Shown: positions 1 to 64,000 of the stretch, piece after piece
Layout of the letters: each line of letters starts with the position of its first letter
Position numbering within the stretch: the stretch's first letter is position 1
Assembly (NCBI GenBank): GCA_018304985.1
Contig: JAGVWP010000003.1
Span: forward strand, 988-64,987
Reading direction: 5' to 3'
Source: Candidatus Pacearchaeota archaeon
GTDB lineage: Archaea; Nanobdellota; Nanobdellia; Pacearchaeales; GW2011-AR1
Length of the DNA: 64,000 bases
The notes under the pieces: model-generated
The model's database searches: none
The model's input: the letters and a program-made list of their open reading frames with translations, nothing else
Told to the model about the DNA's origin: nothing
Program-made: the position numbers and the translations under genes

Positions 1-135
1 AACAATAAAAGGCCTGAAAAGGCAAAGAAAAAGAGATAAACCTATATTCTGTAATATATATTTTCCAATATAGAAGATTATTTATACTAATTCTTTCATT
101 ATAACTAATTTTAAATTAAAAATTAAGAAATTAAA

Positions 136-909
136 ATGAGAAAAAGTTATGATAAGGACAAAGGTTACGGCCATCTAGATGAATATAAGGAAAAGTTAGG
201 GTATGAGGCGCAAGAAAGCACACAAAAACCAAATAATTATTCAAGAAGAGACTTTTTAGCATATGCTACAGGAGTTGCTGCAGGTTTATTATTTGCGGGC
301 GGATATTCTGGGAAAGCAGAAGCAGATTCTAGTTATTTTTCATTAGCTGGAAACTTAGCAACAGGAGCTAGTGAAGCAATAAAACCCGGAGAAATATATA
401 AATTCAAGGTTCAGCCAGTTATTCCTGAAAAAAATATTGTGTATGGTAAAACTCCAATAATAGCAGAATTTAAAATTGCATCATTAACTGGAAATCAATT
501 GGCAATTGCTTCTCCAAATATTGCATATGTAAATGTTGGAGAACTTGTTAGAGCAAGCCCTGCTATGACTGATTTTAGAAATGGGAGATATAATAAGAAA
601 GATAATCAAGCAAGATATAATATTGCAATGGCATATGCTCAGGATCAATCAAGGGCGGCCTTAGATAAATATGCTAGAGAAAATGGATTTGGAATGATTG
701 CAACATCAAGAGAGCAGTTAGAAAAAATGCTTTATTCTGCTGAAGTTCAATCTCCAGAAATATGGAAAACTCTAACCATTGAAAGAAGAAACCAATATCT
801 TGCAGGCATAACTCCCGCACTTGACATTACCCCTTATATTGAAAAAGAGCTGAAAAAAGTTGTTGAAAGAGAGAAAAAGAAGTCAAGAAGAAGGATTGAT
901 ATTTGGTAG
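136..909 (+). CDS. secreted hypothetical protein with twin-arginine-like signal
   Basis: N-terminus has SRRDFLAYATGVAAGLLFAGG...KAEA (RR motif, hydrophobic core, AxA). No catalytic motif recognised. Confidence 0.5.
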   Translation: MRKSYDKDKGYGHLDEYKEKLGYEAQESTQKPNNYSRRDFLAYATGVAAGLLFAGGYSGKAEADSSYFSLAGNLATGASEAIKPGEIYKFKVQPVIPEKNIVYGKTPIIAEFKIASLTGNQLAIASPNIAYVNVGELVRASPAMTDFRNGRYNKKDNQARYNIAMAYAQDQSRAALDKYARENGFGMIATSREQLEKMLYSAEVQSPEIWKTLTIERRNQYLAGITPALDITPYIEKELKKVVEREKKKSRRRIDIW

Positions 910-950
910 ATAAAGGCAACCCAAGGTTATTCATATAACATATCCTTTAA
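910..950 (+). repeat. family-1 hairpin repeat unit (degenerate copy)
   Basis: ataaaggcaacccaaggttattcatataacatatcctttaa aligns with ataagggcaaccaaaggtttacccttatcaacccttcctttta at 31479. Lies directly after a stop codon. Confidence 0.5.
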
Positions 951-954
951 AGAA

Positions 955-1015
955 CTTATTCTGAAAATACTACAATACCTTTTCCTGATTTATTAGCTGG
1001 ATTAAGTATATTAAA
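955..1015 (+). repeat. family-2 repeat (diverged copy)
   Basis: ttctgaaaatactacaataccttttcctgatttattagctgg aligns with ttgaaatcatgccatatccttgcctaacttattatatg at 51335. Confidence 0.35.
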
Positions 1016-1089
1016 ATTATAAATTTCAGTAACTTATTTATTAAATTAGGCAGAGATATTTTTTATTTTCAAATAATTTTAAAAATTAA

Positions 1090-2439
1090 TTAACCCTTCT
1101 CCAATTTTCCGTGGGTTTCAAACTTTTCGTCAAAATCATCCTCTTTCTTTTTTAAAATATCTTTAGCTGTAAAGCCTGATTTTTTCATTCTTAGCCAGAA
1201 AAATATTCCTATTCCTGCTAAAACAACAATAAGTATTATTATATAAGTCCAGTTTCGTTTTTTAGGAGTTTCCTGTCCGAATGATTTGCATATTCCGATG
1301 CAACATCCTGCGGATTGCAAAGATAATGAACCCTGACAAACTTCCCCACTAACACATTTAACTCCTCCAAGCTCTGCGCATGATTTAGAAAGATTAGTAA
1401 TTATGCCTGACGAGCGATTTGAGACAAAGTTTGTTGTCAGATTTTCTCCGATTTTAAAACTAAGCAGAATTCTGTCAGAAGAGTTTAATGAAGAAGCCTG
1501 AATATGTCCCGAATAATCTCCTTTTTTTGAAAAACTGATATTTATGTCAATTCTTCTGCTTTCATCGATATTTAAGTTTGAAATTAAAAGGGGTTTTATT
1601 TTTACATAGCTTTTAATGCTGTCTGAAACAGAAATTGTTATGTTATCTGCTTTTCTTTCGCCTATATTTTTTAAGTCTGTTGCAATAAAATAAGATTCGC
1701 CCTTATTTAGTATTAGATCGATGCTTTGCAATGAAAATCTCAAAGCATCTCTATTTACCCTCGACCTATTATCTTCAGAACCATTTGTTGAGCCATTTTC
1801 TTCGGCAGTTGTTTCATTTTTTACTATATACGCTGGAAAATCATAAGTTAAAGATGAAGATGAAAACTTAATGGTGGTTATTTGTGTAAATATTACCTCG
1901 GATATTAAAATTGTTGTTTCTATGGAATTTTGAGAGGGAATAAATACTGATTTCGAGATATTTACTAATGAATATGCTATATTTATATCTGAATCAAGAT
2001 TATTTGTTAAGGTTACTGGAAAATCATTTGAAGTAGTTATAAAACCTGGTTTTACACTGAAGGCCGCTGTTTCGTTTTTTACATTGAATGTTTTTTCCAG
2101 CGTCTTTGTTTGGAATTGATTTTGCTCCTTGAAATAAACATCTTTAATTTTTAATGTAATATTCTGTTCTGTAAAGGGCAGTATCGCATAAACATAATAG
2201 GTATTATTTATTTTAGTAAGGTCATATGTTAAGGCTATGGGAACATTTGGAGCATTGCCTTTGTAGAACCCAACATTTTCCTTAGGAATCTCTTCAAGTA
2301 TATTGCCTTGGAGAGTTGCCAGGAAAGTCTCTCCTTTTCCAAAACTTTCTTTAGAAGTTTTTATCTCAAGAGCTGAAATAAAAGATATGCCGAATAACAA
2401 TGTGAATAAAACAACTATTAATAAAATGCCTCTTTTCAT
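1090..2439 (-). CDS. anchored surface protein (signal peptide, Cys-rich stalk, C-terminal TM)
   Basis: N-terminal MKRGILLIVVLFTLLFGISFISA. C-terminal CAELGGVKCVSGEVCQGSLSLQSAGCCIGIC is followed by TM IIILIVVLAGIGIFFW and a charged tail. Confidence 0.55.
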   Translation of the reverse strand: MKRGILLIVVLFTLLFGISFISALEIKTSKESFGKGETFLATLQGNILEEIPKENVGFYKGNAPNVPIALTYDLTKINNTYYVYAILPFTEQNITLKIKDVYFKEQNQFQTKTLEKTFNVKNETAAFSVKPGFITTSNDFPVTLTNNLDSDINIAYSLVNISKSVFIPSQNSIETTILISEVIFTQITTIKFSSSSLTYDFPAYIVKNETTAEENGSTNGSEDNRSRVNRDALRFSLQSIDLILNKGESYFIATDLKNIGERKADNITISVSDSIKSYVKIKPLLISNLNIDESRRIDINISFSKKGDYSGHIQASSLNSSDRILLSFKIGENLTTNFVSNRSSGIITNLSKSCAELGGVKCVSGEVCQGSLSLQSAGCCIGICKSFGQETPKKRNWTYIIILIVVLAGIGIFFWLRMKKSGFTAKDILKKKEDDFDEKFETHGKLEKG

Positions 2440-2478
2440 GAATTGAATAAGAATAAATGGATTATAAATTTAATGGCG

Positions 2479-2991
2479 TTAAAGCCCACCTTTAGAATTA
2501 TGATGCCTGTTTATTTTCTTAATTAAAAACTCTCTTATTTTCTCGGCATGGTCTCTATCAACTGCAGGAATATATCCTTCAGTATGTGCCCCATATCCTC
2601 TAGCGGGTATTGAATATCCTGCTGTCTGAATATTAACTGATGAAAAACCCATGATTCTTGCAATAATACCTCTTGTTATGTCAACATTCTGAACTCTTTC
2701 ATATGGGATATTAGAATATTTTTTCCAGATTATCCCTCTTTCAACTCTTAGGTTTGTATCTGTAAATTCATAAAACCATCTGTTATAAGCCATTCTTGCA
2801 TAAACTTCTGCTATTAATATAATCGCTAAGACATATAAAAACCAAACAATTAGAACAACCCAGTTATTTGAATATTTTAACAAGAAAACCATAGATGAAA
2901 TTGCTATATATACAAATAAGATTAGCAAAGTAACATAAGCTCTTATTCTAAAGGCCCATCTCGCTCCGGGATGTAATTTTTGTTTTGTCAT
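2479..2991 (-). CDS. membrane protein with bacterial-type PH domain (YdbS/bPH_2-like)
   Basis: Two N-terminal TM helices, then YERVQNVDITRGIIARIMGFSSVNIQTAG, typical of the membrane-flanked PH domain family. Confidence 0.55.
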   Translation of the reverse strand: MTKQKLHPGARWAFRIRAYVTLLILFVYIAISSMVFLLKYSNNWVVLIVWFLYVLAIILIAEVYARMAYNRWFYEFTDTNLRVERGIIWKKYSNIPYERVQNVDITRGIIARIMGFSSVNIQTAGYSIPARGYGAHTEGYIPAVDRDHAEKIREFLIKKINRHHNSKGGL

Positions 2992-3034
2992 TTTTATTTA
3001 TAATTTATTAAATTTTTAATCACAATTTAAATCT

Positions 3035-5002
3035 TTATTTGCTCATCTCTTTTAATTTTTTGAGAGTTTCTTCAAATTCTTTATCTCTAGCAGATTTTGC
3101 TGTTGGCATTGGTCTTGCAGCAGCAGGCCTTTGAGGTTGTGGAAAGAATGGCCTTGGCCTTGGAATCATTCCTGGTGGCGGCCTTGGCGGGAAAAATGGC
3201 GGGCGTGTTGCACTTGGAGTAGGCCCTTTTTTAAAACCACTTTTTGTTTTAAATACTAAAAGTTTTATCTTTTCCCTGAATATTATTGCAATAACTACCA
3301 ATATAATTGCTATTAATAAAATCCATATCCATAAATAACTTCCTCCGGATTTTGGATTTGCCCTGCAGCATTTTTGAACAGATGAATCACATGTTAAATC
3401 ATCTCTTTGTGTTTCATCAGTTCCACATGATGATTTGCAAGAAAATCCCTCTCCAGTGCAAGTAGTCTCTTCTATTGTATCTTTATCAATACAATCCACA
3501 TTGCAACAAGTAACATAATCAGACGTTCCGAATATTCTTTCTCCAGCAGGACATTCTTCTGTATCTTCATCACAAATATTTCCTCCCTGTTCTGTACAAC
3601 TAGCTGCTGGCTGGACATCTTGAGAACAGCAGATTTGTGTTGATAAACAACCTGTTAAATCTGCAAACGAAATTGCAGGACTTTGACATTCACTTCTTGG
3701 AACACAGTATTTATTTTGAACAGTGCAATCATTTATTGGCCTTTGGACACATATATCTCCAACACATTCTTCATCTTCTTCGCAATCAATATCCTCATTA
3801 CATTCATCTCCACCACCTTGAACTACACATTGCCCTAAAACACATTTTCTTCCAGAAGCACAATCAGAATCATCATCACATCTAGTTGGGCCTTCTTGAG
3901 TTACTGGCGGCCATGCAGAATATAATAAAAATCCAGTGTCTCTTAGGTTATTCCAGCAACCAGCGGCATTTTGAGTTTTTCCATTCAGTAAATACTCTTT
4001 AGCAGCTGTTGTTTCAGAAGTTTCCTGGCTTTGCAAGGATAATAATGCCAAAGCAGTATCATAAAATTTTCCATAAGCAGTTACTTTCCAGAAATCTCCT
4101 TTAAAACTGCTTCCTAAAACAACGCTTAAATGCTCGTCAGAACCTGTAAGAATGTACAATAATGTTTCAGGGAATAATATCTTTTTATCCTCTGCAAAAG
4201 AAGATAAATAAGGAATGTAAGGATCTGTATCAACTCCAAGAACATATAATGCTATTGATGCCCACAAACTACCTTCATATGTGCAGACTGTTCCCTCTCT
4301 GAAACATTTGTAGACTATTTTCTCAATTGACTCGCCTTGAGCAACTTCTGAATTAATATTCTGAGAAACATGAATTGTTGGAGAGTCTTGAGTTTTATAT
4401 AATAAAGTTGTTGTAAAATCCTTGTCGCATGAAATTGTATACTCTTTTTCAAGACAACTTGCAGATATCTTTAACCAGTAACCATTTTCTGAAATTGACA
4501 GGCAGTTTCCAGCTCCCGAAGCTGGTTTTTTATTTTCCTGAATATTTACATTGTGATTGGCATTGTCATATTTTATATTGCAAGTTGTTGCCTGAGAAGA
4601 TTCTATTTGTAGATACCATATTAAATCAGAAGCAACTTTAGACTGATTTAAAAGCCAGTTTCTAGCTTTGTCAGTATTTGCTCCAGCTCTTTGCAGGGCT
4701 AAAAGAGCGATTGCGGTATCCTTAACTTTACATGAAGCTTTTGGCCAGCATTGCTGTTCATTCTGATCAAGAGAATTATCAAGCAAACTTGATTTGCAGT
4801 CTTTATAATCTCCCAATCCGAGAAGTGAAAAGGTCTGCTCTTCTAAAGTCAATTGAGTGCAATCATCGCTAACTTTATCTTTAATGCATTGGTATGCTTT
4901 ATCCAATTGTGTCTCATTATCAACATTTTGTGCTGAGACAAATGAAACTAATAAAATTATTAATAAGCTACTTAAAAATAATAATAACCCTCTTTTACTC
5001 AT
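3035..5002 (-). CDS. anchored surface protein: alpha/alpha-toroid (prenyltransferase/terpene-cyclase-like) repeats, Cys-rich stalk, TM, Pro-rich tail
   Basis: Signal peptide present. Repeated helical motifs DTAIALLALQRAG, LWASIALYVLG, YDTALALLSLQ, RDTGFLLYSAW. Dense Cys region. TM WIWILLIAIILVVIAIIF. Tail PPFFPPRPPPGMIPRPRPFFPQPQRP. Confidence 0.45.
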   Translation of the reverse strand: MSKRGLLLFLSSLLIILLVSFVSAQNVDNETQLDKAYQCIKDKVSDDCTQLTLEEQTFSLLGLGDYKDCKSSLLDNSLDQNEQQCWPKASCKVKDTAIALLALQRAGANTDKARNWLLNQSKVASDLIWYLQIESSQATTCNIKYDNANHNVNIQENKKPASGAGNCLSISENGYWLKISASCLEKEYTISCDKDFTTTLLYKTQDSPTIHVSQNINSEVAQGESIEKIVYKCFREGTVCTYEGSLWASIALYVLGVDTDPYIPYLSSFAEDKKILFPETLLYILTGSDEHLSVVLGSSFKGDFWKVTAYGKFYDTALALLSLQSQETSETTAAKEYLLNGKTQNAAGCWNNLRDTGFLLYSAWPPVTQEGPTRCDDDSDCASGRKCVLGQCVVQGGGDECNEDIDCEEDEECVGDICVQRPINDCTVQNKYCVPRSECQSPAISFADLTGCLSTQICCSQDVQPAASCTEQGGNICDEDTEECPAGERIFGTSDYVTCCNVDCIDKDTIEETTCTGEGFSCKSSCGTDETQRDDLTCDSSVQKCCRANPKSGGSYLWIWILLIAIILVVIAIIFREKIKLLVFKTKSGFKKGPTPSATRPPFFPPRPPPGMIPRPRPFFPQPQRPAAARPMPTAKSARDKEFEETLKKLKEMSK

Positions 5003-5119
5003 AATAATTAGACGAATAAGGAGTTTAAAAAGTTTTATTTCTTTTAAAATTCTTATTAAAATACATTACTGAACTAATTTTAAGAGAAAGTTTCAACTAT
5101 TTTATCAATTAATATATAA

Positions 5120-6880
5120 TTATTTTCGTTTACTTTTAGCAGCTGTATTTGTTTTCCAAGCACCTGACTTTCTAATAACATAATTGACTGGATTTTTTAC
5201 TTTTAAAGAAAGATCATCCATATCATAAACTCCAATTTCTTTGTAAATTGAATTATCAAAGTTTGGCGGCAGGATAGATTTTTGTTTTGAGTGCCAGATT
5301 AATTGAGAATTTATATAACCTTGTTTTAACTGCGGCTTGTTTAACTGATTCCAAGAATTAATTCTTTTCTCTATTTCTTCCATAGGTATGTTTAGCGATT
5401 TGAAGAAATTCAATAAAATGAATAAGGCTCTTTTTCTTCCGTCTTCCATGCCTTTTAATATTTTTAATATTGCAGGAGGAAAATTTTCATCTTTCAAATC
5501 CTGAGGTTTTAATTTTATTTCCTGGAATTTTCTATTTTTTTCGTTATCTTTTTCATCCCCAGTTTCCAAATTATCTTTGTATTGTATTTTCTCCTCTTTT
5601 TTATTTGCTGTCTGGGAAGCATGCCAGTCCAAAGCCTGAATTAAAAGTTCTCTTGCTTCATTTTTTTTAGCGCTTGGAGTAAAATTAATTACTTTAACAT
5701 TTAATGGGTTTGCATCTTTAATATCAAAGTTTTCCAATTGAGATTTTGCAATAACAATGCTTGCAAGCGCTGTTTTCTCGTGAAGAGAATAAGGCATTCT
5801 GAATAAATGTCTTTGAGAGACTAATTGCAAATCTAAACCAAGAATTTTAAATATATCAACAGCAATTGATTCCTCATTAAAATTATTTGGAGATTGCAAT
5901 GAATTTAATCTGCAGGTATTGCAAACATAAAATTTCTTTTTGTTAGTTTCACGCATTTGAGAACTGCAGTTAGGGCATTTTTTTACAGAATATTTTTCAG
6001 TTGGAGATTTAAAAGTTTCGATATAGGGAGAAGAATGCTTATCGCACCTTAGTGTTATTTGATAGCTTTCACTGGCTAAATTTTTGCAGTTTTCACATCT
6101 TATCCCTGTAAACCCTTCTTGTTTTGCAAAATCAGAATCTGTATTTTTTATCAGATCCTGGAGAATTGGCCTGGAAATTTCTTTAACATACTCTGTAATG
6201 ATTCTTGGCCATTCTGGAAACATATCTTTTGCTTTTATTCCGTTGATTTCTTCCGGAAATGCCTGCCATGGAATAATAATATGAAACCCTTTGGAACCAC
6301 TAAATTTGATCCCTGCATTTTTCACACCCCTAAACTCCAGGGATTTAATTATTGAAAGAGCTGCTTTTTTGCTGTAATCAAACCATTTACAGTCTATATC
6401 TATTATCAAATCCCATCCCGTCCTTAAATTATTTAGTTGCTCATGATTTAATTCTGTAGATAGTTGCAAAGCATCATTCCATAATTCTTCAGAACAATGA
6501 AAGCTTGTTGCTCCTCTTTTGACTAATGCTAAAATGTCAGAGGGATATTGAAACGAATCTGGCCTTTTGCCAAAACCTTCAAAGTATCTAGGAGAGATCT
6601 CGCGGTTTTGAGAGAACTGAAATAATGCATTAAGAACATCTTTTCTTGAGTAATATGATAAAGCAATATTTTTTATTCTTTTTTCATTTACACTTTCTAT
6701 AGCTTCATCATTTATATTTTCTTCATTAACACCTTCTTTTTGCTCCATAGCTAAACTGGGAAAGTGTGTTTTAAATAAATTTGTGTCATAAAATATAAGG
6801 GCAACCAATGGTTTACCCTTATCAACCCTTCCTTTTAGATGCCAAGGTTTCTTCGATAATAACTTACTTTTAGATGCCAA
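5120..6880 (-). CDS. priS: archaeo-eukaryotic DNA primase, PriS catalytic domain fused to a PriL-CTD-like helical domain (likely true start 6748)
   Basis: Catalytic motifs WDLIIDIDC and SGSKGFHIIIPW. Zn-knuckle cysteines CENC...C and CPNC...CNTC. C-terminal NFPPAILKILKGMEDGRKRALFILLNFF. The first 44 codons of the tracked ORF translate family-1 repeats; MEQKEG at 6748 is the more likely start. Confidence 0.8.
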   Translation of the reverse strand: MASKSKLLSKKPWHLKGRVDKGKPLVALIFYDTNLFKTHFPSLAMEQKEGVNEENINDEAIESVNEKRIKNIALSYYSRKDVLNALFQFSQNREISPRYFEGFGKRPDSFQYPSDILALVKRGATSFHCSEELWNDALQLSTELNHEQLNNLRTGWDLIIDIDCKWFDYSKKAALSIIKSLEFRGVKNAGIKFSGSKGFHIIIPWQAFPEEINGIKAKDMFPEWPRIITEYVKEISRPILQDLIKNTDSDFAKQEGFTGIRCENCKNLASESYQITLRCDKHSSPYIETFKSPTEKYSVKKCPNCSSQMRETNKKKFYVCNTCRLNSLQSPNNFNEESIAVDIFKILGLDLQLVSQRHLFRMPYSLHEKTALASIVIAKSQLENFDIKDANPLNVKVINFTPSAKKNEARELLIQALDWHASQTANKKEEKIQYKDNLETGDEKDNEKNRKFQEIKLKPQDLKDENFPPAILKILKGMEDGRKRALFILLNFFKSLNIPMEEIEKRINSWNQLNKPQLKQGYINSQLIWHSKQKSILPPNFDNSIYKEIGVYDMDDLSLKVKNPVNYVIRKSGAWKTNTAAKSKRK

Positions 6881-6903
6881 GATTCTTCTTATGACATCTC
6901 CTT
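6795..6903 (+). repeat. family-1 hairpin repeat, 3 tandem units
   Basis: ataagggcaaccaatggtttacccttatcaacccttccttttag / atgccaaggtttcttcgataataacttacttttag / atgccaagattcttcttatgacatctcc. Confidence 0.75.
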
Positions 6904-6916
6904 AAAAAAGAAATTT

Positions 6917-6995
6917 ATTATTGTGGGGATTCAAAAAGTTCTTGAATCATCAAAATAACTCCGCCCGATTTATACATCTTAAGTCACTATTAACT
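6917..6995 (+). repeat. family-2 repeat (diverged copy)
   Basis: tattgtggggattcaaaaagttcttgaatcatcaaaataactccgcccgatttatacatcttaagtcactatt aligns with the copies at 51321 and 37670. Confidence 0.5.
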
Positions 6996-7079
6996 TAGAA
7001 TTTAAATTAGATTTCCAATATTTATATTTAGTAAATGGACTATAACAAAGCTTAAAAGTAAGCCAGATTATTAGGTTTT

Positions 7080-7805
7080 ATGTATGCAAAATTAGACAAT
7101 CCTAAAATACTTTCAGATGTGATTGGAGTCATTTCAGAGTTGGTTACTGAGGTGAAATTACGATTTGATGACAAAGGCATGAGCATTATAGCAATAGACC
7201 CTGCCAATGTTGCGCTTGTCAGCTTCAAGCTTCCAAAAGAATCTTTTTCAGAGTACAGATCAAGCAGTGAAATGTTAGGAATTAATTTAGATAATTTAAA
7301 AGCTGTGCTGAGGAGAACAAGACCTGGAAGTATATTAGTGATGGAAAGTCAGGAAAGCATTATAAAACTAGATATAATTGACAAGATAAAAAGAAGTTTT
7401 CTTCTGGCTTTAATTGAAATTGAGTCTGAAGACAAGACTATTCCTTCATTAGAATTTCTTTCCCAGATTCAGATGAATCCGCAGGATTTAGTTGATGCTG
7501 TTGAAGATTGTTTAATAGTTTCTGACTCATGCAGTTTTATTGCAGAGCCGGATAAATTTGTAATAGAAGCAAGTGGATTAAATTCTGCAAGAGCTGAATT
7601 TTCAAGCGATGAAGTAAAGATTATTTCTGGAAAATCAAAGGCAAAATACAGCCTGGAATATCTGCAGAAATTTGTAAAAGCAAGCAAACTTGCTGATAAA
7701 GTTTACATTAACTTCTCATCAGACCATCCTATAAAGCTTGAATTTAAAAAAGATAATTTTGACCTTGCATTTATTCTTGCTCCAAGAGTTGAGAACGAGG
7801 ACTAA
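7080..7805 (+). CDS. pcn: DNA polymerase sliding clamp PCNA
   Basis: 241 aa. Typical PCNA N-terminus (ISELVTEVKLRFDDKGMSIIAIDPANVALVSFKLPKESFSEY) and C-terminal LAPRVE. Confidence 0.9.
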   Translation: MYAKLDNPKILSDVIGVISELVTEVKLRFDDKGMSIIAIDPANVALVSFKLPKESFSEYRSSSEMLGINLDNLKAVLRRTRPGSILVMESQESIIKLDIIDKIKRSFLLALIEIESEDKTIPSLEFLSQIQMNPQDLVDAVEDCLIVSDSCSFIAEPDKFVIEASGLNSARAEFSSDEVKIISGKSKAKYSLEYLQKFVKASKLADKVYINFSSDHPIKLEFKKDNFDLAFILAPRVENED

Positions 7806-7854
7806 TGTGAGATTATTCTACTTTGTGTGAACGAGCGCTAATTCGAGCAGGGGA

Positions 7855-8175
7855 TTAATGCCTCAAAGTCTGCCTTTTCATTTCATTCTCTATGAAAAAT
7901 CTTGAAAGTCTAAAATCAATCTCTTTAAGCAATTTTGCTAGCTCTCCTTCTTTATCAAGCATATAAAGCTGTGCTTTTCCGAGCTTTCTTGTTTTTTTAA
8001 CAATTCCTTTTGAAATTAAAAATCTTAATGCATTTTCAACAGATTCCCATTTAGTTTCAGTTTCTTTTGAAATCTGACCGATAGAATAGTCAAAACTATC
8101 AAAAGTAAGCAAAAAGTCCAGGACTTTTATTACAGGAGTTTCCCCGAAAACCAAAACAAATGATGATTTTTCCAT
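7855..8175 (-). CDS. small winged-helix DNA-binding protein
   Basis: 106 aa. YSIGQISKETETKWESVENALRFLISKGIVKKTRKLGKAQLYML has an HTH-plus-wing pattern. Confidence 0.5.
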   Translation of the reverse strand: MEKSSFVLVFGETPVIKVLDFLLTFDSFDYSIGQISKETETKWESVENALRFLISKGIVKKTRKLGKAQLYMLDKEGELAKLLKEIDFRLSRFFIENEMKRQTLRH

Positions 8176-8294
8176 TTTAAGTTATATAGCTTACTATTTT
8201 GGTATTTATATATTTTTCTATTTAGGATTTTAAATTACTTTTAGTAAAATATAGATAAGAAAGAAATATAAGTTAGAATTTATTATATAAATTA

Positions 8295-8545
8295 ATGAAT
8301 GAAGAAATAAGTGTAAGAAAAGCGATTCTTAAGAAGTTATTCAAGCACCGTTATATTGGCGGAAGGCATACTGAGATTAGAAATGTCATTAAAGGCCTGC
8401 CGCAAGAGCTTCTGAAAGAGGCTAAAAACAAACTGCTATTTTAATAAAAGAAAATTATCTCATGGCAAAGCCTTCAACAGAAGAGATACATGTTTCCCTA
8501 AACCCGAGAATGATAAGGGAAATAATGAAAGAAATAAGTGGTTAA
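8295..8545 (+). pseudogene. small conserved-looking protein split by a 1-nt frameshift in an A5 run
   Basis: ORF 8295-8444 (MNEEISVRKAILKKLFKHRYIGGRHTEIRNVIKGLPQELLKEAKNKLLF*) continues in the next frame (KQTAILIKENYLMAKPSTEEIHVSLNPRMIREIMKEISG*, to 8545). One extra A in the run 8424-8428 joins them. Confidence 0.4.
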
Positions 8546-8599
8546 ACTATTTCTGAAAACCTTTAAATATGGCGTTCACTTATAGTTAATTAAAGAAAG

Positions 8600-9847
8600 A
8601 TGGTGAACAAAACTAGGAGGGTTAGTTTTAAAAATAAAAAAGTAATAATTATTTTAGTAATTCTCCTGGCAATAATTATAATTGTCTCTGCAATAATTAT
8701 TTATCTGCAAAAAGCAAATATACTAACTGGAAATGTTATTGAAAGTGTTTTTAAGTCAGATGATTTTGAGCCGTTAAGATTAACAACAGGGGGTGGTGGA
8801 AGCACTCCACAAGCTTGCCCTCATCAACAAACTATTAGGGGATATTATTATCAATGTGTTGATAGAGATTGGCAAGGTAATGCTTATTGTGATGGAGAAG
8901 TGGTATCTCAAAATATTTATACCTGTACTGATAATCAATATCCAGATTGTTGCAAAACAGAAGTGCCTTGCCTTTCTGGCCAAACTAGATGTAGTGATGG
9001 AAGCTGTAGCACAAGTTGTGGAGGAGGGGGGGGAACCAATCCTCAACCAACACAAGAATGTCCTATTAATACTATAACAACTGAAGGAGATATTTATCGA
9101 TGTATTAGAACTAATATGGCTTCTTCTTGTCGTGGTTCTGGGTTAGTAAGTTATTTTTGCGACCCACTTAAATATCCAAATGAACCTGTATGCTGTCCGA
9201 TACTTCTCCCTACAAATCCTCAACCAACACCGAGAATTGAATGCCATGGAAGTAAAACAATTGAAGGTATAACTTACACTACCTTAAGATGCGCGAGAGC
9301 AACAGCTACATCTTGCAGAACTTGGGAAGAACCAGTTAGTGGAGCTAAATGTGAGCCTGAAACACGTCTTTGCTGCGGGATAAGAGGAACGGAAACAACA
9401 AACCCTCCGCCACCACCAGAATCATTTTGTCCAAAGGGATTTACAAAATCTAGCAGTGGAACTTGTGAACAAGAATGCACTAGTGATTCGGAATGTATTA
9501 ATACTTACAAAAGTGGACATAATGACCAAGAACCAAATATGGAAACTGATTCTGTTTATTGTGTAAACAAAAATAGTAAAAATATTTGTATGAAGAAAGA
9601 AAATGTGATATGTGATAAAAGAATTTCTGGAGAGGGAACAATAATGAATGGAGAGTTATTTAATAATTTAAAATATAGTTTTATATGCGCGGCGAATAGG
9701 CGACATAATCCGCAATCAAATTGTAACAGTCATGGACGTCAAGGATATGAATATATTTCTGATATAAAATGTGATGGAATTACAATACCAATATTCGGTA
9801 CACGCCTTAGTAGAAAAGTATGTTGTGCTAATAAATTGACTAACTAA
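8600..9847 (+). CDS. secreted or anchored modular Cys-rich protein
   Basis: N-terminal TM VIIILVILLAIIIIVSAIIIY. Three Cys modules are separated by TNPQPT/TNPPPPP linkers. Two linkers share an identical 16-nt string (9038-9053 and 9215-9230). Confidence 0.6.
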   Translation: MVNKTRRVSFKNKKVIIILVILLAIIIIVSAIIIYLQKANILTGNVIESVFKSDDFEPLRLTTGGGGSTPQACPHQQTIRGYYYQCVDRDWQGNAYCDGEVVSQNIYTCTDNQYPDCCKTEVPCLSGQTRCSDGSCSTSCGGGGGTNPQPTQECPINTITTEGDIYRCIRTNMASSCRGSGLVSYFCDPLKYPNEPVCCPILLPTNPQPTPRIECHGSKTIEGITYTTLRCARATATSCRTWEEPVSGAKCEPETRLCCGIRGTETTNPPPPPESFCPKGFTKSSSGTCEQECTSDSECINTYKSGHNDQEPNMETDSVYCVNKNSKNICMKKENVICDKRISGEGTIMNGELFNNLKYSFICAANRRHNPQSNCNSHGRQGYEYISDIKCDGITIPIFGTRLSRKVCCANKLTN

Positions 9848-9988
9848 CTAATTTCCTCTTATAACCTCAATTTTTGTTCTTGAAAACTTTTAAATACTCT
9901 TTATTATTATACATATGATATTAGATAGTAATATTAATATGTAATATAATATGAATATTCATAAATAAAAACCACCAGCGAGGTTTCT

Positions 9989-10180
9989 ATGCATCCTGCA
10001 ACCAAAACAAATAAATTGTTAGAATTTGTAAAGAAAAATAAGGTAGTTACTAGTTCTGAAGTTGCCAAATACTTTAAAATTTCATGGAATACTGCTGATA
10101 AATATCTTTTAGAGTTAGTTGTAGAGAATAAAGCTGAAAGAATAAAAAAAGAAGGGGTGAATTTATGGATAGCAAGATAA
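9989..10180 (+). CDS. small winged-helix protein, overlaps the start of the downstream pilin-like gene
   Basis: 63 aa. LLEFVKKNKVVTSSEVAKYFKISWNTADKYLLELV has an HTH pattern. 16-nt overlap with 10165. Confidence 0.5.
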   Translation: MHPATKTNKLLEFVKKNKVVTSSEVAKYFKISWNTADKYLLELVVENKAERIKKEGVNLWIAR

Positions 10181-10998
10181 TTTTAAAAAATCAAAATTGG
10201 AATAAACAAGCACAGGTAACAATCTTCATTATACTTGCAATACTTCTTGTTGCGGCAATAATCTTGCTTTTTACACTTTATAGGGGACCGATAAAAACAT
10301 ATCAGGATAAGCAATCAAAAGAGCCAAATCAAAATATTCCTCAGTGTCTAACTATTGGTGTTGAAGAAGCTGTTGAAAAATTATTGGATAATGCGGGCTA
10401 TATTAATAGCGAGGATATCAGATTCAGCAAGCAATTCGGCTATAATTTGGGAGAGGAAAATGAAATTCCCTATAAAAATTACACATATTTATGCTATACA
10501 CCGAATAACTATGCAAGATGCATTCCGCAAGAACCTGTTATAATAGAGCATCTTGAAACTGAAATTCAGAATTATATTAATGAAAAAATAAAAGATTGCT
10601 TTTCTAAATTAAAACAGGAGCTAGAAAGTGAAGGGTATAAAGTTACATTAAATAATGAAATGAATTTTTCAGTTAATCTTGTTCCCGGAAGCGCAAGAAC
10701 TGCTGTTAATAGAAAAATGACAACTGAAAAATCAGGGCAGGAAAGAAAATTTACAGAATTTGTTTCAATTACTGAAAGCCCGCTTTATGATATTGCTGTT
10801 GCAACTCAAAAAATAATCGAGCAGGAAGCAAAATTCTGCAATTCAGATTATTTATTGATAATGAGAGAAAACCCCGAAATTGAAATTAATAAATTCCAAA
10901 CAGGAGATGATAATAAAATTTACACTGTCAAGCACATCAATACAGGAAAACTATGGATATTTGCTGTCAGAGGATGTGTGTTGAATACTCCGAGTTAA
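10165..10998 (+). CDS. class III signal peptide (type IV pilin-like) protein, module A
   Basis: N-terminus NKQAQVTIFIILAILLVAAIILLF ([GA]-Q followed by a hydrophobic stretch). Paralog of 15704-16504. Confidence 0.6.
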   Translation: MDSKIILKNQNWNKQAQVTIFIILAILLVAAIILLFTLYRGPIKTYQDKQSKEPNQNIPQCLTIGVEEAVEKLLDNAGYINSEDIRFSKQFGYNLGEENEIPYKNYTYLCYTPNNYARCIPQEPVIIEHLETEIQNYINEKIKDCFSKLKQELESEGYKVTLNNEMNFSVNLVPGSARTAVNRKMTTEKSGQERKFTEFVSITESPLYDIAVATQKIIEQEAKFCNSDYLLIMRENPEIEINKFQTGDDNKIYTVKHINTGKLWIFAVRGCVLNTPS

Positions 10999-11042
10999 AA
11001 TGAAATGAAAATCATAAATATATTAAATAAAAAGGAGGAAAA

Positions 11043-11144
11043 ATGAGCAAAAAAATGCGAGAGATATTATACTGGATTGCTGTAGCTGTTGCGGTAATAA
11101 CTACAATAATCTTAGTATATGGAATAATTATATCATTAATATAA
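11043..11144 (+). CDS. 33-aa single-TM micro-protein
   Basis: aggagg lies 6 nt upstream of the ATG. Translation is MSKKMREILYWIAVAVAVITTIILVYGIIISLI. Absent from the ORF track because of its size. Confidence 0.4.
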   Translation: MSKKMREILYWIAVAVAVITTIILVYGIIISLI

Positions 11145-11145
11145 A

Positions 11146-11325
11146 ATGGACATTGACTTGTTAAATTGGTGGGTAACCTTCATAAATTTTTTGATATTAG
11201 CATATATTTCAATTAATATAGTTAATACTCAATGTTTTAATACATTTCAAACAATATTATCTATCATTGGACTAGTTGGTTCTATTTTAGTCTTAATTAT
11301 CTCAATAGTATTAAGTAAAACATAA
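11146..11325 (+). CDS. 59-aa two-TM micro-protein
   Basis: Its ATG lies 1 nt after the preceding stop. Translation is MDIDLLNWWVTFINFLILAYISINIV...IIGLVGSILVLIISIVL. Confidence 0.35.
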   Translation: MDIDLLNWWVTFINFLILAYISINIVNTQCFNTFQTILSIIGLVGSILVLIISIVLSKT

Positions 11326-11333
11326 ATTCAAAA

Positions 11334-12680
11334 ATGAAAATAATAAACAGTAAGCTAGATAGAAAATCATATAAAAGTTTTGAAAATGTAGAAACGAATA
11401 AATCTACTAAGTTATTGAGTAATAAATTTAAGTTAAGTAATAATTCATTAGCTAATAATCCTAAACTAAATTGTGATAATAAAGTTAAGTTAATAGATGT
11501 TCGTAATGATTCAAGATTATCTAATTTAGCCAGCGTTTCTAGAGATTCAAGAACATTATTTATACTATCAATATTTGAGATAACATTACTAGTTTTAACT
11601 ACCTTCTCATTTTCATGGATGATTGGAAATACTAATTCCAATAATAACAACATACCTTATGATGATTTAAATAAAAATATTTTTGGCAGTTTAATTAAAG
11701 AACTTATTAATTTCATAGATATTATTCCAAGTGTTTCAGCGCAAACTCCTTCTGGAGTAAGCTGCTGCATTAATTCTCAAAGTGGCAATTCGTGCAGGGA
11801 ATTTCCAAGTTCGGAATGCGGCAATGAATGTGATGGAACTTGCCTGCCAACAAGTTGCGGTGAAACAACTCAATGCAAGGCAGGATGCTGTTATGATAAA
11901 GACGAAGGTTTATGCGATCCAAATAGTTTAAAACAGCAATGCGAGTCAAGAGTTAATGGAAATTGGATTGATGCGCCTTTTTGCGAGACAGCTGAATGCG
12001 CAAAGGGCTGCTGTGTTTTAGGATTTAGTTCGCAGTTTGTAACAGAACAGAGATGCACAAAACTATCGCAACTAGAAGGAATGCAAATGAATTTTAAACC
12101 AGAAATTACAGATGAATTAAGCTGTTTGGGAATTGCAAATTCTGAAAAAACAGGAGCTTGTGTTTATGGAGAGGAAATAGCTGAAGAAAATAATAAGAGA
12201 AACTGCAAATTTACAACAAAACAGGATTGCGATTCCATACCTGGAGACTTTAATGAAGGCAAACTTTGTTCAAATACCGCGTTAAATACTGTTTGTGAAA
12301 AGCAAAGCTCAACAAATTGTTTAGAAGGAAGAGATGAGATTTATTGGTTTGACAGCTGCGGAAATGTTGAAAATATTTACAGTTCTGACAAGCAAAGGGC
12401 TTGGAATAATGGATTAGTGTTAAGTGAATCGCAATCATGCAATCCTAATTCAAATAATGCTGGAAGTTCAACATGCGGAAATTGCGATTATAATTTGGGA
12501 AGTATTTGCGGAAAGTTCAGGCCTGGAATTGATGATGGAAATTTAGAAGGATATACATGCAGAGATTTGAATTGCAAGAATTTAAAAAAAGAAGTGAGTG
12601 ATAAGAGTACAAGAATAAATGGAGAATCATGGTGTGTTTATGATGGAATACTGGAGATTCTGTTTTGTCAAATATTATAG
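11334..12680 (+). CDS. giant Cys-rich membrane/surface protein, module A, N-terminal part (frameshifted near 12645)
   Basis: Paralog of 16819-18912 (GCCYD, GCCVLG, DSCGN..NIY, CGNCDY, GESWCVYD). The homologous sequence continues in another frame after GESWCVYD. Confidence 0.65.
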   Translation: MKIINSKLDRKSYKSFENVETNKSTKLLSNKFKLSNNSLANNPKLNCDNKVKLIDVRNDSRLSNLASVSRDSRTLFILSIFEITLLVLTTFSFSWMIGNTNSNNNNIPYDDLNKNIFGSLIKELINFIDIIPSVSAQTPSGVSCCINSQSGNSCREFPSSECGNECDGTCLPTSCGETTQCKAGCCYDKDEGLCDPNSLKQQCESRVNGNWIDAPFCETAECAKGCCVLGFSSQFVTEQRCTKLSQLEGMQMNFKPEITDELSCLGIANSEKTGACVYGEEIAEENNKRNCKFTTKQDCDSIPGDFNEGKLCSNTALNTVCEKQSSTNCLEGRDEIYWFDSCGNVENIYSSDKQRAWNNGLVLSESQSCNPNSNNAGSSTCGNCDYNLGSICGKFRPGIDDGNLEGYTCRDLNCKNLKKEVSDKSTRINGESWCVYDGILEILFCQIL

Positions 12681-15466
12681 GAAGACCTGTTTCGTCGAAT
12701 AGTAAAATTGATATTATGAGCACTGATTTAGTTGGAAGCCGTCATTTTAGATATGTTTGTGAAAACGGGGAGGTGGTAAGCGAACCATGCGCTGATTATA
12801 GAAAAGAAGTTTGTGTCCAGAATGAAAAATCTTTAAGCAATAGCAAAAAAATTGACGAGGCAATTTGCAGGGTAAATTTATGGGAGCAGTGTATTTCTGC
12901 AAATAGTGATGTTATTGGAAGTTTAACAGGAATTGGATGTGGGCCTAGTTGCATACAAAAATGCAATTCAAATCCTGACTGCAGGTTGCAAGTAACATAC
13001 GTTGATGAATTTTTTAGATTTGCAACTTGTGTCCCTCGTTATCCTCCTGGTCTTGATTTAAGTTCAACAAGTGGAATTGGAAGCATGGCACAAGGATATG
13101 CTTCTGGAATTGCTCAAAGTTATTTATCTGATTCAATTGGAGGAAGCATTGCATCAGGCACTTTAAGCAGCCTTGGCAATAATGGAGGAACAGATGCTTC
13201 CCAAGTATGTGACCTTGCATCGAAAACTTGTAAAGTTACTTATGTAAAAGCATGTTTTGGAGGTGGTTGGAAATGTGTAAATAATTGTGAATGCCAAGAA
13301 TCTTCATTCACAATACAAATGAGCAACTTATGTTCGAGCTTAGGAGATTGTGGGATAAAATCAAATATAGCAGGAAGAGTTACTTTAGGAGGAGCATTTA
13401 TTATGAAAAGGGGAAGTAAAGGCCATGCGCCTCCACAGCCATTTATAATGCTTCCTTTCCATTTGTGGATTGCAACACTTCAGGCAAAAATACAATCTGG
13501 AGGATTTTTTAAAGAGCAAGAAAATATTTTAGAATTAGCAGGGCAAGGGCTTTCTGATCCTTTTCTTGCGATTACAAGTGGTGCTCTGTCAGGAGTTAAT
13601 TTAATGACTCCAAACATTCCTGAATATGGGGGATTTAGTGCTGGGGGTGCTGCTGGGGGTGCTGCCGCAGGAGCAGCAATCGGCTCTTTTATTCCAGGGG
13701 TAGGAACAATTATTGGAGCAGTTTTAGGAGCAGTTCTCGGCGGCTTTTTCGAAGATATTTTAGCAGCGCTTTTCGGTTGTGGAAAAGTTAAAGAAGTAAA
13801 AATATCTTATAACTGCCAGCCATGGCAGAGGCCTAGCGGGGATGGAAGAACAGTAATAAGCAGGATTTTAGAGCGATTTGAAAGAGATGAAAATGGATTA
13901 ATAGCAAGACTTAATACTAAAAAAGGCTGCGAGTTTTGCAATAATGACAAGTTAAAACCTTGCACAAAATATAGATGTGAGAGCCTGGGTATGCGATGTA
14001 AATTAATTAATGAAGGAACAGGGCAAGATACTTGCATTACAGATAGTCAAGCAACTGGAATACCTATAATAACTCCGTGGGAGGAAGTATTGAATAAAAC
14101 ACTTTTCAGCTACCAAGATGTAAGTAACAATGGATTTAGAGTTAGAACAGCTGGCAATGATTGCATTGAAGCATTTACTATTTTATCATTTGGAGTAAAA
14201 ACAGATGTATTTTCTCAGTGCAGATGGAGCATGGATAATAATATTACAGAGTTTGATGAAATGATGCCTTTCTTAGAACAGAATTTATTTACTAAAAATC
14301 ATTCTTTAATCAGTATTTTACCGAGTGTTGAAAGTATTATTGCAAGCGAGACAGGAAATTCTGAAGAATTCCAACAAGCAATTGCAAATCCAGATATTTA
14401 CAATCCAATATTAAATCAAATTGGGGATTTGAATATTCATGTTAAATGCGCAAATATCGACGGCAAGACAAATGATCAGAATTACAGGATTAATTTCTGT
14501 GTTAAACCAGGACCTGATTTAACTCCCCCAGTTGTATACGCAACAACTCCTCCTGAAAATGCAATTGTTGCTTTAAATGCAACACAGCAAGAAGCAATAT
14601 TTTTTATTAATGAACCTAGTGAATGTAGAATAGATGTGATAAAACCGAGTTCAACAAATATGCAAGATGCTTACTTTAATTTAAGCAATTCAATGAGTTG
14701 TGAAACAGATGTTTTTGCAGGAACGCTTTTAGGTTTTCCTTGCAATGCAACTTTGCCATTAGCAACAGGCAATGAAATCAAATTTTATATTTTATGCAGA
14801 GACCAGCCTTGGCTTGGAGAAAATAATTCAAGAAATTTCGGAGCAAAAGAGGGAGGAGTTTATGAATATAAATTGCAAAGAAGCCCAAGCGAATTAAAAA
14901 TAACTTCAGTTTCTCCAAGCGGGGTAATAACTCGTGGAGCAGAGCCAATAAGCATTGAATTAGAAGCAATAACATCTGGAGGAGGTTATAATGGAATTGC
15001 GAGTTGCGAGTTTGAAGGAAGGGATCAAAATGGAAATACATGGGGAGATAATTTTCCTGAAACAGCAACTTCACATAAGTATTTGCTTAGTCAGATGAGA
15101 AGAGGAAATTATACAGTTAATGTTAAATGTTTGGATGCTGCTGGAAATTATGCAGAAAATTCAACAAGTTTTAATTTAATGCTTGATACTCAATATCCAA
15201 GCGTAACAAGAATTTATTATCAATCTGGAGATTTAACTGTTTTAACTGATGAAGATGCTACCTGCGCTTATAGCAATGATAATAATTCAACAACCTGCGG
15301 TTATGATTTTGAAACAGCAAGCAAGATGAATGGAAATTCAAGAGAACATAGTATTGTGTGGGATGTGAACAGCACATTTTACATAAAATGCGCTGATATC
15401 TGGGGAAACAAGCCAGGAAGCTGCTCAATAATTGCAAAGCCGAATAATGTTGCAGGAGTCAGGTAA
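12665..15466 (+). CDS. giant Cys-rich membrane/surface protein, module A, C-terminal part (open from 12644)
   Basis: LVGSRHFRYVC matches SVGSRYFRHLC in 16819-18912. The distal part (CQPWQRPSG, CTKYRCESLGMRCKLINEGT, PDLTPP, TDEDATCAYS) matches 19455-21845. Confidence 0.65.
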   Translation: MSNIIGRPVSSNSKIDIMSTDLVGSRHFRYVCENGEVVSEPCADYRKEVCVQNEKSLSNSKKIDEAICRVNLWEQCISANSDVIGSLTGIGCGPSCIQKCNSNPDCRLQVTYVDEFFRFATCVPRYPPGLDLSSTSGIGSMAQGYASGIAQSYLSDSIGGSIASGTLSSLGNNGGTDASQVCDLASKTCKVTYVKACFGGGWKCVNNCECQESSFTIQMSNLCSSLGDCGIKSNIAGRVTLGGAFIMKRGSKGHAPPQPFIMLPFHLWIATLQAKIQSGGFFKEQENILELAGQGLSDPFLAITSGALSGVNLMTPNIPEYGGFSAGGAAGGAAAGAAIGSFIPGVGTIIGAVLGAVLGGFFEDILAALFGCGKVKEVKISYNCQPWQRPSGDGRTVISRILERFERDENGLIARLNTKKGCEFCNNDKLKPCTKYRCESLGMRCKLINEGTGQDTCITDSQATGIPIITPWEEVLNKTLFSYQDVSNNGFRVRTAGNDCIEAFTILSFGVKTDVFSQCRWSMDNNITEFDEMMPFLEQNLFTKNHSLISILPSVESIIASETGNSEEFQQAIANPDIYNPILNQIGDLNIHVKCANIDGKTNDQNYRINFCVKPGPDLTPPVVYATTPPENAIVALNATQQEAIFFINEPSECRIDVIKPSSTNMQDAYFNLSNSMSCETDVFAGTLLGFPCNATLPLATGNEIKFYILCRDQPWLGENNSRNFGAKEGGVYEYKLQRSPSELKITSVSPSGVITRGAEPISIELEAITSGGGYNGIASCEFEGRDQNGNTWGDNFPETATSHKYLLSQMRRGNYTVNVKCLDAAGNYAENSTSFNLMLDTQYPSVTRIYYQSGDLTVLTDEDATCAYSNDNNSTTCGYDFETASKMNGNSREHSIVWDVNSTFYIKCADIWGNKPGSCSIIAKPNNVAGVR

Positions 15467-15576
15467 ATTAAAATATAATATATGAAAAATGAACAAATAG
15501 TGCTTAAAAGTAGATAAAAATATCCCTTTACTATATAGAAAAGTTTAAAAAACTGGTATCGACGAACTAAAAATTA

Positions 15577-15598
15577 TTCGTTCGCATTTTAGAACGAA
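15577..15598. promoter_or_regulatory. perfect 7-bp inverted repeat between modules A and B
   Basis: TTCGTTC-gcatttta-GAACGAA. ttattcgtt recurs at about 15607. Confidence 0.2.
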
Positions 15599-15703
15599 AA
15601 ATTAACTTATTCGTTTCCCTTTCAGAACTAACAAATTCAACATGGAAATGAAACAAAACTACAATATATTTATAAACAAAAATAGCTTTGGAAAAAGAGG
15701 AAC

Positions 15704-16504
15704 ATGACTAAGTTTAAAAAGAGGTTAGATAAGAAAGGTCAAATCACGATATTTGTAATAATTGCAATTGTTATAATTGCTGCTGTGATTTTATTTTTTA
15801 CTTTAACACAGCAAGGCAAAAATATTGTCCAGCAGGTTACAGGTTCTGAAGCAGCTTTAGATGTTGTTGGAGAAATAACGAATTGTATTGAGAATAATGA
15901 AGAAATAAATAACAAAATTGCTTTAATAACAAGCCAAGGCGGAAGTATTGCTCCTGAAAATTATATTTTATATAATAATTCTAAAGTTGAGTATCTTTGT
16001 TATTCTAGTGATTATTTGAAAACATGTTATATGCAACAGCCTTTATTGTTGCAGCACATAACACAGGAACTGCAGAATGCTGTGAGGACTGATGTTGAAA
16101 GCTGTTTTGCTAAAGAAAAAGAGCTTTTAGAAAGCAGAGGATATAATGTTAATTTAGGAAGAATAAATTTTTCTTTGGAAATTACTCCCGACAATTTAGT
16201 ATTTAACATTAATACCCCAATGACAATAACTAAAACAAACAGCCAGACATTCAAAGATTTTACAATCAGGAAGAATAGCGGTTTATATCAGTTAATTATG
16301 TTAAGCACGTCAATACTTAATTTTGAAGCAAGATACGGAGATAGTGATCCTGCATTATATATGACGCTTTATCCAAGCGTGAGAGTTGAAAAACAAAGAA
16401 AAAGCGGCGGCAGCAAGGTATATATTTTATCAGACCGAGATACTAATGAAGTATTCATGTTCGCAAGCAAAAGCTTGGCTTGGCCGCCGGGTTATAAATT
16501 ATAA
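15704..16504 (+). CDS. class III signal peptide (type IV pilin-like) protein, module B
   Basis: N-terminus KKGQITIFVIIAIVIIAAVILFF. Paralog of 10165-10998. Confidence 0.6.
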   Translation: MTKFKKRLDKKGQITIFVIIAIVIIAAVILFFTLTQQGKNIVQQVTGSEAALDVVGEITNCIENNEEINNKIALITSQGGSIAPENYILYNNSKVEYLCYSSDYLKTCYMQQPLLLQHITQELQNAVRTDVESCFAKEKELLESRGYNVNLGRINFSLEITPDNLVFNINTPMTITKTNSQTFKDFTIRKNSGLYQLIMLSTSILNFEARYGDSDPALYMTLYPSVRVEKQRKSGGSKVYILSDRDTNEVFMFASKSLAWPPGYKL

Positions 16505-16582
16505 AAAGAACCAATATGTTAAGTTTAACTTAACATCAAGATTATATAATCTTAATGGTTCTTCTTATGACATCTCCTTAAG
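16505..16582 (+). repeat. family-1 hairpin repeat with a 39-nt insertion in the loop
   Basis: aaaagaaccaat[atgttaagtttaacttaacatcaagattatataatctta]atggttcttcttatgacatctcc. Confidence 0.6.
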
Positions 16583-16725
16583 GAGAAAAAGAATGAAAAT
16601 GGAAAATAAAATAGTAAATAAAAAAAGAAAAAGTAACATAAAAGCAATGCGTCTCGTCGTCCTAAATGATAATCAAAACTTATATTTAAATCTTTCTATT
16701 TGTAAAAGAGCTAACATTAATATTT

Positions 16726-16797
16726 GGGCTGGTAGCATAATGGCTAATGCGTCTCGTCGTCGCCGAGAACATCGGAGTTCGATTCTCCGCCAGTCCA
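16726..16797 (+). tRNA. tRNA, anticodon GUC (Asp) by manual fold, with non-canonical C33
   Basis: Acceptor GGGCUGG/CCAGUCC, D arm GCAU-AAUGGCUA-AUGC, anticodon arm UCUCG-UCGUCGC-CGAGA, T arm CGGAG-UUCGAUU-CUCCG, discriminator A. 72 nt, no encoded CCA. Confidence 0.6.
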
Positions 16798-16818
16798 ACG
16801 CGACGATTTAAAAATAAA

Positions 16819-18912
16819 ATGAGCAAAAAATCATATAAAAGTTTTGAAAATGTAAGAAACAACTTAACTAGCAAGCAGTATGGTTATAATAATAAATCAG
16901 ATAAAATTAATAATAATTTAAATAGCAATAGAAATCATATAAAATCTGAAATTATAGCAACAATTAGATTTAATTCAGTTAGATTAAGTAATAAGGTTAA
17001 GTATAGTAAATTTAAATTAAGTAATAATTCATTAGCTAATAATCCTAAATTAAATTGCGATAATAAAGTTAAGTTAATAGATGTTCATAATGATTCAAGA
17101 TTATCTATGCTCTCATTTATTTTCTTACTATCAACCATAATTATATTTTCAGCTTCCTTTATTTCAGCGCAAGCAACTACAACAGCAGATACTTCTCAAG
17201 TAAGCTATTGCTGCGAGAAAACTTTATCAGGAGCTTACTGCCAAAATGCTCAACTTGAACAATGCGATCCTAATTTTCAGAAAACTCCGACATCATGTGA
17301 ATCAACATCTTACTGCAAGAAAGGATGCTGCTATGACAGCAATGAGGGAATTTGCATGGAAAACACTCCAAGAGAAGCATGCAAAGCAAATAATGGGGCA
17401 TGGAGCGATAGTGCAAGCTGTGAAATTGCGCAATGTAATTTAGGCTGCTGTGTTTTAGGAACTCAAGCAGCTTATGTGCCTTTAGTCAGATGCAAGAAAC
17501 TTTCAGCTTTTTACGGACTGCAGACAGATTTCAGAACAAATATTGCTGATGAACTTTCCTGTATTGCTTTAGCATCTGCGCAGGATTTTGGAGCTTGTGC
17601 GTATGAATCTGAATTCACATCAACATGCAAGATGACCACAAGAGGAGATTGCCAGGCAAACAATCTTGGAAGTGTAAGCAATTCAACATCTGTAAAATTT
17701 TACAAAGATTATTTATGCACTGCAACTGAATTAGGAACTAATTGCCAGCCAACAGAAAAAACAGCATGTGTTGATGGAAAAGATGGAGTTTATTTTTTAG
17801 ACAGCTGTGGAAATGCTGCAAATATTTACAATGCAAATATGGCTTATAGTAAGGGCAAAGGAAATAAAGAAGCAGTTGATTATTGGACTAAAGTTAAAAA
17901 ACCTGAAGAATCATGCAACCCTGATTCAAGCAATGCTGATTCTAATAGTTGTGGAAATTGTGATTATCTGGCAGGAAGCATTTGCAAGAAAGCAGACAGA
18001 GGAAAAAAACCAACCTATGGAAATTATATTTGCAGAGATTTAAATTGTGAAGACACTAGCAATGGCAAAGATTACAAAAACGGAGAATCATGGTGCGTGT
18101 ATGATCAAGGAAAAAAAGATGTGGATAGTGTTGGAAGCAGATACTTTAGGCATTTGTGTTTTTCAGGGGAGGAAATTGTTGAAGCTTGCGAGAATTTCAG
18201 AAATCAGGTTTGTGTTGAATCAAGTATCGGTGAGGGAGAAGATTTTTCACAAGCGGGTTGCGTTGTCAATAGATGGCAGGATTGTGTTTTGCAGAATTCA
18301 AGCACTGATTGTGAGAATAGTGATAAAAGAGATTGTAAATGGGTTTCTTTAGCTATAACTGCAGAACAATTGAAAGAAGAAGTAAAAAGCAGAATTGATG
18401 CAAAAATTAACAAAGTAACTGGAGAAAAAGGAAGATGTGTTCCTAATATTGCTCCCGGATTAGAGTTTTGGGATCTAAGTTCTGAAGCGCAATGCAAACT
18501 GGGAAGCCAGAGTTGTGTTGTTAAATACGAGAAAAAAATAATCGGGCAGAAAAAATGCGTTGAAAATTGTGAGTGCTTGACACAGGCTGCAAAATTAAAA
18601 GCAAATCAAATCTGCAATTCATTAGGAGATTGCGGAGCTAAAATGAATTATATTGGAAAATTTGTAGATGCTGGATATAAAATATCTGTTAACAAAAAAG
18701 GAGAAGAAGAAAAAGAATCTGGGCAAGGAGGAACTGCACAGCCAGGAGCTGCAACAACTCAACAGACACAACCTCCGACAGTGGCAGAAGGACAGACTTT
18801 TGATGGCAGAACAGGAGATACATTTACACAACCTGCTAATGCGGGAACAACTGGAAATGTTATTCAGGGATTGGTAATTAAAACTTATAATAAAATATCG
18901 GGAGCTGACTAA
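16819..18912 (+). CDS. Cys-rich surface protein, module B part 1 (equivalent to the N-terminal two-thirds of the module A giant)
   Basis: The tracked ORF starts at 16747 inside the tRNA. The ATG at 16819 (MSKKSYKSFENV) matches the module A leader. Has a signal-like LSMLSFIFLLSTIIIFSASFISAQA followed by a Cys-rich domain. Confidence 0.65.
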   Translation: MSKKSYKSFENVRNNLTSKQYGYNNKSDKINNNLNSNRNHIKSEIIATIRFNSVRLSNKVKYSKFKLSNNSLANNPKLNCDNKVKLIDVHNDSRLSMLSFIFLLSTIIIFSASFISAQATTTADTSQVSYCCEKTLSGAYCQNAQLEQCDPNFQKTPTSCESTSYCKKGCCYDSNEGICMENTPREACKANNGAWSDSASCEIAQCNLGCCVLGTQAAYVPLVRCKKLSAFYGLQTDFRTNIADELSCIALASAQDFGACAYESEFTSTCKMTTRGDCQANNLGSVSNSTSVKFYKDYLCTATELGTNCQPTEKTACVDGKDGVYFLDSCGNAANIYNANMAYSKGKGNKEAVDYWTKVKKPEESCNPDSSNADSNSCGNCDYLAGSICKKADRGKKPTYGNYICRDLNCEDTSNGKDYKNGESWCVYDQGKKDVDSVGSRYFRHLCFSGEEIVEACENFRNQVCVESSIGEGEDFSQAGCVVNRWQDCVLQNSSTDCENSDKRDCKWVSLAITAEQLKEEVKSRIDAKINKVTGEKGRCVPNIAPGLEFWDLSSEAQCKLGSQSCVVKYEKKIIGQKKCVENCECLTQAAKLKANQICNSLGDCGAKMNYIGKFVDAGYKISVNKKGEEEKESGQGGTAQPGAATTQQTQPPTVAEGQTFDGRTGDTFTQPANAGTTGNVIQGLVIKTYNKISGAD

Positions 18913-18957
18913 AGGAAAGGTTTATAAATAATGTTATAACTATAAAGTAACACTAAA

Positions 18958-19419
18958 ATGAGCTTAACAGATAAAATAAAAGGAAAAATAGGAAAAGGAT
19001 TGGTATCTTTAACAGCATTAGCTGGAGGAATAGGATTAGCGGGATGTGAAACAACTCCTGCTGGATATGCTTTTGGAGCAGCAATGGTAAATACTGCTGT
19101 TGGGTCGGCAATTTCTGGAGAGTTTGATCCAAAGGGAACAAATGTAACTGTGAACATAAATAATTCAGGGATGAGTAATAAGAGAGTTGTTGATAATAGG
19201 GGAGAAACCAAAACAAATATTGGCGGAGTATATCGTCCAGAAAAATGGGATTATGTTTTTTATGAAAGTACACAAGAAGATGGATGTATAGAAGGAATAA
19301 TTGTTCCAAATGTTAGGGGGGGACAAATTTGCATATATGGTACAGTAAAGGGAGTAAATGGGGCTCATTTTATACCTTACAAATATGTTACAAAAGTAAT
19401 AGATAATGAAGGGAATTAA
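18958..19419 (+). CDS. small lipobox-containing protein inserted between the two halves of module B
   Basis: N-terminus LVSLTALAGGIGLAGC contains LAGC, a lipobox-like motif. Confidence 0.45.
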   Translation: MSLTDKIKGKIGKGLVSLTALAGGIGLAGCETTPAGYAFGAAMVNTAVGSAISGEFDPKGTNVTVNINNSGMSNKRVVDNRGETKTNIGGVYRPEKWDYVFYESTQEDGCIEGIIVPNVRGGQICIYGTVKGVNGAHFIPYKYVTKVIDNEGN

Positions 19420-19454
19420 TTATTTAATTAAACAAAAGAGATGAGAAAAAAGAA

Positions 19455-21845
19455 GTGATGAAAGAAAAAAATAAAAAAGAGTTGAGAAAAAAAAGAGAAA
19501 GTATTTTCATAATTTTGAATTTACTAGTTTCAATCTTAGCAATTGCTTTTATGATGGGGTTGGAAAGTGAGGGGGTGAGTGGAGCAGTTATTCCAAAACC
19601 ACAAAGTGCATTGGATGAGTTAGACAAAGCTATTAAAGATCTTAAACAACCAAAATCTCCGGCAACAATAGTTGCTCGTACAGAAGTAGATTTAAAACCC
19701 CTAACCCCTATAAAAGAAAGTGGTCAACTTAGCACTACTACAATTTCTGGAATAGAAACTAAAGTTGCAACAGATGTAGCAGCAACTCATGCAATAATTA
19801 ATGGTAAATATTATGAATTAGATTCTCTTGGCAGGGTTGTTGGAGAAATAGATAAAGCTAGTTTGCCCGCAGGAGCAAATGTAGTGCAAGGTACATCTAC
19901 AACACAAGGACCAGTTCCTCTTGGAACTCAAGTAACAAGTGAAACAGCTACAAAAGGTTACGGAAAACTAGCAAAAATATTAGGAATAAAAAATCCTGTG
20001 ATGGGAAATCTTGTTCAAGGAATTCAATGGTCAGCTGTCGCATATTTTGCAATTCCATTTATCGGAGATCTTCTTGGCTTGGAACCTGAAACAACAAAAG
20101 CATTGCAATATGCTGTAAGTTCTGGATTATTTGCTTATAATGCTGCTGAAGCAGTACAAGCTAGTTCTTTACTAGGAAAAAGTACTGGATTTTTTGCAAG
20201 TTCTAGTTTTCCAGCTATTGCTGGAATCGGCGTCGGCATAGCAGTCTTCATCCTTACATATGAAAAAGTTGAATATAAAACAGTAAGTTTTGAGTGTCTG
20301 CCGTGGGAAGCTCCTGTTGGGGGAAATGACTGCGAGAAATGCAATGATGAAATACAAACATGCTCAAGATATAGGTGCAAGAGTTTAGGGCAGGCTTGTG
20401 AATTAGTTAATGAAGGAACTGATAAAGAATTATGTTATTGGGCAAATCCAAAAGATGTTGCAAGTCCGATGATAACTCCATTGGAAGATGTTTTAACAGA
20501 TGGTTATGAATACACAAATACAAAACCAAGGCCTCCAAGCTGGGGAACAACAATTGTAAAAACAAGAAGCAAAGACGGATGCATTGCTGCTTTCACACCA
20601 ATTAGTTTTGGAATACAAACAAACAAGCCATCACAATGCAAGATTGATTTTAATAGAACAACAATGTATGATGAAATGCCGTTTTATTTTGGAGAATCAA
20701 ATTTATACGATTATAATCATACACAAAGAATGAATCTTCCAAGCCCTGATGCAATCAATTCATTTGCTAAAACAACTGAAAACGAGACAGGAGGATTAAC
20801 AATACAAAATGACGGAAGATATACATTATATGCAAGATGCCGAAGCGGAAACGGATTCTGGAATATTGATGCTTATGAAATAAAATTCTGTGTTGATAAA
20901 GGGCCTGACACAACTCCTCCTCAAATAATTGAAACAAGCATCAGAAATAATCAGCCTGTGCAATTTGAAATTGATAAAGTTCCAATTGTAGTTTATACTA
21001 ATGAGCCTGCTTCGTGCAGATGGAGCAGAACAGACCAGAACTTTAATAAAATGGAAAATAACATGTCGTGTGCAAGCAACCCTATGCAAATGCAGTCAAA
21101 TTTATTATATGCCTGCAGTGGAGAATTGACAAATATTGAAGACAGAAAAGACAATAATTTTTATTTCAGGTGTGAAGACCAGCCATGGAAACCAAAGAAT
21201 GAAAGAATACCAATGACTCAGAGTTATCAATTTACATTAAAAGGCACTCAACCATTAAATATAATTGAAGATTCAGTAAGTCCAAGTAATGAAACAGTGG
21301 AAGGAGCAACAACAACGGTTAATGTTACTCTATACCTAGAAACTGAACACGGATATAAAGATGGTGAGGCAACTTGCTATTATAATTCTGGAAATGAAGA
21401 TAACTATGTAGAATTTTTAGAAACAAATTCATATAAACATGTTCAGAGGCAGGATTTAACAGCAGGAACTTACACTTATTATCTCAAGTGTGTTGATCTT
21501 GGAGGAAATCAAGATACAACATCTACAACATTCGCAGTTTTTGTAGATACAAAAGAACCAAGTGTGGTAAGAGTTTTATTTGATGAAGATAAATTAAAAA
21601 TACAGACAGATGAAGATGCTGACTGTTATTACAGCACAAATGCAAATACCCAATGCAATTATGAATTAACAAATGAAGGAATTAGTTTAATGCCTCACGA
21701 AACTAATGACAATAAAAAAGAACATTTTGCGCCTTGGGATGCAAAAGAAACTTATTATATTAAATGCAAGGATAAAAATGGCAAGCAGCCATCTCCAACT
21801 CAGTGTTCTATAACTGTAAGGCCGACTGAGATAAGTATTATATAG
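19455..21845 (+). CDS. membrane/surface protein, module B part 2 (equivalent to the C-terminal part of the module A giant)
   Basis: Own N-terminal TM IFIILNLLVSILAIAFMMGL. Contains CLPWEAPVGG, CSRYRCKSLGQACELVNEGT, PDTTPP and TDEDADCYYS. GTG at 19455 or ATG at 19458. Confidence 0.65.
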   Translation: MMKEKNKKELRKKRESIFIILNLLVSILAIAFMMGLESEGVSGAVIPKPQSALDELDKAIKDLKQPKSPATIVARTEVDLKPLTPIKESGQLSTTTISGIETKVATDVAATHAIINGKYYELDSLGRVVGEIDKASLPAGANVVQGTSTTQGPVPLGTQVTSETATKGYGKLAKILGIKNPVMGNLVQGIQWSAVAYFAIPFIGDLLGLEPETTKALQYAVSSGLFAYNAAEAVQASSLLGKSTGFFASSSFPAIAGIGVGIAVFILTYEKVEYKTVSFECLPWEAPVGGNDCEKCNDEIQTCSRYRCKSLGQACELVNEGTDKELCYWANPKDVASPMITPLEDVLTDGYEYTNTKPRPPSWGTTIVKTRSKDGCIAAFTPISFGIQTNKPSQCKIDFNRTTMYDEMPFYFGESNLYDYNHTQRMNLPSPDAINSFAKTTENETGGLTIQNDGRYTLYARCRSGNGFWNIDAYEIKFCVDKGPDTTPPQIIETSIRNNQPVQFEIDKVPIVVYTNEPASCRWSRTDQNFNKMENNMSCASNPMQMQSNLLYACSGELTNIEDRKDNNFYFRCEDQPWKPKNERIPMTQSYQFTLKGTQPLNIIEDSVSPSNETVEGATTTVNVTLYLETEHGYKDGEATCYYNSGNEDNYVEFLETNSYKHVQRQDLTAGTYTYYLKCVDLGGNQDTTSTTFAVFVDTKEPSVVRVLFDEDKLKIQTDEDADCYYSTNANTQCNYELTNEGISLMPHETNDNKKEHFAPWDAKETYYIKCKDKNGKQPSPTQCSITVRPTEISII

Positions 21846-21951
21846 TGAGATTATTGTCTTCTGCTTCATCAACTCAGAGTTCGTTGATTACGTAGTTATC
21901 TAATTTTTGAAATATAAGAAAATGATAAATATTAAACTGATAAATTTAGTA

Positions 21952-22006
21952 TATCAAGCGATAAATTATGGATGGGTATGGCATGATTTCAAAATGTTCT
22001 TGAATC
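21952..22006 (-). repeat. family-2 repeat (inverted)
   Basis: Reverse complement reads gattcaagaacattttgaaatcatgccatacccatccataatttatcgcttgat. Confidence 0.55.
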
Positions 22007-22139
22007 TACACAATAGATAAATTTTCATTTGAGAAAATTTATGCCTGATTTATTATACTTATCTACTGATACACTTAATAGCTATAACTATTATATGGTT
22101 TAAGAAAACATTTAATAATCAACTTCTATTTAGTTAATT

Positions 22140-22733
22140 ATGATAAAAATAAAAGACACTAAGGTTTCTTTTATGAAACTTCCTTTTAATAGACCAAGGG
22201 CTTCTTTTATGAAGGTTTCTTTTAATAGAGGGCAGTTTCAAATCAGCTTTGGCATGATTTTTTCTATAATATTAATAGCTGTATTTATTGTTGTGGCAAT
22301 AATTGCAATCAATGCATTCTTAAAAATATCGTGCACTGCATCTAATGGGCAGTTTATCAAAGAATTAAGAGATGATGTTGAAAGGATATGGGCTCAAAGT
22401 GGGCAAGATGTCTTATTTGAATCAAGTTTAGGGAATGGGTTTTCGTGTAAGGTAGAAAAAGTCTGTTTTTTTAATTATGATAAACCTCAAAAAGGCCAGG
22501 CAAATGAAGAATATGAAGATTTTCAGACTTTCGGAACAAACTCTGAAAGTAATTTATATTTCTACCCCCAGAAAAATGCTGACCTTAAATCAGTAAATAT
22601 TGTTTATGTGAATATGCAGGCATTTGATGAAAATCCTTACTGCATAAAAGCAGAAAACGGAAAAATAAGAATGAGGTTAAGCAAGGATCAGTTTGCTGGA
22701 GAAACGCTTGTAAAAATAAAAAGAGATGAGTAA
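22140..22733 (+). CDS. class III signal peptide (pilin-like) protein (probable start 22209 or 22173)
   Basis: MKVSFNRGQFQISFGMIFSIILIAVFIVVAIIAINAF. All candidate ATGs upstream of the hydrophobic segment lie inside the family-1 repeat. Confidence 0.55.
   Translation: MIKIKDTKVSFMKLPFNRPRASFMKVSFNRGQFQISFGMIFSIILIAVFIVVAIIAINAFLKISCTASNGQFIKELRDDVERIWAQSGQDVLFESSLGNGFSCKVEKVCFFNYDKPQKGQANEEYEDFQTFGTNSESNLYFYPQKNADLKSVNIVYVNMQAFDENPYCIKAENGKIRMRLSKDQFAGETLVKIKRDE
22149..22230 (+). repeat. family-1 hairpin repeat, 2 units, overlapping the 5' end of the next gene
   Basis: aaaagacactaaggtttcttttatgaaacttccttttaat / agaccaagggcttcttttatgaaggtttcttttaatagag. Confidence 0.7.
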
Positions 22734-22795
22734 GATTAAAAAAGTTAACCCTACAAAATAGAAAGATTTATAAATATGTAGGTATAACTTATTTT

Positions 22796-23740
22796 ATGTA
22801 TTTTAAAATTAAAAGGATTAAGGGTAAGAAATATAAATATGCAGTTAAAACTATAAGGATGCCTAACGGAAAGGTTATTTCTTTAGAGAAAATATATAAG
22901 GAGAATAGCAAAGAATTAAGTAAATTTTTTGAAAAAAAAGAAAAAGAAAAATATGTAAAATACATGCTTTCAAATATAAGGACAGATCACATATTTACAA
23001 AAGAGCAGGTTGAAAAAATTGAAGAGATAAAGCTAAATTACAAAAAAATTCTTAGACAATTAAATAAATCAAATATTAAGGATATTTTAGACAGGTTTAC
23101 TGCTAATTTTACCTATGAAAGCAATGCTCTTGAAGGCAATTCTCTAACATTAAAAGATGTGGCAATTGTGATGTTTGAAAATGCTTCTATAAAAGGCAAG
23201 GATTTAAGAGAAATTTATGAAACAAGGAATTCTAGAGAAGTTGTTGAATTAATAATGAAGAATAAATTTGATATAAACCATAAAGATATAATAAGAATAC
23301 ATAAGATATTGGTAAAGGATGTTGGAATTAATACAGGTTACAAGAGAATTCCAAATTTTATTCAAGGCAGAGAAAATTTGAAAACAAGCCTTCCAGAAAA
23401 TGTTTACCAAAATATGGATAATTTAATCAAATGGTATCATGATAACAAAAGTAAAATTCATCCTATTAAACTAGCTGCTCTATTTCATGGAAAATTCGAA
23501 CAAATTCATCCATTTGAAGACGGAAATGGCAGGGTTGGAAGGTTTTTGATAAATGTTATTCTTATAAAAAATAAATATCCCCCATTAATAATAAGAAAAT
23601 CACAAAGAATTTCTTATCTAGGGGCGTTAACAAAATTTGATGCTAAATATACAGATAATCTTGAAAGGTTTATTTTAGAGAGATTTAAAGAAACTTACAG
23701 TAAATTTTTTGAGATATATGTTAAGTATCTTAAAGATTAA
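22796..23740 (+). CDS. fic: Fic/DOC family protein (putative AMPylase)
   Basis: Canonical Fic motif HPFEDGNGRVGR. Confidence 0.85.
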   Translation: MYFKIKRIKGKKYKYAVKTIRMPNGKVISLEKIYKENSKELSKFFEKKEKEKYVKYMLSNIRTDHIFTKEQVEKIEEIKLNYKKILRQLNKSNIKDILDRFTANFTYESNALEGNSLTLKDVAIVMFENASIKGKDLREIYETRNSREVVELIMKNKFDINHKDIIRIHKILVKDVGINTGYKRIPNFIQGRENLKTSLPENVYQNMDNLIKWYHDNKSKIHPIKLAALFHGKFEQIHPFEDGNGRVGRFLINVILIKNKYPPLIIRKSQRISYLGALTKFDAKYTDNLERFILERFKETYSKFFEIYVKYLKD

Positions 23741-23802
23741 AAATGTAAAGTATACTGAAATAATTTATATATCATACTTCATTAATTAAATTATAAAGAG
23801 AG

Positions 23803-24804
23803 TTGAAAGTGGTTAAATTAGACAATAAAAAAGCATTAGAAATGAGTTTTGCATGGATTTTTGCAATTATAGTTGGAGCAATAATTATTATAAGCGCTAT
23901 TTATATTGCAGGAAAATTTATTATTCCTGGCGGACAATATAGAGTTAATACAGAAACAGCCAAGCAAATTGCTAATGCCTTTGAACCATTGCAAACAAGT
24001 GTTGAAGAAATCAAATCAGACTCTTTAATCTTTATTAGTGAGACAAAATTATACACTTCTTGCAATTTAAATGAAGAATTTGGAGAAAATAGATTTGAGA
24101 TTTCAGAAAGAAGCGGGTTTAATAAACAATGGACTGAAAGAGGGGGGGATATTGCTTCTAAAAATTATGTTTTTGCTGAAGAGGAAATAGAAACTAAAGA
24201 AGATAAGAGGGTTTATTTCCTTGTTAAACAATTTAAAATGCCGTTTAAAACAGCTGATGTGATTTCAATGTACACTAATAAATATTGCTTTGTTAACACT
24301 CCAGAAAGCATTGAAGAGGAGTTAAATGCCTTGAATTTAAAAGAAAATGGAACAAATATTGAATTGAAAACAGCAGTAAGCAGTTGTGATGAGGATAGTG
24401 TTAAGGTTTGTTTTAACAGTCAAGGTAATTGTGATGTAATTGTTTCGTGCAATGATTTTGAATGTAACAATGGATATGTTAAAAAAGGGAGCAATTATAA
24501 AGAGTATTTTTCAAAGGCTCTTGTGTATGGGGCAATTTTCAGCTCAAAAGAAGACTATGAATGCAATGTTGAAAGAATAATGAAAAGATTAAATGCCTTA
24601 AGTGAACTTTATGCTGATAAAGCTACGTTCATTTCTGGAAAAGGATGCAATACAGGATTAAATGCAGATATCGTAGCTCTTGCTCAGCTAACAAGCAAGT
24701 TTAATATTAAAAAAATTGAATCAGAATTGCCTGTAATTGAAGCACAGGCAATGACAATTGAAGAGAAAAACAAGCCGGAAAATTTAGTTTGCCAGCTTTT
24801 TTAA
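23803..24804 (+). CDS. class III signal peptide (pilin-like) protein, Cys-containing
   Basis: TTG/GTG start. NKKALEMSFAWIFAIIVGAIIIISAIYIA. Multiple Cys in the C-terminal half. Confidence 0.5.
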   Translation: MKVVKLDNKKALEMSFAWIFAIIVGAIIIISAIYIAGKFIIPGGQYRVNTETAKQIANAFEPLQTSVEEIKSDSLIFISETKLYTSCNLNEEFGENRFEISERSGFNKQWTERGGDIASKNYVFAEEEIETKEDKRVYFLVKQFKMPFKTADVISMYTNKYCFVNTPESIEEELNALNLKENGTNIELKTAVSSCDEDSVKVCFNSQGNCDVIVSCNDFECNNGYVKKGSNYKEYFSKALVYGAIFSSKEDYECNVERIMKRLNALSELYADKATFISGKGCNTGLNADIVALAQLTSKFNIKKIESELPVIEAQAMTIEEKNKPENLVCQLF

Positions 24805-24805
24805 T

Positions 24806-24852
24806 AAAGGAAACCAATGGTTTTGCCCTTATCAACCCTTCCTTCAAGGAAA
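24806..24852 (+). repeat. family-1 hairpin repeat unit
   Basis: taaaggaaaccaatggttttgcccttatcaacccttccttcaagg. Confidence 0.65.
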
Positions 24853-24871
24853 CAAAGAGAAAAAAATAAAA

Positions 24872-25396
24872 ATGAATAAAATGACAGTTAAAAATAAAAT
24901 CGGGCAGTTAAAAATACAGCAAATGGCATTTATGCTAGTAGCGGTTTTCCTGTTTTTCTCGCTAGTTTTATTGTTTTATTTTAAAATAAGCCTCGGTGAT
25001 GTTGGAAAAACAGCAAGAGACCTTGAAATACAAAAAGCAGAGGGGATGGTTGAAAAACTTGCTTCAAGTCCAGAATTAATATTTGAAGGCAGGCCAAATA
25101 GCATTGATGCAGATAAGTTAATGGTTTTGAAAAGTGAAAGAAAATTCAAAGAATTATGGGATGTTAATGGAATTATAATTAGGAAAATTTATCCACCAAG
25201 TTTTGAAAAAGAGGTTGAATGCAAGATATCAAACTACCCTGATTGCAATATAATTAAAGTATTTACTGATAAAAATATAGCTCCTGTAAAAGCTTACGTT
25301 GCATTATGCAGAAAACAGAGTAATGAAAATGGAGTTTATGATAAATGCGAACTGGCTGTTTTAATGGTTGACTTAAATGAGGAGGAAGAGAAATAA
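24872..25396 (+). CDS. class III signal peptide (pilin-like) protein
   Basis: KNKIGQLKIQQMAFMLVAVFLFFSLVLLFYF. Confidence 0.5.
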   Translation: MNKMTVKNKIGQLKIQQMAFMLVAVFLFFSLVLLFYFKISLGDVGKTARDLEIQKAEGMVEKLASSPELIFEGRPNSIDADKLMVLKSERKFKELWDVNGIIIRKIYPPSFEKEVECKISNYPDCNIIKVFTDKNIAPVKAYVALCRKQSNENGVYDKCELAVLMVDLNEEEEK

Positions 25397-25398
25397 GA

Positions 25399-25926
25399 AT
25401 GAGAAAGATAATGAATAAAAAAGCGCAGGAAGAAATGGTGGGATTTGCACTAATAATTGTTTTAGTGGCTGTTATTGGCCTGGTTCTTCTGGGTATTATC
25501 CTTAGAACGTCTGGAGGAAGAAGCCAAGAAGCAAGGCAAAGCAGTGAGTTAGATAGTTTTACTAAAAGTGTGGCAAGTTATACAACCGAGTGCGAGATTT
25601 CTGGCAGGGGATTTAGGACAGTAAGTGAATTAACAGGTGATTGCGCTGATAAGGGTGGAAATTGTGATAATGAATTTGCTTTCTGCGAAGTTTTAAGCTC
25701 AACTCTAAAAGGTATACTAAATACAACTTATAATGTGGCAAATAGCAGCAATATTAAGTATTACAAAGCCCAAATTGTAAAAGGTTCTGGCAATTCGGGC
25801 CAGGATATTATCCAGCCAATAATCAATGGGAATACAGAAACATGCAACAATAAATTCTTAAGTGATTATTTTGTAAGCATTAGTTCTGGATTGGCAAGTC
25901 TTAGGTTAGAGGTTTGTTATCGGTAA
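25399..25926 (+). CDS. class III signal peptide (pilin-like) protein
   Basis: NKKAQEEMVGFALIIVLVAVIGLVLLGIIL. Starts 2 nt after the preceding stop. Confidence 0.5.
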   Translation: MRKIMNKKAQEEMVGFALIIVLVAVIGLVLLGIILRTSGGRSQEARQSSELDSFTKSVASYTTECEISGRGFRTVSELTGDCADKGGNCDNEFAFCEVLSSTLKGILNTTYNVANSSNIKYYKAQIVKGSGNSGQDIIQPIINGNTETCNNKFLSDYFVSISSGLASLRLEVCYR

Positions 25927-25990
25927 TAAAAAGAACCAATGTTCTTCTTATGACATCTCTTTTTAGATGCCAAGGTTCTCTTTATGAACT
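25927..25990 (+). repeat. family-1 hairpin repeat, 2 units
   Basis: aaaagaaccaatgttcttcttatgacatctctttttag / atgccaaggttctctttatgaact. Confidence 0.7.
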
Positions 25991-26045
25991 ATTTTTTGAA
26001 ATCGTGCCATACTTTTACCTAATTTTGATGTGAAGTGATTGAATT
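25991..26045 (+). repeat. family-2 repeat
   Basis: attttttgaaatcgtgccatacttttacctaattttgatgtgaagtgattgaat. Confidence 0.55.
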
Positions 26046-26158
26046 TAGTTGATTAACTTAAGTCATTTAACCTAATTAACTTAATAATTTGTTTGTTACA
26101 TTTTCAAAACCTATAGAAATAACTGCGAAGCAGACAATCTTAATCTTATAATGGAAGG

Positions 26159-26518
26159 TTAAATTCTTATAACAACATTAATTGTTGAGCTTGTTATAAT
26201 CGGCCTGTGCCTTATCCTCTTGCCTTTGCCTCCGTGTTCTGCAATAAGATCTATGAAACCAAACTTCTTAAGCAGAATTATGTCATCTCTAACACTTTTA
26301 AAATCCCTTCCAAGAATCTTGGCTAGAGCATAAATAGATACTGGTTTTTTAGTTTTTATAACGTGCAGCAAACGGGCTTTTTCATTGCTCAAAAGCTGCC
26401 TTAAAATAGCCAGATCTTTGTAATTATAATCCTCTTTTTTGCCTGTAAATTTCCTAAATACAGAAGTAAATGTTCCGGATTTTTCATAAATATCTATTAT
26501 TCTTGTTTTTTCAGCCAT
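26159..26518 (-). CDS. winged-helix transcriptional regulator, divergent from the S-layer gene
   Basis: 119 aa. KPVSIYALAKILGRDFKSVRDDIILLKKFGFIDL has an HTH-plus-wing pattern. Confidence 0.55.
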   Translation of the reverse strand: MAEKTRIIDIYEKSGTFTSVFRKFTGKKEDYNYKDLAILRQLLSNEKARLLHVIKTKKPVSIYALAKILGRDFKSVRDDIILLKKFGFIDLIAEHGGKGKRIRHRPIITSSTINVVIRI

Positions 26519-26622
26519 TTTATTTTAAGTTATTTTTAATCTATAATTAACTATTGTTAACTTTTAATATTTTTCGGTTTTATTTAAGTTAATTATCCCT
26601 TTTTGTTATCGACGCAAATAAT

Positions 26623-26709
26623 ATATGTCTTTTTCTATAATATATATGTATTATATATATTATGCTTATATGTTATTAAATAATATATATGTTTATATAA
26701 ACCATATGT
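26623..26709. promoter_or_regulatory. array of five ATATGT motifs in the divergent regulator/S-layer intergenic region
   Basis: ATATGT at 26623, 26644, 26668, 26687 and 26704 (spacing 17-24 nt). Confidence 0.25.
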
Positions 26710-26763
26710 ATTAATAAATCTTTCTATTTTGTCTTATTTTTATTCACAAATGGTTACAAAATA

Positions 26764-26780
26764 ACGAAAGCTTTATAAAG
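26764..26780 (+). promoter_or_regulatory. candidate BRE/TATA promoter of the S-layer gene
   Basis: cgaaag + ctttataaag inside the palindrome AGCTTTATAAAGCT, about 180 nt upstream of the ATG at 26957. Confidence 0.3.
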
Positions 26781-26956
26781 CTAAAAAACTCTAGTAATTT
26801 ATGTTTGTTATTATAAGACAGGCATATGGCCGATGACGTGGTTCTATAGGGGACTACAAAAACTGTTAATTAGGGATAAATATCCCCTAGTTGTCTCGAT
26901 TGACATGCCGATATCGAAAATATCAAAAATACAAAAAGGGTGAAAGGAGGTTAAAA

Positions 26957-29680
26957 ATGAAAATAAATTTTAGAAAAATTAGTTCGGTTTTAGCTAGTGC
27001 GGTTATGTTAGGTTCTACTGTAGGAATAGCTGCAGCTGCTGCTTACCCAGCGCCATTCGTGTCTGGAAGCAGTTCAGATGTAGCTCTTATTTACGGAACA
27101 GGAACTGGAGTGTCAGATATTGACAGAGTTGCTGCGCTTGACATTAGCACAAATTTAAATGCTGCTCTTGGAACAAGTTCAACAGCTGGCGGTGCTGTTA
27201 CAACAACTGGAGAAACAGCTCCCTTGTTTGGAGGAACTAAATTATATGTTAACGATACTTTGAATATTGTAAAAAGCGTATTATCAAAGGGACAGTTACC
27301 AATACTTTTAGCTGACTCAACTTTCAGTGGAGATGTTGATGCAAAAATAACTAATTCAATTACAATATCACCAAGCCCATTGGTCAAATTTGATAAAATG
27401 CCTTTGAGTACAACTGATCCTGTATTTGGAATTAGCATTGGAACAAATGCACAAACAGCTCCGGCTTATAATGCAACTTCATCATTTAGCAAAGCAATAA
27501 ACTTTACTCATGCAAGTTCTGAAGGACAAGATATAACTTTGTTCGGACAGAAATTCACAGTTGCTGCTGAAACAGACACAACAAAACTAGTTTTATTAAA
27601 AGCTGCAACAAAAGTAAATCTTGAAAAACCAGGCGCTACTTCACAAGAAGTAACAATTGGTGGCAAGAAATACACTGTTGAACTAGTTTCTGCATCAGAC
27701 ACTGCTGCTACAATTAGAGTAACAAATGAAGCGGGAACATCTGACAGCAGAGAAGTAAGCGAAGCTGCTTCAAAAAAGATAGCTGGCTTAACAGTTGCGG
27801 TAACAACAGCTGATGAAACAAATCAACAGTTATCTGCTTCTATAGTTGCTGGAGCTGAAAAGATAACAATTACTAACGGCTCTTCTGTAACAAAAGGAGA
27901 AGATGATACTGTGATTGATGGATCACATGCTCTTATCGGAGGAACACACCCAGTATATGGCGCTGCAACTTCAATAATTGTAAGCGCTGCTGCTAAAGAT
28001 TCTGACGTTGATGCAATTCTTGCAGGACAGGCATTAGTTGATCCTGTATTCGGAAGTTTCAAAGTAGACTTCCCGGGAATGAATATTGCTGATGCAAGTA
28101 CATCAAGAGAATCTATTGAAATAAGAACTAGCGGAGACGATAAAATGACTGTAAAATTCACTCCTCACGGAATGACTGAAGCAAAGACAATACAATATCT
28201 TGTTGAAAATGCTTCTGCAAACCCAATAAGAACTGGAGGTTATATGCAGATAGATACTGCAGGACATAACATTTCTGTATTTGAAGGAGAAATTATTTAC
28301 AGAGGAGATTATCTTGTTGTTGGAAATGAAGAAGATGGCTATTTGTTGAAACTTTCACAAGTAAGCAATCAGACAACAGGATACAGCAGTGATAAAATAC
28401 AATTCAGTGATACATTCAATGGAAATACCTATGATGCAACAATAACTGCTGAAGGTTCTGGAACTGTAAATATTGGAGGCAAGGAATATAGTGTAGCTTA
28501 CGGAGGTGCTTCATCAAATCAAGATGCAGTTTCTGTAAGAGTTGGTTACCCTGATAGTACAGGTAATGACAGAGTTATTTATCCAACAATATCAACTGCA
28601 AGCGGAGCTAAATTAGCATTCTACAGGCCATATAACATTGTATTAAATGTTTCAGGAACTCTTACTGAGTTTAATGAGACAAGAGTTTCAGGAAGAGGTT
28701 ATATGCTATTAGGATCAAACTTAAAATTCCCTGATGGTGATGGCTATACAAATGTAGCTATTGCTGCTGTAGATGGAGTTGGAGTATCAGTTGCAGGAAG
28801 TGGTAATTTATCTCTAGAAGATGTTAACATAACTGTAAATGGTGGCGCATTTAATGCAACTCAATCTAGTTCATTAACAGCAACTGTTGGAAGACTTGTT
28901 TATAACTTTACTTCGACAAACAGTACTTTTAACGGTGGAGTTAATGTAACAAGAGTTTACTTAAAGAGAGCAGCTAATGGAGTTAATATCCTAGAACCAG
29001 CCATAGTTATCTTTGAAGAAAAAGATGATGATAGTGACTACGAAGCGTTAATTGTTGTTACTGAAGTTGGTTTAGGCTCTGACGACGGAGTTGGAGTTGC
29101 TGATGTTGAAAGAACATGGGATGGCGATGCAACTGCATGGGAATACACTCTTTCAAGCAACAGTAAGTTGCTTAAAGAAGCTGATTTATGGGGATCAATT
29201 ATAACAACTGATTCCTCTGATTCAGACCAGCAATTTGCTACAATAAGCTATCCTAATGACCAGATATATGCACAAGTGTATGTATCTGCAACAGATGCTA
29301 TAGTTTCTGCTGGAGGCGCAAGTTCACTTGTACCAATGAAAGACAGCGAAGTTACAAGTACAACAACAAAGAACTTAATTGTTGTTGGTGGAAGTTGTAT
29401 TAACAGCGTTGCTCAAAGACTAGTGAATCCGAGTGCTATAAACCCTGTATGTGGAGCTGATTTTACTGCTAAAACAGGAGTAGGCGCTGGAGAGTTCTTA
29501 ATTGAAACTTTCACATCGCCATACGCAGCTGACAAGGTTGCTACTCTAGTTGCAGGATATGAAGCATCAGATACAACAAACGCAGCTAAGTCATTAACAG
29601 CTAATAAGCCTGACACAACTGTCGGCAAGAAGTTCAAGGGAACAACAGCTGAAGGCGCTTTAACTGCAGTAACTGCTTAA
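26957..29680 (+). CDS. S-layer protein
   Basis: aggagg SD lies 7 nt upstream of the ATG at 26957; the tracked start 26891 is unlikely. Signal MKINFRKISSVLASAVMLGSTVGIAAAAA, then YPAPFV...DVALIYG...D..AALDIS, an S-layer N-terminal pattern. C-terminal LIVVGGSCINSVAQ. T/S/A/G/V-rich. Confidence 0.75.
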   Translation: MKINFRKISSVLASAVMLGSTVGIAAAAAYPAPFVSGSSSDVALIYGTGTGVSDIDRVAALDISTNLNAALGTSSTAGGAVTTTGETAPLFGGTKLYVNDTLNIVKSVLSKGQLPILLADSTFSGDVDAKITNSITISPSPLVKFDKMPLSTTDPVFGISIGTNAQTAPAYNATSSFSKAINFTHASSEGQDITLFGQKFTVAAETDTTKLVLLKAATKVNLEKPGATSQEVTIGGKKYTVELVSASDTAATIRVTNEAGTSDSREVSEAASKKIAGLTVAVTTADETNQQLSASIVAGAEKITITNGSSVTKGEDDTVIDGSHALIGGTHPVYGAATSIIVSAAAKDSDVDAILAGQALVDPVFGSFKVDFPGMNIADASTSRESIEIRTSGDDKMTVKFTPHGMTEAKTIQYLVENASANPIRTGGYMQIDTAGHNISVFEGEIIYRGDYLVVGNEEDGYLLKLSQVSNQTTGYSSDKIQFSDTFNGNTYDATITAEGSGTVNIGGKEYSVAYGGASSNQDAVSVRVGYPDSTGNDRVIYPTISTASGAKLAFYRPYNIVLNVSGTLTEFNETRVSGRGYMLLGSNLKFPDGDGYTNVAIAAVDGVGVSVAGSGNLSLEDVNITVNGGAFNATQSSSLTATVGRLVYNFTSTNSTFNGGVNVTRVYLKRAANGVNILEPAIVIFEEKDDDSDYEALIVVTEVGLGSDDGVGVADVERTWDGDATAWEYTLSSNSKLLKEADLWGSIITTDSSDSDQQFATISYPNDQIYAQVYVSATDAIVSAGGASSLVPMKDSEVTSTTTKNLIVVGGSCINSVAQRLVNPSAINPVCGADFTAKTGVGAGEFLIETFTSPYAADKVATLVAGYEASDTTNAAKSLTANKPDTTVGKKFKGTTAEGALTAVTA

Positions 29681-29744
29681 AAGCTAAACGATAAAATTCT
29701 TTTTCTTTTCTTTTTATTTTTTTAACATTAAGCCAGGGGCTTAA

Positions 29745-29850
29745 AAAATAGAAGACACCAAGGTTTCTTCTATAATAACTTCCTTTTAATAGACCAATGG
29801 TTTCTTCTATAATAACTTCCTTTTAGATATTAAGGTTTTCTTTATGAAAT
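29745..29850 (+). repeat. family-1 hairpin repeat, 3 tandem units
   Basis: aatagaagacaccaaggtttcttctataataacttccttttaat / agaccaatggtttcttctataataacttccttttag / atattaaggttttctttatgaaat. Confidence 0.75.
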
Positions 29851-29940
29851 ATAAAAAATTATCTTGATAAATTTTAGTGTCCATAGTCCAACTAAAGTTT
29901 TAGAATTTAATTAAAAATACATTAGATTAATTATATTAAA

Positions 29941-30010
29941 ATTATAAGTCTCAGCAGCTTACCCGTATAAATTAGGTAAAGTTATGGCATGATTATCAAA
30001 ACTTTTTCCA
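29941..30010 (-). repeat. family-2 repeat (inverted)
   Basis: Reverse complement reads ggaaaaagttttgataatcatgccataactttacctaatttatacgggtaagctgctgag. Confidence 0.55.
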
Positions 30011-30077
30011 TTATCTCCTATTGATTTAAAATTCAAAAGCTTTTTAAGATCAAAAAAGCTTTTCTAATAGGCATAAA

Positions 30078-30680
30078 ATGAGAAAGATAGAAACTGCTGA
30101 AGAAATTAATAAGAGAAAACAAAGAAACCAGTTAATTGTTGGCGGGATTTTAATCTTAATTATGGTAGTAAGCACGGCAGGATTTGCCTTTTTCAGCAAT
30201 CCTGATACAAATACTACTCAAACTACTGAAAAGATAAATTATAATGGATTAGAATTTGAAAGAGATCAGAATGGATTATGGAATTTTAATATTCAGGGAC
30301 AGGCTTTTTCAACAGTTTATAATCCTGAAGAAACCAAAGATATTCAAATAGGTTTTACAAGTTCAATAAATGATTTTTATAATAAGCCGTTTTATTATGT
30401 TCTAAGCAATACAGAAGCTTCCGGAGAAATAGAAAGGAATATAGGAATTTATGCTGAAAGAACGCAGGAAATATGCCTTCAGGGAATTAACTGGCAAAAT
30501 TGCACAAGCGAAATGGCTGTAAAAAACTGCACAAGCAATGTTTTTGTCTTCCGTGAAACATCTCAATTAAATACCACAAATATTTATAAACAGGAAAATT
30601 GTATTTTTATCGAAGCTGAGTATCCAGAGCAAGTAAAAGCAAGCGACAAAGTGGTGTTTAAAATTCTTGGAGTGCAGTAA
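30078..30680 (+). CDS. N-terminally anchored extracellular protein
   Basis: KRKQRNQLIVGGILILIMVVSTAGFAFF, then a soluble domain containing Cys. Confidence 0.45.
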   Translation: MRKIETAEEINKRKQRNQLIVGGILILIMVVSTAGFAFFSNPDTNTTQTTEKINYNGLEFERDQNGLWNFNIQGQAFSTVYNPEETKDIQIGFTSSINDFYNKPFYYVLSNTEASGEIERNIGIYAERTQEICLQGINWQNCTSEMAVKNCTSNVFVFRETSQLNTTNIYKQENCIFIEAEYPEQVKASDKVVFKILGVQ

Positions 30681-30684
30681 AGTT

Positions 30685-30730
30685 AAACCTTTAGAAAGAC
30701 AAGCAAAAAACCTTAAGGTTTTAAAGGTTT
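30685..30730 (+). repeat. family-3 nested hairpin element
   Basis: Outer stem AAACCTTT (30685-92) pairs with AAAGGTTT (30723-30). Inner palindrome AAAACCTTAAGGTTTT (30707-22). 30695-30735 is identical to 61253-61293. Confidence 0.7.
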
Positions 30731-30751
30731 CCAAACTAACAAAAAATAAAA

Positions 30752-31477
30752 ATGGCTGAAGAAAAAACAAAAAAAAGTGAGAAAATAACCAGTAATAGTG
30801 AAAACTCAAATGAAACAATTGAAAAACCTTTTGATTATAAAAAAGTAAATTATCAGGTTATATGGGTTATAGTTGTTTTAGTGGCAGTGTTAATATCATT
30901 TTTTGCAACAATGTGGATTTTGTCAGAAGCAAATAAATATGATTATATTGGATTGACTTTTAAAAAAGAAATGTTTGGGAATATTCCTTTGCATACAACA
31001 CAGTATACAGGCTATGGAGCAAATGGCTGGCCTACAAGCTTTAAATTAGCCTTAAGAAATGACCCTAGAGAGTTAAGTGTTCCTATTGAGGGAAAGTTAA
31101 AATTTATAACAAGCAATTTAACTTATGTTTCAATTGACAGGGAATCTGGAATATTAGGATGCAGTGATTCAACTATTGCTTTATCTTCTTTAGGAATTTT
31201 CATGAACAATATGAAAATTATCATTAAATCAGCTGTCACCTCTCAAAATGCCTCTGTTGAATTAAATAAAACAATAGTTACTTGCAATAATAGCCTAGAT
31301 AATACTGTTTTAATTATTACTGCAGGAAATGAATCTAAAATATTCCAGGACAAAAATAATTCAAATTGCTATACTCTTTCAGTTAATAATTGTGAGATAG
31401 TTCCTGTTATTGAAAGATTTGAGGTAGCAACTATTGCAGAAGTTAATGATGAAGATATTGATGGGTATGATGGCTAA
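30752..31477 (+). CDS. N-terminally anchored extracellular protein
   Basis: Charged N-terminus, then TM VIWVIVVLVAVLISFFATMWIL. Confidence 0.45.
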   Translation: MAEEKTKKSEKITSNSENSNETIEKPFDYKKVNYQVIWVIVVLVAVLISFFATMWILSEANKYDYIGLTFKKEMFGNIPLHTTQYTGYGANGWPTSFKLALRNDPRELSVPIEGKLKFITSNLTYVSIDRESGILGCSDSTIALSSLGIFMNNMKIIIKSAVTSQNASVELNKTIVTCNNSLDNTVLIITAGNESKIFQDKNNSNCYTLSVNNCEIVPVIERFEVATIAEVNDEDIDGYDG

Positions 31478-31528
31478 TAAGGGCAACCAAAGGTTTACCC
31501 TTATCAACCCTTCCTTTTAAGTGCCAAT
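31477..31528 (+). repeat. family-1 hairpin repeat unit
   Basis: ataagggcaaccaaaggtttacccttatcaacccttccttttaagtgccaat. Confidence 0.7.
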
Positions 31529-31772
31529 CTAATATTAAATTTAAAACCTTAATCTAATAATATGATTATTTAACATTAAATTATGTTAAATTTCTCCCGA
31601 AAGAGAAATTTAGTATTATAATAATTCAGAATTTTGAAAAATAATATAATATCCCTGGATAATTCAATATACTTAATTGCTAGCATTAATTTATTTTTAT
31701 TCATTTATTTCTTTTATAAGTAAGATATTAAAAATTAGCTAATTATTTAAACTTACTTTCCATAGATTATTT

Positions 31773-32324
31773 ATGGCAAAGAAGAAGGTGAAAAAGGCCA
31801 GTGTTAATGTGGTTAATTTATTTATTAGATATATATTATTAGTATTATTTGGTATTGGGAATCTTTTTATTATATATTTTATATTTACTCCATTGACTGT
31901 TTATCCAGTTTATTGGATATTAGATTTATTTTACAAGATAATTTTCAATCCGTTTTCAAAAACTATTTTTATAGGAAATTACCAGATAGAATTAATTAAT
32001 GCATGTATTGCCGGAGCTGCCTATTATCTGCTTTTAATCTTGAATCTTTCAACTAAAATGAATGCCAAACAGAGAGTTTATTCTTTAAGTTATTCTATTA
32101 TAATTTTATTAATTTTAAATATACTAAGAATTGTAATTCTCTCAATGCTTCTTTTAAATGATTCTCTTCTCTTTGATTTTACTCATAAACTCTTGTGGTA
32201 TGCTTTGAGCATTATCTTTGTAATTGCAATATGGTTTTCATCAGTTTACTTATTTAAGATAAAGAATACACCTATTTACTCTGATTTTAAGGATATTATG
32301 AAATTAGTAAGAAAAAATATTTAA
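31773..32324 (+). CDS. small exosortase/archaeosortase-family membrane protein
   Basis: 183 aa, about 5 TM. Cys in ELINACIAGAAYYLLL, Arg in LNILRIVILS and His in FDFTHKLLWY sit in successive TM segments, the Cys/Arg/His layout of this family. Confidence 0.55.
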   Translation: MAKKKVKKASVNVVNLFIRYILLVLFGIGNLFIIYFIFTPLTVYPVYWILDLFYKIIFNPFSKTIFIGNYQIELINACIAGAAYYLLLILNLSTKMNAKQRVYSLSYSIIILLILNILRIVILSMLLLNDSLLFDFTHKLLWYALSIIFVIAIWFSSVYLFKIKNTPIYSDFKDIMKLVRKNI

Positions 32325-32339
32325 TTAGAATTGTTTCAA

Positions 32340-33953
32340 TTACTTTCTTGCAATTCTAACTGCAATAACAATTATTATAATAACAAGTATTACATTAATT
32401 AAAGCAATTGCCCAGATAAATCCGCTTCCGCTTGCAAGATTGCTTATTGAAAATCCAGTTAATCCAAATCCGCCGCTTGATGGCTCTATTTCAGCAACCA
32501 ATCTTTTAGTTGCTTCTCCACCAGCATAAGTTGCCTTAACTGTGAATTCCTGAGCTCCTTCAACATCAGTATTTGGAAGCAATGTTATAAGAACATCTTT
32601 ACTTTCTCCAGCTTTCAAACTAAGGCTTGTAGGCTGAATATTCTTTAATGAAGCCCATGATTCATATCCTGTTGGTTCTATTTGATAAATTGTATCGCTT
32701 GAACCAGTATTTCTTAAAGTAGCTTTAACTATTAAATCACTTCCAGCTTTTGAAGCTGAATCTTCTGATAATACAACTATAAGATTAACTGATTTAGGAA
32801 GATCACAAGTTCCGTCAGCAATAGTTATTGTTTCTCTTGAAATAGATTCATCTCCGTCATCATTTTCAAAGATATCATCATCTTTATTATAAGTTTTGAA
32901 TTCAATAGTATATGACTTGTCTGTAAGGTTTTTAGGTAGGATTATATCAAATGATAATCTCTTGTCTTCAAGTATATCTAAATCTCCTACATCAATTCTT
33001 TTGTTTAATCCAAGCTTGCTGTTTGAAACTATCATGTAAGTATCTCTTTCATCGTCGTCTCCTATATTCCAGACTTTTGCTCTTGCTGTTATAGTTTCTC
33101 CGCATTGAACTTCGCTTGGAATTTCAATATCTCCAACAATTAATAAATGATCATCTCTAGCAACTGTTACATCTTTCCTGAAAAAGTCACACTGATTTTC
33201 CTCGCCTTCATCATCACTAAATGCCTTGACAATTAAAGCAAAATCATCTCTTGTATCATCTGCATCAAGATCTGCAGGGTCTATTGTAAATGTAAAAGTA
33301 ACTGTTTCCTGATCATCATTATTTATATCCACGCTTTTTTCTTCATCATCAATTATGAACTCGCCTGTTCGCTTATTATAAAGCCCCCATGAAACAATTA
33401 CATCATCAATATCATTATTTCCGTTGTTATCTACAGTTACTTCAACTTCTATTTCTTCAAAAGGATAGAAATTATCTTCATCTCCCAAATCTCCATTATT
33501 TGTTACATCAATATCAACTTCCAAATCTCCCCTTATACCTGCTTCACAGAATTGCCTGTTTAATTCAACTTTAACTGTCTTATTATTAGTAGATGAACCT
33601 ACTTCGCTTATTATAATATCTGCAGAATATGTTTTTTCAAGGCTAAATCTTGAGAAATCAACATTTTGAGGTGTTACTGTGAATATACTTGAAGAGTTTA
33701 TATTAGTTTGAGTTCCAGAAATGCTGAATACTGCAATATATCCATTTTCTCCAGTTATCTGCAGTTGTGATGGAACATTAACATTTAAAAGAGTTGAAGA
33801 ATTTGAATTTGAAATTGTAAAAGTAGAATTATTTGTTGCAGGAGTGAAAGTTATTGCTGAAGGTGAAACTGTATAAGCTACAGCGCTTGCAAATCCGAAT
33901 AGAAAAACTATCATTAAAACAGCAATAAACAATTTTGAATATTTATTCATCAT
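32340..33953 (-). CDS. acidic CARDB/S-layer-domain-like surface protein with a C-terminal sorting-type signal
   Basis: Signal peptide LFIAVLMIVFLFGFASA. Repeated beta-sandwich-like segments (DIDVTNNGD, KVWNIGDDDERD, ATLRNTGSSD). C-terminal SSGGFGLTGFSISNLASGSGF, TM IWAIALINVILVIIIIVIAV, then RIARK. Confidence 0.6.
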   Translation of the reverse strand: MMNKYSKLFIAVLMIVFLFGFASAVAYTVSPSAITFTPATNNSTFTISNSNSSTLLNVNVPSQLQITGENGYIAVFSISGTQTNINSSSIFTVTPQNVDFSRFSLEKTYSADIIISEVGSSTNNKTVKVELNRQFCEAGIRGDLEVDIDVTNNGDLGDEDNFYPFEEIEVEVTVDNNGNNDIDDVIVSWGLYNKRTGEFIIDDEEKSVDINNDDQETVTFTFTIDPADLDADDTRDDFALIVKAFSDDEGEENQCDFFRKDVTVARDDHLLIVGDIEIPSEVQCGETITARAKVWNIGDDDERDTYMIVSNSKLGLNKRIDVGDLDILEDKRLSFDIILPKNLTDKSYTIEFKTYNKDDDIFENDDGDESISRETITIADGTCDLPKSVNLIVVLSEDSASKAGSDLIVKATLRNTGSSDTIYQIEPTGYESWASLKNIQPTSLSLKAGESKDVLITLLPNTDVEGAQEFTVKATYAGGEATKRLVAEIEPSSGGFGLTGFSISNLASGSGFIWAIALINVILVIIIIVIAVRIARK

Positions 33954-34151
33954 TTTATTTGTTGTAATTCCTGAGTTACACTGGTTTATAAATGTTTCGG
34001 TTTTTGGGATTTATTAAGCGCATGGGCTGTTCTCCTTGGGATTATTGTTGCAATAATTCTTGGAATTTCTCAAAAAACACTTTTAAAAGAAGATACAATA
34101 TGGATATATGCTGTTCTTGCAGTTCTTGGAGTTATAATAGGATTAGCTAGT

Positions 34152-34361
34152 GTGAGAGATGACTATAAAGATGCAACAACTTTCTTAATGGCAACTGTTT
34201 CTTTAGTGATTGTGAGTTATATGGGCAATACTGCACTCAAAACAGTTGGAAATGTTGGAGATTTTATTGGAGTTGTGCTTAATGCCTTGCTTGTCATGTT
34301 TATTCCTGCAACAATAATTGTTTCTATTAAAACAGTTTTCTCAGTTGCTAGCTTGAAGTAA
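34152..34361 (+). CDS. small multi-TM membrane protein, probably longer (frame open from 33975; out-of-frame ATG at 33992)
   Basis: The frame upstream of the GTG at 34152 encodes further TM helices (AWAVLLGIIVAIILG, IWIYAVLAVLGVIIGLA) but has no in-frame start. Removing one T from the T5 run 34001-34005 links it to the ATG at 33992. Confidence 0.45.
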   Translation: MRDDYKDATTFLMATVSLVIVSYMGNTALKTVGNVGDFIGVVLNALLVMFIPATIIVSIKTVFSVASLK

Positions 34362-34426
34362 TTATAATCTCTAGAGAAAACTATTATTTACTTTAATACT
34401 ATATAATAGCTGTTAAACTATCAGAA

Positions 34427-34828
34427 TTAATACATCTCAAACTTATTTTTTTGATGCTGCGGATCTTCAGGTATTGTTGGGGCTGAAATTTCTGCAAATT
34501 GCGGAGTTGCAATAACAATATTCTCTCCAAATCCTGTAATGCTGCCTTCTAAAGCCTCTGTTGTCTTTTTTATCTTGGCAACCGCTCTTTTAAGCTCTAT
34601 GACATCTTTCTTTCTTAGAGTAGCTATGTCAATTATAGCTATTGTATATCCTTCTCTTAAAGAATTAAGAACATCATTAACATCTTCAAATTTTCTTAAT
34701 ATAAAAGGCTTGATACTTACCTTTGGTTTTTTCTCTTCCAAGCCAAGATCAATCTCCATATAGTCTTCATTTGAACTGTCGCTTCCAAGAACATTTGAAA
34801 GCCCCTTTTTTAATTTATTTAACACCAT
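34427..34828 (-). CDS. sepF: cell division protein SepF (DUF552)
   Basis: 133 aa. FILRKFEDVNDVLNSLREGYTIAIIDIATLRKKDVIELKRAVAKIKKTTEALEGSI fits the SepF pattern. FtsZ lies nearby. Confidence 0.7.
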   Translation of the reverse strand: MVLNKLKKGLSNVLGSDSSNEDYMEIDLGLEEKKPKVSIKPFILRKFEDVNDVLNSLREGYTIAIIDIATLRKKDVIELKRAVAKIKKTTEALEGSITGFGENIVIATPQFAEISAPTIPEDPQHQKNKFEMY

Positions 34829-34905
34829 AAGAAACTTAAAATGAACTGGTTTATAAATATTTCTATGCTAAAAGAAATGTCGACGGATTTTTGTTAAATT
34901 TTTGT

Positions 34906-35241
34906 TTAGCCGTGAATCTTGTTAACAATCTCTCCCCTAAGGCGTTCAATGTTCTCCCTTAAACTAAGATCCTGCTTTTCAATAGCCTTAATTCTTAATT
35001 CAAGAAGGTCTTTTTTCTCTTTAAGCTCTTTTTTAAGCTCAGACTTATCAGATTTGACCATTACCTGGCCTAAAACCCTAAAAACATCGCCTTTTGCCTT
35101 TCCAACTTCTTCTAAAGCAGTAGAAGTTTCATTAAGTTCAATCTGGAAAGCCTGCCTTTGCATTGAAATATTCTGAAAATTCTGCTCAAGAATCTGTAAA
35201 TCCTGTATTTTCTGTCCTGTTTCCTGATCAATATCCACCAT
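34906..35241 (-). CDS. pfdB: prefoldin beta subunit
   Basis: 111 aa coiled-coil: QDLQILEQNFQNISMQRQAFQIELNETSTALEEV...VMVKSDKSEL. Confidence 0.8.
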   Translation of the reverse strand: MVDIDQETGQKIQDLQILEQNFQNISMQRQAFQIELNETSTALEEVGKAKGDVFRVLGQVMVKSDKSELKKELKEKKDLLELRIKAIEKQDLSLRENIERLRGEIVNKIHG

Positions 35242-35244
35242 TAT

Positions 35245-35312
35245 AAAAAATAAAAGACACCAAGGTTTCTTTTATGAAGCTTCCTTTTAATTCTTTTATG
35301 AACTCTCCTTTA
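35245..35312 (+). repeat. family-1 hairpin repeat, 2 units
   Basis: aaaaaataaaagacaccaaggtttcttttatgaagcttccttttaattcttttatgaactctccttt. Confidence 0.7.
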
Positions 35313-35318
35313 TAAATG

Positions 35319-35456
35319 TTAATCTGCCTTAATTTTTACAGTTGCAATTCTTGGCTTGTAAAATATTCGAGAGTTGCAATGCGGACAAGTAAATCTTTTG
35401 TCTAATTTCTTTGATGAAATTCCTTTTCCGCATTTAAAACATTTATAGTCAGCCAT
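35319..35456 (-). CDS. rpoP: DNA-directed RNA polymerase subunit P (Rpo12)
   Basis: 45 aa, not in the ORF track: MADYKCFKCGKGISSKKLDKRFTCPHCNSRIFYKPRIATVKIKAD. CxxC...CxxC zinc ribbon with a typical RIFYK tail. Confidence 0.7.
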   Translation of the reverse strand: MADYKCFKCGKGISSKKLDKRFTCPHCNSRIFYKPRIATVKIKAD

Positions 35457-35458
35457 TA

Positions 35459-35537
35459 TAAAGACAACCCCTGGTTTTCTTTATGAAACTTTCCTCTTAC
35501 ATGTCTACGGTTTTCTTTATGAGTTTTCCCTTCACTC
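35459..35537 (+). repeat. family-1 hairpin repeat, 2 units
   Basis: ataaagacaacccctggttttctttatgaaactttcctcttac / atgtctacggttttctttatgagttttccc. Confidence 0.65.
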
Positions 35538-35604
35538 AATTTTATAACCATTTTATTTATTATCATTTTAGTTTTAATTAATTTAAATATCTTTGTTTTA
35601 ATTT

Positions 35605-35823
35605 TTATTTAATAAGGTGATAAGCATTTCCTGCGAAAGTTTTTTTGCATTTAGGGCATTGCCATATTCCTGCAGATTTTCTTTTTACCCCTAATTTTTT
35701 GCAAAATGGGCAAGTTTGCTTTTTCCTCTGTTTTGATTCAACAGCTACAAATTTTCTTCTTACATTTGTTCCGTATCCTGCTCCGTATTTTCCAGCCTGT
35801 TTTACTTTTTTTGTTCGTGGCAT
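35605..35823 (-). CDS. rpl37ae: ribosomal protein eL43 (L37Ae)
   Basis: GKYGAGYGTNVRRKF...CPFCKK...WQCPKCKKTFAG. Confidence 0.9.
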   Translation of the reverse strand: MPRTKKVKQAGKYGAGYGTNVRRKFVAVESKQRKKQTCPFCKKLGVKRKSAGIWQCPKCKKTFAGNAYHLIK

Positions 35824-35848
35824 TTTTATATTATTGATTGTTTTTAAA

Positions 35849-35921
35849 TGGGACTGCCCAGATTTGAACTGGGATCACAAGCTCCCAAAGCTCGTAGGCT
35901 ACCAGGTTACCCCACAATCCC
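35849..35921 (-). tRNA. tRNA-Pro (UGG), manual fold
   Basis: Minus strand GGGAUUG-UG-GGGU-AACCUGGUA-GCCU-A-CGAGC-UUUGGGA-GCUUG-UGAU-CCCAG-UUCAAAU-CUGGG-CAGUCCC-A. Confidence 0.85.
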
Positions 35922-35971
35922 TTAGCCTAAAAGGAGTTTATGAGATTTATAAACGTTGTTAATTCGATTAA

Positions 35972-36718
35972 TTATTTCTTTGCTTCTTTCTTTGCAGCAG
36001 GTTTAGCAACGCTCTTCGCAGTTTCTTTTCCTGCAGCTGGTTTTCCAGCAGGGGTTTTTGCGCTAGCATCCTTAGTTTCTTTTGTTTCAGTTTCTGCTGG
36101 CTTGGCTGCAGCTTCTTTTGTTTTTTCCTGTTCTGCAAGAGCTTTCTCTTCTTCAGCTTTTTTCTTCAATGCTTCCTGCTTTGATTTTATATCTGAGAAA
36201 TATTTATCCAATGCTTTTCTTTTCTCGGGAGAAACTTCTGTTTTTTCTCCAGCTATTTCTTTGTCATAAATGCCTTCTTGAACTTCGACAGCAACCTTCT
36301 TGGCAGGCTTGTTCTCAATTAATACGCCAATGCTAACGCAGCTTCCAACAACTGTTTTTACAGCATTTTTAAGATTTTTTTCAAGCATTCCGGGAAGTTT
36401 TGTTTTTGCAACTTTAATTACCTGTTCAATAGCAAGATTTCCAATCTGTGTATTTTTATGATCTCCAGATCCTTTTTCAGCACCTAATTCCTTTTTTAGC
36501 AATTCTGGAATTGGTGGTGTTGAAACAGATATTGTATATGTTTTTTTAGAAGTATCAACATCTAATTCCACCGGAACTTTAGTGCCTTTGAAAGACATTG
36601 TTGCTTTATTCACATCCGCAATAACTTTCCCAATATCAATTCCTAAAGGTCCTAGTTTCTGCGCCAAAGCAGGCCCGGGAGTCATTGCTCCGCCGTCAAC
36701 TAATAATCCTACTTTCAT
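35972..36718 (-). CDS. rpl11: ribosomal protein uL11 with a long K/E/A-rich C-terminal extension
   Basis: N-terminal about 150 aa is a typical L11 (GGAMTPGPALAQKLGPLGIDIGKV...). It is followed by about 90 aa of low complexity (KKKAEEEKALAEQEKTKEAAAKPAETETKE...AKPAAKKEAKK). Confidence 0.85.
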   Translation of the reverse strand: MKVGLLVDGGAMTPGPALAQKLGPLGIDIGKVIADVNKATMSFKGTKVPVELDVDTSKKTYTISVSTPPIPELLKKELGAEKGSGDHKNTQIGNLAIEQVIKVAKTKLPGMLEKNLKNAVKTVVGSCVSIGVLIENKPAKKVAVEVQEGIYDKEIAGEKTEVSPEKRKALDKYFSDIKSKQEALKKKAEEEKALAEQEKTKEAAAKPAETETKETKDASAKTPAGKPAAGKETAKSVAKPAAKKEAKK

Positions 36719-37188
36719 TCTTCATTTTCCTCCCCTGCATTTTCTTCATCTTTTCCTCTTCTAACAACTTTAACATTTTCTATTTTAATTGTTACCGGAA
36801 TCTGCACTACAGCTCCAAGCAAACTAACAACTACCTCTCCTTTCTGTTTGTCTACTCTTAAAACTTTCGCTTTTTCTTTTTTGAAAGGTTCTGAGAGGAT
36901 TTCAACAATATCTTCTTTCTCAATATTAATTGCCTCTATATTCGGCTCAAGCATATTTTTAACTTCGTCATAAGAAATTGTTTTTCCAATTATTCCTTTA
37001 ACATAAGGAAGATTAAAGCAAGCATCTTCAGCAGAATCTCTGTCAGCTGCTTCCAGAATAATATATCCTCTCAAACCCTGTGGTTTTGCAACTGCATAAA
37101 TATTAATTCCTTTTTTAACGATGTGATCTGAGATCATATCCATTACTTTTTCTTCTTTGTTCGTCGTGACTTTTATAACAAATATCAT
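36715..37188 (-). CDS. spt5: transcription elongation factor Spt5 (NusG)
   Basis: NGN domain (IFVIKVTTNKEEKV...LRGYIILEA) plus a KOW-like C-terminus. Sits between secE and rpl11. Confidence 0.85.
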   Translation of the reverse strand: MIFVIKVTTNKEEKVMDMISDHIVKKGINIYAVAKPQGLRGYIILEAADRDSAEDACFNLPYVKGIIGKTISYDEVKNMLEPNIEAINIEKEDIVEILSEPFKKEKAKVLRVDKQKGEVVVSLLGAVVQIPVTIKIENVKVVRRGKDEENAGEENEE

Positions 37189-37356
37189 TTTATGCTCCTA
37201 CTTGAGATTTCGCTCAATATTTTATATTAATATTACTCTCGCAAAATCTCTCGCTACCTCTAATACTCCAAGAAGTAGTATTTTTAAATGTAACTGATGG
37301 TTTATTAAGTTTTCGATTGCGAAAACTTATTGGTTATGTCGAAATTTTATTAGAAT

Positions 37357-37578
37357 TTATCTATTCACAGTAAGCTTCATAATCAAAGAAATTAAAAATC
37401 CAATTAAACCAATAGCTAAAATTCCTAATGCTGAAACTTTTGCAACTGTCCAAAATTCTTCTTTTGTTGGCTTTTTCAAAACATGCCATACTCTTACACA
37501 TTTATTAAAGAAACCAACAGATTTCTCTTTAATATTACTTAAACTAAATTTGCTTTTACTTTGATTATTTAATTCCAT
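37357..37578 (-). CDS. secE: preprotein translocase subunit SecE (Sec61 gamma)
   Basis: 73 aa. KPTKEEFWTVAKVSALGILAIGLIGFLISLIM. Conserved position upstream of spt5. Confidence 0.8.
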   Translation of the reverse strand: MELNNQSKSKFSLSNIKEKSVGFFNKCVRVWHVLKKPTKEEFWTVAKVSALGILAIGLIGFLISLIMKLTVNR

Positions 37579-37669
37579 AATTTAGATAAAATTAGAGTGT
37601 ATTTAAAAGTTGTGATTAGAAATAAAAAAATTAATCTAGAACGATTACCTATATAAATAAGGGAAAGAT

Positions 37670-37750
37670 ATTGTAATATTTTCAAAATTGTTCTGATATC
37701 ACGCCATAACTTTGCCTAATTATAATGTGAAAACTACTGATTATCTTAAA
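37670..37750 (+). repeat. family-2 repeat
   Basis: tattgtaatattttcaaaattgttctgatatcacgccataactttgcctaattataatgtgaaaactactgattatc. Confidence 0.6.
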
Positions 37751-37828
37751 ATTAATTAATCTCATCAATAAACCAAGTTAAATTTTTATATAGAAAAATT
37801 TAGTATCATATTATTTTCAGAAAAAATT

Positions 37829-38374
37829 CTACTCACAGAAAACAACTACTGAAATCGTTGTTGTCCACATTCCGTCCTTATTTCCTTCAGCTGACTGAAC
37901 ATTGTTTGTTGTCTTGAATATATGCCCGCTTGCTTTGTAAATCTGTTCTCTTTCTTCCCATGCCTGATCAGGATCAAATTCAATGCCGAGAGTTGTTGCA
38001 AGCATTGTTGCTGCCAAATCCTCTGCATATTCTCCTGCTTTTTTTGCAGTTTCTCCATAGCTATGATGCTCTGAAATATATCCATACTGATCGTTATCTT
38101 TTGGTAGGGCTATTCCTATCGCCGAAGATATCAATCTATTAGGCTCGTTAGTTTCGCTTCTAGCCATTACACAAAAAGTAATTTGCCCAGGCCTTAATAA
38201 TTTTATTCCATCTTCCCTGGCAATCATCTTGCAATTAGGAGGCATGATGCTAGAAACATAAACTAAATTACATTTCTCTATTTCTGCATTTCTTAAAGCA
38301 AGTTCAAACGACGCTAATTTATCTTTATGAACTCCAACTCCTTTTGTTAAAAATGCTTTTACTGGTACATCCAT
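37829..38374 (-). CDS. pdaD: pyruvoyl-dependent arginine decarboxylase
   Basis: [39 protein letters not shown], with a VSS self-cleavage-site pattern. Confidence 0.8.
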
Positions 38375-38468
38375 GGTTTAAATCAATAAAAAATCATTTA
38401 AAAGGTTTTTCCTTTTGAAAAAATTATTAAATTTTACCGACGATAGAATTAAACTGTAAAATAGAAAA

Positions 38469-39581
38469 TTATCTGAAAAACTTTATTCCAAGTTCATTTG
38501 AAAGCTCGCCCTGAACTTTTTCTTCTTTTGTCTGTTTTACTTCGCTTCCGAGAATCTGCGGGCTTCTTACTCCTGTAACGATGACCATGACTCTCATTGT
38601 TTTTTCCATATCTGGAGAAATCTGGGCTCCCCAAATTAGTCTTGCATTGTCTCCAAGATGTTTTCCAATTTCTTCTATCACAACTTTCGATTCTTCAAGA
38701 CTTAAATCAGGACCGCCGATAATATTTACTAAAGCTCCAGTAGCATTTGAAATATCCACATCTAATAACGGGTTATTTAAAGCTCTTTCAACAGCCTCAT
38801 GGGCTCTTTGAGCTGAATCAGATTCTCCAACTCCTATTAAAGAGACTCCGCCATCTGACATAATTGTCTTAACATCTGCAAAATCAAGATTAACTAATCC
38901 TGCTTTTGTAACAAGCTCTGCAACTCCTTTAACAGCATTTGTTAAAATCTCATCAGCAACTTTAAATGCTGTTTGCAAAGGCAAGTCCGGAACAAGTTCA
39001 AGAAGTTTATCATTTGGAATTACTATTAAAGTATCAACAATGCTTTCCATTTTTTCCAATCCATTAACTGCGTTTTCAATTCTTTTTGCTCCTTCAATTG
39101 TAAAAGGCATTGTTACAACGCCTATAACTAAAGCCCCTGCTCTTTTTGCAAGATCTGCTATTACCGGGGCTGCGCCTGTTCCAGTGCCTCCTCCTAACCC
39201 GCATGTAATAAAAACCATATCAGAATTTTCAAGTCTTTTTTTAATTTCATGTTCTGTTTCTTTTGCAGCTTCTTCTCCTATTTGTGGATTGCTTCCTGCG
39301 CCCATTCCCCTTGTTAATTCCTTACCAATAAGTATTTTCTTATCAGCATTAGTATAAAGTAAATCTTGAGCATCTGTATTAACTGCAATCATTTCTCCAC
39401 CCTTAACTCCTATCTCGTGTATTCTTGAAAGGGTATTGTTTCCGCCTCCACCAACGCCAATAACCTTGATTTTAGCTGTTTGTTTTTTAAGAAGCTCTTC
39501 TAATTCACGATCAATTTCAAGCAATTCGGGATCTACTTGTCCAGAATACCCTTCATCCTCTCTTTGAATGACTGCAGACAT
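38469..39581 (-). CDS. ftsZ: cell division GTPase FtsZ
   Basis: GVGGGGNNTL and GLGGGTGTGAAPVIA tubulin signature motifs. Confidence 0.95.
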   Translation of the reverse strand: MSAVIQREDEGYSGQVDPELLEIDRELEELLKKQTAKIKVIGVGGGGNNTLSRIHEIGVKGGEMIAVNTDAQDLLYTNADKKILIGKELTRGMGAGSNPQIGEEAAKETEHEIKKRLENSDMVFITCGLGGGTGTGAAPVIADLAKRAGALVIGVVTMPFTIEGAKRIENAVNGLEKMESIVDTLIVIPNDKLLELVPDLPLQTAFKVADEILTNAVKGVAELVTKAGLVNLDFADVKTIMSDGGVSLIGVGESDSAQRAHEAVERALNNPLLDVDISNATGALVNIIGGPDLSLEESKVVIEEIGKHLGDNARLIWGAQISPDMEKTMRVMVIVTGVRSPQILGSEVKQTKEEKVQGELSNELGIKFFR

Positions 39582-39745
39582 AATTTAATGACAAGAAATT
39601 GATTTATAAGTTTTGTTGTGGTATTTTAGCAATAAAAATTATGTTAATAAAAGGCTAATTCTGAAATAACACTAAGATAAATTTTGCTATATGAAAAATT
39701 TTAATCCTTATCTATTATCTAAATTTAATATATTTACATTTACAT

Positions 39746-40426
39746 CTAATTTTCAACCTTGCTTTCTTCCTTACTTTCATTATTTCCCTCTTTTTTCTCC
39801 TTAATAACCATCTCCAGGTCTAGAATATCCTTAAATTGGTTATTGAGCATTTGTATTAGAGATTCATAAGCCTTTTCGCATTTTATTATTATTTTTTTGT
39901 CCTCATTTCTTATTTCAAATTCAAACTTATTTCTCAGAAAATAATCTGTAATTGCATTGATTTTTTCATTAATATCCTCAACTTTTCGTTTTATTGTAAA
40001 CTCATAAATTACAATCTTTCCTGCCACAGGATTATTAAAATCAACAAGAACTCTTCCCCCTGAAACACTAATGACTTTTGCAATTGTATTGTCAAAAGAA
40101 AGAGTCAATCCAGGATAAACATTCATTTGTTTTTCTTTAAATAGCTTGATAGGCATTAATTTAATTAGGCTGGAATTTCTTTCTCCAAATGCTTCTTTAG
40201 GCTGCAACTCTACCGAATATTTTTTATTTACCTCTTTGTCTTCCAAAGCATTATCCAATCCTTGAAGAACCATTTTTTGCCCGATACATACAATAAACGG
40301 CTTATTTTCTATTTCCAAGCCTATTTTTTTGGCTTCTTCACTTATATTTGTATCAAAAACCTCTCCCTCTTTTGTTTTTCCAATAAATTCCAGCTCAATA
40401 AAATCTTTTTTCTGTATTTTTTCCAT
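39746..40426 (-). CDS. FKBP-type peptidyl-prolyl cis-trans isomerase (long archaeal type)
   Basis: FIELEFIGKTKEGEVFDTN...QGLDNALEDKEVNKKYSVELQPKEAFGERN...GRVLVDFNNPVAGK. Confidence 0.75.
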   Translation of the reverse strand: MEKIQKKDFIELEFIGKTKEGEVFDTNISEEAKKIGLEIENKPFIVCIGQKMVLQGLDNALEDKEVNKKYSVELQPKEAFGERNSSLIKLMPIKLFKEKQMNVYPGLTLSFDNTIAKVISVSGGRVLVDFNNPVAGKIVIYEFTIKRKVEDINEKINAITDYFLRNKFEFEIRNEDKKIIIKCEKAYESLIQMLNNQFKDILDLEMVIKEKKEGNNESKEESKVEN

Positions 40427-40480
40427 ATATAAAATGATAAAAGGTAATCTTTATAAATCTACCTTATCATTGTTATAATT

Positions 40481-40876
40481 ATGGCTTATAAGTTAATTGA
40501 TGCTACTGCTGTGAGAATTGGAACAACAATAATGATTGATGGAGAGGCATGTGTTGTTAAAAGTATTGATATTAGCAAGACAGGAAAACATGGAGCTTCT
40601 AAAGTAAGATTAGAAGCAGTTGGAATTGTTGACGGAAAGAAAAGAGTAATGGCCTGTCCAGGTCATGAAAGATTTGAAGTTCCAATGATTGAAAAAAGAA
40701 AAGCGCAAGTTTTATCGGTTGGAGAGAAAAATGTTAATGTAATGGATTTAGAGAGTTTTGAGACAATGGATCTTCTGAAACCTATAGAATCTGAAGTAGC
40801 AGAGAGTTTAAAAGAAGGAATACAAGTAGAATATTGGGTTATTGAGAATGTTAAGGTTATTAAAAGAATACTTTAA
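40481..40876 (+). CDS. eif5a: translation initiation factor 5A (aIF5A)
   Basis: Hypusine-site motif SKTGKHGASKVRL. Confidence 0.9.
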   Translation: MAYKLIDATAVRIGTTIMIDGEACVVKSIDISKTGKHGASKVRLEAVGIVDGKKRVMACPGHERFEVPMIEKRKAQVLSVGEKNVNVMDLESFETMDLLKPIESEVAESLKEGIQVEYWVIENVKVIKRIL

Positions 40877-41077
40877 TCTCTTAAACAAAATAAAGCTATA
40901 AAAATTTTAAAAGATAAAATGAACTTATTTAAAATAATAAAACTAAAAAGAAATTATCTATATTCAGCTAAACACACCATATCTTTCCCTAATTTAAATG
41001 AGAAAGTTACTGATAAACTATTAATTAACAATTATATTGGCATATCCATAAACTAAATAAACATATAAAAACAAAAA

Positions 41078-41242
41078 ATGGCAAAATTACCAGCAGCACA
41101 AAACAGGCTTTTCAAAAATGTTTTTTTATGCAAGAATTGCGGGGCTAGAATAAAAGTCGAGCCTAAAAAGATATTAGAGGGAAAAGTTAGATGCAGAAGA
41201 TGCAAGAAAAGAGCATTCAGGGCAATTAAGAAGGATAAGTAA
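41078..41242 (+). CDS. rpl40e: ribosomal protein eL40
   Basis: 54 aa, not in the ORF track: MAKLPAAQNRLFKNVFLCKNCGARIKVEPKKILEGKVRCRRCKKRAFRAIKKDK. CxxC...CxxC. Confidence 0.7.
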   Translation: MAKLPAAQNRLFKNVFLCKNCGARIKVEPKKILEGKVRCRRCKKRAFRAIKKDK

Positions 41243-41285
41243 TCTTTCCAAACTTTTATAAAACTACTTTAACTTAAAATAAAAT

Positions 41286-41329
41286 GAACCTTTTAAGAAG
41301 AGTTCTCAATTATGAGAACTAAAGGATCC
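41286..41329 (+). repeat. family-3-like nested hairpin
   Basis: Outer GAACCTTT pairs with AAAGGATC (1 mismatch). Inner AGTTCTC-aattatg-GAGAACT. Confidence 0.45.
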
Positions 41330-41351
41330 AAAATTAATTTAACCTAATAAA

Positions 41352-42779
41352 ATGAGTTTTTTATTATATGATATAGTTTTTTTAGTTGTATTTACATCTT
41401 TTGTAGTTTGGTTTCTTTATACAAGAAAGCATAATTTAAAGAGAGAGGGACTTCTATATTTATACAGAACTAAATTCGGGATGATTGCTATTGATAAAGT
41501 CAGCAGTAAATACAAAAAATCCCTTAATTGGCTACAATACGTGTCTATTGTTTGCGGATACACACTTATGGCAGTAATGCTTTTTTTGTTTTTCCAAATT
41601 GTATATATTTATATTAAATACCCAAGTATTGTAAGAACTGTTAAAGTGCCTCCTATAATACCTCTTGTTCCTTATCTTCCCGAAATATTTAAGCTTGATT
41701 TTCTTCCGCCTTTTTATTTTACATACTGGATTGTAATATTAGCTGTTGTTGCAATAAGCCATGAATTTGCTCACGGCATATTTGCAAGATTTTATAAAGT
41801 AAAAGTAAAATCTACAGGATTTGGTTTCCTTGGACCTTTTTTAGCAGCATTTGTAGAACCAGACGAGAAACAAATGAATAAAAGACCTATAAAACAGCAG
41901 TTGGCTGTTTTGTCAGCAGGAACATTTGCAAATGTTATCATTGCAGTATTGTTTGTATTTGTCTTCTTTTTATTCTCTTATTTAGTCTTTGTTCCTTCTG
42001 GAGCGGTATTTAATGCATACCCTTTTTCAGATATTAATTTATCTCAAGTAACAATTGTAAACGGAAAAGAAGTTAATAATTTAAATTCACAAGGTATATT
42101 AGCAAATTTGAATACTACAAATGAAAATAATCTGACAAAAATATATATCGGCAATAAAAGCTACCTTTTGAATAATGTTTTTTTTGCAGCAAATATTGAT
42201 AGAATTGATTCTATTGTAAGAGTTTACGATGATTTGCCTGCTGTAAATGTGGGATTAAGCGGAGCAATTATTGAATTTAATGAGCAAAAGACAAGCAATA
42301 TAGCTGATTTCAAAGAAGAACTTCTAAAATATAAGCCGGGAGATAAAATAACTATAAAAACTAAAGATCAAAATAAAGTTATAAAAGAATATAGTTTAAC
42401 TCTTGTTCAAAATCAGAGAGGAGAACCAGCTATTGGTGTGTTGTTATTAAATCCAAGCACAAGTGGAATAAAAGGAAAAATATATTATGTTCTTAATATT
42501 ATTAAAGAACCTGGAACTTATTATGAAAGCAGGTTTAATACAGATTTAACAGATTTTATTTATGATTTGTTATGGTGGATGATTTTTATTAATATAAGCG
42601 TGGCTCTTGTTAATATGCTTCCATTAGGATTATTCGACGGAGGAAGAGTTTTTTACTTAACTGTACTGCACTTTACAAAATCTGATGAGAAAGCGCAAAA
42701 AGCATTTAAGGTTGTCACCTGGATTCTTCTTCTTGCACTTGGAGTGATAATGATATTTTGGTTTTTTTCAACTTTTTAA
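41352..42779 (+). CDS. site-2 protease family (M50) membrane metalloprotease with a PDZ-like insert
   Basis: HEFAHGIFA (HExxH) and NMLPLGLFDGGRVF motifs. Multiple TM helices. Confidence 0.85.
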   Translation: MSFLLYDIVFLVVFTSFVVWFLYTRKHNLKREGLLYLYRTKFGMIAIDKVSSKYKKSLNWLQYVSIVCGYTLMAVMLFLFFQIVYIYIKYPSIVRTVKVPPIIPLVPYLPEIFKLDFLPPFYFTYWIVILAVVAISHEFAHGIFARFYKVKVKSTGFGFLGPFLAAFVEPDEKQMNKRPIKQQLAVLSAGTFANVIIAVLFVFVFFLFSYLVFVPSGAVFNAYPFSDINLSQVTIVNGKEVNNLNSQGILANLNTTNENNLTKIYIGNKSYLLNNVFFAANIDRIDSIVRVYDDLPAVNVGLSGAIIEFNEQKTSNIADFKEELLKYKPGDKITIKTKDQNKVIKEYSLTLVQNQRGEPAIGVLLLNPSTSGIKGKIYYVLNIIKEPGTYYESRFNTDLTDFIYDLLWWMIFINISVALVNMLPLGLFDGGRVFYLTVLHFTKSDEKAQKAFKVVTWILLLALGVIMIFWFFSTF

Positions 42780-43005
42780 TTTAATTTTTTATAAAATTTA
42801 TAAAAATAGAAAGGTATATAAATCATATTTACTCATTAATATAATAAATTAAAAAAGAGGAAGACTGGCAAAACAGTCTAAAAATAAACAATGGCAAAAA
42901 AGAAAAAAAAGAGATAAATATTCTAAGTGATTTTTGTTTTTTATTTTATAATTTAACTTTCTTATTCTATTTTTATTCTTTTGTTTTTTACTTCAATATA
43001 TTATT

Positions 43006-43356
43006 TTACAAATAAACTATTCCGTCTTTTGTTAAAGCAACAAATCTGACCCCTACAGGCAAAGACAGCAATGCTGAAATTAAAGCCATATGTTCCTTGC
43101 CATCTCCTGAGGCAATGCTTAACGCTGCTTCAGTATCGTTTATCTTTCCCCTAAGTTTTTCAACGATTTCTTTTTTTAGTTCAAGAAGCTTGCTATCCTG
43201 GTTAATTTTTATAAATTCAAATTTCTTATCTGCCTTGAATTCCTTGGCAAAATCTCCACCTATAACAATTATCTTATCCCATTCGCCATGTTTTATCAGC
43301 CCCGAGACCTGAGCCCATGTTCCTTTGCCCGAGCTTAATAATGCTACCAATTCCAT
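43006..43356 (-). CDS. hypothetical protein
   Basis: 116-aa ORF with no recognisable motif. Confidence 0.4.
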   Translation of the reverse strand: MELVALLSSGKGTWAQVSGLIKHGEWDKIIVIGGDFAKEFKADKKFEFIKINQDSKLLELKKEIVEKLRGKINDTEAALSIASGDGKEHMALISALLSLPVGVRFVALTKDGIVYL

Positions 43357-43361
43357 TATAA

Positions 43362-43425
43362 AAATAAAAAGAACTAATAGTTCTTCTTATGACATCTCCT
43401 TTTTCATGTTATGACGCTTCCCTAT
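43362..43425 (+). repeat. family-1 hairpin repeat (stem variant AAGAACT/AGTTCTT)
   Basis: aaaaataaaaagaactaatagttcttcttatgacatctcctttttcatgttatgacgcttccc. Confidence 0.7.
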
Positions 43426-43506
43426 TTAGATTATTCATAAAGTTAGTTGAATGATTATATTTATAAGGTTTTATATCTATTAAACTATACCTATAAAGTA
43501 TATAAG

Positions 43507-43953
43507 ATGGCTAAAGATATTCCGTTAAGCGAGATTATTTTAAGAAAATATGAAAGGCCTTACAATATTGATAAAAGGCAGCTAGTGAAGAAAATCTGCC
43601 TATCTCTTGGTTTATTGCAGCCCGGAGATTCAAGAGATGTTGTTGTTGATGTGCTAATGGTGCTGATAAATGAAAGGGAGAAAAAAGTTAAATTAACTTC
43701 TGATGAAGTTAAAGCCAAAGTTGAAGAGCTAAGAAAAAGCCACAATCTAGAGCTTAAAGGAATTGCGGAAAGCAATATCAGAAGGCAGTTAAAAAGGCTT
43801 AGAGATATAATGATAATCGATAAACAGAATAACTTGTATTATATTTCTGAATTTGAACCTTTGCATACTTTATTTGAGCAGAAAATTGAAAAACTTCTTG
43901 TCCAGCCAAGCATAGAAAGAGTTAAGGAATATTTGAAGGAATTGGAAAAATAA
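43507..43953 (+). CDS. putative winged-helix DNA-binding protein
   Basis: Start taken at MAKDIPLSEIILRKYERPYN. LSLGLLQPGDSRDVVVDVLMVLINE. The tracked start 43447 is less likely. Confidence 0.4.
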   Translation: MAKDIPLSEIILRKYERPYNIDKRQLVKKICLSLGLLQPGDSRDVVVDVLMVLINEREKKVKLTSDEVKAKVEELRKSHNLELKGIAESNIRRQLKRLRDIMIIDKQNNLYYISEFEPLHTLFEQKIEKLLVQPSIERVKEYLKELEK

Positions 43954-43955
43954 TC

Positions 43956-44360
43956 TTAAAATAGCCCTATAGATTTAAGAAAAAGCAATAGTAAAATAAT
44001 TAATAAAATCCATAATATTATTCTTGGATCAATATTTAATTGTCCTCTTTTATTATATAATTTATCTAAAAGTTTTTCTACAACATTCAATCTGATTTCC
44101 ATATTATTAAATAATTCTTTAACCTTTAAAGCTTTTTGCATTTCTTCTATTTCTTTACTCATTCTCTTCCATCTTGAATATAAATATGTAAGAAAAGATC
44201 CTATAATAATGGACAGAACAATTATCCCAAATATAATCAATGTTTGATTAGTTATTTTATCTGGAGAAGATATTATAAAGAAGATAGTTGGAATAACTAC
44301 TGATATAAAAGCTAATGCTAAACTTACTATATCTCTCAAATCTGTATTGTTATAATTCAT
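43956..44360 (-). CDS. membrane protein, hypothetical
   Basis: Three predicted TM helices flank a coiled segment. Confidence 0.4.
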   Translation of the reverse strand: MNYNNTDLRDIVSLALAFISVVIPTIFFIISSPDKITNQTLIIFGIIVLSIIIGSFLTYLYSRWKRMSKEIEEMQKALKVKELFNNMEIRLNVVEKLLDKLYNKRGQLNIDPRIILWILLIILLLLFLKSIGLF

Positions 44361-44502
44361 TAATTCATAAAATATTTGATATTTTTAAGCATTCATATAA
44401 TCCTAGGAAAAACAATAGATTTTTAAACCGTATTTCTATAGAATTTTATTATCACACTACATCATTATTGTTCATTTTCTGAACATATAATGCATAGGTA
44501 GA

Positions 44503-44550
44503 AAATAAAAAGAACCTACGGTTCTTCTTATGACATCTCCATTTAGGGAG
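44503..44550 (+). repeat. family-1 hairpin repeat unit
   Basis: aaaataaaaagaacctacggttcttcttatgacatctccatttaggg. Confidence 0.7.
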
Positions 44551-44572
44551 ATAAATAGGATAATATTGAAAA

Positions 44573-45187
44573 ATGAAAATAGAAGAAGCACTACTAGAGA
44601 TTAGAAAGCAAGAGAAAAGAAAATTTGAGCAAAGCATAGATTTAATTATAAATCTAAAAAAATTTGATGTTAAAAAGAACACAATTAATCTTTTTGCAAA
44701 TCTTCCCCATAGAATAAAAGACAAGAGAATATGCGGGTTTATTGAATCAAAAACAAATTTAATAAATACAATTCCAAAAGCTGAATTTTCAAGATATAAT
44801 GATAAGAAAAAATTGAAAAATCTGATTAAAGATTATGATTTCTTTATTGCTTCAGCTCCAAATATGCCCTCAGTAGCTACAACTTTTGGAAGAGTTTTAG
44901 GACCGGCAGGAAAAATGCCCTCGCCAAAACTGGGAATACTTGTTAGCGAAAATGAAAAAGAGATAGGAAATCTTATTGAAAAAATTAACAATGTCACAAG
45001 AGTCCAGGCAAAAGAGCCTTCTATAAAAATTATTGTCGGTAAGGAAAAGATGAAAGATGAAGCCATTATAGAAAATATAAAATCAATTTATCAGGCAGTT
45101 TTGAATGAACTTCCAAATAAAAAAGAGCAGATAAGATCAGTTATGATTAAATTGACAATGGGCAAGCCGGTAAAGGTGGAGATGTAG
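44573..45187 (+). CDS. rpl1: ribosomal protein uL1
   Basis: FEQSIDLIINLKKFDVKK... Precedes P0 and P1. Confidence 0.9.
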   Translation: MKIEEALLEIRKQEKRKFEQSIDLIINLKKFDVKKNTINLFANLPHRIKDKRICGFIESKTNLINTIPKAEFSRYNDKKKLKNLIKDYDFFIASAPNMPSVATTFGRVLGPAGKMPSPKLGILVSENEKEIGNLIEKINNVTRVQAKEPSIKIIVGKEKMKDEAIIENIKSIYQAVLNELPNKKEQIRSVMIKLTMGKPVKVEM

Positions 45188-45198
45188 CTAAAATAAAA

Positions 45199-46044
45199 AT
45201 GGCAAGCAAAAAAAATTCAAAGTTAAATGCTAAAGAAGCTGCAAAGAGAGCTCCTGCAAAATACAAATTGCAGCAGGTAAAAAAGCTAGCCATGCTTATA
45301 GATGAGAATAAAACAATAATGTTTGCTTCCATTAAAAGCCTTCCTACAAAGCAATTTCAAAAAATAAAGAAAAACCTTGAAAAAGAGGTATTTTTTATTG
45401 TTGCTAAGAAAAATATTACAACAAGAGCTATAGAATCTTCAAAAAAACAAAATATCCATGAATTAAAAGACCATATTAAAGAAGATAATGCTATTTTAAT
45501 CTCTCAAATGGATGCTTTTGATCTGGCAGGAAAGCTGGCAGAAAGCAAAAGCCCGGTAAAAGCAAAAGTCGGGCAGATTGCTGAGATGGATATTCATATT
45601 GAGCCAGGACCAACAGAATTAGTTGCAGGACCTGTTGTAAGTGAGCTTGGAGCATTAGGATTAAAGATTGAAATTAAAGGCGGAAAGATTGAAATAAAAG
45701 AGGCAAAAATAATTGTTAAAAAAGGCCAGGCAATAAGCGAGGCTGCAACAAATATCATGGGAAAATTAAATATTCTGCCTTTTTCAGTCGGTTTTATACC
45801 TTTAGTTGCTTATGATTCTCAGTCAAATAAAATTTACACATCACTAATAATTGACAAAAAAGAAACACTAATTCAAATGAAGAATTATTTTGCAAAAGCA
45901 AAAGCTTTTGCTGTTTTAATAAATTATATCTCAAAAGATACTATTGGATTCTTGCTTGCAAAAGCTGCAAGCCATGAAAGAGCTATAGAATCTATAATCA
46001 ATGTTCCTCAAACAGAAACTAAATCAGAGGAAAAAAGTGAATAA
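45199..46044 (+). CDS. rplP0: ribosomal stalk protein uL10 (P0)
   Basis: 281 aa in the conserved L1-P0-P1 order. GALGLKIEIKGGKIEI motif. Confidence 0.85.
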   Translation: MASKKNSKLNAKEAAKRAPAKYKLQQVKKLAMLIDENKTIMFASIKSLPTKQFQKIKKNLEKEVFFIVAKKNITTRAIESSKKQNIHELKDHIKEDNAILISQMDAFDLAGKLAESKSPVKAKVGQIAEMDIHIEPGPTELVAGPVVSELGALGLKIEIKGGKIEIKEAKIIVKKGQAISEAATNIMGKLNILPFSVGFIPLVAYDSQSNKIYTSLIIDKKETLIQMKNYFAKAKAFAVLINYISKDTIGFLLAKAASHERAIESIINVPQTETKSEEKSE

Positions 46045-46049
46045 ATAAA

Positions 46050-46337
46050 ATGGAATACATATATGCAGCTCTTTTGTTGCACAAACTCCACCAGGAAGTT
46101 AATGAATCTAACTTGAAGAAAGTAGTTTCAGCTACAGGATCAAGTGTTGATGAAGGCAAGATAAAAGTTCTTGTCGCAAGTTTGAATGGTGTGAATATAG
46201 ACAAGGAACTGGAAAGCGTCGCTTTAATGGCAGCAACTCCAGCAGCACCTAGCGCAGGAGAGCATAAGAAAGAAGAGAAGAAAGAAGAAGAGAAAATGTC
46301 AGCTGCAGCTGAAGGTTTATCATCATTATTTGGATGA
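46050..46337 (+). CDS. rpl12: ribosomal stalk protein P1 (L12)
   Basis: MEYIYAALLLH... with C-terminal EEKKEEEKMSAAAEGLSSLFG. Confidence 0.9.
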   Translation: MEYIYAALLLHKLHQEVNESNLKKVVSATGSSVDEGKIKVLVASLNGVNIDKELESVALMAATPAAPSAGEHKKEEKKEEEKMSAAAEGLSSLFG

Positions 46338-46438
46338 TTTTAGATTTTTATATTTAATCTAAATAAAAGATAAACCTTTTAGTAGTAATAGCTAAGCTGA
46401 CATTTCTAATTATGATTCTAAAATGTTTTGAAAATAAG

Positions 46439-46636
46439 TCAAGATTTTTTAATAATAGAATATAAACCATAACCTATTGCTATTAATCCTAAAATGCTCA
46501 TTGTAAGATAAAACAATCCGGCTTCATATCCTAAGTAATTTACATAAATATAATTACGTATGATTATTAATAACCCAAATATTAAGATTAGAATATTTGC
46601 ACTTTTTTTAAGTTTATTTAATCTATTTTTTACCAT
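46439..46636 (-). CDS. small two-TM membrane protein
   Basis: Hydrophobic 65-aa ORF overlapping the upstream gene by 14 nt. Confidence 0.35.
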   Translation of the reverse strand: MVKNRLNKLKKSANILILIFGLLIIIRNYIYVNYLGYEAGLFYLTMSILGLIAIGYGLYSIIKKS

Positions 46637-47192
46637 TTTGTTTTTTTCTTTTATGCTTATTTACAAAATATATTATCCCAAAAAGCAGAGCAATAATTAC
46701 AACCTCTATGATTAATAACCAATATGATACTGACTTATTAAAGAGAACTTTTAATATTATAACCATTGTTAAAACTAACATGCCCAACATTAACAAAACC
46801 AAGATAGTTATATAGATTGTTTCGGATAAGCTTATCTTACTCTTTGAAGAATTTTTTAAGGCCTTGGGGACGAAAAATCTAAAATAAAGATAAAATAATG
46901 CTATAAACCCTAATGCTACAAAAATACCTAAAATATCCAGTTTTCTTTTAAACATAATATAATTTATAATCCACTGCAATATTGCTAAGATAGTTATGTA
47001 AATTGTCCATTCTTTTGCAAATTCTTTAGAACCTATTTGTGATTCTTTTCTTGGAAATAAAGACTTAAGAATTAATCCTATTACCCCAATTAAGAGAAAA
47101 GTTATAGCAATAGTAGATTTATTAAATAACCATAATAATAATCCTATTAATAACAATAAAGCACTGATAATATAATTTGTAGATTTTGCCAT
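46623..47192 (-). CDS. multi-TM membrane protein, hypothetical
   Basis: 189 aa with about 6 hydrophobic helices. Confidence 0.45.
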   Translation of the reverse strand: MAKSTNYIISALLLLIGLLLWLFNKSTIAITFLLIGVIGLILKSLFPRKESQIGSKEFAKEWTIYITILAILQWIINYIMFKRKLDILGIFVALGFIALFYLYFRFFVPKALKNSSKSKISLSETIYITILVLLMLGMLVLTMVIILKVLFNKSVSYWLLIIEVVIIALLFGIIYFVNKHKRKKQNGKK

Positions 47193-47283
47193 GATTTAGG
47201 CATATAGGACCTATTTATAAAATTATATATCTTCTAAGAGATTAAGATGAATATTTAAAAACTAAAAAACTATCCATTTGTAT

Positions 47284-47364
47284 GCCGACGTGGGACAATG
47301 GTACTCCACCTGCCTTGAGAGCAGGACCCTTACGGGTTTCCCGGTTCGATTCCGGGCGTCGGCG
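47284..47364 (+). tRNA. tRNA-Ser (UGA), manual fold
   Basis: Acceptor GCCGACG/CGUCGGC, anticodon arm CCUGC-CUUGAGA-GCAGG, long variable arm ACCCUUACGGGUUU, T arm CCCGG-UUCGAUU-CCGGG, discriminator G. Confidence 0.8.
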
Positions 47365-47446
47365 TATAGAAAAAGTTGTGTGCCGTTCAGAAGGCGGATT
47401 TTAATAGCCAAATAAAGTATATAAATCAGAGAAATATTTATGGTAA

Positions 47447-47770
47447 ATGATTGAGACTCTAGAAGAACTAAAAAATTTCTTTAAGGAGATTGAAAAAGAG
47501 AGTATTATCTTTAAGAAGCACTTCTATGATAAAAAAGAAAGTGAAAGAGAATACCTAAGCGAGAAACTAATTATAGATAACATTAAGAATATTAATAAGA
47601 TTATAGGGTTTCAAAAACAATTAGTTAAAAATGAAACCTTGTATAGAATAGGCATTAAATTAAGTAATAAATATACTTTAGTCGTTGTATTCAAGATTGA
47701 AGATAAAGATTTATATATTATAACTGCCTGGAAAACATATAGAAAATGGCAAAAAGCAATACAAAATTAA
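47447..47770 (+). CDS. putative toxin (DUF4258-like) of a two-gene TA-type pair
   Basis: 107 aa. FKKHFYDKKESER...LVVVFKIEDKDLYIITAW pattern. Overlaps the downstream DUF2283-like gene by 25 nt. Confidence 0.35.
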   Translation: MIETLEELKNFFKEIEKESIIFKKHFYDKKESEREYLSEKLIIDNIKNINKIIGFQKQLVKNETLYRIGIKLSNKYTLVVVFKIEDKDLYIITAWKTYRKWQKAIQN

Positions 47771-48096
47771 GTTATGATAGAGAAGAAGATATTTTAAATT
47801 TATCTAGAGGCATCTCTTCCCAGGCATCTATTGAAGTGGGAGACTTTATTATTGATATAGATTCTAATGGATTTGTCTCTGCATTGGAAATCTTAAATGC
47901 AAGTGAAAACCTTAATTTTAATCCAGAATTGCTCAATAATCTTGAAAAAGCCAATATGAGTGTTTTATATAAGCCCGATTATATTCAGATTATTCTTACC
48001 TTTTACTTTCAAGGCAAAGAAAAAGAAGTAGTTATACCATTAACTGTTGACCTTGGACATAAGCATTCTCATAAAGAAGAAATGATTTTTGCTTGA
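47746..48096 (+). CDS. DUF2283-like protein (putative antitoxin partner)
   Basis: LSYDREEDILNLS...GDFIIDIDSNGFVSALEILNASE matches the YDxExDxL...D.D..G.....EIL.AS pattern. Confidence 0.55.
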   Translation: MAKSNTKLSYDREEDILNLSRGISSQASIEVGDFIIDIDSNGFVSALEILNASENLNFNPELLNNLEKANMSVLYKPDYIQIILTFYFQGKEKEVVIPLTVDLGHKHSHKEEMIFA

Positions 48097-48149
48097 TATT
48101 CTTATAATCCCAACTAAATCAAACCAGTGCATGACTTTCTTCTGGGGCA

Positions 48150-48161
48150 GGGCGTCGGCGT
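48150..48161 (+). repeat. direct repeat of the tRNA-Ser 3' end (att-like)
   Basis: GGGCGTCGGCGT is identical to 47354-47365. A GC-rich 12-mer in AT-rich DNA. Confidence 0.5.
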
Positions 48162-48230
48162 TCTCGCCCGGAATATAAGTTATATTTTAAGTTGTATAAA
48201 TCTTTAAAAATAAACAATCTATCTAAGTAG

Positions 48231-48818
48231 ATGGGCATTGTTACTGAATTTCCATTAACAAATGATGGAGATGTTAGAATATTTCAAAGAGATGAAGCAA
48301 CTGGAAAAGATGTAAGGAGATTTATTGCTCATTATGAATTTAGATCGGATTTGTTTACTCATACTCTTTTATATTTCTTACAAACAAGAAATCCAGTTCC
48401 ATATCAGAATGATTGGAATAAAGAATGGTATAAGGGAGGATTTGAATATGATGAATTAGAAATTCCTAATAATGTATTAAATTCTATATTAAGAAATCAT
48501 GAAAAAGGGAAATTATTAAGATTAATGCATGATGGAAGAAAGTTTGATTGTACATTAGAAAGAAAAAGTTGGATAAGAAATCAAATATTTGGTAAATTAG
48601 TTGTTCCAAAAATAGATTCTAAAGGAAATTTAATCTATATCGATGCTCAAACATTAACAGATTTAGGAGAACCTTCAATAACACTTGATTTAACAGGAGT
48701 TAATGCAATGCATAAGGCTCTTCTTTGTCATATGTTAAATAATTGCAGGGGACAAAGAGATGAACCTGGAAATATTTACTCTACCTTCCCATTTCAAGCT
48801 TATTCTATTAATCAATAA
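48231..48818 (+). CDS. hypothetical protein
   Basis: 195-aa ORF with no recognisable motif. Confidence 0.4.
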   Translation: MGIVTEFPLTNDGDVRIFQRDEATGKDVRRFIAHYEFRSDLFTHTLLYFLQTRNPVPYQNDWNKEWYKGGFEYDELEIPNNVLNSILRNHEKGKLLRLMHDGRKFDCTLERKSWIRNQIFGKLVVPKIDSKGNLIYIDAQTLTDLGEPSITLDLTGVNAMHKALLCHMLNNCRGQRDEPGNIYSTFPFQAYSINQ

Positions 48819-48908
48819 CCTTTTTATATCCAGAAAAGCTATATTTTTAATAAAAGTTTGATTAAACAAAAAAGAGGTTACAATTCTTAAAACAGTAATT
48901 TTTATAAA

Positions 48909-49463
48909 ATGATCAAAAAATTCTCCAATTTCAAATATCCAAAACTTACTATGCTTATTTTAGTGATAATTCTTGCATATATCTTATTTAGCAACCCATC
49001 TGTCCAGAACTTTATATCTAATCTTGGATCACTTAGTTATCTAGGCATATTTATTGCAGGAATGTTTTTTTCTTTTGGTTTCACAGCCCCTTTTTCTGCA
49101 GGTTTCTTTTTAATATTAAATACTCCAAATATCTGGATTGCAGGAATAATTGGGGGATTGGGCGCTTTAATTTCAGATTTATTAATATTTGAGTTCATAA
49201 AGATTTCATTTAAAGATGAATTTAATCTATTGAAAAAAACTAAGATTATGAAAAGTACTGGTTTCGTAATTCAAAGAATCCTTGGAGCAAAAATTACAAA
49301 CTACCTTGTTTATTTATTTGCAGGTATTTTAATTGCATCGCCTTTACCTGATGAAATAGGAATAATTATATTGGCAGGCCTTACAAGGATTAACTTGAAA
49401 ATTTTAACTATTATAAGTTTTGTATTAAATACTATTGGAATTATTATTTTGCTGGCCTTATAG
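48909..49463 (+). CDS. integral membrane protein, hypothetical
   Basis: 184 aa with about 5 TM helices. Confidence 0.45.
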   Translation: MIKKFSNFKYPKLTMLILVIILAYILFSNPSVQNFISNLGSLSYLGIFIAGMFFSFGFTAPFSAGFFLILNTPNIWIAGIIGGLGALISDLLIFEFIKISFKDEFNLLKKTKIMKSTGFVIQRILGAKITNYLVYLFAGILIASPLPDEIGIIILAGLTRINLKILTIISFVLNTIGIIILLAL

Positions 49464-49587
49464 TGTTAAATGAAATCAAAGAGACTTCCTTAGCTCATTA
49501 GATAAAAATATTTTTTAGGCAGATTAAATGGAAAAGGTGAGATTTTTAAACTAGAACATTTTTAATTATAAGGAGTAAATAAAAAAG

Positions 49588-51300
49588 ATGGAAAGCATAT
49601 TTTTGCAGATAAGCATAGCCTTACTTGTTGTCTTAGGAATTTCTTTTTTAATGAGATTGTTAAAACAGCCCTTAATAATCGGCTATATAATCTCAGGCAT
49701 AATTATTGGGCCTTTTTTATTTAATCTTCTTCCACATAAAGAGACTTTAGAAATATTCTCTCAATTTGGAATTGCCTTTCTTTTATTTATTGTAGGAATA
49801 CATTTAAATCCAAAAACAATAAGGGAAGTGGGCAAGATTTCTTTAATAACTGGGATAGGGCAGGTTATCTTTACCTCTATAATAGGTTATTTTATAGGCA
49901 TCTTTCTAGGTTTTTCTCCTATAACTTCGATTTATATTGCCGTTGCTTTAACATTTTCATCAACAATAATTATAATGAAGCTTTTATCTGACAAAGATGC
50001 TTTAGATAAATTATTTGGCAAAATTTCAATAGGGTTCTTGCTTGTCCAGGATCTTATTGCAATTGTAATATTAATTATTATCTCTTCATTTTCAAATGGG
50101 GGAAGTGCAACAAGTTTAATCTTCTCTACATTAGTTAAAGGTATTATTATATTTGCAGTTTTATTTCCTTTTAGCTATTTTATTCTTCCAAAATTAAGCT
50201 CCTTCTTCGCTAAATCTCAAGAGTTTCTTTTTGTTTTTGCAATATCCTGGGGATTAGGCCTTTCTGCATTATTTTTATATATTGGATTTTCAATAGAAGT
50301 TGGAGCTTTAATTGCCGGCATAATGCTTTCCATGTCTTCTTATAGCTATGAAATTAGCTCTAAACTTAGATCTTTAAGAGATTTCTTTATCATATCCTTT
50401 TTTATTTTATTAGGCTCCCAGATGGTATTTAGTAATCTCTCTTCTCTTTGGCTACCTGCGGTTATCTTTTCTTTATTCATTCTTATAGGGAATCCGCTCA
50501 TAGTAATGATACTTATGGGTATTTTTGGGTATAGTAAAAACACAGGTTTTATGGCAGGCCTGACAGTTGCTCAAATAAGCGAATTTTCTTTAATCCTAAT
50601 TGCATTGGGGGTAAAAGCAGGCCATATTACAAACGAAATTCTCTCATTTGTTACTTTAATCGGATTAGTGACAATTGCTGGATCAACTTATCTTATTATA
50701 TACTCTGATAAAATCTATCCTTTTGTATCAGGATATCTTAATATATTTGAGAAAAAGAAATTAAGGGAAAAAGAAATTAAAATTAAAGAATATGATTATA
50801 TTTTGCTTGGAGAGAATAGAATTGGATTCTCCATAATGAAATCTTTTGTAAATTTGAAAAAAAACTACTTAGTAGTAGACTTCAATCCAGAAAGAGTTAA
50901 AAGATTAAATTCAAAAGGCATCTCTTGTATTTACGGAGATATTTCAAATTCAGAATTTCTTGAAAGTATAAAAATAGAAAAGGCGAGGATTATAGTGTCA
51001 ACAATTCCTGAAATGGAGATAAATATGATGCTCATAGATGAAGTAAGAAAGAAAAATAAAGGCAGCATAATTATAGTTACTGCAAGACAAATTTCTGATG
51101 CATTTGAATTGTATAAAGCTGGAGCAGATTATGTTATTCTTCCACATTTCTTGGGTGGAGAACATACTGCAAGAATTATTGAGAAGGCAAGAGAAAACAA
51201 AAAAGAGTATGAAATAGAAAGAAAAAAGCAGATAAAAGAGCTAAAAGAGAGATTAAAAGAGGGGCATGAACACCCAAAAGTTGAGAAGGATAGACGATAA
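49588..51300 (+). CDS. cation:proton antiporter (CPA2/Kef-type) with a C-terminal RCK/TrkA-N domain
   Basis: About 12 TM helices (QPLIIGYIISGIIIGP...), then a Rossmann-like YDYILLGENRIGFSI...VVDFNPERV. Confidence 0.8.
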   Translation: MESIFLQISIALLVVLGISFLMRLLKQPLIIGYIISGIIIGPFLFNLLPHKETLEIFSQFGIAFLLFIVGIHLNPKTIREVGKISLITGIGQVIFTSIIGYFIGIFLGFSPITSIYIAVALTFSSTIIIMKLLSDKDALDKLFGKISIGFLLVQDLIAIVILIIISSFSNGGSATSLIFSTLVKGIIIFAVLFPFSYFILPKLSSFFAKSQEFLFVFAISWGLGLSALFLYIGFSIEVGALIAGIMLSMSSYSYEISSKLRSLRDFFIISFFILLGSQMVFSNLSSLWLPAVIFSLFILIGNPLIVMILMGIFGYSKNTGFMAGLTVAQISEFSLILIALGVKAGHITNEILSFVTLIGLVTIAGSTYLIIYSDKIYPFVSGYLNIFEKKKLREKEIKIKEYDYILLGENRIGFSIMKSFVNLKKNYLVVDFNPERVKRLNSKGISCIYGDISNSEFLESIKIEKARIIVSTIPEMEINMMLIDEVRKKNKGSIIIVTARQISDAFELYKAGADYVILPHFLGGEHTARIIEKARENKKEYEIERKKQIKELKERLKEGHEHPKVEKDRR

Positions 51301-51320
51301 ATGAGATTAGTATTGTATAG

Positions 51321-51390
51321 ATTCAAAAACATCTTGAAATCATGCCATATCCTTGCCTAACTTATTATATGAAAGTGCTTGATTATAATC
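51321..51390 (+). repeat. family-2 repeat (reference copy)
   Basis: attcaaaaacatcttgaaatcatgccatatccttgcctaacttattatatgaaagtgcttgattataatc. Confidence 0.6.
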
Positions 51391-51450
51391 TAGACTAGTT
51401 ATTTTAATTTTAATAAACTATTTTAGTATTAATATATTTTCAAATGATCT

Positions 51451-52938
51451 TTATCTCACAATTATAACCTTATTCTTCTTGTAAAAATCAACAGCGTCTT
51501 TCAGCTTTTTATCTGAAGAAGAATATATTGTTAATATTTCCTCTCCTTTTTTTATCTTTTCGCCAAGATGCTTCCAAAGATATAACCCTGCTTTCTTGTC
51601 ATTCGGCGAGCCGGCAACTCTCGCAAGAAGATTTATTCTCTTATTATCAATATCAACAATCTTTGCATTTTTTTCTGAATAAATTATATGAGAAAATTTG
51701 GCAAGCATTAGTTTATTTTTTGAGAGATTTCCTTTTTGCGCTTCAACAATCTCTTTAAATTTGTCAAAGGCCTTTCCTGAAACTAATACTTCTTCAGCCA
51801 TTTTATAGCCCTTGCCTTTCTTAGCCTTATTACATAATTCTAAAATTTCTCCTGCAAGAAAAACTGCTTTTTTCCTCAAGTCTTTAGGATGTTCTGGCTG
51901 ATTTTTCAAAATAGAAATAATATCTCTTAATTCAGGGATCGGACCAATTCCGTGGCCTATTGGCTGGCTTCCGTTTGTTATAACACACTTAATTTTAAGA
52001 TTAAATCTTTTTCCAATTGTTTCGAATTTATTTTTTAATTTAATAGCCTGTTTTTTATTGACTTTTGCATATTTTCCGTATGGAATATCTATCAAAACAT
52101 ACTTGCTGCCTACTGAAAGCTTTTTTGCAAGTATTGATGCAATTAAATTTGGTTCTGGATCAATACTTATAAGATTTTCAACTCTTATTATTTTATCATC
52201 TGCTGGAGCAAAACCTAAAGCTCCGCCCCAAACCATACAGGCGTTTGTTTTTCGGACTATTTTTTCAATTTCCTCTTTAGTAAGGTTAACTTTACAAATA
52301 GCCTCCATAACATCTGCTGTTCCGGCTGCAGAAGTAATTGCTCTTGAAGATGTTTTTGGCATAATTAATCCGGCTGCAGCGCATATTGGGACAACTATAG
52401 GAGTTGTTCTGTTTCCTGCAATACCTCCAATGCTGTGTTTATCAACAATTAACTTATTTTTTAAATTAAGGTTCAATTTTTTCCCGGTATTAAATACTGC
52501 TTTTGTCAGCCAAGTTATCTCATTTATATCCATTCCTCTTTCATATATCGCTGAAATAAAAAATGCAATTTCAGTTTCTGGAAGAGCATTATCAACAATA
52601 TCTTTCACTATCTGATAAATCTCTTTTTCATTTAATTTTTCTCCAAGAAGTTTTTTATTAATAATCTGGTTTGCACTTTGTGTTGCCTTAGCTAAGGATA
52701 TTTCAACAAATTCGTTATTTTTTATCCTAAGAAAATCAATTATTTCTTTTGACAGCACAATATGCCCTTTCTCCGCTATGTTAGAAGATAAATCAAAAAG
52801 AGAAATAAGTTTCCCATGCTTTGAATTAATAATTATTCTTTCATCAACTCTCACGCCAAGTATTTTAGCATCAATTTCATTAATTATTGCAATAGGCCTT
52901 CCTGCGGATAATCCAGAGGATTTTACTTTAAGTTTCAT
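51451..52938 (-). CDS. deoA: AMP phosphorylase (thymidine phosphorylase family, archaeal type)
   Basis: N-terminal extension MKLKVKSSGLSAGRPIAIINEIDAKILGV plus DKHSIGGIAGNRTTPIVVPI...TSSRAITSAAGTADVME. Confidence 0.75.
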   Translation of the reverse strand: MKLKVKSSGLSAGRPIAIINEIDAKILGVRVDERIIINSKHGKLISLFDLSSNIAEKGHIVLSKEIIDFLRIKNNEFVEISLAKATQSANQIINKKLLGEKLNEKEIYQIVKDIVDNALPETEIAFFISAIYERGMDINEITWLTKAVFNTGKKLNLNLKNKLIVDKHSIGGIAGNRTTPIVVPICAAAGLIMPKTSSRAITSAAGTADVMEAICKVNLTKEEIEKIVRKTNACMVWGGALGFAPADDKIIRVENLISIDPEPNLIASILAKKLSVGSKYVLIDIPYGKYAKVNKKQAIKLKNKFETIGKRFNLKIKCVITNGSQPIGHGIGPIPELRDIISILKNQPEHPKDLRKKAVFLAGEILELCNKAKKGKGYKMAEEVLVSGKAFDKFKEIVEAQKGNLSKNKLMLAKFSHIIYSEKNAKIVDIDNKRINLLARVAGSPNDKKAGLYLWKHLGEKIKKGEEILTIYSSSDKKLKDAVDFYKKNKVIIVR

Positions 52939-53046
52939 CTCTTTTTATAATAATTAATTTAGATTGGTTACGCTAAAAATAAGAAATTGGGGTTTTTATA
53001 ATTTGTTTAAATTATTATTAAAGTTAGATAATCTCTTTAGTCATTA

Positions 53047-54075
53047 TTAATCATGATTTCTATTAACATTCTCCTCCAAATAAATTTCAAACAAAACTAC
53101 AATATAAGCAACTATCAGTGGCCCTAATAGGATACCAAATATACCGAATGTGATTATTCCCCCTATAATGCCAATTAATGTTAAAGATGTTGGAAGTTTT
53201 GATCTTTTTGAGACAAGTAATGGTGTGGCTAGGTTCTCAAAAACAGTTACAAATATAATTGAGTAAAATAAAAGAAATATTGCTGAAGTTGTATGTCCTG
53301 CAACAAACAAACCCACTACAACGGGAATCCATATTGCCCAAGGACCTATCATTGGAATGATACTAGCAATAATTGCCAAAAAAGAAAGAAGCAAAGCACT
53401 TTTTACACCTGCAATAAAAAATCCTATTCCTGCAAGAATACCTACAGCTATTCCAATAACAACTCGGCCGTAAACAACTGAAAAAGTAACATCTTTTGAT
53501 TTTTGGATGAATCTATTTGTTGTAGCTTTATTAAAAGGAAGGGAGTCTTTCAAGAGATTTATCAGTTTATCTCCATCTCTTAATCCGTAAAAAAAGGTTA
53601 TTAGGACAACTAGGGCTTTTAATGCCAGTGAAGGAAGATTAATAAGGATACTTGTAAGTTTTTCCAGGCTAATTTTGGCGGAATTTGATATAAAATTATT
53701 ATATGCCGCTACAAAATTAGCGCTTACTTGGGGAGAAGAGAAAAATGGGGGGAATAATCTTTTTAATAAACCTATAGTATCAAAAGTCTGCAATCCGACA
53801 TATGCATCAAATATCTGGTTAATTAAAAGAGGAATTGAAAACCATAAAATGCCGAATATCACTGCTAGAACAACTAATCCGGTCACTAAAGCAGAGATAG
53901 TTTTATTTTTTATTTTTAATGAAAGATATTTATGGATTGGGTAACAAGCATAAGCCAAGATAAGGCCAAGAACTATTGACATAAATATCGGCCTGATTAA
54001 AATAAAGGTAAAAGCTAGCAAAATAACGATAAAAATTCCTGCAATAAACTGCTTAACTAGCTTTTCGTCAACCAT
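53047..54075 (-). CDS. AI-2E family transporter (PerM/UPF0118)
   Basis: 342 aa with about 8 TM helices and the typical layout (LRPIFMSIVLGLILAYACYPI...). Confidence 0.65.
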   Translation of the reverse strand: MVDEKLVKQFIAGIFIVILLAFTFILIRPIFMSIVLGLILAYACYPIHKYLSLKIKNKTISALVTGLVVLAVIFGILWFSIPLLINQIFDAYVGLQTFDTIGLLKRLFPPFFSSPQVSANFVAAYNNFISNSAKISLEKLTSILINLPSLALKALVVLITFFYGLRDGDKLINLLKDSLPFNKATTNRFIQKSKDVTFSVVYGRVVIGIAVGILAGIGFFIAGVKSALLLSFLAIIASIIPMIGPWAIWIPVVVGLFVAGHTTSAIFLLFYSIIFVTVFENLATPLLVSKRSKLPTSLTLIGIIGGIITFGIFGILLGPLIVAYIVVLFEIYLEENVNRNHD

Positions 54076-54188
54076 AATTTTATGTATACTGTGATATATA
54101 TAAAACTTTGCAGTATTCCTTTATCTTATTAGTTTAATTTATAACTCATAAAGTAAATATTTATAAATCTAATTTAAAGAATATAATA

Positions 54189-54902
54189 ATGGATTCATTT
54201 ATAAAAAAGATTTTTGATGGAAAAACAGATAATTTTGTTCATCTTCAATTTCAAAAATTCAGCAAAGGGGAGTTCAGAGACAAGGCATTAGTTTCTGTAA
54301 ATAAAATTGGAAATAGATTCTCTATAGGAACAACCTATGAATATGCAAGCGGACTTATAAGAAGTGTGGCTGAAAAACTAAAGGGTGGAGAGAAAGTTAA
54401 AGTTACAGGAGTTGTTGTTTCAACAAGGGATTTAAAGGGGCAGCTAGAATTTGAAAATATAAAACAGTTTATGGGAGTAAAACAATATGTAATTAATGGT
54501 GAATTAAGCAAGGAGCAAATTTTGGAAATTTGTGATAAATTCCAGGCCTCTTTTCTTGGGCTTTCATTTTCAGTTGGAGATACTGAATTAAAAATAAAGG
54601 CAAAAGCTCCAAAATCTGCAAAGCCAAGCACTTCTAGAGATAAGGCTCCTTCAGCAGATTTCTGCAAGCTGAAAACATTAGATGTAGAACTAGTGATGGG
54701 CCTTTTATTTGATGTTCAGAATCTTGAAAGTATTAAAAAAATATTTATAAGGCATGATTTTATAATTACAGATATTGATATTCCAAAAAATGAAAAAGAC
54801 CCTGCTAAAATAAGGGAAATGGCAATAAGAAAGGGTAAGGTTATAAGGAAAATAAGCATTGATGGTAAGGAAACATTAAAGGAAACAAAATTAGAAGCCT
54901 GA
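54189..54902 (+). CDS. hypothetical protein upstream of the r-protein operon
   Basis: 237-aa ORF with no recognisable motif. Confidence 0.4.
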   Translation: MDSFIKKIFDGKTDNFVHLQFQKFSKGEFRDKALVSVNKIGNRFSIGTTYEYASGLIRSVAEKLKGGEKVKVTGVVVSTRDLKGQLEFENIKQFMGVKQYVINGELSKEQILEICDKFQASFLGLSFSVGDTELKIKAKAPKSAKPSTSRDKAPSADFCKLKTLDVELVMGLLFDVQNLESIKKIFIRHDFIITDIDIPKNEKDPAKIREMAIRKGKVIRKISIDGKETLKETKLEA

Positions 54903-55053
54903 TCGACCATGTTTTATATAAAAACATGCAAAAGATAACCTTTATAAACGCATTTTTTCTGAATAAATTAGACTATAAAAATGCAACAAGTTTTTATAGT
55001 GATCCTTAGTTAAAGGGAGATAAAATGGTAATGATTACCTTTGTATTTAAAAA

Positions 55054-56019
55054 ATGGCAAAATTATCGAGACCTCGTAGGGGAAGTCTGCAATACTGGCC
55101 GCGAAAGCGGGCAAAAAAAATTATTCCTAGTGTGAACTGGGGAGCTATTTCTTTAAAAAATCAGGATAAAAAAATCCTTGGTTTTATTTGCTATAAAGTT
55201 GGTATGATGAGTGCCCATGCAAAGGACAATACTCCTGATTCTATGACGAAAAATAAAAGAGTTGTTTTTCCTGTAACAATCCTTGAATGTCCTCCTTTAA
55301 AGATTTCTTCTGTAAGATTCTATAAAAATAAAAAAATTGCAACAGAAATATTGTCTACTAATATTGATAAAGAATTAAAAAAAATTGCTAAATTCCCTAA
55401 ACAAAGCCAAGATAATTCCAGCAAATTAGACACTATAAAAGATTATGATGATATGCGAATTATTGTTTATTCTACAATTAAAAAAACCGGATTGAAGCAT
55501 AAGCCAGATGTTATTGAACTTGCAATTAGCGGAAATTTGGATGAGAAAATGACTTTTGTCAAAGAACATCTTAACAAAGAAATAAAAATTTCTGAAGTTT
55601 TTGGAAAAATGCAAATGGTTGATGTGCATGCCGTAACAAAGGGAAAAGGATATCAGGGAGCTGTGAAAAGATTTGGTATTGGATTGAGAAGTCATAAAGC
55701 TGAAAAAGGAGTAAGAAGGCCTGGAAGCTTAGGACCTTGGCATCCTGCAAGAGTTACTTTCAGAACACCTGAAGCAGGACAATTAGGATTTTTTACAAGA
55801 GTTTCCTACAATAGTAAAATTATAGATTTTGGAAATATTTCTGAGAAAAATATAAATCCTTCAAGCGGATTCAAGCATTTTGGGAATATAAAATCAGATT
55901 ATATTATATTAAGGGGTAGTGTGCATGGAGTTGTAAAAAGGCCTATTATTTTAACCCATACTTTAAGAAAAACTAAATATCAAGATAAGAAAAATTTTGA
56001 TCTTATCGAGTTAAGATAA
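55054..56019 (+). CDS. rpl3: ribosomal protein uL3
   Basis: RPRRGSLQYWPRKRA...HAVTKGKGYQGAVKRFG. Confidence 0.95.
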   Translation: MAKLSRPRRGSLQYWPRKRAKKIIPSVNWGAISLKNQDKKILGFICYKVGMMSAHAKDNTPDSMTKNKRVVFPVTILECPPLKISSVRFYKNKKIATEILSTNIDKELKKIAKFPKQSQDNSSKLDTIKDYDDMRIIVYSTIKKTGLKHKPDVIELAISGNLDEKMTFVKEHLNKEIKISEVFGKMQMVDVHAVTKGKGYQGAVKRFGIGLRSHKAEKGVRRPGSLGPWHPARVTFRTPEAGQLGFFTRVSYNSKIIDFGNISEKNINPSSGFKHFGNIKSDYIILRGSVHGVVKRPIILTHTLRKTKYQDKKNFDLIELR

Positions 56020-56029
56020 AAATAATAAA

Positions 56030-56779
56030 ATGAAAACAGAAATACTATCAATTGAAGGAAAGAAAATTAAAGATGTTGAACTGCCTAGCCTTTTCTCTGA
56101 AAAAATAAGGCAGGATATTGTGCAAAAAACATTTGAAGCTGAAAAAACAATTCAACCATATGCTCCTGACCGTGAAGCTGGAAAAAAACATTCAGCATCC
56201 GGAGTTATAAGGCATATAAGGCATAAGTGGAGAAGCCATTATGGAAGAGGTATTTCAAGAATACCAAGAAAAACAATGTGGAGAAGAGGAACACAGTTTT
56301 ATTGGATTGGGGCTGAAGTATCTGGAACAAGGGGTGGAAGAAGAGCACATCCTCCAAAAATAGCCCATTTTCTAAAAAATAAAAAAATAAATAAAAAAGA
56401 GTATAATATTGCCTTAAGATCAGCTATTTCTTCAACAGCTAAAGAAGACTTGGTAAAAAACAGGTATAAAAGAATTTCTGATAATACTAAAATAGAAAAA
56501 TTGCCTATTGTTGTTGAATCAAAGATAACTGAATTGAGAACGGGGCAGTTAAATGAAAGCTTAAAAAAAATTCTTGGCAATTTATCATCTATAAAAATTC
56601 TTATAATCACAGGAAATAGTGAAAAAATAAAAACAAAGGCAGTTGAAAATAAGAAAGTAAAAGAGATTAAAATAAAAGACCTTTATCCTTTGGGAAGATT
56701 AACCATTTACACTGAAAATGCAATTAAAGATCTTGAAAATATTGGTAAAGAAAATAAATCTAAGGAGAAAGAAAAATGA
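56030..56779 (+). CDS. rpl4: ribosomal protein uL4
   Basis: PYAPDREAGKKHSASG...GRGISRIPR. Confidence 0.9.
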   Translation: MKTEILSIEGKKIKDVELPSLFSEKIRQDIVQKTFEAEKTIQPYAPDREAGKKHSASGVIRHIRHKWRSHYGRGISRIPRKTMWRRGTQFYWIGAEVSGTRGGRRAHPPKIAHFLKNKKINKKEYNIALRSAISSTAKEDLVKNRYKRISDNTKIEKLPIVVESKITELRTGQLNESLKKILGNLSSIKILIITGNSEKIKTKAVENKKVKEIKIKDLYPLGRLTIYTENAIKDLENIGKENKSKEKEK

Positions 56780-57018
56780 TAAAAAAACCACTTACAACAG
56801 AGAAGGCAATAAGACTTATTGAACTTGAAAATATAATTGTATTTGAAGTTGACTCTAAAGATACTAGAACAAATATAAAAAAAGGTGTTGAAAAAATATT
56901 CAATATCAAAGTAGATAAAGTAAATGTTTTAAACAAAGGGTCAAGAAAATTCGCTTATGTTAAATTAAATAAAAAAAATCCTGCAATTGATATTGCAACT
57001 AAATTAGGGATGATTTAA
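56776..57018 (+). CDS. rpl23: ribosomal protein uL23
   Basis: ATGA overlap with rpl4. PLTTEKAIRLIELENIIVFEVD. Confidence 0.9.
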   Translation: MIKKPLTTEKAIRLIELENIIVFEVDSKDTRTNIKKGVEKIFNIKVDKVNVLNKGSRKFAYVKLNKKNPAIDIATKLGMI

Positions 57019-57030
57019 CTATAAATTAAA

Positions 57031-57759
57031 ATGGGAAAAACAATAATACAACAGGCACGAGGGCATGGAAGCCTAACATATAGAGTTAGAAGGAAAGCTT
57101 TTTCTTATAGAATAAGATATCCTAAAAGAGAAGCAAGCGGAGAGGGTGAGGTATTAAAGCTTATTCACTCCGGAGGACATTCATCTCCATTGGCAAAAAT
57201 AAAGCTAGGCGATGAGGTATTTTATAATCCGTCTGCACAAGGATTATATGAAGGCCAAAAAATTTTAGTGGATAATGATCCTGAAGCCAAAACTGGAAGT
57301 ATTTTGAAACTTAAAGATATACCTACTAAATCCCAGGTGTTTAATATTGAATCAAGATCTGGAGATGGTGGAAAATTTATAAGAACTGCTGGAGGATCTG
57401 CAATAATTACTAAAAAAGATTTTGGAAGTGTTACTCTTTTAATGCCCTCAAAACAAGAGAAAACCTTTAACGATGAATGCAGGGCAACAATAGGAGTAAT
57501 TGCCGGAAGCGGAAGAAAAGATAAACCAGTATTAAAAGCTGGGAAAATGTTTTATATCAAAAGGACTAAAAGCAAGCTATGGCCTAGAACATCTGCTGTT
57601 AAAGTAAATGCAATAGACCATCCGTTTGGATCTGGAAGAGGAAAAAACCTTGCTCATGGGGGTCTTGGAAAAATACCTAAAAGAAATGCTCCTCCAGGAG
57701 CAAATGTTGGAAGTATAAGGGCGAGAAGAACTGGAGTTAAGAAAGGAGGAGGGAAATAA
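57031..57759 (+). CDS. rpl2: ribosomal protein uL2
   Basis: GRNAIDHPFGSG-type motif (VNAIDHPFGSGRG). Confidence 0.95.
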   Translation: MGKTIIQQARGHGSLTYRVRRKAFSYRIRYPKREASGEGEVLKLIHSGGHSSPLAKIKLGDEVFYNPSAQGLYEGQKILVDNDPEAKTGSILKLKDIPTKSQVFNIESRSGDGGKFIRTAGGSAIITKKDFGSVTLLMPSKQEKTFNDECRATIGVIAGSGRKDKPVLKAGKMFYIKRTKSKLWPRTSAVKVNAIDHPFGSGRGKNLAHGGLGKIPKRNAPPGANVGSIRARRTGVKKGGGK

Positions 57760-57816
57760 TATGAAAGAAAATAAATTGGTTGCTGGATGCATAGAAACCC
57801 GCTGGAGGTTTTTATA
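57760..57816 (-). repeat. family-1-related repeat (inverted) between rpl2 and rps19
   Basis: ggttgctggatgcatagaaacccgctggaggttttt shares ggttgctggatgYataRaa with 59217 and contains an AAACC...GGTTT hairpin. Confidence 0.5.
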
Positions 57817-58224
57817 ATGACAGAAGATATAATTGAAAAGAAAAAGGAATTTATATACAGGGGGAAAAACCTTGAAGAATTAAAAAAGTTAGATGTCAGA
57901 GAATTTGCTAAATTACTTCCTTCAAGAGAAAGAAGGACTATATTAAGAAACAGTGATTTAATTGAAAGATTTGTCGCAAAATGCAAAAAATATACAGAGA
58001 ATAACAAGAATATAAGAACACATAAAAGAGAGATAATAATTGTCCCGGATATGACTAATTTAACAATATATGTCCATAATGGAAGAGTTTTTGAGCCTGT
58101 AAAAGTGGTTCCAGAAATGCTTGGACATAGACTTGGAGAATTTACACAAACAAGAAAATCAGTTAAACACGGAGCAGCGGGCATTGGAGCAACAAGAAGC
58201 TCTGCTTCAAGGAGCGTAAAGTAA
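57817..58224 (+). CDS. rps19: ribosomal protein uS19
   Basis: Start taken at MTEDIIEKKKEFIYRG. HNGRVFEPVKVVPEMLGHRLGEF. The tracked start 57787 lies in the repeat. Confidence 0.9.
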   Translation: MTEDIIEKKKEFIYRGKNLEELKKLDVREFAKLLPSRERRTILRNSDLIERFVAKCKKYTENNKNIRTHKREIIIVPDMTNLTIYVHNGRVFEPVKVVPEMLGHRLGEFTQTRKSVKHGAAGIGATRSSASRSVK

Positions 58225-58225
58225 A

Positions 58226-58591
58226 ATGAAAGATGTAAAAATGGAACCTAAATATTGTACTCTTTATTATAAGGAAGATTTTGATAATGTTGAAAATATT
58301 GGAGCTATTGTTAGAGTGATAGAATTTCCAGCAACACCTAATAGTATGATATTCGAGGGTAAAATCGGAGAAAAATATGGTTTTATGGAAATAGATAGGC
58401 AATCAAGAAGGGGTGAAAGGAAAGATCAACAAATAATCTTAAGTTTGAGATGTCCGCTTAACGAATTAAATTTATCGGATGATAATGAAATTATATTACA
58501 TCCAAATTGGGAGATGGTAGAATATAGGCCTGGTTCAAAAGAATATAATGATAAATTTGAGATGGTAAGAAATCTTTATAGGGAAATATAA
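58226..58591 (+). CDS. unknown 121-aa protein inserted between rps19 and rpl22
   Basis: Starts 1 nt after the rps19 stop and ends 1 nt before the rpl22 start. No r-protein motif recognised. Confidence 0.6.
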   Translation: MKDVKMEPKYCTLYYKEDFDNVENIGAIVRVIEFPATPNSMIFEGKIGEKYGFMEIDRQSRRGERKDQQIILSLRCPLNELNLSDDNEIILHPNWEMVEYRPGSKEYNDKFEMVRNLYREI

Positions 58592-58592
58592 A

Positions 58593-59213
58593 ATGGCAGA
58601 CGAACAATTAAAACAGCAAAGAATTCCTAAGGAGAAAGCAGGAAAAGAAATAAAGAATAAGGAATATATAGCTCAGGCTTCAAAAGCTGCTGGAAAGCTT
58701 GAAAAAGAAAATGTTAATGATAAAAAAATTGATAAAACAGAAGAGAGTAAAGCTGAAGAAGTAAAAGAACAAGTCAAGAAAAAAGATGAAAAGAAAATAA
58801 AAAGAACAGAAGCAACTATTTATGGAAGAAATTTGCCGATATCATTGAGACATAGTGTTGCAATAGGCAGATTTATCAGAAATAAAAAGATTCCTGCTGC
58901 AATATCTGACTTAGAGAAAGTTATAAAGAAGAAAGTGGCTATTCCAGTAGTCGGAGAGATGGCTCATAGAAGAGGAAAAGGAATGATGTCTGGAAAATAT
59001 CATGTTAATGCTTCAAAGGAATTCATAAATTTGCTGAAAACACTTTCTGCAAACAGCAGTGTTAATGGCATGGATTTGGATAGAACAATAATTTATGAGA
59101 CCATTCCAAATAAAGCTCCAGTACAGCATCATAGGTTTGGAAGCACAAAATTCAAGCGAACTCATGTTTTAATAAAAGCAAAAGAAATGGAGAGAGAAAA
59201 TGATAAAAAATAA
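58593..59213 (+). CDS. rpl22: ribosomal protein uL22 with a K/E-rich N-terminal extension of about 70 aa
   Basis: The core ATIYGRNLPISLRHSVAIGRFIRNKKI...HRRGKGMMSGKY is preceded by MADEQLKQQRIPKEKAGKEIKNKE...KKKDEKKIKR. Confidence 0.85.
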   Translation: MADEQLKQQRIPKEKAGKEIKNKEYIAQASKAAGKLEKENVNDKKIDKTEESKAEEVKEQVKKKDEKKIKRTEATIYGRNLPISLRHSVAIGRFIRNKKIPAAISDLEKVIKKKVAIPVVGEMAHRRGKGMMSGKYHVNASKEFINLLKTLSANSSVNGMDLDRTIIYETIPNKAPVQHHRFGSTKFKRTHVLIKAKEMERENDKK

Positions 59214-59324
59214 TGTGGTTGCTGGATGTATAAAAGTAAATGAAAGGAGAGTTCATAAAGAAAACCATTGGCTATTAAAAGGAAAGTTTGATAAAGAAAA
59301 CCTTGGTTGTCTTTATTTTTTATA
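59214..59324 (-). repeat. family-1 hairpin repeat, 2 units, inverted, between rpl22 and rps3
   Basis: Reverse complement reads aaaaaataaagacaaccaaggttttctttatcaaactttccttttaatagccaatggttttctttatgaactctcctttcat. Confidence 0.7.
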
Positions 59325-59936
59325 ATGGAAGAGAGAAAATTTGTCAGCTTCAAAAAAGATGAATTTAAAGTCAAAGAATTTGTAAAATTATATTTGGGAA
59401 AAGGAAAAGTAAGCAAGGTTAATATCGAATATACTCCTGTAGGAGAAAAAGTGGTTATGCTTACAAGCAAGCCGGGATTAATAATCGGACGTGGGGGAGA
59501 AAAAATAGAAAAGCTTACAGAAGTTTTAAAGAAAAGATTTAATTTAGAAAATCCCCATATTGAAATTCAGGAGATAAAAGACAGAAACCTTGATGCGCAG
59601 GCAGTTGCAGATGAAATTGCAATAGGCCTTGAGAATACAGGGCCTATAAAATTCAAGATAGTGGCATATAAGCTGCTTCAGGAAATAATTAATGCTGGAG
59701 CATTGGGAGCTGAAATAAAACTGGCCGGAAAGCTTCCAAGCGAGAGAGCTAAAACTTGGAGATTTAAAAAAGGATATTTGAAAAAAGTTGGAGACAGCGC
59801 AAAAGTAGTTGATACTGCAACAGCTGTTGCAAGAACAAGGCCTGGAACAGTCGGAATCAGTGTAAGCATTCTTCATCCAGATGCAAAGATACATGATCAA
59901 ATTAAATTGGTAAAAATTGATCCAAATAAAAAATGA
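59325..59936 (+). CDS. rps3: ribosomal protein uS3
   Basis: Start taken at MEERKFVSFKK. KH domain GLIIGRGGEKIEKL. The tracked start 59307 lies in the repeat. Confidence 0.9.
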   Translation: MEERKFVSFKKDEFKVKEFVKLYLGKGKVSKVNIEYTPVGEKVVMLTSKPGLIIGRGGEKIEKLTEVLKKRFNLENPHIEIQEIKDRNLDAQAVADEIAIGLENTGPIKFKIVAYKLLQEIINAGALGAEIKLAGKLPSERAKTWRFKKGYLKKVGDSAKVVDTATAVARTRPGTVGISVSILHPDAKIHDQIKLVKIDPNKK

Positions 59937-60130
59937 CAAAGTTTAAAGAGCTATCAAAGCTGACAAAAGATGAAGTAAACAATGAAATAAATGAAATAAA
60001 AGTAGAACTTATAAAAGCCAGAGTTGCAGCAAAGAAGGGCGGAAAAGTAAAGATAAGAGATATTAAAAAAACATTATCAAAATTGTTAATGATCCAAAAA
60101 CAAAAAACAAACATGATTAAAAAATCATAA
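59933..60130 (+). CDS. rpl29: ribosomal protein uL29
   Basis: 65 aa in the conserved position. ELSKLTKDEVNNEINEIKVEL. Confidence 0.85.
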   Translation: MTKFKELSKLTKDEVNNEINEIKVELIKARVAAKKGGKVKIRDIKKTLSKLLMIQKQKTNMIKKS

Positions 60131-60131
60131 T

Positions 60132-60431
60132 ATGGATATATGTCCAAAATGCGGCCTGCCAAAACAGGCATGTGTGTGCGAAGAAATCGCAAAAAGTGAA
60201 CAGAGAATCCAAGTTACAACAATAAAGAAAAAATTCGGAAAGATTGTAACCTTGGTGTCAGGAATTGAGAAAGGAATTGACATCAAGAAAATCGCAAGGG
60301 AGCTAAAAGAACAGCTAGGATGCGGCGGCACAATAAAAGACAATGTGATTGAGCTTCAGGGAGATCACAGAAGAAAAATAAAGCCAATCCTGGTTTCACT
60401 TGGATTTTCAGAAAACACAATAATAATATAA
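60132..60431 (+). CDS. sui1: translation initiation factor SUI1 (aIF1)
   Basis: CPKCGLPKQACVCEE...RELKEQLGCGGTIKDNVIELQGDHR. Confidence 0.9.
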   Translation: MDICPKCGLPKQACVCEEIAKSEQRIQVTTIKKKFGKIVTLVSGIEKGIDIKKIARELKEQLGCGGTIKDNVIELQGDHRRKIKPILVSLGFSENTIII

Positions 60432-60450
60432 ACCTCACACAAAAAACAAA

Positions 60451-60831
60451 ATGGAAAAAAACAACAAAGTTAAAGGGAAAGATGGAAAAGTGAAAAACTT
60501 AGTTGAAACTATGGAAAAAGTTCAAGTATATTCTCTTAGAGGAAGAAAATTTGAGGGTTATGTAATAAGAAAGTTTGACAAAAGAGTTACTATAGAATTT
60601 GAGAGAGTAAAATTTGTCAGAAAATATGAAAGATACCTTAAAACAAAAACAAAACTTCATGCAAGGCTTCCTGAATCTCTTAAAAATGAAATTAATATTG
60701 GAGATTACATACAAATAATGGAATGCAGGCCATTGAGCAAGATAATACATTTTGTTGCTGTTAAAAAAATAAGAGAAGCCGATGATAAAATGAAAAAGAA
60801 AATGCAAGAAAATAAGGAGAAAAGAAAATGA
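60451..60831 (+). CDS. rps17: ribosomal protein uS17
   Basis: GDYIQIMECRPLSKIIHFVAV. Confidence 0.9.
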   Translation: MEKNNKVKGKDGKVKNLVETMEKVQVYSLRGRKFEGYVIRKFDKRVTIEFERVKFVRKYERYLKTKTKLHARLPESLKNEINIGDYIQIMECRPLSKIIHFVAVKKIREADDKMKKKMQENKEKRK

Positions 60832-61229
60832 AAGCAATATCTGCAAGAATAACGCGTGGATTAAATATTGGAAGCATGCTCACTGCAGCAGATAACAGCG
60901 GGGCACAGATAGTCAGAATTGTGGGAGTAAAAAAAGGAAAGACCACAAAAAAAAGACAGCAACCTGCAAAAGTTGCAGACTGGGTTAAGGTAAGCGTAAG
61001 AGTTGGGAAACCAGAAATTAAAGGTCAGGTATTTGATGCTGTTGTTTTAAGGCAGAGAAAGCCATGGGTAAGAAAAACCGGAGAGAGAATAGCCTTCAGT
61101 GATAATGCTGTTGCTTTATTAAAGGATGAAAAAGGAAATCCTAAAGGAACACAGATTAAAGGGCCTGTTGCAAGAGAAATTTTAGAAAGATGGCCAAGCG
61201 TAGCTAAAATTGCGAGGATAATTGTATGA
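60828..61229 (+). CDS. rpl14: ribosomal protein uL14
   Basis: LTAADNSGAQIVRIVGV...FSDNAVALL. Confidence 0.95.
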   Translation: MKAISARITRGLNIGSMLTAADNSGAQIVRIVGVKKGKTTKKRQQPAKVADWVKVSVRVGKPEIKGQVFDAVVLRQRKPWVRKTGERIAFSDNAVALLKDEKGNPKGTQIKGPVAREILERWPSVAKIARIIV

Positions 61230-61289
61230 ACCTTTTAAAAATAAACATTTAAAAAGACAAGCAAAAAACCTTAAGGTTTTAAAGGTTTC
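61228..61289 (+). repeat. family-3 nested hairpin element between rpl14 and rpl24
   Basis: 61253-61293 is identical (41 nt) to 30695-30735. The outer stem AACCTTT/AAAGGTT overlaps the rpl14 stop codon. Confidence 0.7.
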
Positions 61290-61309
61290 CAAAATCAATA
61301 AAATAAAAA

Positions 61310-61738
61310 ATGAAACAAAAATTTTCAGCTTCATGGAAAGGAAGCAGACAGGTAAGAAAACAGAGAAAATACCTAGTAAATGCTCCAATTAATGTTAGAA
61401 AGTTGATGAGCGCTAATTTAAGCAAAAGCTTAAGAAAGGAACATGGGAAAAGAAATGTGCCGATAAGAAAAGGAGATGAAGCAAAAGTTATGGTAGGAGA
61501 ATTTAAGAAAAAAACTGGAAAGATTAATATTATTGATTTTAAAAATAAAAGAGTTGCAATTGAAGGTATACAAAGAAAAAAGAAGGATGGAGCAAAGCTA
61601 AATGTATGGTTTAACCCCTCAAACCTTCAGATTCAGGTCTTAAACTTAGATGATAAGAAAAGGCTTGAAATGATCAAGAGAAAAGCTACTCAACAACAGA
61701 TAAAAAATACTGAAAAGAAAAAACCGGAGAAAAAATAA
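61310..61738 (+). CDS. rpl24: ribosomal protein uL24
   Basis: KOW motif IRKGDEAKVMVGEFKKKTGKI. Confidence 0.9.
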   Translation: MKQKFSASWKGSRQVRKQRKYLVNAPINVRKLMSANLSKSLRKEHGKRNVPIRKGDEAKVMVGEFKKKTGKINIIDFKNKRVAIEGIQRKKKDGAKLNVWFNPSNLQIQVLNLDDKKRLEMIKRKATQQQIKNTEKKKPEKK

Positions 61739-61739
61739 A

Positions 61740-61922
61740 ATGCAAAAGACACAACATGATGGAGATTGTACAATATATTCAGTTTTAGCAAATCATCTCC
61801 CAAGAGACGGAATATGCATTTGTGGATATGGGTTAGAATTATTAAGAGAAAAAGTTGATGTATCAGAATTATATTCAAAAGAATTACAAAGTAAATTATT
61901 TTTAAATAAGGAAATAAGATAA
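61740..61922 (+). CDS. unknown 60-aa Cys-containing protein inserted between rpl24 and rps4e
   Basis: Starts 1 nt after the rpl24 stop and ends 4 nt before the rps4e start. DGDCTIY...PRDGICICGYG. Confidence 0.45.
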   Translation: MQKTQHDGDCTIYSVLANHLPRDGICICGYGLELLREKVDVSELYSKELQSKLFLNKEIR

Positions 61923-61926
61923 TAAA

Positions 61927-62568
61927 ATGCATATAACAAGGCATAATACAAGCAAGAGATGGCCAATACCTAGAAAAGGCACAAAATATTTAGTTTTTCC
62001 AAGCAGAGGAAATAATGATTCCATACCATTATTAATTATTATGAGAGAAATACTTGGGATTGTTAAAACAAGAAAAGAATTAAAAAAGATATTAAATGAA
62101 AATAAGATACTAGTAAATGGAAGAATAATTAAAGAGGATAAAACCTCTCTTGCTCTTTTTGATGTTATTTCAATAGGCAGTTTAAATAAAAATTATAAAT
62201 TAATATTCTCTGATAAAGGAAAATTCTCCCTTGTTGAAATAAAGGATAATGAAGCGTCAAGCAAGATATGCAAAATAATTGGAAAAAATATGCTTAAAGG
62301 AAAGAAAATCCAAATTAATTTCAATGATGGAAGAAATTTGATATCCAAAGAATCAGTCAATATTGGTGATTCTGCTATAATCGGTTTCAAAGAGAAGAAA
62401 ATAGAAAAAATACTCCCAGTAAAAGAAAAATCAAAAGTTCTTATCATAAAAGGAAAGCATCTTGGAGATATTGGAGAGATAATCAGCATCAATAATAATA
62501 AAATAACTGTTAAAAATAAGGAAAGAGAATTTGAAACAGTGAATAAGGAGGTAATTGTAATAAATTGA
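61927..62568 (+). CDS. rps4e: ribosomal protein eS4
   Basis: HITRHNTSKRWPIPRKGTKY...LVNGRIIKEDK. Confidence 0.9.
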   Translation: MHITRHNTSKRWPIPRKGTKYLVFPSRGNNDSIPLLIIMREILGIVKTRKELKKILNENKILVNGRIIKEDKTSLALFDVISIGSLNKNYKLIFSDKGKFSLVEIKDNEASSKICKIIGKNMLKGKKIQINFNDGRNLISKESVNIGDSAIIGFKEKKIEKILPVKEKSKVLIIKGKHLGDIGEIISINNNKITVKNKEREFETVNKEVIVIN

Positions 62569-62573
62569 TTGTT

Positions 62574-63083
62574 ATGGCAAACAAAGAAAATTCAATGAGG
62601 GAAGTAAGAATAGAGAAGATAATACTATCGTGCGGAGGAGTAAAAGACGAGCTGGAAAAATCCATTAAACTATTGAAAAAAATAAGCAAAAAAACTCCTG
62701 TAAGAAAAATGACTTACAAAAGGATACCCACATTTGGCATAAGGCCAAAATTAGAGGTTGGATGCATGGTTACAATTAGGGGTGATGAAGCAATAGCATT
62801 ATTAAAAAGGCTATTAGCTGCTGTTGAAAACAATCTTAGAAAGAAACAAATTCAGGAAAATTTTTTTTCATTTGGCATAGCAGAATATATTGAAATCCCT
62901 GGAGAAGAATATGACCGAGAAATTGGAATGATTGGATTCAGCACAACAGTAGTCTTCTCAAGAAAAGGCAGAAGAGTTTTAATAAGAAGGATTAAAAAAA
63001 GCAAAATATCAAAAAAACAGCATGTTTCAAAACAGGAAATAATCAAGTTTATGGAGGAAAACTTTAATACAAAAATTAAATAA
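62574..63083 (+). CDS. rpl5: ribosomal protein uL5
   Basis: ATG at 62574 (the tracked TTG at 62565 is also possible). MREVRIEKIILSCGG. Confidence 0.9.
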   Translation: MANKENSMREVRIEKIILSCGGVKDELEKSIKLLKKISKKTPVRKMTYKRIPTFGIRPKLEVGCMVTIRGDEAIALLKRLLAAVENNLRKKQIQENFFSFGIAEYIEIPGEEYDREIGMIGFSTTVVFSRKGRRVLIRRIKKSKISKKQHVSKQEIIKFMEENFNTKIK

Positions 63084-63087
63084 AAAT

Positions 63088-63112
63088 GAACCTTTTAAAA
63101 ATCAAAAGGTTC
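63088..63112 (+). repeat. family-3-like hairpin between rpl5 and rps14
   Basis: GAACCTTTT-aaaaatc-AAAAGGTTC, a perfect 9-bp stem. Confidence 0.6.
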
Positions 63113-63151
63113 CCAAAATAATATAATAAAATTAAATAAAAATAAACGAAA

Positions 63152-63382
63152 ATGACTGCAAGCGACTGGAGAAAATTATACAAACAATTGAAAAATAAGC
63201 CAGCTATAGCCAGAAAATTCCTTAAGCATAACAAGCCAAAAGACAGGAAATTTGGAGCATCAATAAAGAAATGCGAAAGATGCGGAAGAATAGGGGCGCA
63301 TGTTGGACAATATGGATTAAATTACTGCAGGCAATGCTTCAGAGAAATAGCGGAGGAAATCGGATTTAAAAAATATTCATAG
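63152..63382 (+). CDS. rps14: ribosomal protein uS14 (zinc type)
   Basis: [25 protein letters not shown]. Confidence 0.9.
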
Positions 63383-63401
63383 GATAAAAATAAAAAACAA
63401 A

Positions 63402-63776
63402 ATGAGCCAAGATATTATTGCAGATACACTGAACGAAATTATGAATGCTAAAAAAAGCAGAAAGGAAACAGTAGTCGTAGACAGGCATTCAAAACTCCTA
63501 TTAAAAGTCTTGGAAATTGGGAAAAAAGAAGGCTATATAGAAAGCTATAAGATTAATAAAACTAAATTAGAGATAAAAATGGCTAATATAAATGAATGCA
63601 AGGCAATAAAGCCAAGATTTTACGTAACAAAGGATGAAATAATGAAATATGTAAAAAGATTTCTGCCTGCAAGAGGTGTTGGAATAATGATAATTTCAAC
63701 AAATAAAGGAGTTATTACACATGATAAAGCAATAAATGATAGCCTTGGGGGGGCTTTAATAGCTTATTTTTATTAA
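63402..63776 (+). CDS. rps8: ribosomal protein uS8
   Basis: DIIADTLNEIMNAKKSRK...GGALIAYFY. Confidence 0.9.
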   Translation: MSQDIIADTLNEIMNAKKSRKETVVVDRHSKLLLKVLEIGKKEGYIESYKINKTKLEIKMANINECKAIKPRFYVTKDEIMKYVKRFLPARGVGIMIISTNKGVITHDKAINDSLGGALIAYFY

Positions 63777-63777
63777 A

Positions 63778-64000
63778 ATGAAAATAGAAATTAACGAAAA
63801 AATTGAATTTCCAGAAGGTTTTGAGTTTGGCATTAATAATAGTGAGATTTATGTAAAAGGCAATAGCAAAGAAACAAAAAAAACATTCAATCTAAGGGGA
63901 ATAAATGTAGAAAAGTCAGGAAATTCCCTAACATTAAGTGTAAAAAACGGAACAAAAAGGCACAGAAAGATTATAAAGACAATAGCTGCACATTTAAAAA
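63778..64000 (+). CDS. rpl6: ribosomal protein uL6 (5' part, runs off the window)
   Basis: MKIEINEKIEFPEGFEFGINNSEIYVKGNSKE... in the conserved position after rps8. Confidence 0.8.
   Translation, partial: MKIEINEKIEFPEGFEFGINNSEIYVKGNSKETKKTFNLRGINVEKSGNSLTLSVKNGTKRHRKIIKTIAAHLK

What the first reader, a model, noticed from the sequence alone, without database searches (positions are those of the whole stretch)
6795..6903. Family 1: abundant intergenic hairpin repeat in tandem units, with compensatory stem changes
A unit of about 35-45 nt, roughly AAAGA-(c)A-ACC-aaN-GGTT-(t)CTT-yTATGA-nnn-yTCC-TTTTA(A/G), occurs singly or as 2-3 tandem units at 14 or more intergenic loci (my count by eye). 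The forward copies are 910-950, 6795-6903 (x3), 16505-16582, 22149-22230 (x2), 24806-24852 and 25927-25990 (x2). Further forward copies are 29745-29850 (x3), 31477-31528, 35245-35312 (x2), 35459-35537 (x2), 43362-43425 and 44503-44550. Inverted copies are 57760-57816 and 59214-59324 (x2). Each unit opens with a hairpin whose sequence varies while pairing is kept. Examples are AAGAACC/GGTTCTT (44507), AAGAACT/AGTTCTT (43368, a C-G to T-A double change) and AAGAAC/GTTCTT (25930). Longer variants are ATAAGGG-c-AACC/GGTT-ta-CCCTTAT (6795, 31479) and AGAAGA-c-ACC/GGT-t-TCTTCT (29751). Copy 16505-16582 carries a 39-nt insertion exactly in the loop. Most copies abut a stop codon. Orientation relative to the flanking genes is not fixed: they are antisense at 35245 and 35459, and lie in divergent regions at 6795 and 43362. 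They are therefore not simply terminators. The covariation argues for selection on an RNA or DNA hairpin. Candidates are a REP/MITE-like element, a protein-binding punctuation signal or a processing site.
Basis: seen in the sequence. Interest (0 to 1): 0.65.

Follow-up and report, generated by a model that had tools for sequence, protein, structure and literature searches.

The report
Palindromic gene-boundary repeat in DPANN archaea
The window comes from a tiny groundwater archaeon (Pacearchaeota) whose spaces between genes are seeded with a 40-base hairpin-plus-tail repeat that is gained and lost quickly, is shared almost letter for letter by at least 24 related species, and also forms the start of many of their tRNA introns.

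Summary
The repeat is real. A degenerate 24-nt pattern gives 21 window matches against 1.5 expected. A covariance model finds 13 full-unit loci in the window and 124 copies in 708 kb of related DNA.

The unit is an 11-12 bp imperfect hairpin (ATAAAAAGAACC-loop-GGTTCTTcTTAT) followed by a pyrimidine tail (GAnnnYTCCTTTTA). Only the first unit of an array has the hairpin; later units lack the 5' arm.

The host is a Pacearchaeota (DPANN) archaeon. At least 24 species-level DPANN genomes carry near-identical units. Bacterial and viral pattern hits lack the hairpin arm.

Five of 11 stem pairs show double (compensatory) changes.

Orientation does not follow gene direction (60:49) but is regionally coherent (26:8). 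The 5' edge abuts stop codons (TAA lies inside the unit) or antisense start codons.

Against a relative at 77-93% nucleotide identity, units are present or absent, or replaced by another subfamily, at the same sites.

Seven tRNA introns in five genomes start with the unit, always in sense; an eighth starts with a related hairpin.

Best reading: a REP-like, non-autonomous palindromic DNA element with an unknown mobilising enzyme, new for archaea. No Rfam family or paper found describes it.

The parts
6795..6838 (+). Unit 1 of the array in the finding (subfamily A). It has the full hairpin ATAAGGG-c-AACC / GGTT-ta-CCCTTAT plus the tail CAACCCTTCCTTTTAG.
   Evidence: Sequence. Model hit at 6795-6837. 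Folds at -9.6 kcal/mol as RNA, z -2.16.
6839..6873 (+). Unit 2. It is 5'-truncated (loop, 3' arm and tail only) and has no hairpin.
   Evidence: Sequence. nhmmer partial hit at 6842-6873. Fold energy 0 as DNA and -0.6 as RNA.
6874..6903 (+). Unit 3. It is 5'-truncated and carries the C-type 3' arm and tail TTCTTCTTATGACATCTCCTT.
6904..6985 (+). 5'-truncated copy of a second repeat family ('Family 2'), fused to the tail of unit 3. Units plus this copy are the bulk of the extra DNA (about 6795-7019) that the orthologous primase-PCNA spacer of the closest relative lacks.
   Evidence: family alignment. (the orthologous spacer in L005 lacks it).
910..950 (+). Single, degenerate unit directly after the stop codon of ORF 136-909.
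   Evidence: 21.4 bits. The orthologous site in L005 has three hits to the repeat pattern.
16501..16582 (+). C-type unit whose TAA (nt 2-4) is the stop codon of ORF 15704-16504. A 42-nt double palindrome (16515-16556) is inserted in its loop.
   Evidence: 44 bits. (the ortholog in L080 is identical but lacks the insertion). (the insertion has no other copy in the held DNA).
22149..22224 (+). B-type unit followed by one truncated unit.
   Evidence: 61.6 and 15.2 bits.
24804..24847 (+). A-like unit after the stop codon of ORF 23803-24804. It is absent from the orthologous site of the relative.
25926..25990 (+). C-type unit plus a partial unit, directly after the stop codon of ORF 25399-25926 and followed by the 3' half of Family 2. 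The relative has a different subfamily at the same site.
29748..29850 (+). Array of three units: one full and two truncated. The orthologous array in the relative differs by a compensatory G-C versus A-T stem pair.
31477..31519 (+). A-type unit overlapping the stop codon of ORF 30752-31477. It is absent from the relative.
35250..35313 (+). B-type unit plus a partial unit, antisense to the flanking genes. It lies 9 nt from the start codon of the prefoldin gene (34906-35241, - strand). It is absent from the relative.
35458..35534 (+). Two units, antisense to the flanking genes. The relative has a single unit of another subfamily at the same site.
43364..43425 (+). C-type unit with a T-A top pair, plus a partial unit. 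It lies 8 nt from the start codon of ORF 43006-43356 (- strand) in a divergent spacer.
44505..44545 (+). Single C-type unit upstream of the ribosomal protein L1 gene.
59241..59316 (-). Two units in reverse orientation between the L22 and S3 genes of the ribosomal-protein operon. They end in TTTTTTATA immediately before the ATG of S3.
57778..57816 (+). Related hairpin family ('Family 3'): GGTTGCTGGATGCATAGAAACCCGCTGGAGGTTTTTATA, between the L2 and S19 genes. It is not a member of the modelled family.
   Evidence: copies in many genomes. (no model hit). (flanking genes).

Best explanation
This is a small, non-autonomous palindromic DNA repeat of the REP/MITE kind that lives in DPANN archaea (Pacearchaeota and relatives).

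What is shown:
- The basic unit is an imperfect 11-12 bp hairpin plus a pyrimidine tail. Other genomes carry a longer form of about 55 nt. The window's 36-nt internal units look like that form with about 21 nt deleted at each junction.
- Copies are inserted, lost, duplicated in tandem, and replaced by other subfamilies at gene boundaries.

What is inferred:
- A trans-acting enzyme, not yet identified, recognises the folded palindrome with its single conserved mismatch, probably on single-stranded DNA. This would explain why pairing is kept and why neighbouring copies share a strand whatever the genes do.
- The element is tolerated in a very compact genome because it carries harmless or useful boundary signals. 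In sense orientation, its nt 2-4 (TAA) serve as the stop codon of the gene upstream and it has no T run longer than four. In reverse orientation it presents AAAGGAG, a TATA-like box (TCATAAAAG) and a hairpin followed by T5-6, directly in front of the next start codon.
- In tRNA genes it sits inside the canonical intron, where it is spliced out.
For: 1. Abundance and specificity: 21 window matches against 1.5 expected. There are 124 model hits in 708 kb of DPANN DNA and none in six bacterial control loci. None of the 5 viral pattern hits has the hairpin arm.
2. The palindrome is maintained. 88.9% of cells are paired, against at most 65.5% when partners are slid. Five of 11 pairs have double changes. 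Each subfamily keeps one mismatch. One orthologous array shows a compensatory G-C/A-T difference.
3. Rapid turnover against a relative at 77-93% nucleotide identity. Four loci are window-only (6795, 24806, 31477, 35245). Four are relative-only (L022:1784, L022:646, L005:5286, L005:10730). Three sites hold different subfamilies (25927, 35459, 59214).
4. There is no tie to transcription. The contexts are >E> 36, <E< 25, >E< 22 and <E> 18. Orientation against the local gene majority is 60:49, while 67.6% of adjacent genes are co-directional.
5. Regional strand coherence: adjacent loci 1-30 kb apart are 26 same to 8 different, p = 0.003.
6. Degenerate copies exist, for example 910-950.
7. There are nested insertions. 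A 42-nt palindrome sits in a unit's loop, and units sit inside Family 2 copies.
8. The unit's TAA is the stop codon in about 15 cases, as reported for bacterial REP termini (PMC3733652).
9. In tRNA introns the unit is always in sense (7 of 7). This fits avoidance of the T5-6 run that the reverse orientation would place inside a tRNA gene.
Against: - No transposase was found. A motif scan for IS200/RAYT-type Y1 enzymes over about 0.8 Mb gave nothing. None of the 40 window proteins scanned against Pfam is a transposase.
- No target-site duplication or fixed flanking target is visible.
- Units are identical over 40 nt in genomes whose proteins are far apart (47% identity for one shared protein). 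This is unusual for neutral selfish copies and suggests either strong recognition constraints or a cellular function.
- The 5' edge is placed very exactly at stop codons, start codons and 5' splice sites. Insertion plus compaction explains this only loosely.
- Arrays are head-to-tail, not alternating as in bacterial BIMEs.
- The direction of replication is unknown, so the strand coherence is only suggestive.
Confidence: 0.5

Rival explanations
1. It is a cellular gene-boundary signal acting at the RNA level. The hairpin and tail would serve as a terminator or 3'-end stabiliser in one direction and as a terminator, promoter or ribosome-binding cassette in the other. Alternatively it is a cleavage site that cuts polycistronic transcripts, recognised by a conserved DPANN protein.
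For: - Sequence is conserved across at least 24 species and exceeds protein conservation.
- Placement at stop and start codons is exact.
- The reverse strand offers AAAGGAG, a box one mismatch from the local TATA consensus TTTATAAA, and a hairpin plus T5-6 about 26-29 nt before the ATG of prefoldin, S3 and ORF 43006-43356.
- Units sit inside the essential ribosomal-protein operon.
- Orientation is strictly sense in tRNA introns.
Against: - There is no orientation preference relative to genes.
- Context frequencies match the background of gene-pair types.
- Close relatives do without the unit at the same sites.
- Relatives with 77-83% PCNA identity have no copy in 20 kb.
- Internal units lack the hairpin.
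- A normal T-rich terminator already precedes the 29748 array.
- Complementarity between the tail and a downstream Shine-Dalgarno sequence was not above control, 9 against 5.
Confidence: 0.2
2. It derives from tRNA introns, or seeds them, and spreads through RNA. An excised intron-like RNA would be rejoined by the splicing ligase or reverse-spliced, then copied back into DNA. That would place the element's first base exactly at RNA ends: 5' splice sites, transcript starts and transcript ends.
For: - Seven tRNA introns in five genomes begin with the unit within 0-5 nt of the 5' splice site, always in sense; an eighth, in a sixth genome, begins the same way with a Family 3-type hairpin.
- The tRNA-Gly(CCC) intron carries different families in two genomes.
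- Antisense-class units sit at the start codons of genes that appear leaderless (TATA box 22-25 nt before the ATG), which would be transcript starts.
- Large-scale tRNA intron transposition of unknown mechanism is on record for Thermoproteales (PMC4090602).
Against: - No reverse transcriptase was seen.
- The unit has no bulge-helix-bulge motif of its own. In the introns that motif is built from the exon and the intron's 3' end.
- Most copies are intergenic and lie in either orientation to genes.
- An intron interior is simply a neutral landing site for any insertion.
Confidence: 0.12
3. It is a DNA-level recognition site for a chromosomal process, for example an uptake signal for conspecific DNA or a strand-oriented architectural site, rather than a mobile element.
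For: - One sequence is conserved across many species, as with uptake-signal 'dialects' (comparison from my own knowledge).
- Orientation is regionally coherent.
- Placement is extragenic, with hairpin pairs such as the tail-to-tail pair in L050.
Against: - At 40-57 nt, with several coexisting subfamilies and tandem arrays, it is unlike known uptake or polarity signals.
- Copy number differs greatly between related genomes: no copies in 20 kb of three relatives.
- There is fast turnover and there are decayed copies.
Confidence: 0.08

Closest known systems
Bacterial REP / BIME / REPIN elements mobilised by RAYT (Y1 HUH) transposases
   Same: - Imperfect palindromes of 20-40 nt.
- Likely hundreds of copies per genome, by extrapolation from the density seen here.
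- Extragenic, occurring singly or in clusters.
- A conserved mismatch in the stem.
- Found in either orientation to genes.
- The terminal bases often supply the stop codon of the flanking ORF (PMC3733652).
   Different: - The host is archaeal (DPANN).
- The end is ATAA, not the GTAG or CGTC tag.
- An asymmetric pyrimidine tail belongs to the unit.
- Clusters are head-to-tail with 5'-truncated units, not alternating.
- No RAYT gene was seen.
- The same sequence is shared across many species.
- Copies sit in tRNA introns.
MITEs and IS200/IS605-derived palindrome-associated elements (PATEs) of archaea and bacteria
   Same: - Non-autonomous and intergenic.
- Carry hairpins and leave no obvious duplication, as in the IS200/IS605 type.
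- Orientation is coherent along the chromosome, as expected for insertion into one replication strand.
   Different: - Much shorter (26-57 nt) than typical MITEs.
- No fixed target tetranucleotide at the 5' flank.
- No parent IS or transposase was found.
Correia elements of Neisseria and Rickettsia palindromic elements (from my own knowledge)
   Same: Small palindromic repeats that carry or create expression signals and are tolerated next to or inside genes.
   Different: - Those are 100-150 nt long with terminal inverted repeats. Correia elements also leave a TA duplication.
- They are confined to one genus.
- They are bacterial.
Transposed tRNA introns of Thermoproteales (Fujishima et al. 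2010, as summarised in PMC4090602)
   Same: Near-identical intron sequences occur in tRNA genes of different identity, which implies intron gain at the DNA level by an unknown mechanism.
   Different: - Here the shared sequence is mainly an intergenic repeat.
- It occupies only the 5' part of canonical 37/38 introns.
- The splice motif is supplied by tRNA-specific sequence.

Membership tests
REP / BIME (RAYT-associated) | Short imperfect palindrome, high copy number, extragenic | tested here: met
   21 matches against 1.5 expected. 13 loci in 64 kb. 11-bp stem with one mismatch.
REP / BIME (RAYT-associated) | Conserved GTAG or CGTC tetranucleotide at one end (PMC3733652) | tested here: not met
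   All aligned copies begin ATAA, GTAA or TTAA.
REP / BIME (RAYT-associated) | A RAYT (Y1 HUH transposase) gene in the genome | tested here: inconclusive
   No IS200/RAYT-like motifs in six-frame translations of about 0.8 Mb. No transposase among 40 window proteins. Most of each genome was not seen.
REP / BIME (RAYT-associated) | Clusters of units in alternating orientation | tested here: not met
   Arrays are head-to-tail. Only one tail-to-tail pair was seen, in L050.
MITE | Terminal inverted repeats with a target-site duplication | tested here: inconclusive
   The hairpin arms could count as inverted repeats. No duplication is seen at the filled and empty sites L022:1784, L022:646, 35245 and 31477. 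An 8-nt direct repeat is possible at 24806.
IS200/IS605-derived element | Insertion 3' of a fixed tetra- or pentanucleotide | tested here: not met
   The 14 nt upstream of 117 distinct copies show only a weak A/T preference.
IS200/IS605-derived element | Orientation bias with respect to replication direction | tested here: inconclusive
   Neighbouring loci share a strand, 26:8, independently of genes, 60:49. Replication origins and direction are unknown.
Transcription terminator | Fixed orientation downstream of a gene, with a T run after the hairpin | tested here: not met
   The upstream gene is in sense in 62 cases and antisense in 49. In the aligned copies the sense strand generally has at most T4; the T5-6 run is on the reverse strand.
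Archaeal intron (bulge-helix-bulge substrate) | Two 3-nt bulges separated by a 4-bp helix at the element's ends | tested here: not met
   The unit folds as a plain hairpin. In tRNA genes the motif is formed by the anticodon loop and the tRNA-specific 3' end of the intron.
Box C/D sRNA or any Rfam family | Match to a curated covariance model; C (RUGAUGA) and D (CUGA) boxes with guide regions | tested here: not met
   Only tRNAs reach threshold. The best other matches have E of 0.57 or worse and lie far below the gathering scores.
CRISPR array | Repeats separated by unique spacers of similar length | tested here: not met
   Units are directly adjacent with a 35-37 nt period.

The most novel reading that the evidence does not exclude
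The palindromic unit is the mobile agent behind tRNA intron gain in these archaea. It is also a DPANN-wide 'boundary cassette'. It lands exactly at RNA or gene boundaries (5' splice site, stop codon, leaderless start). It is kept uniform across species by a conserved, still unknown recognition enzyme, possibly the splicing endonuclease and ligase or a single-strand DNA transposase. That would link REP-like repeats, intron origin and gene punctuation in one system.
Probability: 0.15. Interest if true: 0.85.

Novelty: new variant of a known kind. Interest (0 to 1): 0.6.

Why it matters
- Small palindromic repeats are well studied in bacteria. I found no Rfam family and no paper describing such a family in DPANN archaea.
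- These organisms have about the smallest and most compact genomes known. A repeat that fills roughly 1.4% of the window and survives next to essential genes (PCNA, prefoldin, ribosomal proteins) is therefore unexpected.
- The same unit starts the introns of tRNA genes of at least six identities. This gives a concrete, testable candidate for how archaeal tRNA introns are gained, which reviews list as unknown (PMC4090602).
- The unit is also a handy marker for binning and strain typing of Pacearchaeota.
- It is a caution for gene callers. Its TAA, ATG and AAGGAG motifs create false starts and ORFs, for example the TTG-started ORF 5120-6880 that runs through the array.

Tried and rejected
1. Kink-turn or box C/D reading of TTATGA ... 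CTGA in the long form. The spacing and bulge geometry do not fit, and Rfam gives nothing.
2. A bulge-helix-bulge motif inside the unit. There are no 3-nt bulges.
3. Mimic of the 16S rRNA 3' end (tail GACATCTCCTT against GATCACCTCCT, the latter from memory). This is a resemblance only and was not tested against a real Pacearchaeota 16S sequence.
4. The tail pairing with a downstream Shine-Dalgarno sequence to mask it. The complementary 5-mer lies within 28 nt in 9 of 110 units, against 5 in the upstream control.
5. Integron attC sites, origin recognition boxes and dif sites. The genome-wide spread next to core genes and the arm and loop geometry do not fit (reasoning only).
6. Viral carriage. 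There are 0 and 5 pattern matches in IMG/VR, and none has the hairpin arm.
7. Y1 transposase motifs. None were found.
8. Strain-level polymorphism. Four metagenome contigs of the same species are 99.8-100% identical at the loci they cover and give no information.
9. MAFFT alignment of mixed loop lengths misplaced the gaps. It was replaced by a 40-nt gap-free seed.
10. A fixed insertion target. None was found.
Full report
**Observation.** The sequence at 6795-6903 reads ATAAGGGCAACCAATGGTTTACCCTTATCAACCCTTCCTTTTAG, then ATGCCAAGGTTTCTTCGATAATAACTTACTTTTAG, then ATGCCAAGATTCTTCTTATGACATCTCCTT. A degenerate pattern for the 3' arm and tail, allowing up to 3 mismatches, has 21 window matches. Dinucleotide-preserving shuffles give a mean of 1.49 and a maximum of 5. 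Eighteen matches are on the + strand. The repeat finder groups the same loci into families. A covariance model (40 positions, 11 pairs) run without filters finds 13 loci with a full unit, plus weaker partial units beside them. That is about 23 units, or about 1.4% of the window.

**Anatomy.**
- A full unit has three parts. The first is a 5' arm (ATAAAAAGAACC, ATAAAAGACACC or ATAAGGGCAACC). The second is a 2-4 nt loop (usually AA, AAT or CAT inside CCAAGG or CCAATGG). The third is a 3' arm ending in TTAT, followed by a tail GA-NNN-YTCCTTT(T)A.
- Each subfamily keeps exactly one stem mismatch: A x C at pair 5 in the 'C' type and C x T at pair 9 in the 'B' type.
- The tail co-varies with the 3' arm as a same-base correlation. 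GTTC... goes with CTCC and GTTT... goes with TTCC. The tail therefore travels with its hairpin.
- First units fold at -6.8 to -9.6 kcal/mol as RNA and -4.0 to -6.5 as DNA. Internal units of arrays do not fold, because they lack the 5' arm.
- In other genomes the unit is longer (about 55-57 nt). There the tail is followed by TAAGATA and a mini-hairpin GGGTCAAGCC, then TGAT, which runs directly into the next ATAA. The mini-hairpin shows GG/CC to CC/GG and GT/AC changes. The window's 35-37 nt internal units are what remains if about 21 nt are deleted at each long-form junction. This is an inference from the sequences.

**Host and distribution.**
- The neighbouring genes encode a primase-like protein and PCNA.
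- The PCNA matches proteins that the source databases label Candidatus Pacearchaeota.
- The tRNAs, S-layer protein and ribosomal proteins fit an archaeon.
Of these, 76 come from 24 MAGs labelled Pacearchaeota, Woesearchaeota, Nanoarchaeota, Nanoarchaeia or 'uncultured archaeon', all of which I take to be DPANN, and every one has the matching 5' arm. The 25 loci from other organisms lack the arm.
- IMG/VR gave no true copy.
- The model finds 124 copies in 708 kb of these loci and none in six bacterial control loci.
- Copy number is very uneven. Three relatives with 77-83% PCNA identity have no copy in 20 kb each.
- One protein shared between the window and a distant carrier (JAGLGM01) is only 47% identical, while B-type units differ at 2 of 40 positions.

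**Pairing.** On the 93 distinct aligned copies, 88.9% of cells are standard pairs. Shuffling gives 84.0%, and sliding the partners gives at most 65.5%. Five of 11 pairs carry changes on both sides: pair 7 has AU 55 and GC 35, and pair 8 has GC 51 and AU 32. G-U pairs are almost absent. Most of these counts reflect a few subfamily differences inherited by many copies, so they are not independent events. The alignment is also fitted to the model. One independent case is the orthologous array at 29748. The window has G-C where the relative has A-T. The palindrome is clearly maintained. Whether the selected form is RNA or DNA cannot be told from these data.

**Context.**
- With crude ORF calls, the four possible contexts are all common: >E> 36, <E< 25, >E< 22 and <E> 18. 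This is close to the background, in which 67.6% of adjacent genes are co-directional.
- Unit orientation agrees with the local gene majority in 60 cases and disagrees in 49.
- Neighbouring loci tend to share a strand. At 1-30 kb apart, 26 pairs are the same and 8 differ, p = 0.003, with the window excluded. In the window itself all 12 of the + strand full-unit loci keep that orientation, including two inside a block of - strand genes.
- The 5' edge is placed precisely. In about 15 cases the unit's TAA (nt 2-4) is the stop codon of a sense gene, and in about 13 more the stop codon is 0-4 nt away. In about 12 cases an antisense gene's start codon lies within 10 nt.
- Window examples of the antisense class are prefoldin (34906-35241), ORF 43006-43356 and ribosomal protein S3. 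Each is preceded on its own strand by AAAGGAG or AAAGGAA, then a box one mismatch from the TATA consensus (TCATAAAAG or TTGATAAAG), then the hairpin, then TTTTATTTTT(T)ATA and the ATG.
- Ordinary promoters in this window are TTTATAAA, placed 22-25 nt before the ATG, which indicates mostly leaderless messages.

**Turnover.** The closest available genome (GCA_016186425.1, JACPLR01) is syntenic at 77-93% nucleotide identity.
- Window-only units: 6795 (the finding itself; the orthologous primase-PCNA spacer is 84 nt and has no unit), 24806, 31477 and 35245.
- Relative-only units: L022:1784 lies between two genes that are 2 nt apart in the window at 25396/25399. L022:646 sits right at a start codon. 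L005:5286 and L005:10730 are also absent from the window; the latter follows PCNA.
- Same site, different subfamily or unit number: 25927, 35459 and 59214.
- Same unit in both: 16505 is identical over 40 nt while the flanking gene is 82% identical, and the window copy carries an extra 42-nt double palindrome in its loop. 29745 and 910 are also shared.

No clear target duplication is seen. At two empty sites the sequence next to the insertion already resembles the end of the tail (CTTTTTAATT, TTTATTTT), so the last bases of the 'tail' may be target sequence. This is inference.

**tRNA introns.**
- Rfam's tRNA model and ARAGORN run with introns allowed find tRNA genes whose canonical 37/38 intron begins with the unit.
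- The cases are Gly(CCC) and Ile(GAU) in L054, and Lys(CUU) and Arg(GCG) in L102. Ser(GCU) in L099 carries two long-form units. Tyr(GUA) occurs in L081 and L077.
- Gly(CCC) in L045 carries the related Family 3 hairpin.
- All seven model-detected copies are in sense.
- The 3' end of each intron is tRNA-specific and complementary to the anticodon loop. It forms the helix and bulges that the splicing endonuclease needs.
- The unit is thus a passenger placed right after the 5' splice site. The reverse orientation would put a T5-6 run inside the tRNA gene, which may explain the strict polarity (inference).
- L057 shows a unit directly upstream of what looks like a tRNA 3' half. I did not resolve this.

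**Related families.**
- Family 2 is about 115 nt long, with the consensus TTAAATTTCTC-loop-GAGAAATTTAGTATTGTAATGATTCAAGA...TTGAAATCATGCCATATCTTTGCCTAATTTAT. It shows compensatory changes in its first hairpin. It occurs several times in the window and many times in the relative. Family 1 units are often inserted in, or fused to, its first hairpin, as at 6904 onward.
- Family 3 reads GGTTGCTGGATGCATAGAAACCCGCTGGAGGTTTTTATA. Read on the other strand, it is a hairpin-then-tail element of the same general design. It lies directly before start codons, with GGAGG 8 nt upstream of the ATG.
- Neither family matches Rfam.

**Interpretation.**
- Several features are what a non-autonomous palindromic repeat of the REP/MITE kind shows. 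These are fast gain and loss, replacement at the same site, indifference to gene direction, decayed copies, nested insertions, tandem amplification and uneven copy number between relatives.
- A terminus that supplies stop codons is documented for bacterial REPs (PMC3733652).
- Regional strand coherence independent of genes would fit insertion into one replication strand, as known for single-strand (Y1) transposition. That comparison rests on my own knowledge, and replication direction is unknown here.
- I therefore put about 0.5 on this reading. No enzyme, target site or duplication was found, and the cross-species sequence identity and exact boundary placement are not fully explained.
- The main rival is a cellular boundary signal acting on RNA. 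The orientation data and the dispensability of the unit in close relatives weaken it, and expression data are needed to exclude it.
- An RNA-mediated link with tRNA splicing is the most novel reading that remains open.

**Limits.**
- The gene calls are longest-ORF approximations.
- Loci were ascertained with an exact pattern, which favours consensus-like copies.
- The pair counts include non-independent copies.
- No transcript data and no complete genome were available.

Noticed in passing
window 31570-31700, 51302-51420, 6904-6985 (5'-truncated), about 25990-26050 (3' half); many copies in L005-L107: A second structured repeat of about 115 nt ('Family 2'). Its first hairpin is AAATTTCTC / GAGAAATTT, with compensatory variants TTTTC/GAAAA and TTCTT/AAGAA. 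A second long hairpin is ATGATTCAA...TTGAAATCAT, followed by GCCATATCTTTGCCTAATTTAT. It has no Rfam match. Family 1 units are often inserted in or fused to its 5' hairpin.
   Followed up: partly
window 57778-57816 (+), 59217-59232 (+, partial), about 9965-10003 (-); L021, L025, L038, L045, L053, L082, L085, L103, L109: A third repeat: GGTTGCTGGATGCATAGAAACCCGCTGGAGGTTTTTATA, lying directly before start codons with GGAGG 8 nt upstream of the ATG (L2-S19 spacer). On the opposite strand it has the same hairpin-then-tail layout as Family 1. It forms the intron of a tRNA-Gly(CCC) gene in L045.
   Followed up: partly
window 16515-16556: A 42-nt insertion made of two small palindromes (ATGTTAAGTTTAACTTAACAT and AAGATTATATAATCTT) sits exactly in the CCAA|GG loop of a unit. 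It is absent from the orthologous unit in L080 and has no other copy in the DNA held.
   Followed up: yes
window 30678-30754 and 61236-61312: A 77-nt direct repeat at 87% identity lies immediately upstream of two different genes. It contains the palindrome AAAAACCTTAAGGTTTT and ends at the ATG. It may be a shared promoter or operator region.
   Followed up: no
window 11405-11523 and 16989-17107; also 12311/17760 and 12433/17909: Stretches of 77-90% identity lie inside two large ORFs without Pfam domains. These are paralogous, probably secreted or surface proteins.
   Followed up: no
window 12647 against L001 13662-13741: A metagenome contig that is otherwise 100% identical carries 78 extra bases at this point. 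It has one 1403-aa gene where the window has two overlapping ORFs (11334-12680 and 12665-15466). This may be an assembly difference or a strain indel in a coding repeat.
   Followed up: no
window, upstream of most genes (for example 22796, 34427, 38469, 39746, 40481, 46623, 54189): The promoter consensus TTTATAAA lies 22-25 nt before the ATG with no Shine-Dalgarno sequence, which suggests mostly leaderless mRNAs. GGAGG-type Shine-Dalgarno sequences appear mainly inside operons.
   Followed up: partly
L057 364-470 and L089 (whole locus): In L057 a unit lies directly upstream of what looks like an isolated tRNA 3' half, with no 5' half nearby. In L089 a duplicated tRNA 5' fragment (ACGAGCCTGTAGCTCA) flanks a unit. 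These may be split or rearranged tRNA genes.
   Followed up: no
window 5120-6880 (-): The longest ORF for the primase-like gene starts at a TTG inside the repeat array. Alignment with relatives places the real start at the ATG near 6749, so the array is intergenic and lies upstream of the gene's TATA box.
   Followed up: yes

Follow-up and report, generated by a model that had tools for sequence, protein, structure and literature searches.

An ancient cell-envelope gene cluster encoding giant disulfide-rich surface proteins and pilin-like partners adjoins the S-layer gene in Pacearchaeota/Woesearchaeota-type DPANN archaea

The 64-kb window, i.e. the whole stretch of DNA that was analysed, carries at 9989-29680 a gene cluster of the cell envelope, ancient and inherited vertically among DPANN archaea of the Pacearchaeota/Woesearchaeota type, next to an S-layer gene. 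The cluster spans from a small winged-helix gene at 9989 to at least 25926, where the last of four further pilin-like genes ends, and by synteny it reaches the S-layer gene (26891-29680). Among its products are two giant surface proteins rich in disulfides, each with a pilin-like partner, and four more pilin-like proteins; all features lie on the forward strand unless otherwise indicated. A first-pass annotation had delimited a tandem surface module at 9989-21845. Its open reading frames at 10165-10998, 15704-16504, 16819-18912, 18958-19419 and 19455-21845 were recovered, but the cluster runs further 3' and the first giant gene is not a single frame. The DPANN affiliation proposed there was borne out, the first small protein being NCBI J4466_00755 of Candidatus Pacearchaeota archaeon.

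The cluster opens with wHTH63 (9989-10180), a 63-aa winged-helix-like protein whose matches are weak and confined to HTH models (FaeA and S25-type in Pfam, Lrs14 and DeoR-type in NCBIfam). In 41 related loci a homologue immediately precedes the first small gene, and wHTH63 is likely a regulator of the cluster. In small protein A (277 aa, 10165-10998), whose start overlaps the end of wHTH63 by 16 nt, a short basic leader (..NKQA before QVTIF..) and a hydrophobic helix are joined by a linker to an alpha/beta globular domain containing six conserved Cys. In its AlphaFold model (pLDDT 89) a disordered linker precedes the alpha/beta domain, and the fold has no match in the PDB. Giant A, annotated before as one gene at 11334-15466, is broken into two open reading frames, 11334-12680 and, in a different frame, 12665-15466, by a 79-nt deletion at ~12647 (junction 12647-12648) relative to sibling records. 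The missing segment is present in the 156-kb contig L001, which is otherwise 100% identical on both sides and contains an intact giant A frame of 1403 aa, and also in protein P0001. The 5' frame encodes a K/N-rich N-terminal tail, a TM segment and the Cys-rich N module as far as GESWCVYD, where the frameshift truncates it. The 3' frame continues this module (VGSRHFR...LGDCG), followed by a Gly/Ala-rich hydrophobic segment (~13640-13780 by hydropathy) and, from ~13787, a C half with a Cys-knot domain and tandem Ig-like domains; its Pfam matches, to Gly-zipper and Big_13, are weak. Giant A contains 73 Cys.

The second module begins with small protein B (266 aa, 15704-16504; leader ..DKKG before QITIF..), and its giant is encoded in truly separate pieces, an N gene and a C gene with a small lipobox-bearing gene between them, an arrangement that is conserved. 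The N gene (697 aa, 46 Cys, 16819-18912) starts with a tail and a TM or signal segment at aa 92-120 (..SFISAQA); the Cys-rich N module follows, and the low-complexity end, rich in T/Q/G, has no C-terminal anchor. In 60 loci the orthologous N gene is likewise separate and encodes 500-620 aa. Between the halves lies a 153-aa protein with a lipobox-like motif (LAGC; 18958-19419), and diverged small frames with a similar ..[AG]GC.. N-terminus fill the same slot in many related loci. The C gene (795-796 aa, 21 Cys, 19455-21845) starts according to the gene caller at ATG 19458, not at GTG 19455. It encodes an N-terminal TM segment, a T/S/P-rich linker, hydrophobic segments at ~aa 188-272, a Cys-knot domain (CLPW...YRCKSLG...) and tandem Ig-like domains; a Big_13 match (E=4.9e-5) stays below the Pfam cut-off. 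A tRNA-Asp (GTC) detected by ARAGORN and Rfam at 16725-16799 separates small B from the N gene, so that a longer frame from 16747 is spurious; it occupies the same position in the close relatives L077 and L062 and is missing from more distant loci.

Downstream, four pilin-like genes follow in an overlapping arrangement that is fixed, their order being kept in 25 loci. The first, p197 (22140-22733), has KRG before QFQISFGMIFSIILI and its true start is likely ATG 22209. The globular part of p333 (23803-24804; KKA before LEMSFAWIF) is Cys-rich (10 Cys), and its 96 homologues are all hypothetical, with no Pfam match. In p174 (24872-25396; K.G before QLKIQQMAFML) the motif [KR]x[GAS]Q occurs in 26/26 sequences, and the count for p175 (25399-25926; KKA before QEEMVGF) is likewise 26/26. 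A HVO_A0114-family winged-helix gene, on the reverse strand at 26159-26518 (Pfam PF25212, E=2.9e-15), is a syntenic member of the cluster and lies 3' of p175 in 21 loci. The syntenic neighbour beyond it encodes a 929-aa S-layer protein (26891-29680; Pfam S_layer_C, E=2.3e-6, above cut-off) with a Sec signal peptide, its sole hydrophobic segment being N-terminal, and it follows the winged-helix gene in 16 loci, namely those with flanks long enough.

The paralogy of the two modules, proposed from aligned motifs, is real. In BLASTP small A and small B match at E=1e-28 with 31% identity, and the giants at 2e-84 (N parts), 1e-70 (C parts) and 4e-19 (middle region), values far beyond chance. The landmarks GCCYD, GCCVLG, DSCGN..NIY, CGNCDY, GESWCVYD, VGSR[HY]FR, C.PW, YRC.SLG, PD[LT]TPP and TDEDA.C.YS are all found in both copies. 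The duplication is ancient, and its second copy is split in two genes. The copies group by position (55/55 first copies, 55/55 second copies), and on these sequences the duplication is older than the divergence of all sampled genomes, neither recent nor local. Two or three paralogous modules occur per genome and the first copy evolves faster. A 119-nt DNA repeat in the 5' tails of giant A (11405-11523) and of the giant B N gene (16989-17107) points to a recent A-to-B conversion, since its copies are 90-95% identical, as compared with only ~37% protein identity of the giants, and the closest relative, L077, has the repeat in giant A only.

Gene order was compared in 79 species-level genome loci of Pacearchaeota/Woesearchaeota with flanks of up to 10 kb on each side. 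It reads PCNA, small wHTH, small, fused giant, small, giant-N, giant-C, p197, p333, p174, p175, wHTH, S-layer, and the cluster, which lies next to PCNA in the core chromosome, forms one conserved locus whose genes are one-to-one orthologues with many invariant residues. Of 142 giant or giant-N genes, 139 have a small-family gene directly 5', with a median gap of 2 nt. The proposed pairing of pilin-like and giant genes thus holds among relatives and, as judged from this neighbourhood, is a conserved functional unit; each giant gene is probably translationally coupled to the 260-280-aa partner that precedes it.

The basic-x-[G/A]-Q-hydrophobic N-terminus described for small A and small B is conserved family-wide. 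The motif [KR]x0-1[GAS]Q occurs in 153/159 small-family sequences, Q17, T19, F21 and I23 are nearly invariant, and the family extends to 7141 representative clusters at E<=1e-3. All six small families of the cluster share a short basic leader, [GAS] and a hydrophobic stretch, and the residue after [GAS] is Q in five of the six and L/F/M in p333. Residue conservation inside the anchor helix, typical of type IV prepilins, is likewise found in the six families. A Q at +1 is shared with the EppA-type substrates of Methanococcus (PMC3875500), whereas the +5 Glu of those substrates is absent here. Small B fits a strict FlaFind-like pattern perfectly; of the 159 small-family members only 117 comply with it, and almost none of the other four families do. 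Small A has Q instead of K/R at -2. Simple Sec signals from other parts of the window also match a loose K/R-G pattern. The N-termini of the six families resemble archaeal class III (type IV prepilin-like) signal peptides, and the small proteins may be cleaved as such. None of the six matches the pilin models of Pfam and NCBIfam. The small protein of the pairs is not a canonical pilin, its modelled globular domain having a fold other than that of pilins and being set off from the helix by the disordered linker.

The giants match no characterised family, as the first-pass annotation had anticipated, and sequence relatives of the ~500-aa Cys-rich N module were not detected. About 48 invariant Cys columns extend over both halves, which together with the overall Cys richness points to an extracellular location. 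An N-terminal TM-like segment is present in 60/60 family members and a hydrophobic linker segment in 58/60 (>=36 residues in 49), with a linker composition of 35% G+A+S and up to three predicted membrane-embedded segments per giant. The AlphaFold model of a giant homologue (P0025, pLDDT 82.5) consists of a Cys module rich in beta structure, two helices in the linker and beta-sandwiches in tandem. In the PDB and BFVD it matches best to Ig/FN3/cadherin arrays, an RTX adhesin, GhpA and phage fibre proteins (E 1e-14 to 1e-8). These are generic likenesses of Ig arrays at TM-scores of 0.1-0.3, and the top matches include neither a coiled coil nor a known fusogen fold. In the predicted topology an N-terminal TM anchor is followed by a Cys-rich module outside the cell, a Gly/Ala-rich hydrophobic hairpin and an extracellular stalk of about five Ig-like domains, and in the model the C half resembles adhesins in these tandem domains.

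The cluster is tentatively read, with somewhat less than even confidence, as encoding a surface complex for contact that is anchored in the membrane and linked to the S-layer. The strong host attachment reported for Pacearchaeota (bioRxiv 10.1101/2020.05.14.094862) agrees with this reading. The dedicated surface or adhesion apparatus suggested earlier draws support from the conserved pairing and the Ig-like C half, but a housekeeping envelope role is a serious rival because the cluster is tightly linked to the S-layer gene and to the core chromosome. One-to-one orthology, 30-48% identity and fixed synteny in the core chromosome are also more in keeping with a housekeeping part of the envelope than with an adhesin that is host-specific and evolves fast. 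The missing pilin-model matches, the non-pilin globular fold and the absence of pilus assembly genes from the window and from the flanks of the related loci further count against the contact complex. In its specific form, the housekeeping alternative being judged rather unlikely, this envelope role is that of a scaffold whose proteins tether the anchor-less S-layer protein, as SlaB tethers SlaA, and span the pseudo-periplasm with no cell contact. The adjacency to the S-layer gene wherever flanks extend that far, the lack of a C-terminal TM segment in the signal peptide-bearing S-layer protein, the single conserved locus beside PCNA and the membrane-embedded segments of the giants are in its favor. 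However, adjacency of genes alone is no proof of interaction, similarity to known S-layer anchors is lacking, two or three modules with a faster-evolving first copy are unusual for a simple anchor, and large Cys-rich distal modules with Ig stalks are more typical of binding proteins.

It is distinctly improbable that the locus serves a true type IV filament, with the four 3' proteins as minor pilins of a priming or tip complex, the small/giant pairs as tip adhesins comparable in function to minor pilins plus PilY1, and the ATPase, platform protein, peptidase and major pilin encoded elsewhere. Bacterial systems have four minor pilins, of which the four genes in fixed overlapping order are reminiscent, and class III-like N-termini are conserved in the six clustered families. 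Archaeal pilin genes are frequently apart from machinery loci (PMC4858521; PMC3875500), and TFF system 1 and subsystem 4A, the latter with a PilY-like adhesin, were reported in some DPANN (bioRxiv 10.64898/2026.04.22.720090), but one study states that DPANN genomes lack type IV pilus components. The reported absence of a pilus ATPase, platform protein or prepilin peptidase was upheld by Pfam scans of the ~50 ORFs of the window, and no assembly ATPase emerged from a Walker-A motif scan; this machinery is also absent from the flanks of all 79 loci, and the window contains no candidate short major pilin. The giants moreover have TM anchors of their own, needless for a pilus-tip protein, and pilin models match none of the small proteins. 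Very unlikely, and drawn by analogy alone, is a device for insertion, pore formation or fusion in which the Gly/Ala-rich segment would enter the partner membrane and help to form the cytoplasmic or lipid bridge that DPANN symbionts need. The long Gly-zipper-like segment after a large disulfide-locked head, its composition and weak Pfam matches, the copy B head as a separate, possibly secreted subunit, and the strong host attachment and minimal metabolism reported for Pacearchaeota (bioRxiv 10.1101/2020.05.14.094862) suit such a device, but two giant-family members lack the linker segment, the C half is a plain Ig array and fusogen folds are missing among the top matches. The least probable reading holds that the small proteins are ordinary type II signal-anchored proteins, never cleaved at [G/A]-Q, within a co-expressed set of membrane-bound and secreted proteins whose functions are unrelated or enzymatic. 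The missing pilin matches, the limited reach of the strict pattern and the loose fit of other Sec signals agree with it, yet conservation of the leader junction and first helix residues across six families and dozens of species is unexpected in plain anchors, and a joint function is favoured by the close and ancient pairing with the giants.

Under the preferred contact complex, the giants would be exported by Sec, locked by disulfides and retained at the membrane alongside their pilin-like partners, whose hydrophobic N-terminal helices, with the signal cleaved or not, would bundle into a short membrane-rooted stalk and not a long pilus. The assembly would project through or alongside the S-layer encoded by the neighbouring gene, mediating contact with other cells or surfaces, and may serve host contact. 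The cluster is probably a cell-contact or envelope complex of uncharacterised protein families.

The genes around the two surface modules form an ancient, operon-like cluster that encodes two exported giant paralogues, each with a prepilin-like partner, four more prepilin-like proteins and two small winged-helix (wHTH) proteins. The window itself is a core-chromosome stretch of Candidatus Pacearchaeota (DPANN) with a G+C content of ~31%, and genes for PCNA, FtsZ, SepF, Spt5, prefoldin and many ribosomal proteins are found elsewhere in it. The ORFs listed in the first-pass annotation and every motif it quoted are present, and the paralogy it proposed was confirmed for both components. Small A (10165-10998, 277 aa; NCBI J4466_00755, with neighbour genes tagged J4466_00775 and J4466_00800) and small B (15704-16504, 266 aa) share 31% identity over 180 residues (E=1e-28). 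Giant A (11334-15466) and giant B, the latter encoded as B-N (16819-18912) and B-C (19455-21845, start placed at ATG 19458 by the gene caller), match in their N parts (E=2e-84) and C parts (E=1e-70), and the middle region of giant A matches the end of B-N (E=4e-19).

The same gene order recurs across 79 loci of related Pacearchaeota and Woesearchaeota genomes: PCNA, a 63-aa wHTH protein, a small gene, a fused giant, a second small gene, giant-N (500-620 aa) and giant-C (680-930 aa), followed by the pilin-like genes p197, p333, p174 and p175, an HVO_A0114-type wHTH gene on the other strand and an S-layer gene. The expected linkage of pilin-like and giant genes holds in these relatives: among the giant and giant-N genes whose upstream sequence is long enough (142), 139 have a small-family gene directly before them, at a median gap of 2 nt (<=60 nt in 98 cases). 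A fused module followed by a split one is found in 60 loci, a further fused copy in 6 and a single module in 2. The small protein of the first position groups with first-position proteins in 55 of 55 genomes, and that of the second position with second-position proteins, again in 55 of 55; median identities are 34% and 38% between positional orthologues and 29-31% between paralogues. Judged from this grouping, both the duplication event and the splitting of copy B are therefore older than the diversity sampled. Many genomes carry, between giant-N and giant-C, at least one diverged small ORF with a lipobox-like ..[AG]GC.. N-terminus, whose counterpart in the window is a 153-aa ORF with LAGC (18958-19419). 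A Fic/DOC-family gene (22796-23740, + strand; Pfam E=7e-22) lies between p197 and p333 in the window and in none of the other loci searched, and breaks the otherwise conserved, overlapping p197-p333-p174-p175 run.

More than 437 matches to the giant family were found in the protein collection, all of them hypothetical proteins of 1100-1400 aa. Those with an informative archaeal organism name all belong to Pacearchaeota or Nanoarchaeota, the exceptions being one record assigned to a Paceibacterota bacterium and one to an 'archaeon' without lineage. Species-representative genomes contain at least 522 giant-matching stretches, from Pacearchaeota, Woesearchaeota, Nanoarchaeota or an unclassified archaeon, with one record from a Paceibacterota bacterium. 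The small family gave 49 word-indexed matches and, by profile search, 7141 representative clusters at E<=1e-3 and, at the stricter E<=1e-30, 613; nearly all are 250-290 aa long.

Giant A had been described as a single gene, which does not hold for the window, where it is broken into 11334-12680 and 12665-15466, ORFs that overlap and lie in different frames. A 156-kb contig from another assembly (L001), otherwise 100% identical, carries 79 additional nt following window position 12647 and reads through as a single 1403-aa ORF, and the intact segment GESWCVYDGPVGSLRDNTGGLASFVRNSLNFNNRENTGDSVL is likewise present in protein P0001 of a third record. Because both are intact there, the window carries either a deletion allele or an assembly error, located in a variable loop; a programmed frameshift was rejected, since comparison with the two intact records shows the break to be a deletion of 79 nt. 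Another contig (L002, ENA ERZ4903055 k141_2874293) agrees with the window's genome at 99.9% identity as far as the conserved WFDSCGN motif in giant A and continues, from its position 12217 (~window 12381), with the only ~50% identical sequence of a different giant homologue. This switch is either an assembly chimera at the conserved motif or a recombination between alleles, and because it may be a chimera, the idea of hypervariability in giant A was set aside.

The first ~190-290 nt of both giant genes include a DNA repeat (11405-11523 and 16989-17107) that is 90-95% identical, against only ~37% identity between the giant A and giant B proteins. Since the closest relative has it in single copy, in giant A only, the 5' tail seems to have undergone a recent A-to-B conversion. 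Gene conversion is a simpler reading of this 119-nt repeat than a regulatory RNA or a mobile element, both of which were rejected, as the repeat lies inside translated 5' tails, is absent from the rest of the window and is single in the closest relative. A tRNA-Asp(GTC) gene (16725-16799) is located between small B and giant B; L077 and L062, both close relatives, have it in the same position, and more distant loci lack it. Two tiny hydrophobic ORFs of 33 and 59 aa (11044-11145 and 11147-11326, + strand) lie between small A and giant A and are called in sibling contigs by gene callers.

The first-pass annotation recognised no characterised family for the giants, and none appeared above cut-off in the Pfam and NCBIfam scans, Big_13 being detected weakly, below the Pfam cut-off, in both window copies; profile searches of the small and giant families against PDB sequences returned nothing. 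The giant N module in particular had no match in Pfam, NCBIfam or PDB sequence searches. Cysteines number 73 in giant A (intact form), 46 in B-N and 21 in B-C, and ~48 invariant Cys columns are distributed over both halves in 80 homologues, which argues that both are extracytoplasmic. An N-terminal TM-like segment is present in 60 of 60 giant homologues analysed. Hydrophobic segments occur in the variable Gly/Ala/Ser-rich linker between the halves in 58 of them (none in the other 2), the linker having >=36 hydrophobic residues in 49, a pattern consistent with a hairpin. B-N corresponds to the N module as a separate protein, with a signal-like segment ending in ISAQA and no other anchor, and B-C supplies the membrane segments and the Ig stalk of giant B.

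The AlphaFold model of a 1165-aa homologue (P0025; pLDDT 82.5) begins with an N-terminal helix, after which comes a beta-rich Cys module (54-520); the first elements of this module are three beta-hairpin-helix units that start at the GCC motifs. The linker is modelled as disordered with two helices (599-613 and 632-648), and the C half (653-1165, ~510 aa) as tandem beta-sandwiches of about five predicted domains. In Foldseek searches (PDB and BFVD) the latter region matched strings of Ig/FN3/cadherin domains, GhpA, an RTX adhesin and fibre or tail proteins of phages at E values of 1e-14 to 1e-8, matches that are generic (TM-scores 0.1-0.3, identity 9-13%) and in which Ig/FN3 arrays mask the N module. 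The giants share the predicted tandem beta-sandwiches with Ig-like repeat adhesins as a fold class only. Tandem Ig/FN3/cadherin adhesins (RTX adhesins, GhpA, protocadherins) are the best structural matches of the predicted C half; they have, however, no counterpart of the Cys-knot first domain, the Gly-zipper hairpin or the N module.

The small family has the consensus N-terminus ..K[KR][GA]QVTIFIILAI.., with Q17, T19, F21 and I23 nearly invariant, and six conserved Cys. The N-termini of the four downstream families are as conserved: KRG-QFQISFGMIFSIILI in p197, KKG-[LFM]E[MF][SG]FAW[IL]F in p333, KG-QLKIQQMAFML in p174 and KK[GAS]-QEEMVGF in p175. The p197 ORF has at its 5' end a tandem-like direct repeat of 31 nt (22163-22229, + strand; copies 36 nt apart and 87% identical), through which the peptide VSFMKLPFNR recurs as ASFMKVSFNR; the true start is probably ATG 22209. 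FlaFind-type patterns describe a short positive leader ending in [KR][GA] and followed by ~20 hydrophobic residues near the N-terminus. The leaders of the pilin-like families are 8-16 aa long and have the class III signal shape, and a loose pattern, [KR]x0-1[GAS]Q, is found in 153 of 159 small proteins, 29 of 33 p197, 26 of 26 p174 and 26 of 26 p175 sequences. The strict six-residue FlaFind-like pattern is found in 117 of the 159 small proteins and in 0-2 members of each other family, and small A of the window has Q at -2.

In Methanococcus maripaludis, EppA substrates have leaders of 5-13 aa ending in Gly, with Gln at +1 and Glu at +5 (PMC3875500). The cluster proteins resemble the EppA/DUF361/Epd pilins of this organism in their short basic leader ending in G/A, the +1 Gln, the ~20-25 hydrophobic residues and the clustering of their genes, and their sizes (170-330 aa) are like those of the larger Methanococcus pilin-like proteins (PMC3875500). 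Of the six families, five keep the +1 Gln. The +5 residue is F, S, Q or V and not Glu, a Glu being found at +2/+3 in p175 and at +2 in p333. Unlike the EppA/DUF361 pilins, the cluster proteins have no +5 Glu, no match to a pilin model and no peptidase, ATPase or platform protein nearby. None of the six proteins matched the curated pilin N-terminal models of Pfam (Class_IIIsignal/DUF361, archaeal Pilin_N; E<=0.1 for small A, small B, p197 and p333, E<=0.01 for p174 and p175) or the archaeal flagellin/pilin N-terminal models of NCBIfam (E<=0.1-1). The AlphaFold model of small A (pLDDT 89) comprises a helix (11-39), a disordered segment (40-53) and a three-helix alpha/beta domain, for which Foldseek retrieved nothing significant from the PDB (best match E=0.019, TM<0.2). 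The linker after the helix and an alpha/beta domain without PDB relative set the predicted small protein apart from EppA/DUF361 pilins, and the canonical pilin fold, in which the helix packs directly on a beta-sheet or Ig-like domain, is absent from the model. Because the +5 Glu is missing, the strict pattern patchy, the pilin models unmatched and the predicted fold not that of a pilin, these proteins are prepilin-like at the N-terminus but non-canonical as filament subunits. Profile-profile comparison detected weak similarity among the six families, mostly in the N-terminal helix (95% probability for p197 and p333, 91% for small B and p197), and given this weakness a common origin is not claimed.

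Pilus machinery had been noted as missing from the window, and the Pfam scans of ~50 ORFs agree, with no T2SSE ATPase, T2SSF/FlaJ platform protein or A24 peptidase. A Walker-A motif scan of the window disclosed no secretion ATPase, the flanks of the 79 related loci contain no T2SSE-type Walker A protein, and neither a type IV filament set (T2SSE/FlaI, FlaJ/TadC and prepilin peptidase with pilins) nor a short major pilin candidate is found in the 64 kb. Across all cluster proteins, Pfam and NCBIfam gave nothing above cut-off except for the Fic, HVO_A0114 and S_layer_C neighbours. S-layer domain models matched none of the giants or small proteins, S_layer_C being restricted to the neighbour gene at 26891-29680, whose product is without membrane anchor.

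A 415-aa signal-anchored protein between PCNA and the cluster (8600-9847, + strand) has 34 Cys (8.2%) and a Cys pattern that recurs internally about four times; it matches nothing in Pfam or NCBIfam, and no homologue was seen at that position in the 79 related loci. Two secreted proteins of 449 and 655 aa (1090-2439 and 3035-5002, both - strand), with Sec-type signal peptides ending in ..SFISA/..SFVSA, have no confident family (weak DUF7107) and same-sized genes at these positions in loci L009 and L010; both may be part of the same neighbourhood of surface proteins. Downstream of the S-layer gene, a 537-aa CARDB-domain protein (32340-33953, - strand; E=4.6e-7) is possibly another envelope component, and three small ORFs without family match (30078-30680, 30752-31477 and 31773-32324) lie between the two. 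A 586-aa protein (5120-6880, - strand) has weak DNA_primase_S and LigD_Prim-Pol (primase-polymerase) matches, both below cut-off, and a similar-sized gene with the same weak DNA_primase_S match adjoins PCNA in L009 and L010.

Three known systems offer parallels to the cluster as a whole. In the bacterial FimU-PilVWX-PilY1 system, small minor pilins are encoded beside a non-pilin surface protein of >1000 aa, and the cluster shares this logic with it and with the archaeal TFF subsystem 4A and its PilY-like adhesin. The giants differ from PilY1, which shows no sequence or fold similarity among the top matches, in having TM segments of their own, a Cys-rich head, Ig-like domains and a private partner gene each. 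The bindosome of Sulfolobus consists of proteins that bind sugars, carry class III signal peptides and are assembled by the Bas system; they combine prepilin-like N-termini with large non-pilin globular domains and are thought to reside in the envelope under or within the S-layer and not in long pili. Prepilin-like N-termini on large non-pilin domains and a presumed place in the envelope are common to both, but the cluster is devoid of solute-binding domains and of a nearby BasEF-type ATPase or membrane protein, and the giants have no counterpart in the bindosome. In two-component archaeal S-layers, SlaB is the membrane-anchored partner of SlaA; synteny joins the cluster to an S_layer_C-family gene, and the anchor-less product of this gene would need such a partner. 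Among the cluster proteins there is none that is similar to SlaB or to an S-layer domain. Beyond generic Ig domains, none of the three has a sequence or fold in common with the cluster.

The tentatively preferred reading, for which the chances fall somewhat short of even, is a membrane-rooted surface complex. It would project with or through the S-layer and mediate contact, and the pilin-like helices would form its short stalk or adaptor. Such a contact complex fits the C halves of adhesin type, the Cys-rich heads at the distal end and the host attachment described for Pacearchaeota, which is reported to be strong (bioRxiv 10.1101/2020.05.14.094862). Its main rival, a housekeeping anchor or scaffold of the S-layer, draws on the core-genome synteny, the one-to-one orthology and the lack of an anchor in the S-layer protein; it deserves serious weight while being the less probable of the two. 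A genuine accessory locus of a type IV filament is unlikely: archaeal pilin loci are often found apart from their machinery (PMC4858521) and TFF systems occur in some DPANN (bioRxiv 10.64898/2026.04.22.720090), but the machinery is missing from the window and from all 79 flanks, one study reports such components missing from DPANN genomes, and the giants carry their own anchors.

A bolder and decidedly improbable proposal is that the prepilin-like proteins, in a lineage from which type IV filament machinery is reported to be missing, work without it and serve as membrane-rooted adaptors for giant two-part spikes whose Gly/Ala-rich hydrophobic element engages the host membrane; if true, the operon would be the long-sought host-contact, bridge-forming apparatus of Pacearchaeota and Woesearchaeota. 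A membrane-active role of the Gly/Ala-rich segment, taken by itself, is speculative and very improbable, and the least probable reading is that the N-termini of the pilin-like proteins, with their conserved leaders, are plain signal anchors that undergo no processing.

Among uncultured DPANN archaea, Pacearchaeota and Woesearchaeota rank with the most abundant; they have minimal metabolism and an apparently host-attached life, and no molecular attachment or envelope apparatus has yet been defined for them. The literature searched on Pacearchaeota, Woesearchaeota and DPANN surface proteins contains no description of the cluster or its families. What is delimited here is a candidate of ~12 genes, vertically inherited and adjoining the S-layer gene, which encodes large unannotated protein families: a surface-protein cluster on prepilin-like anchors, of uncharacterised families very abundant in metagenomes, where the small partner alone accounts for >7000 representative clusters. 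It gives proteomics, antibody work, cryo-ET and complex prediction definite targets, and raises the question of what role prepilin-like proteins play in lineages said to be without pilus machinery.
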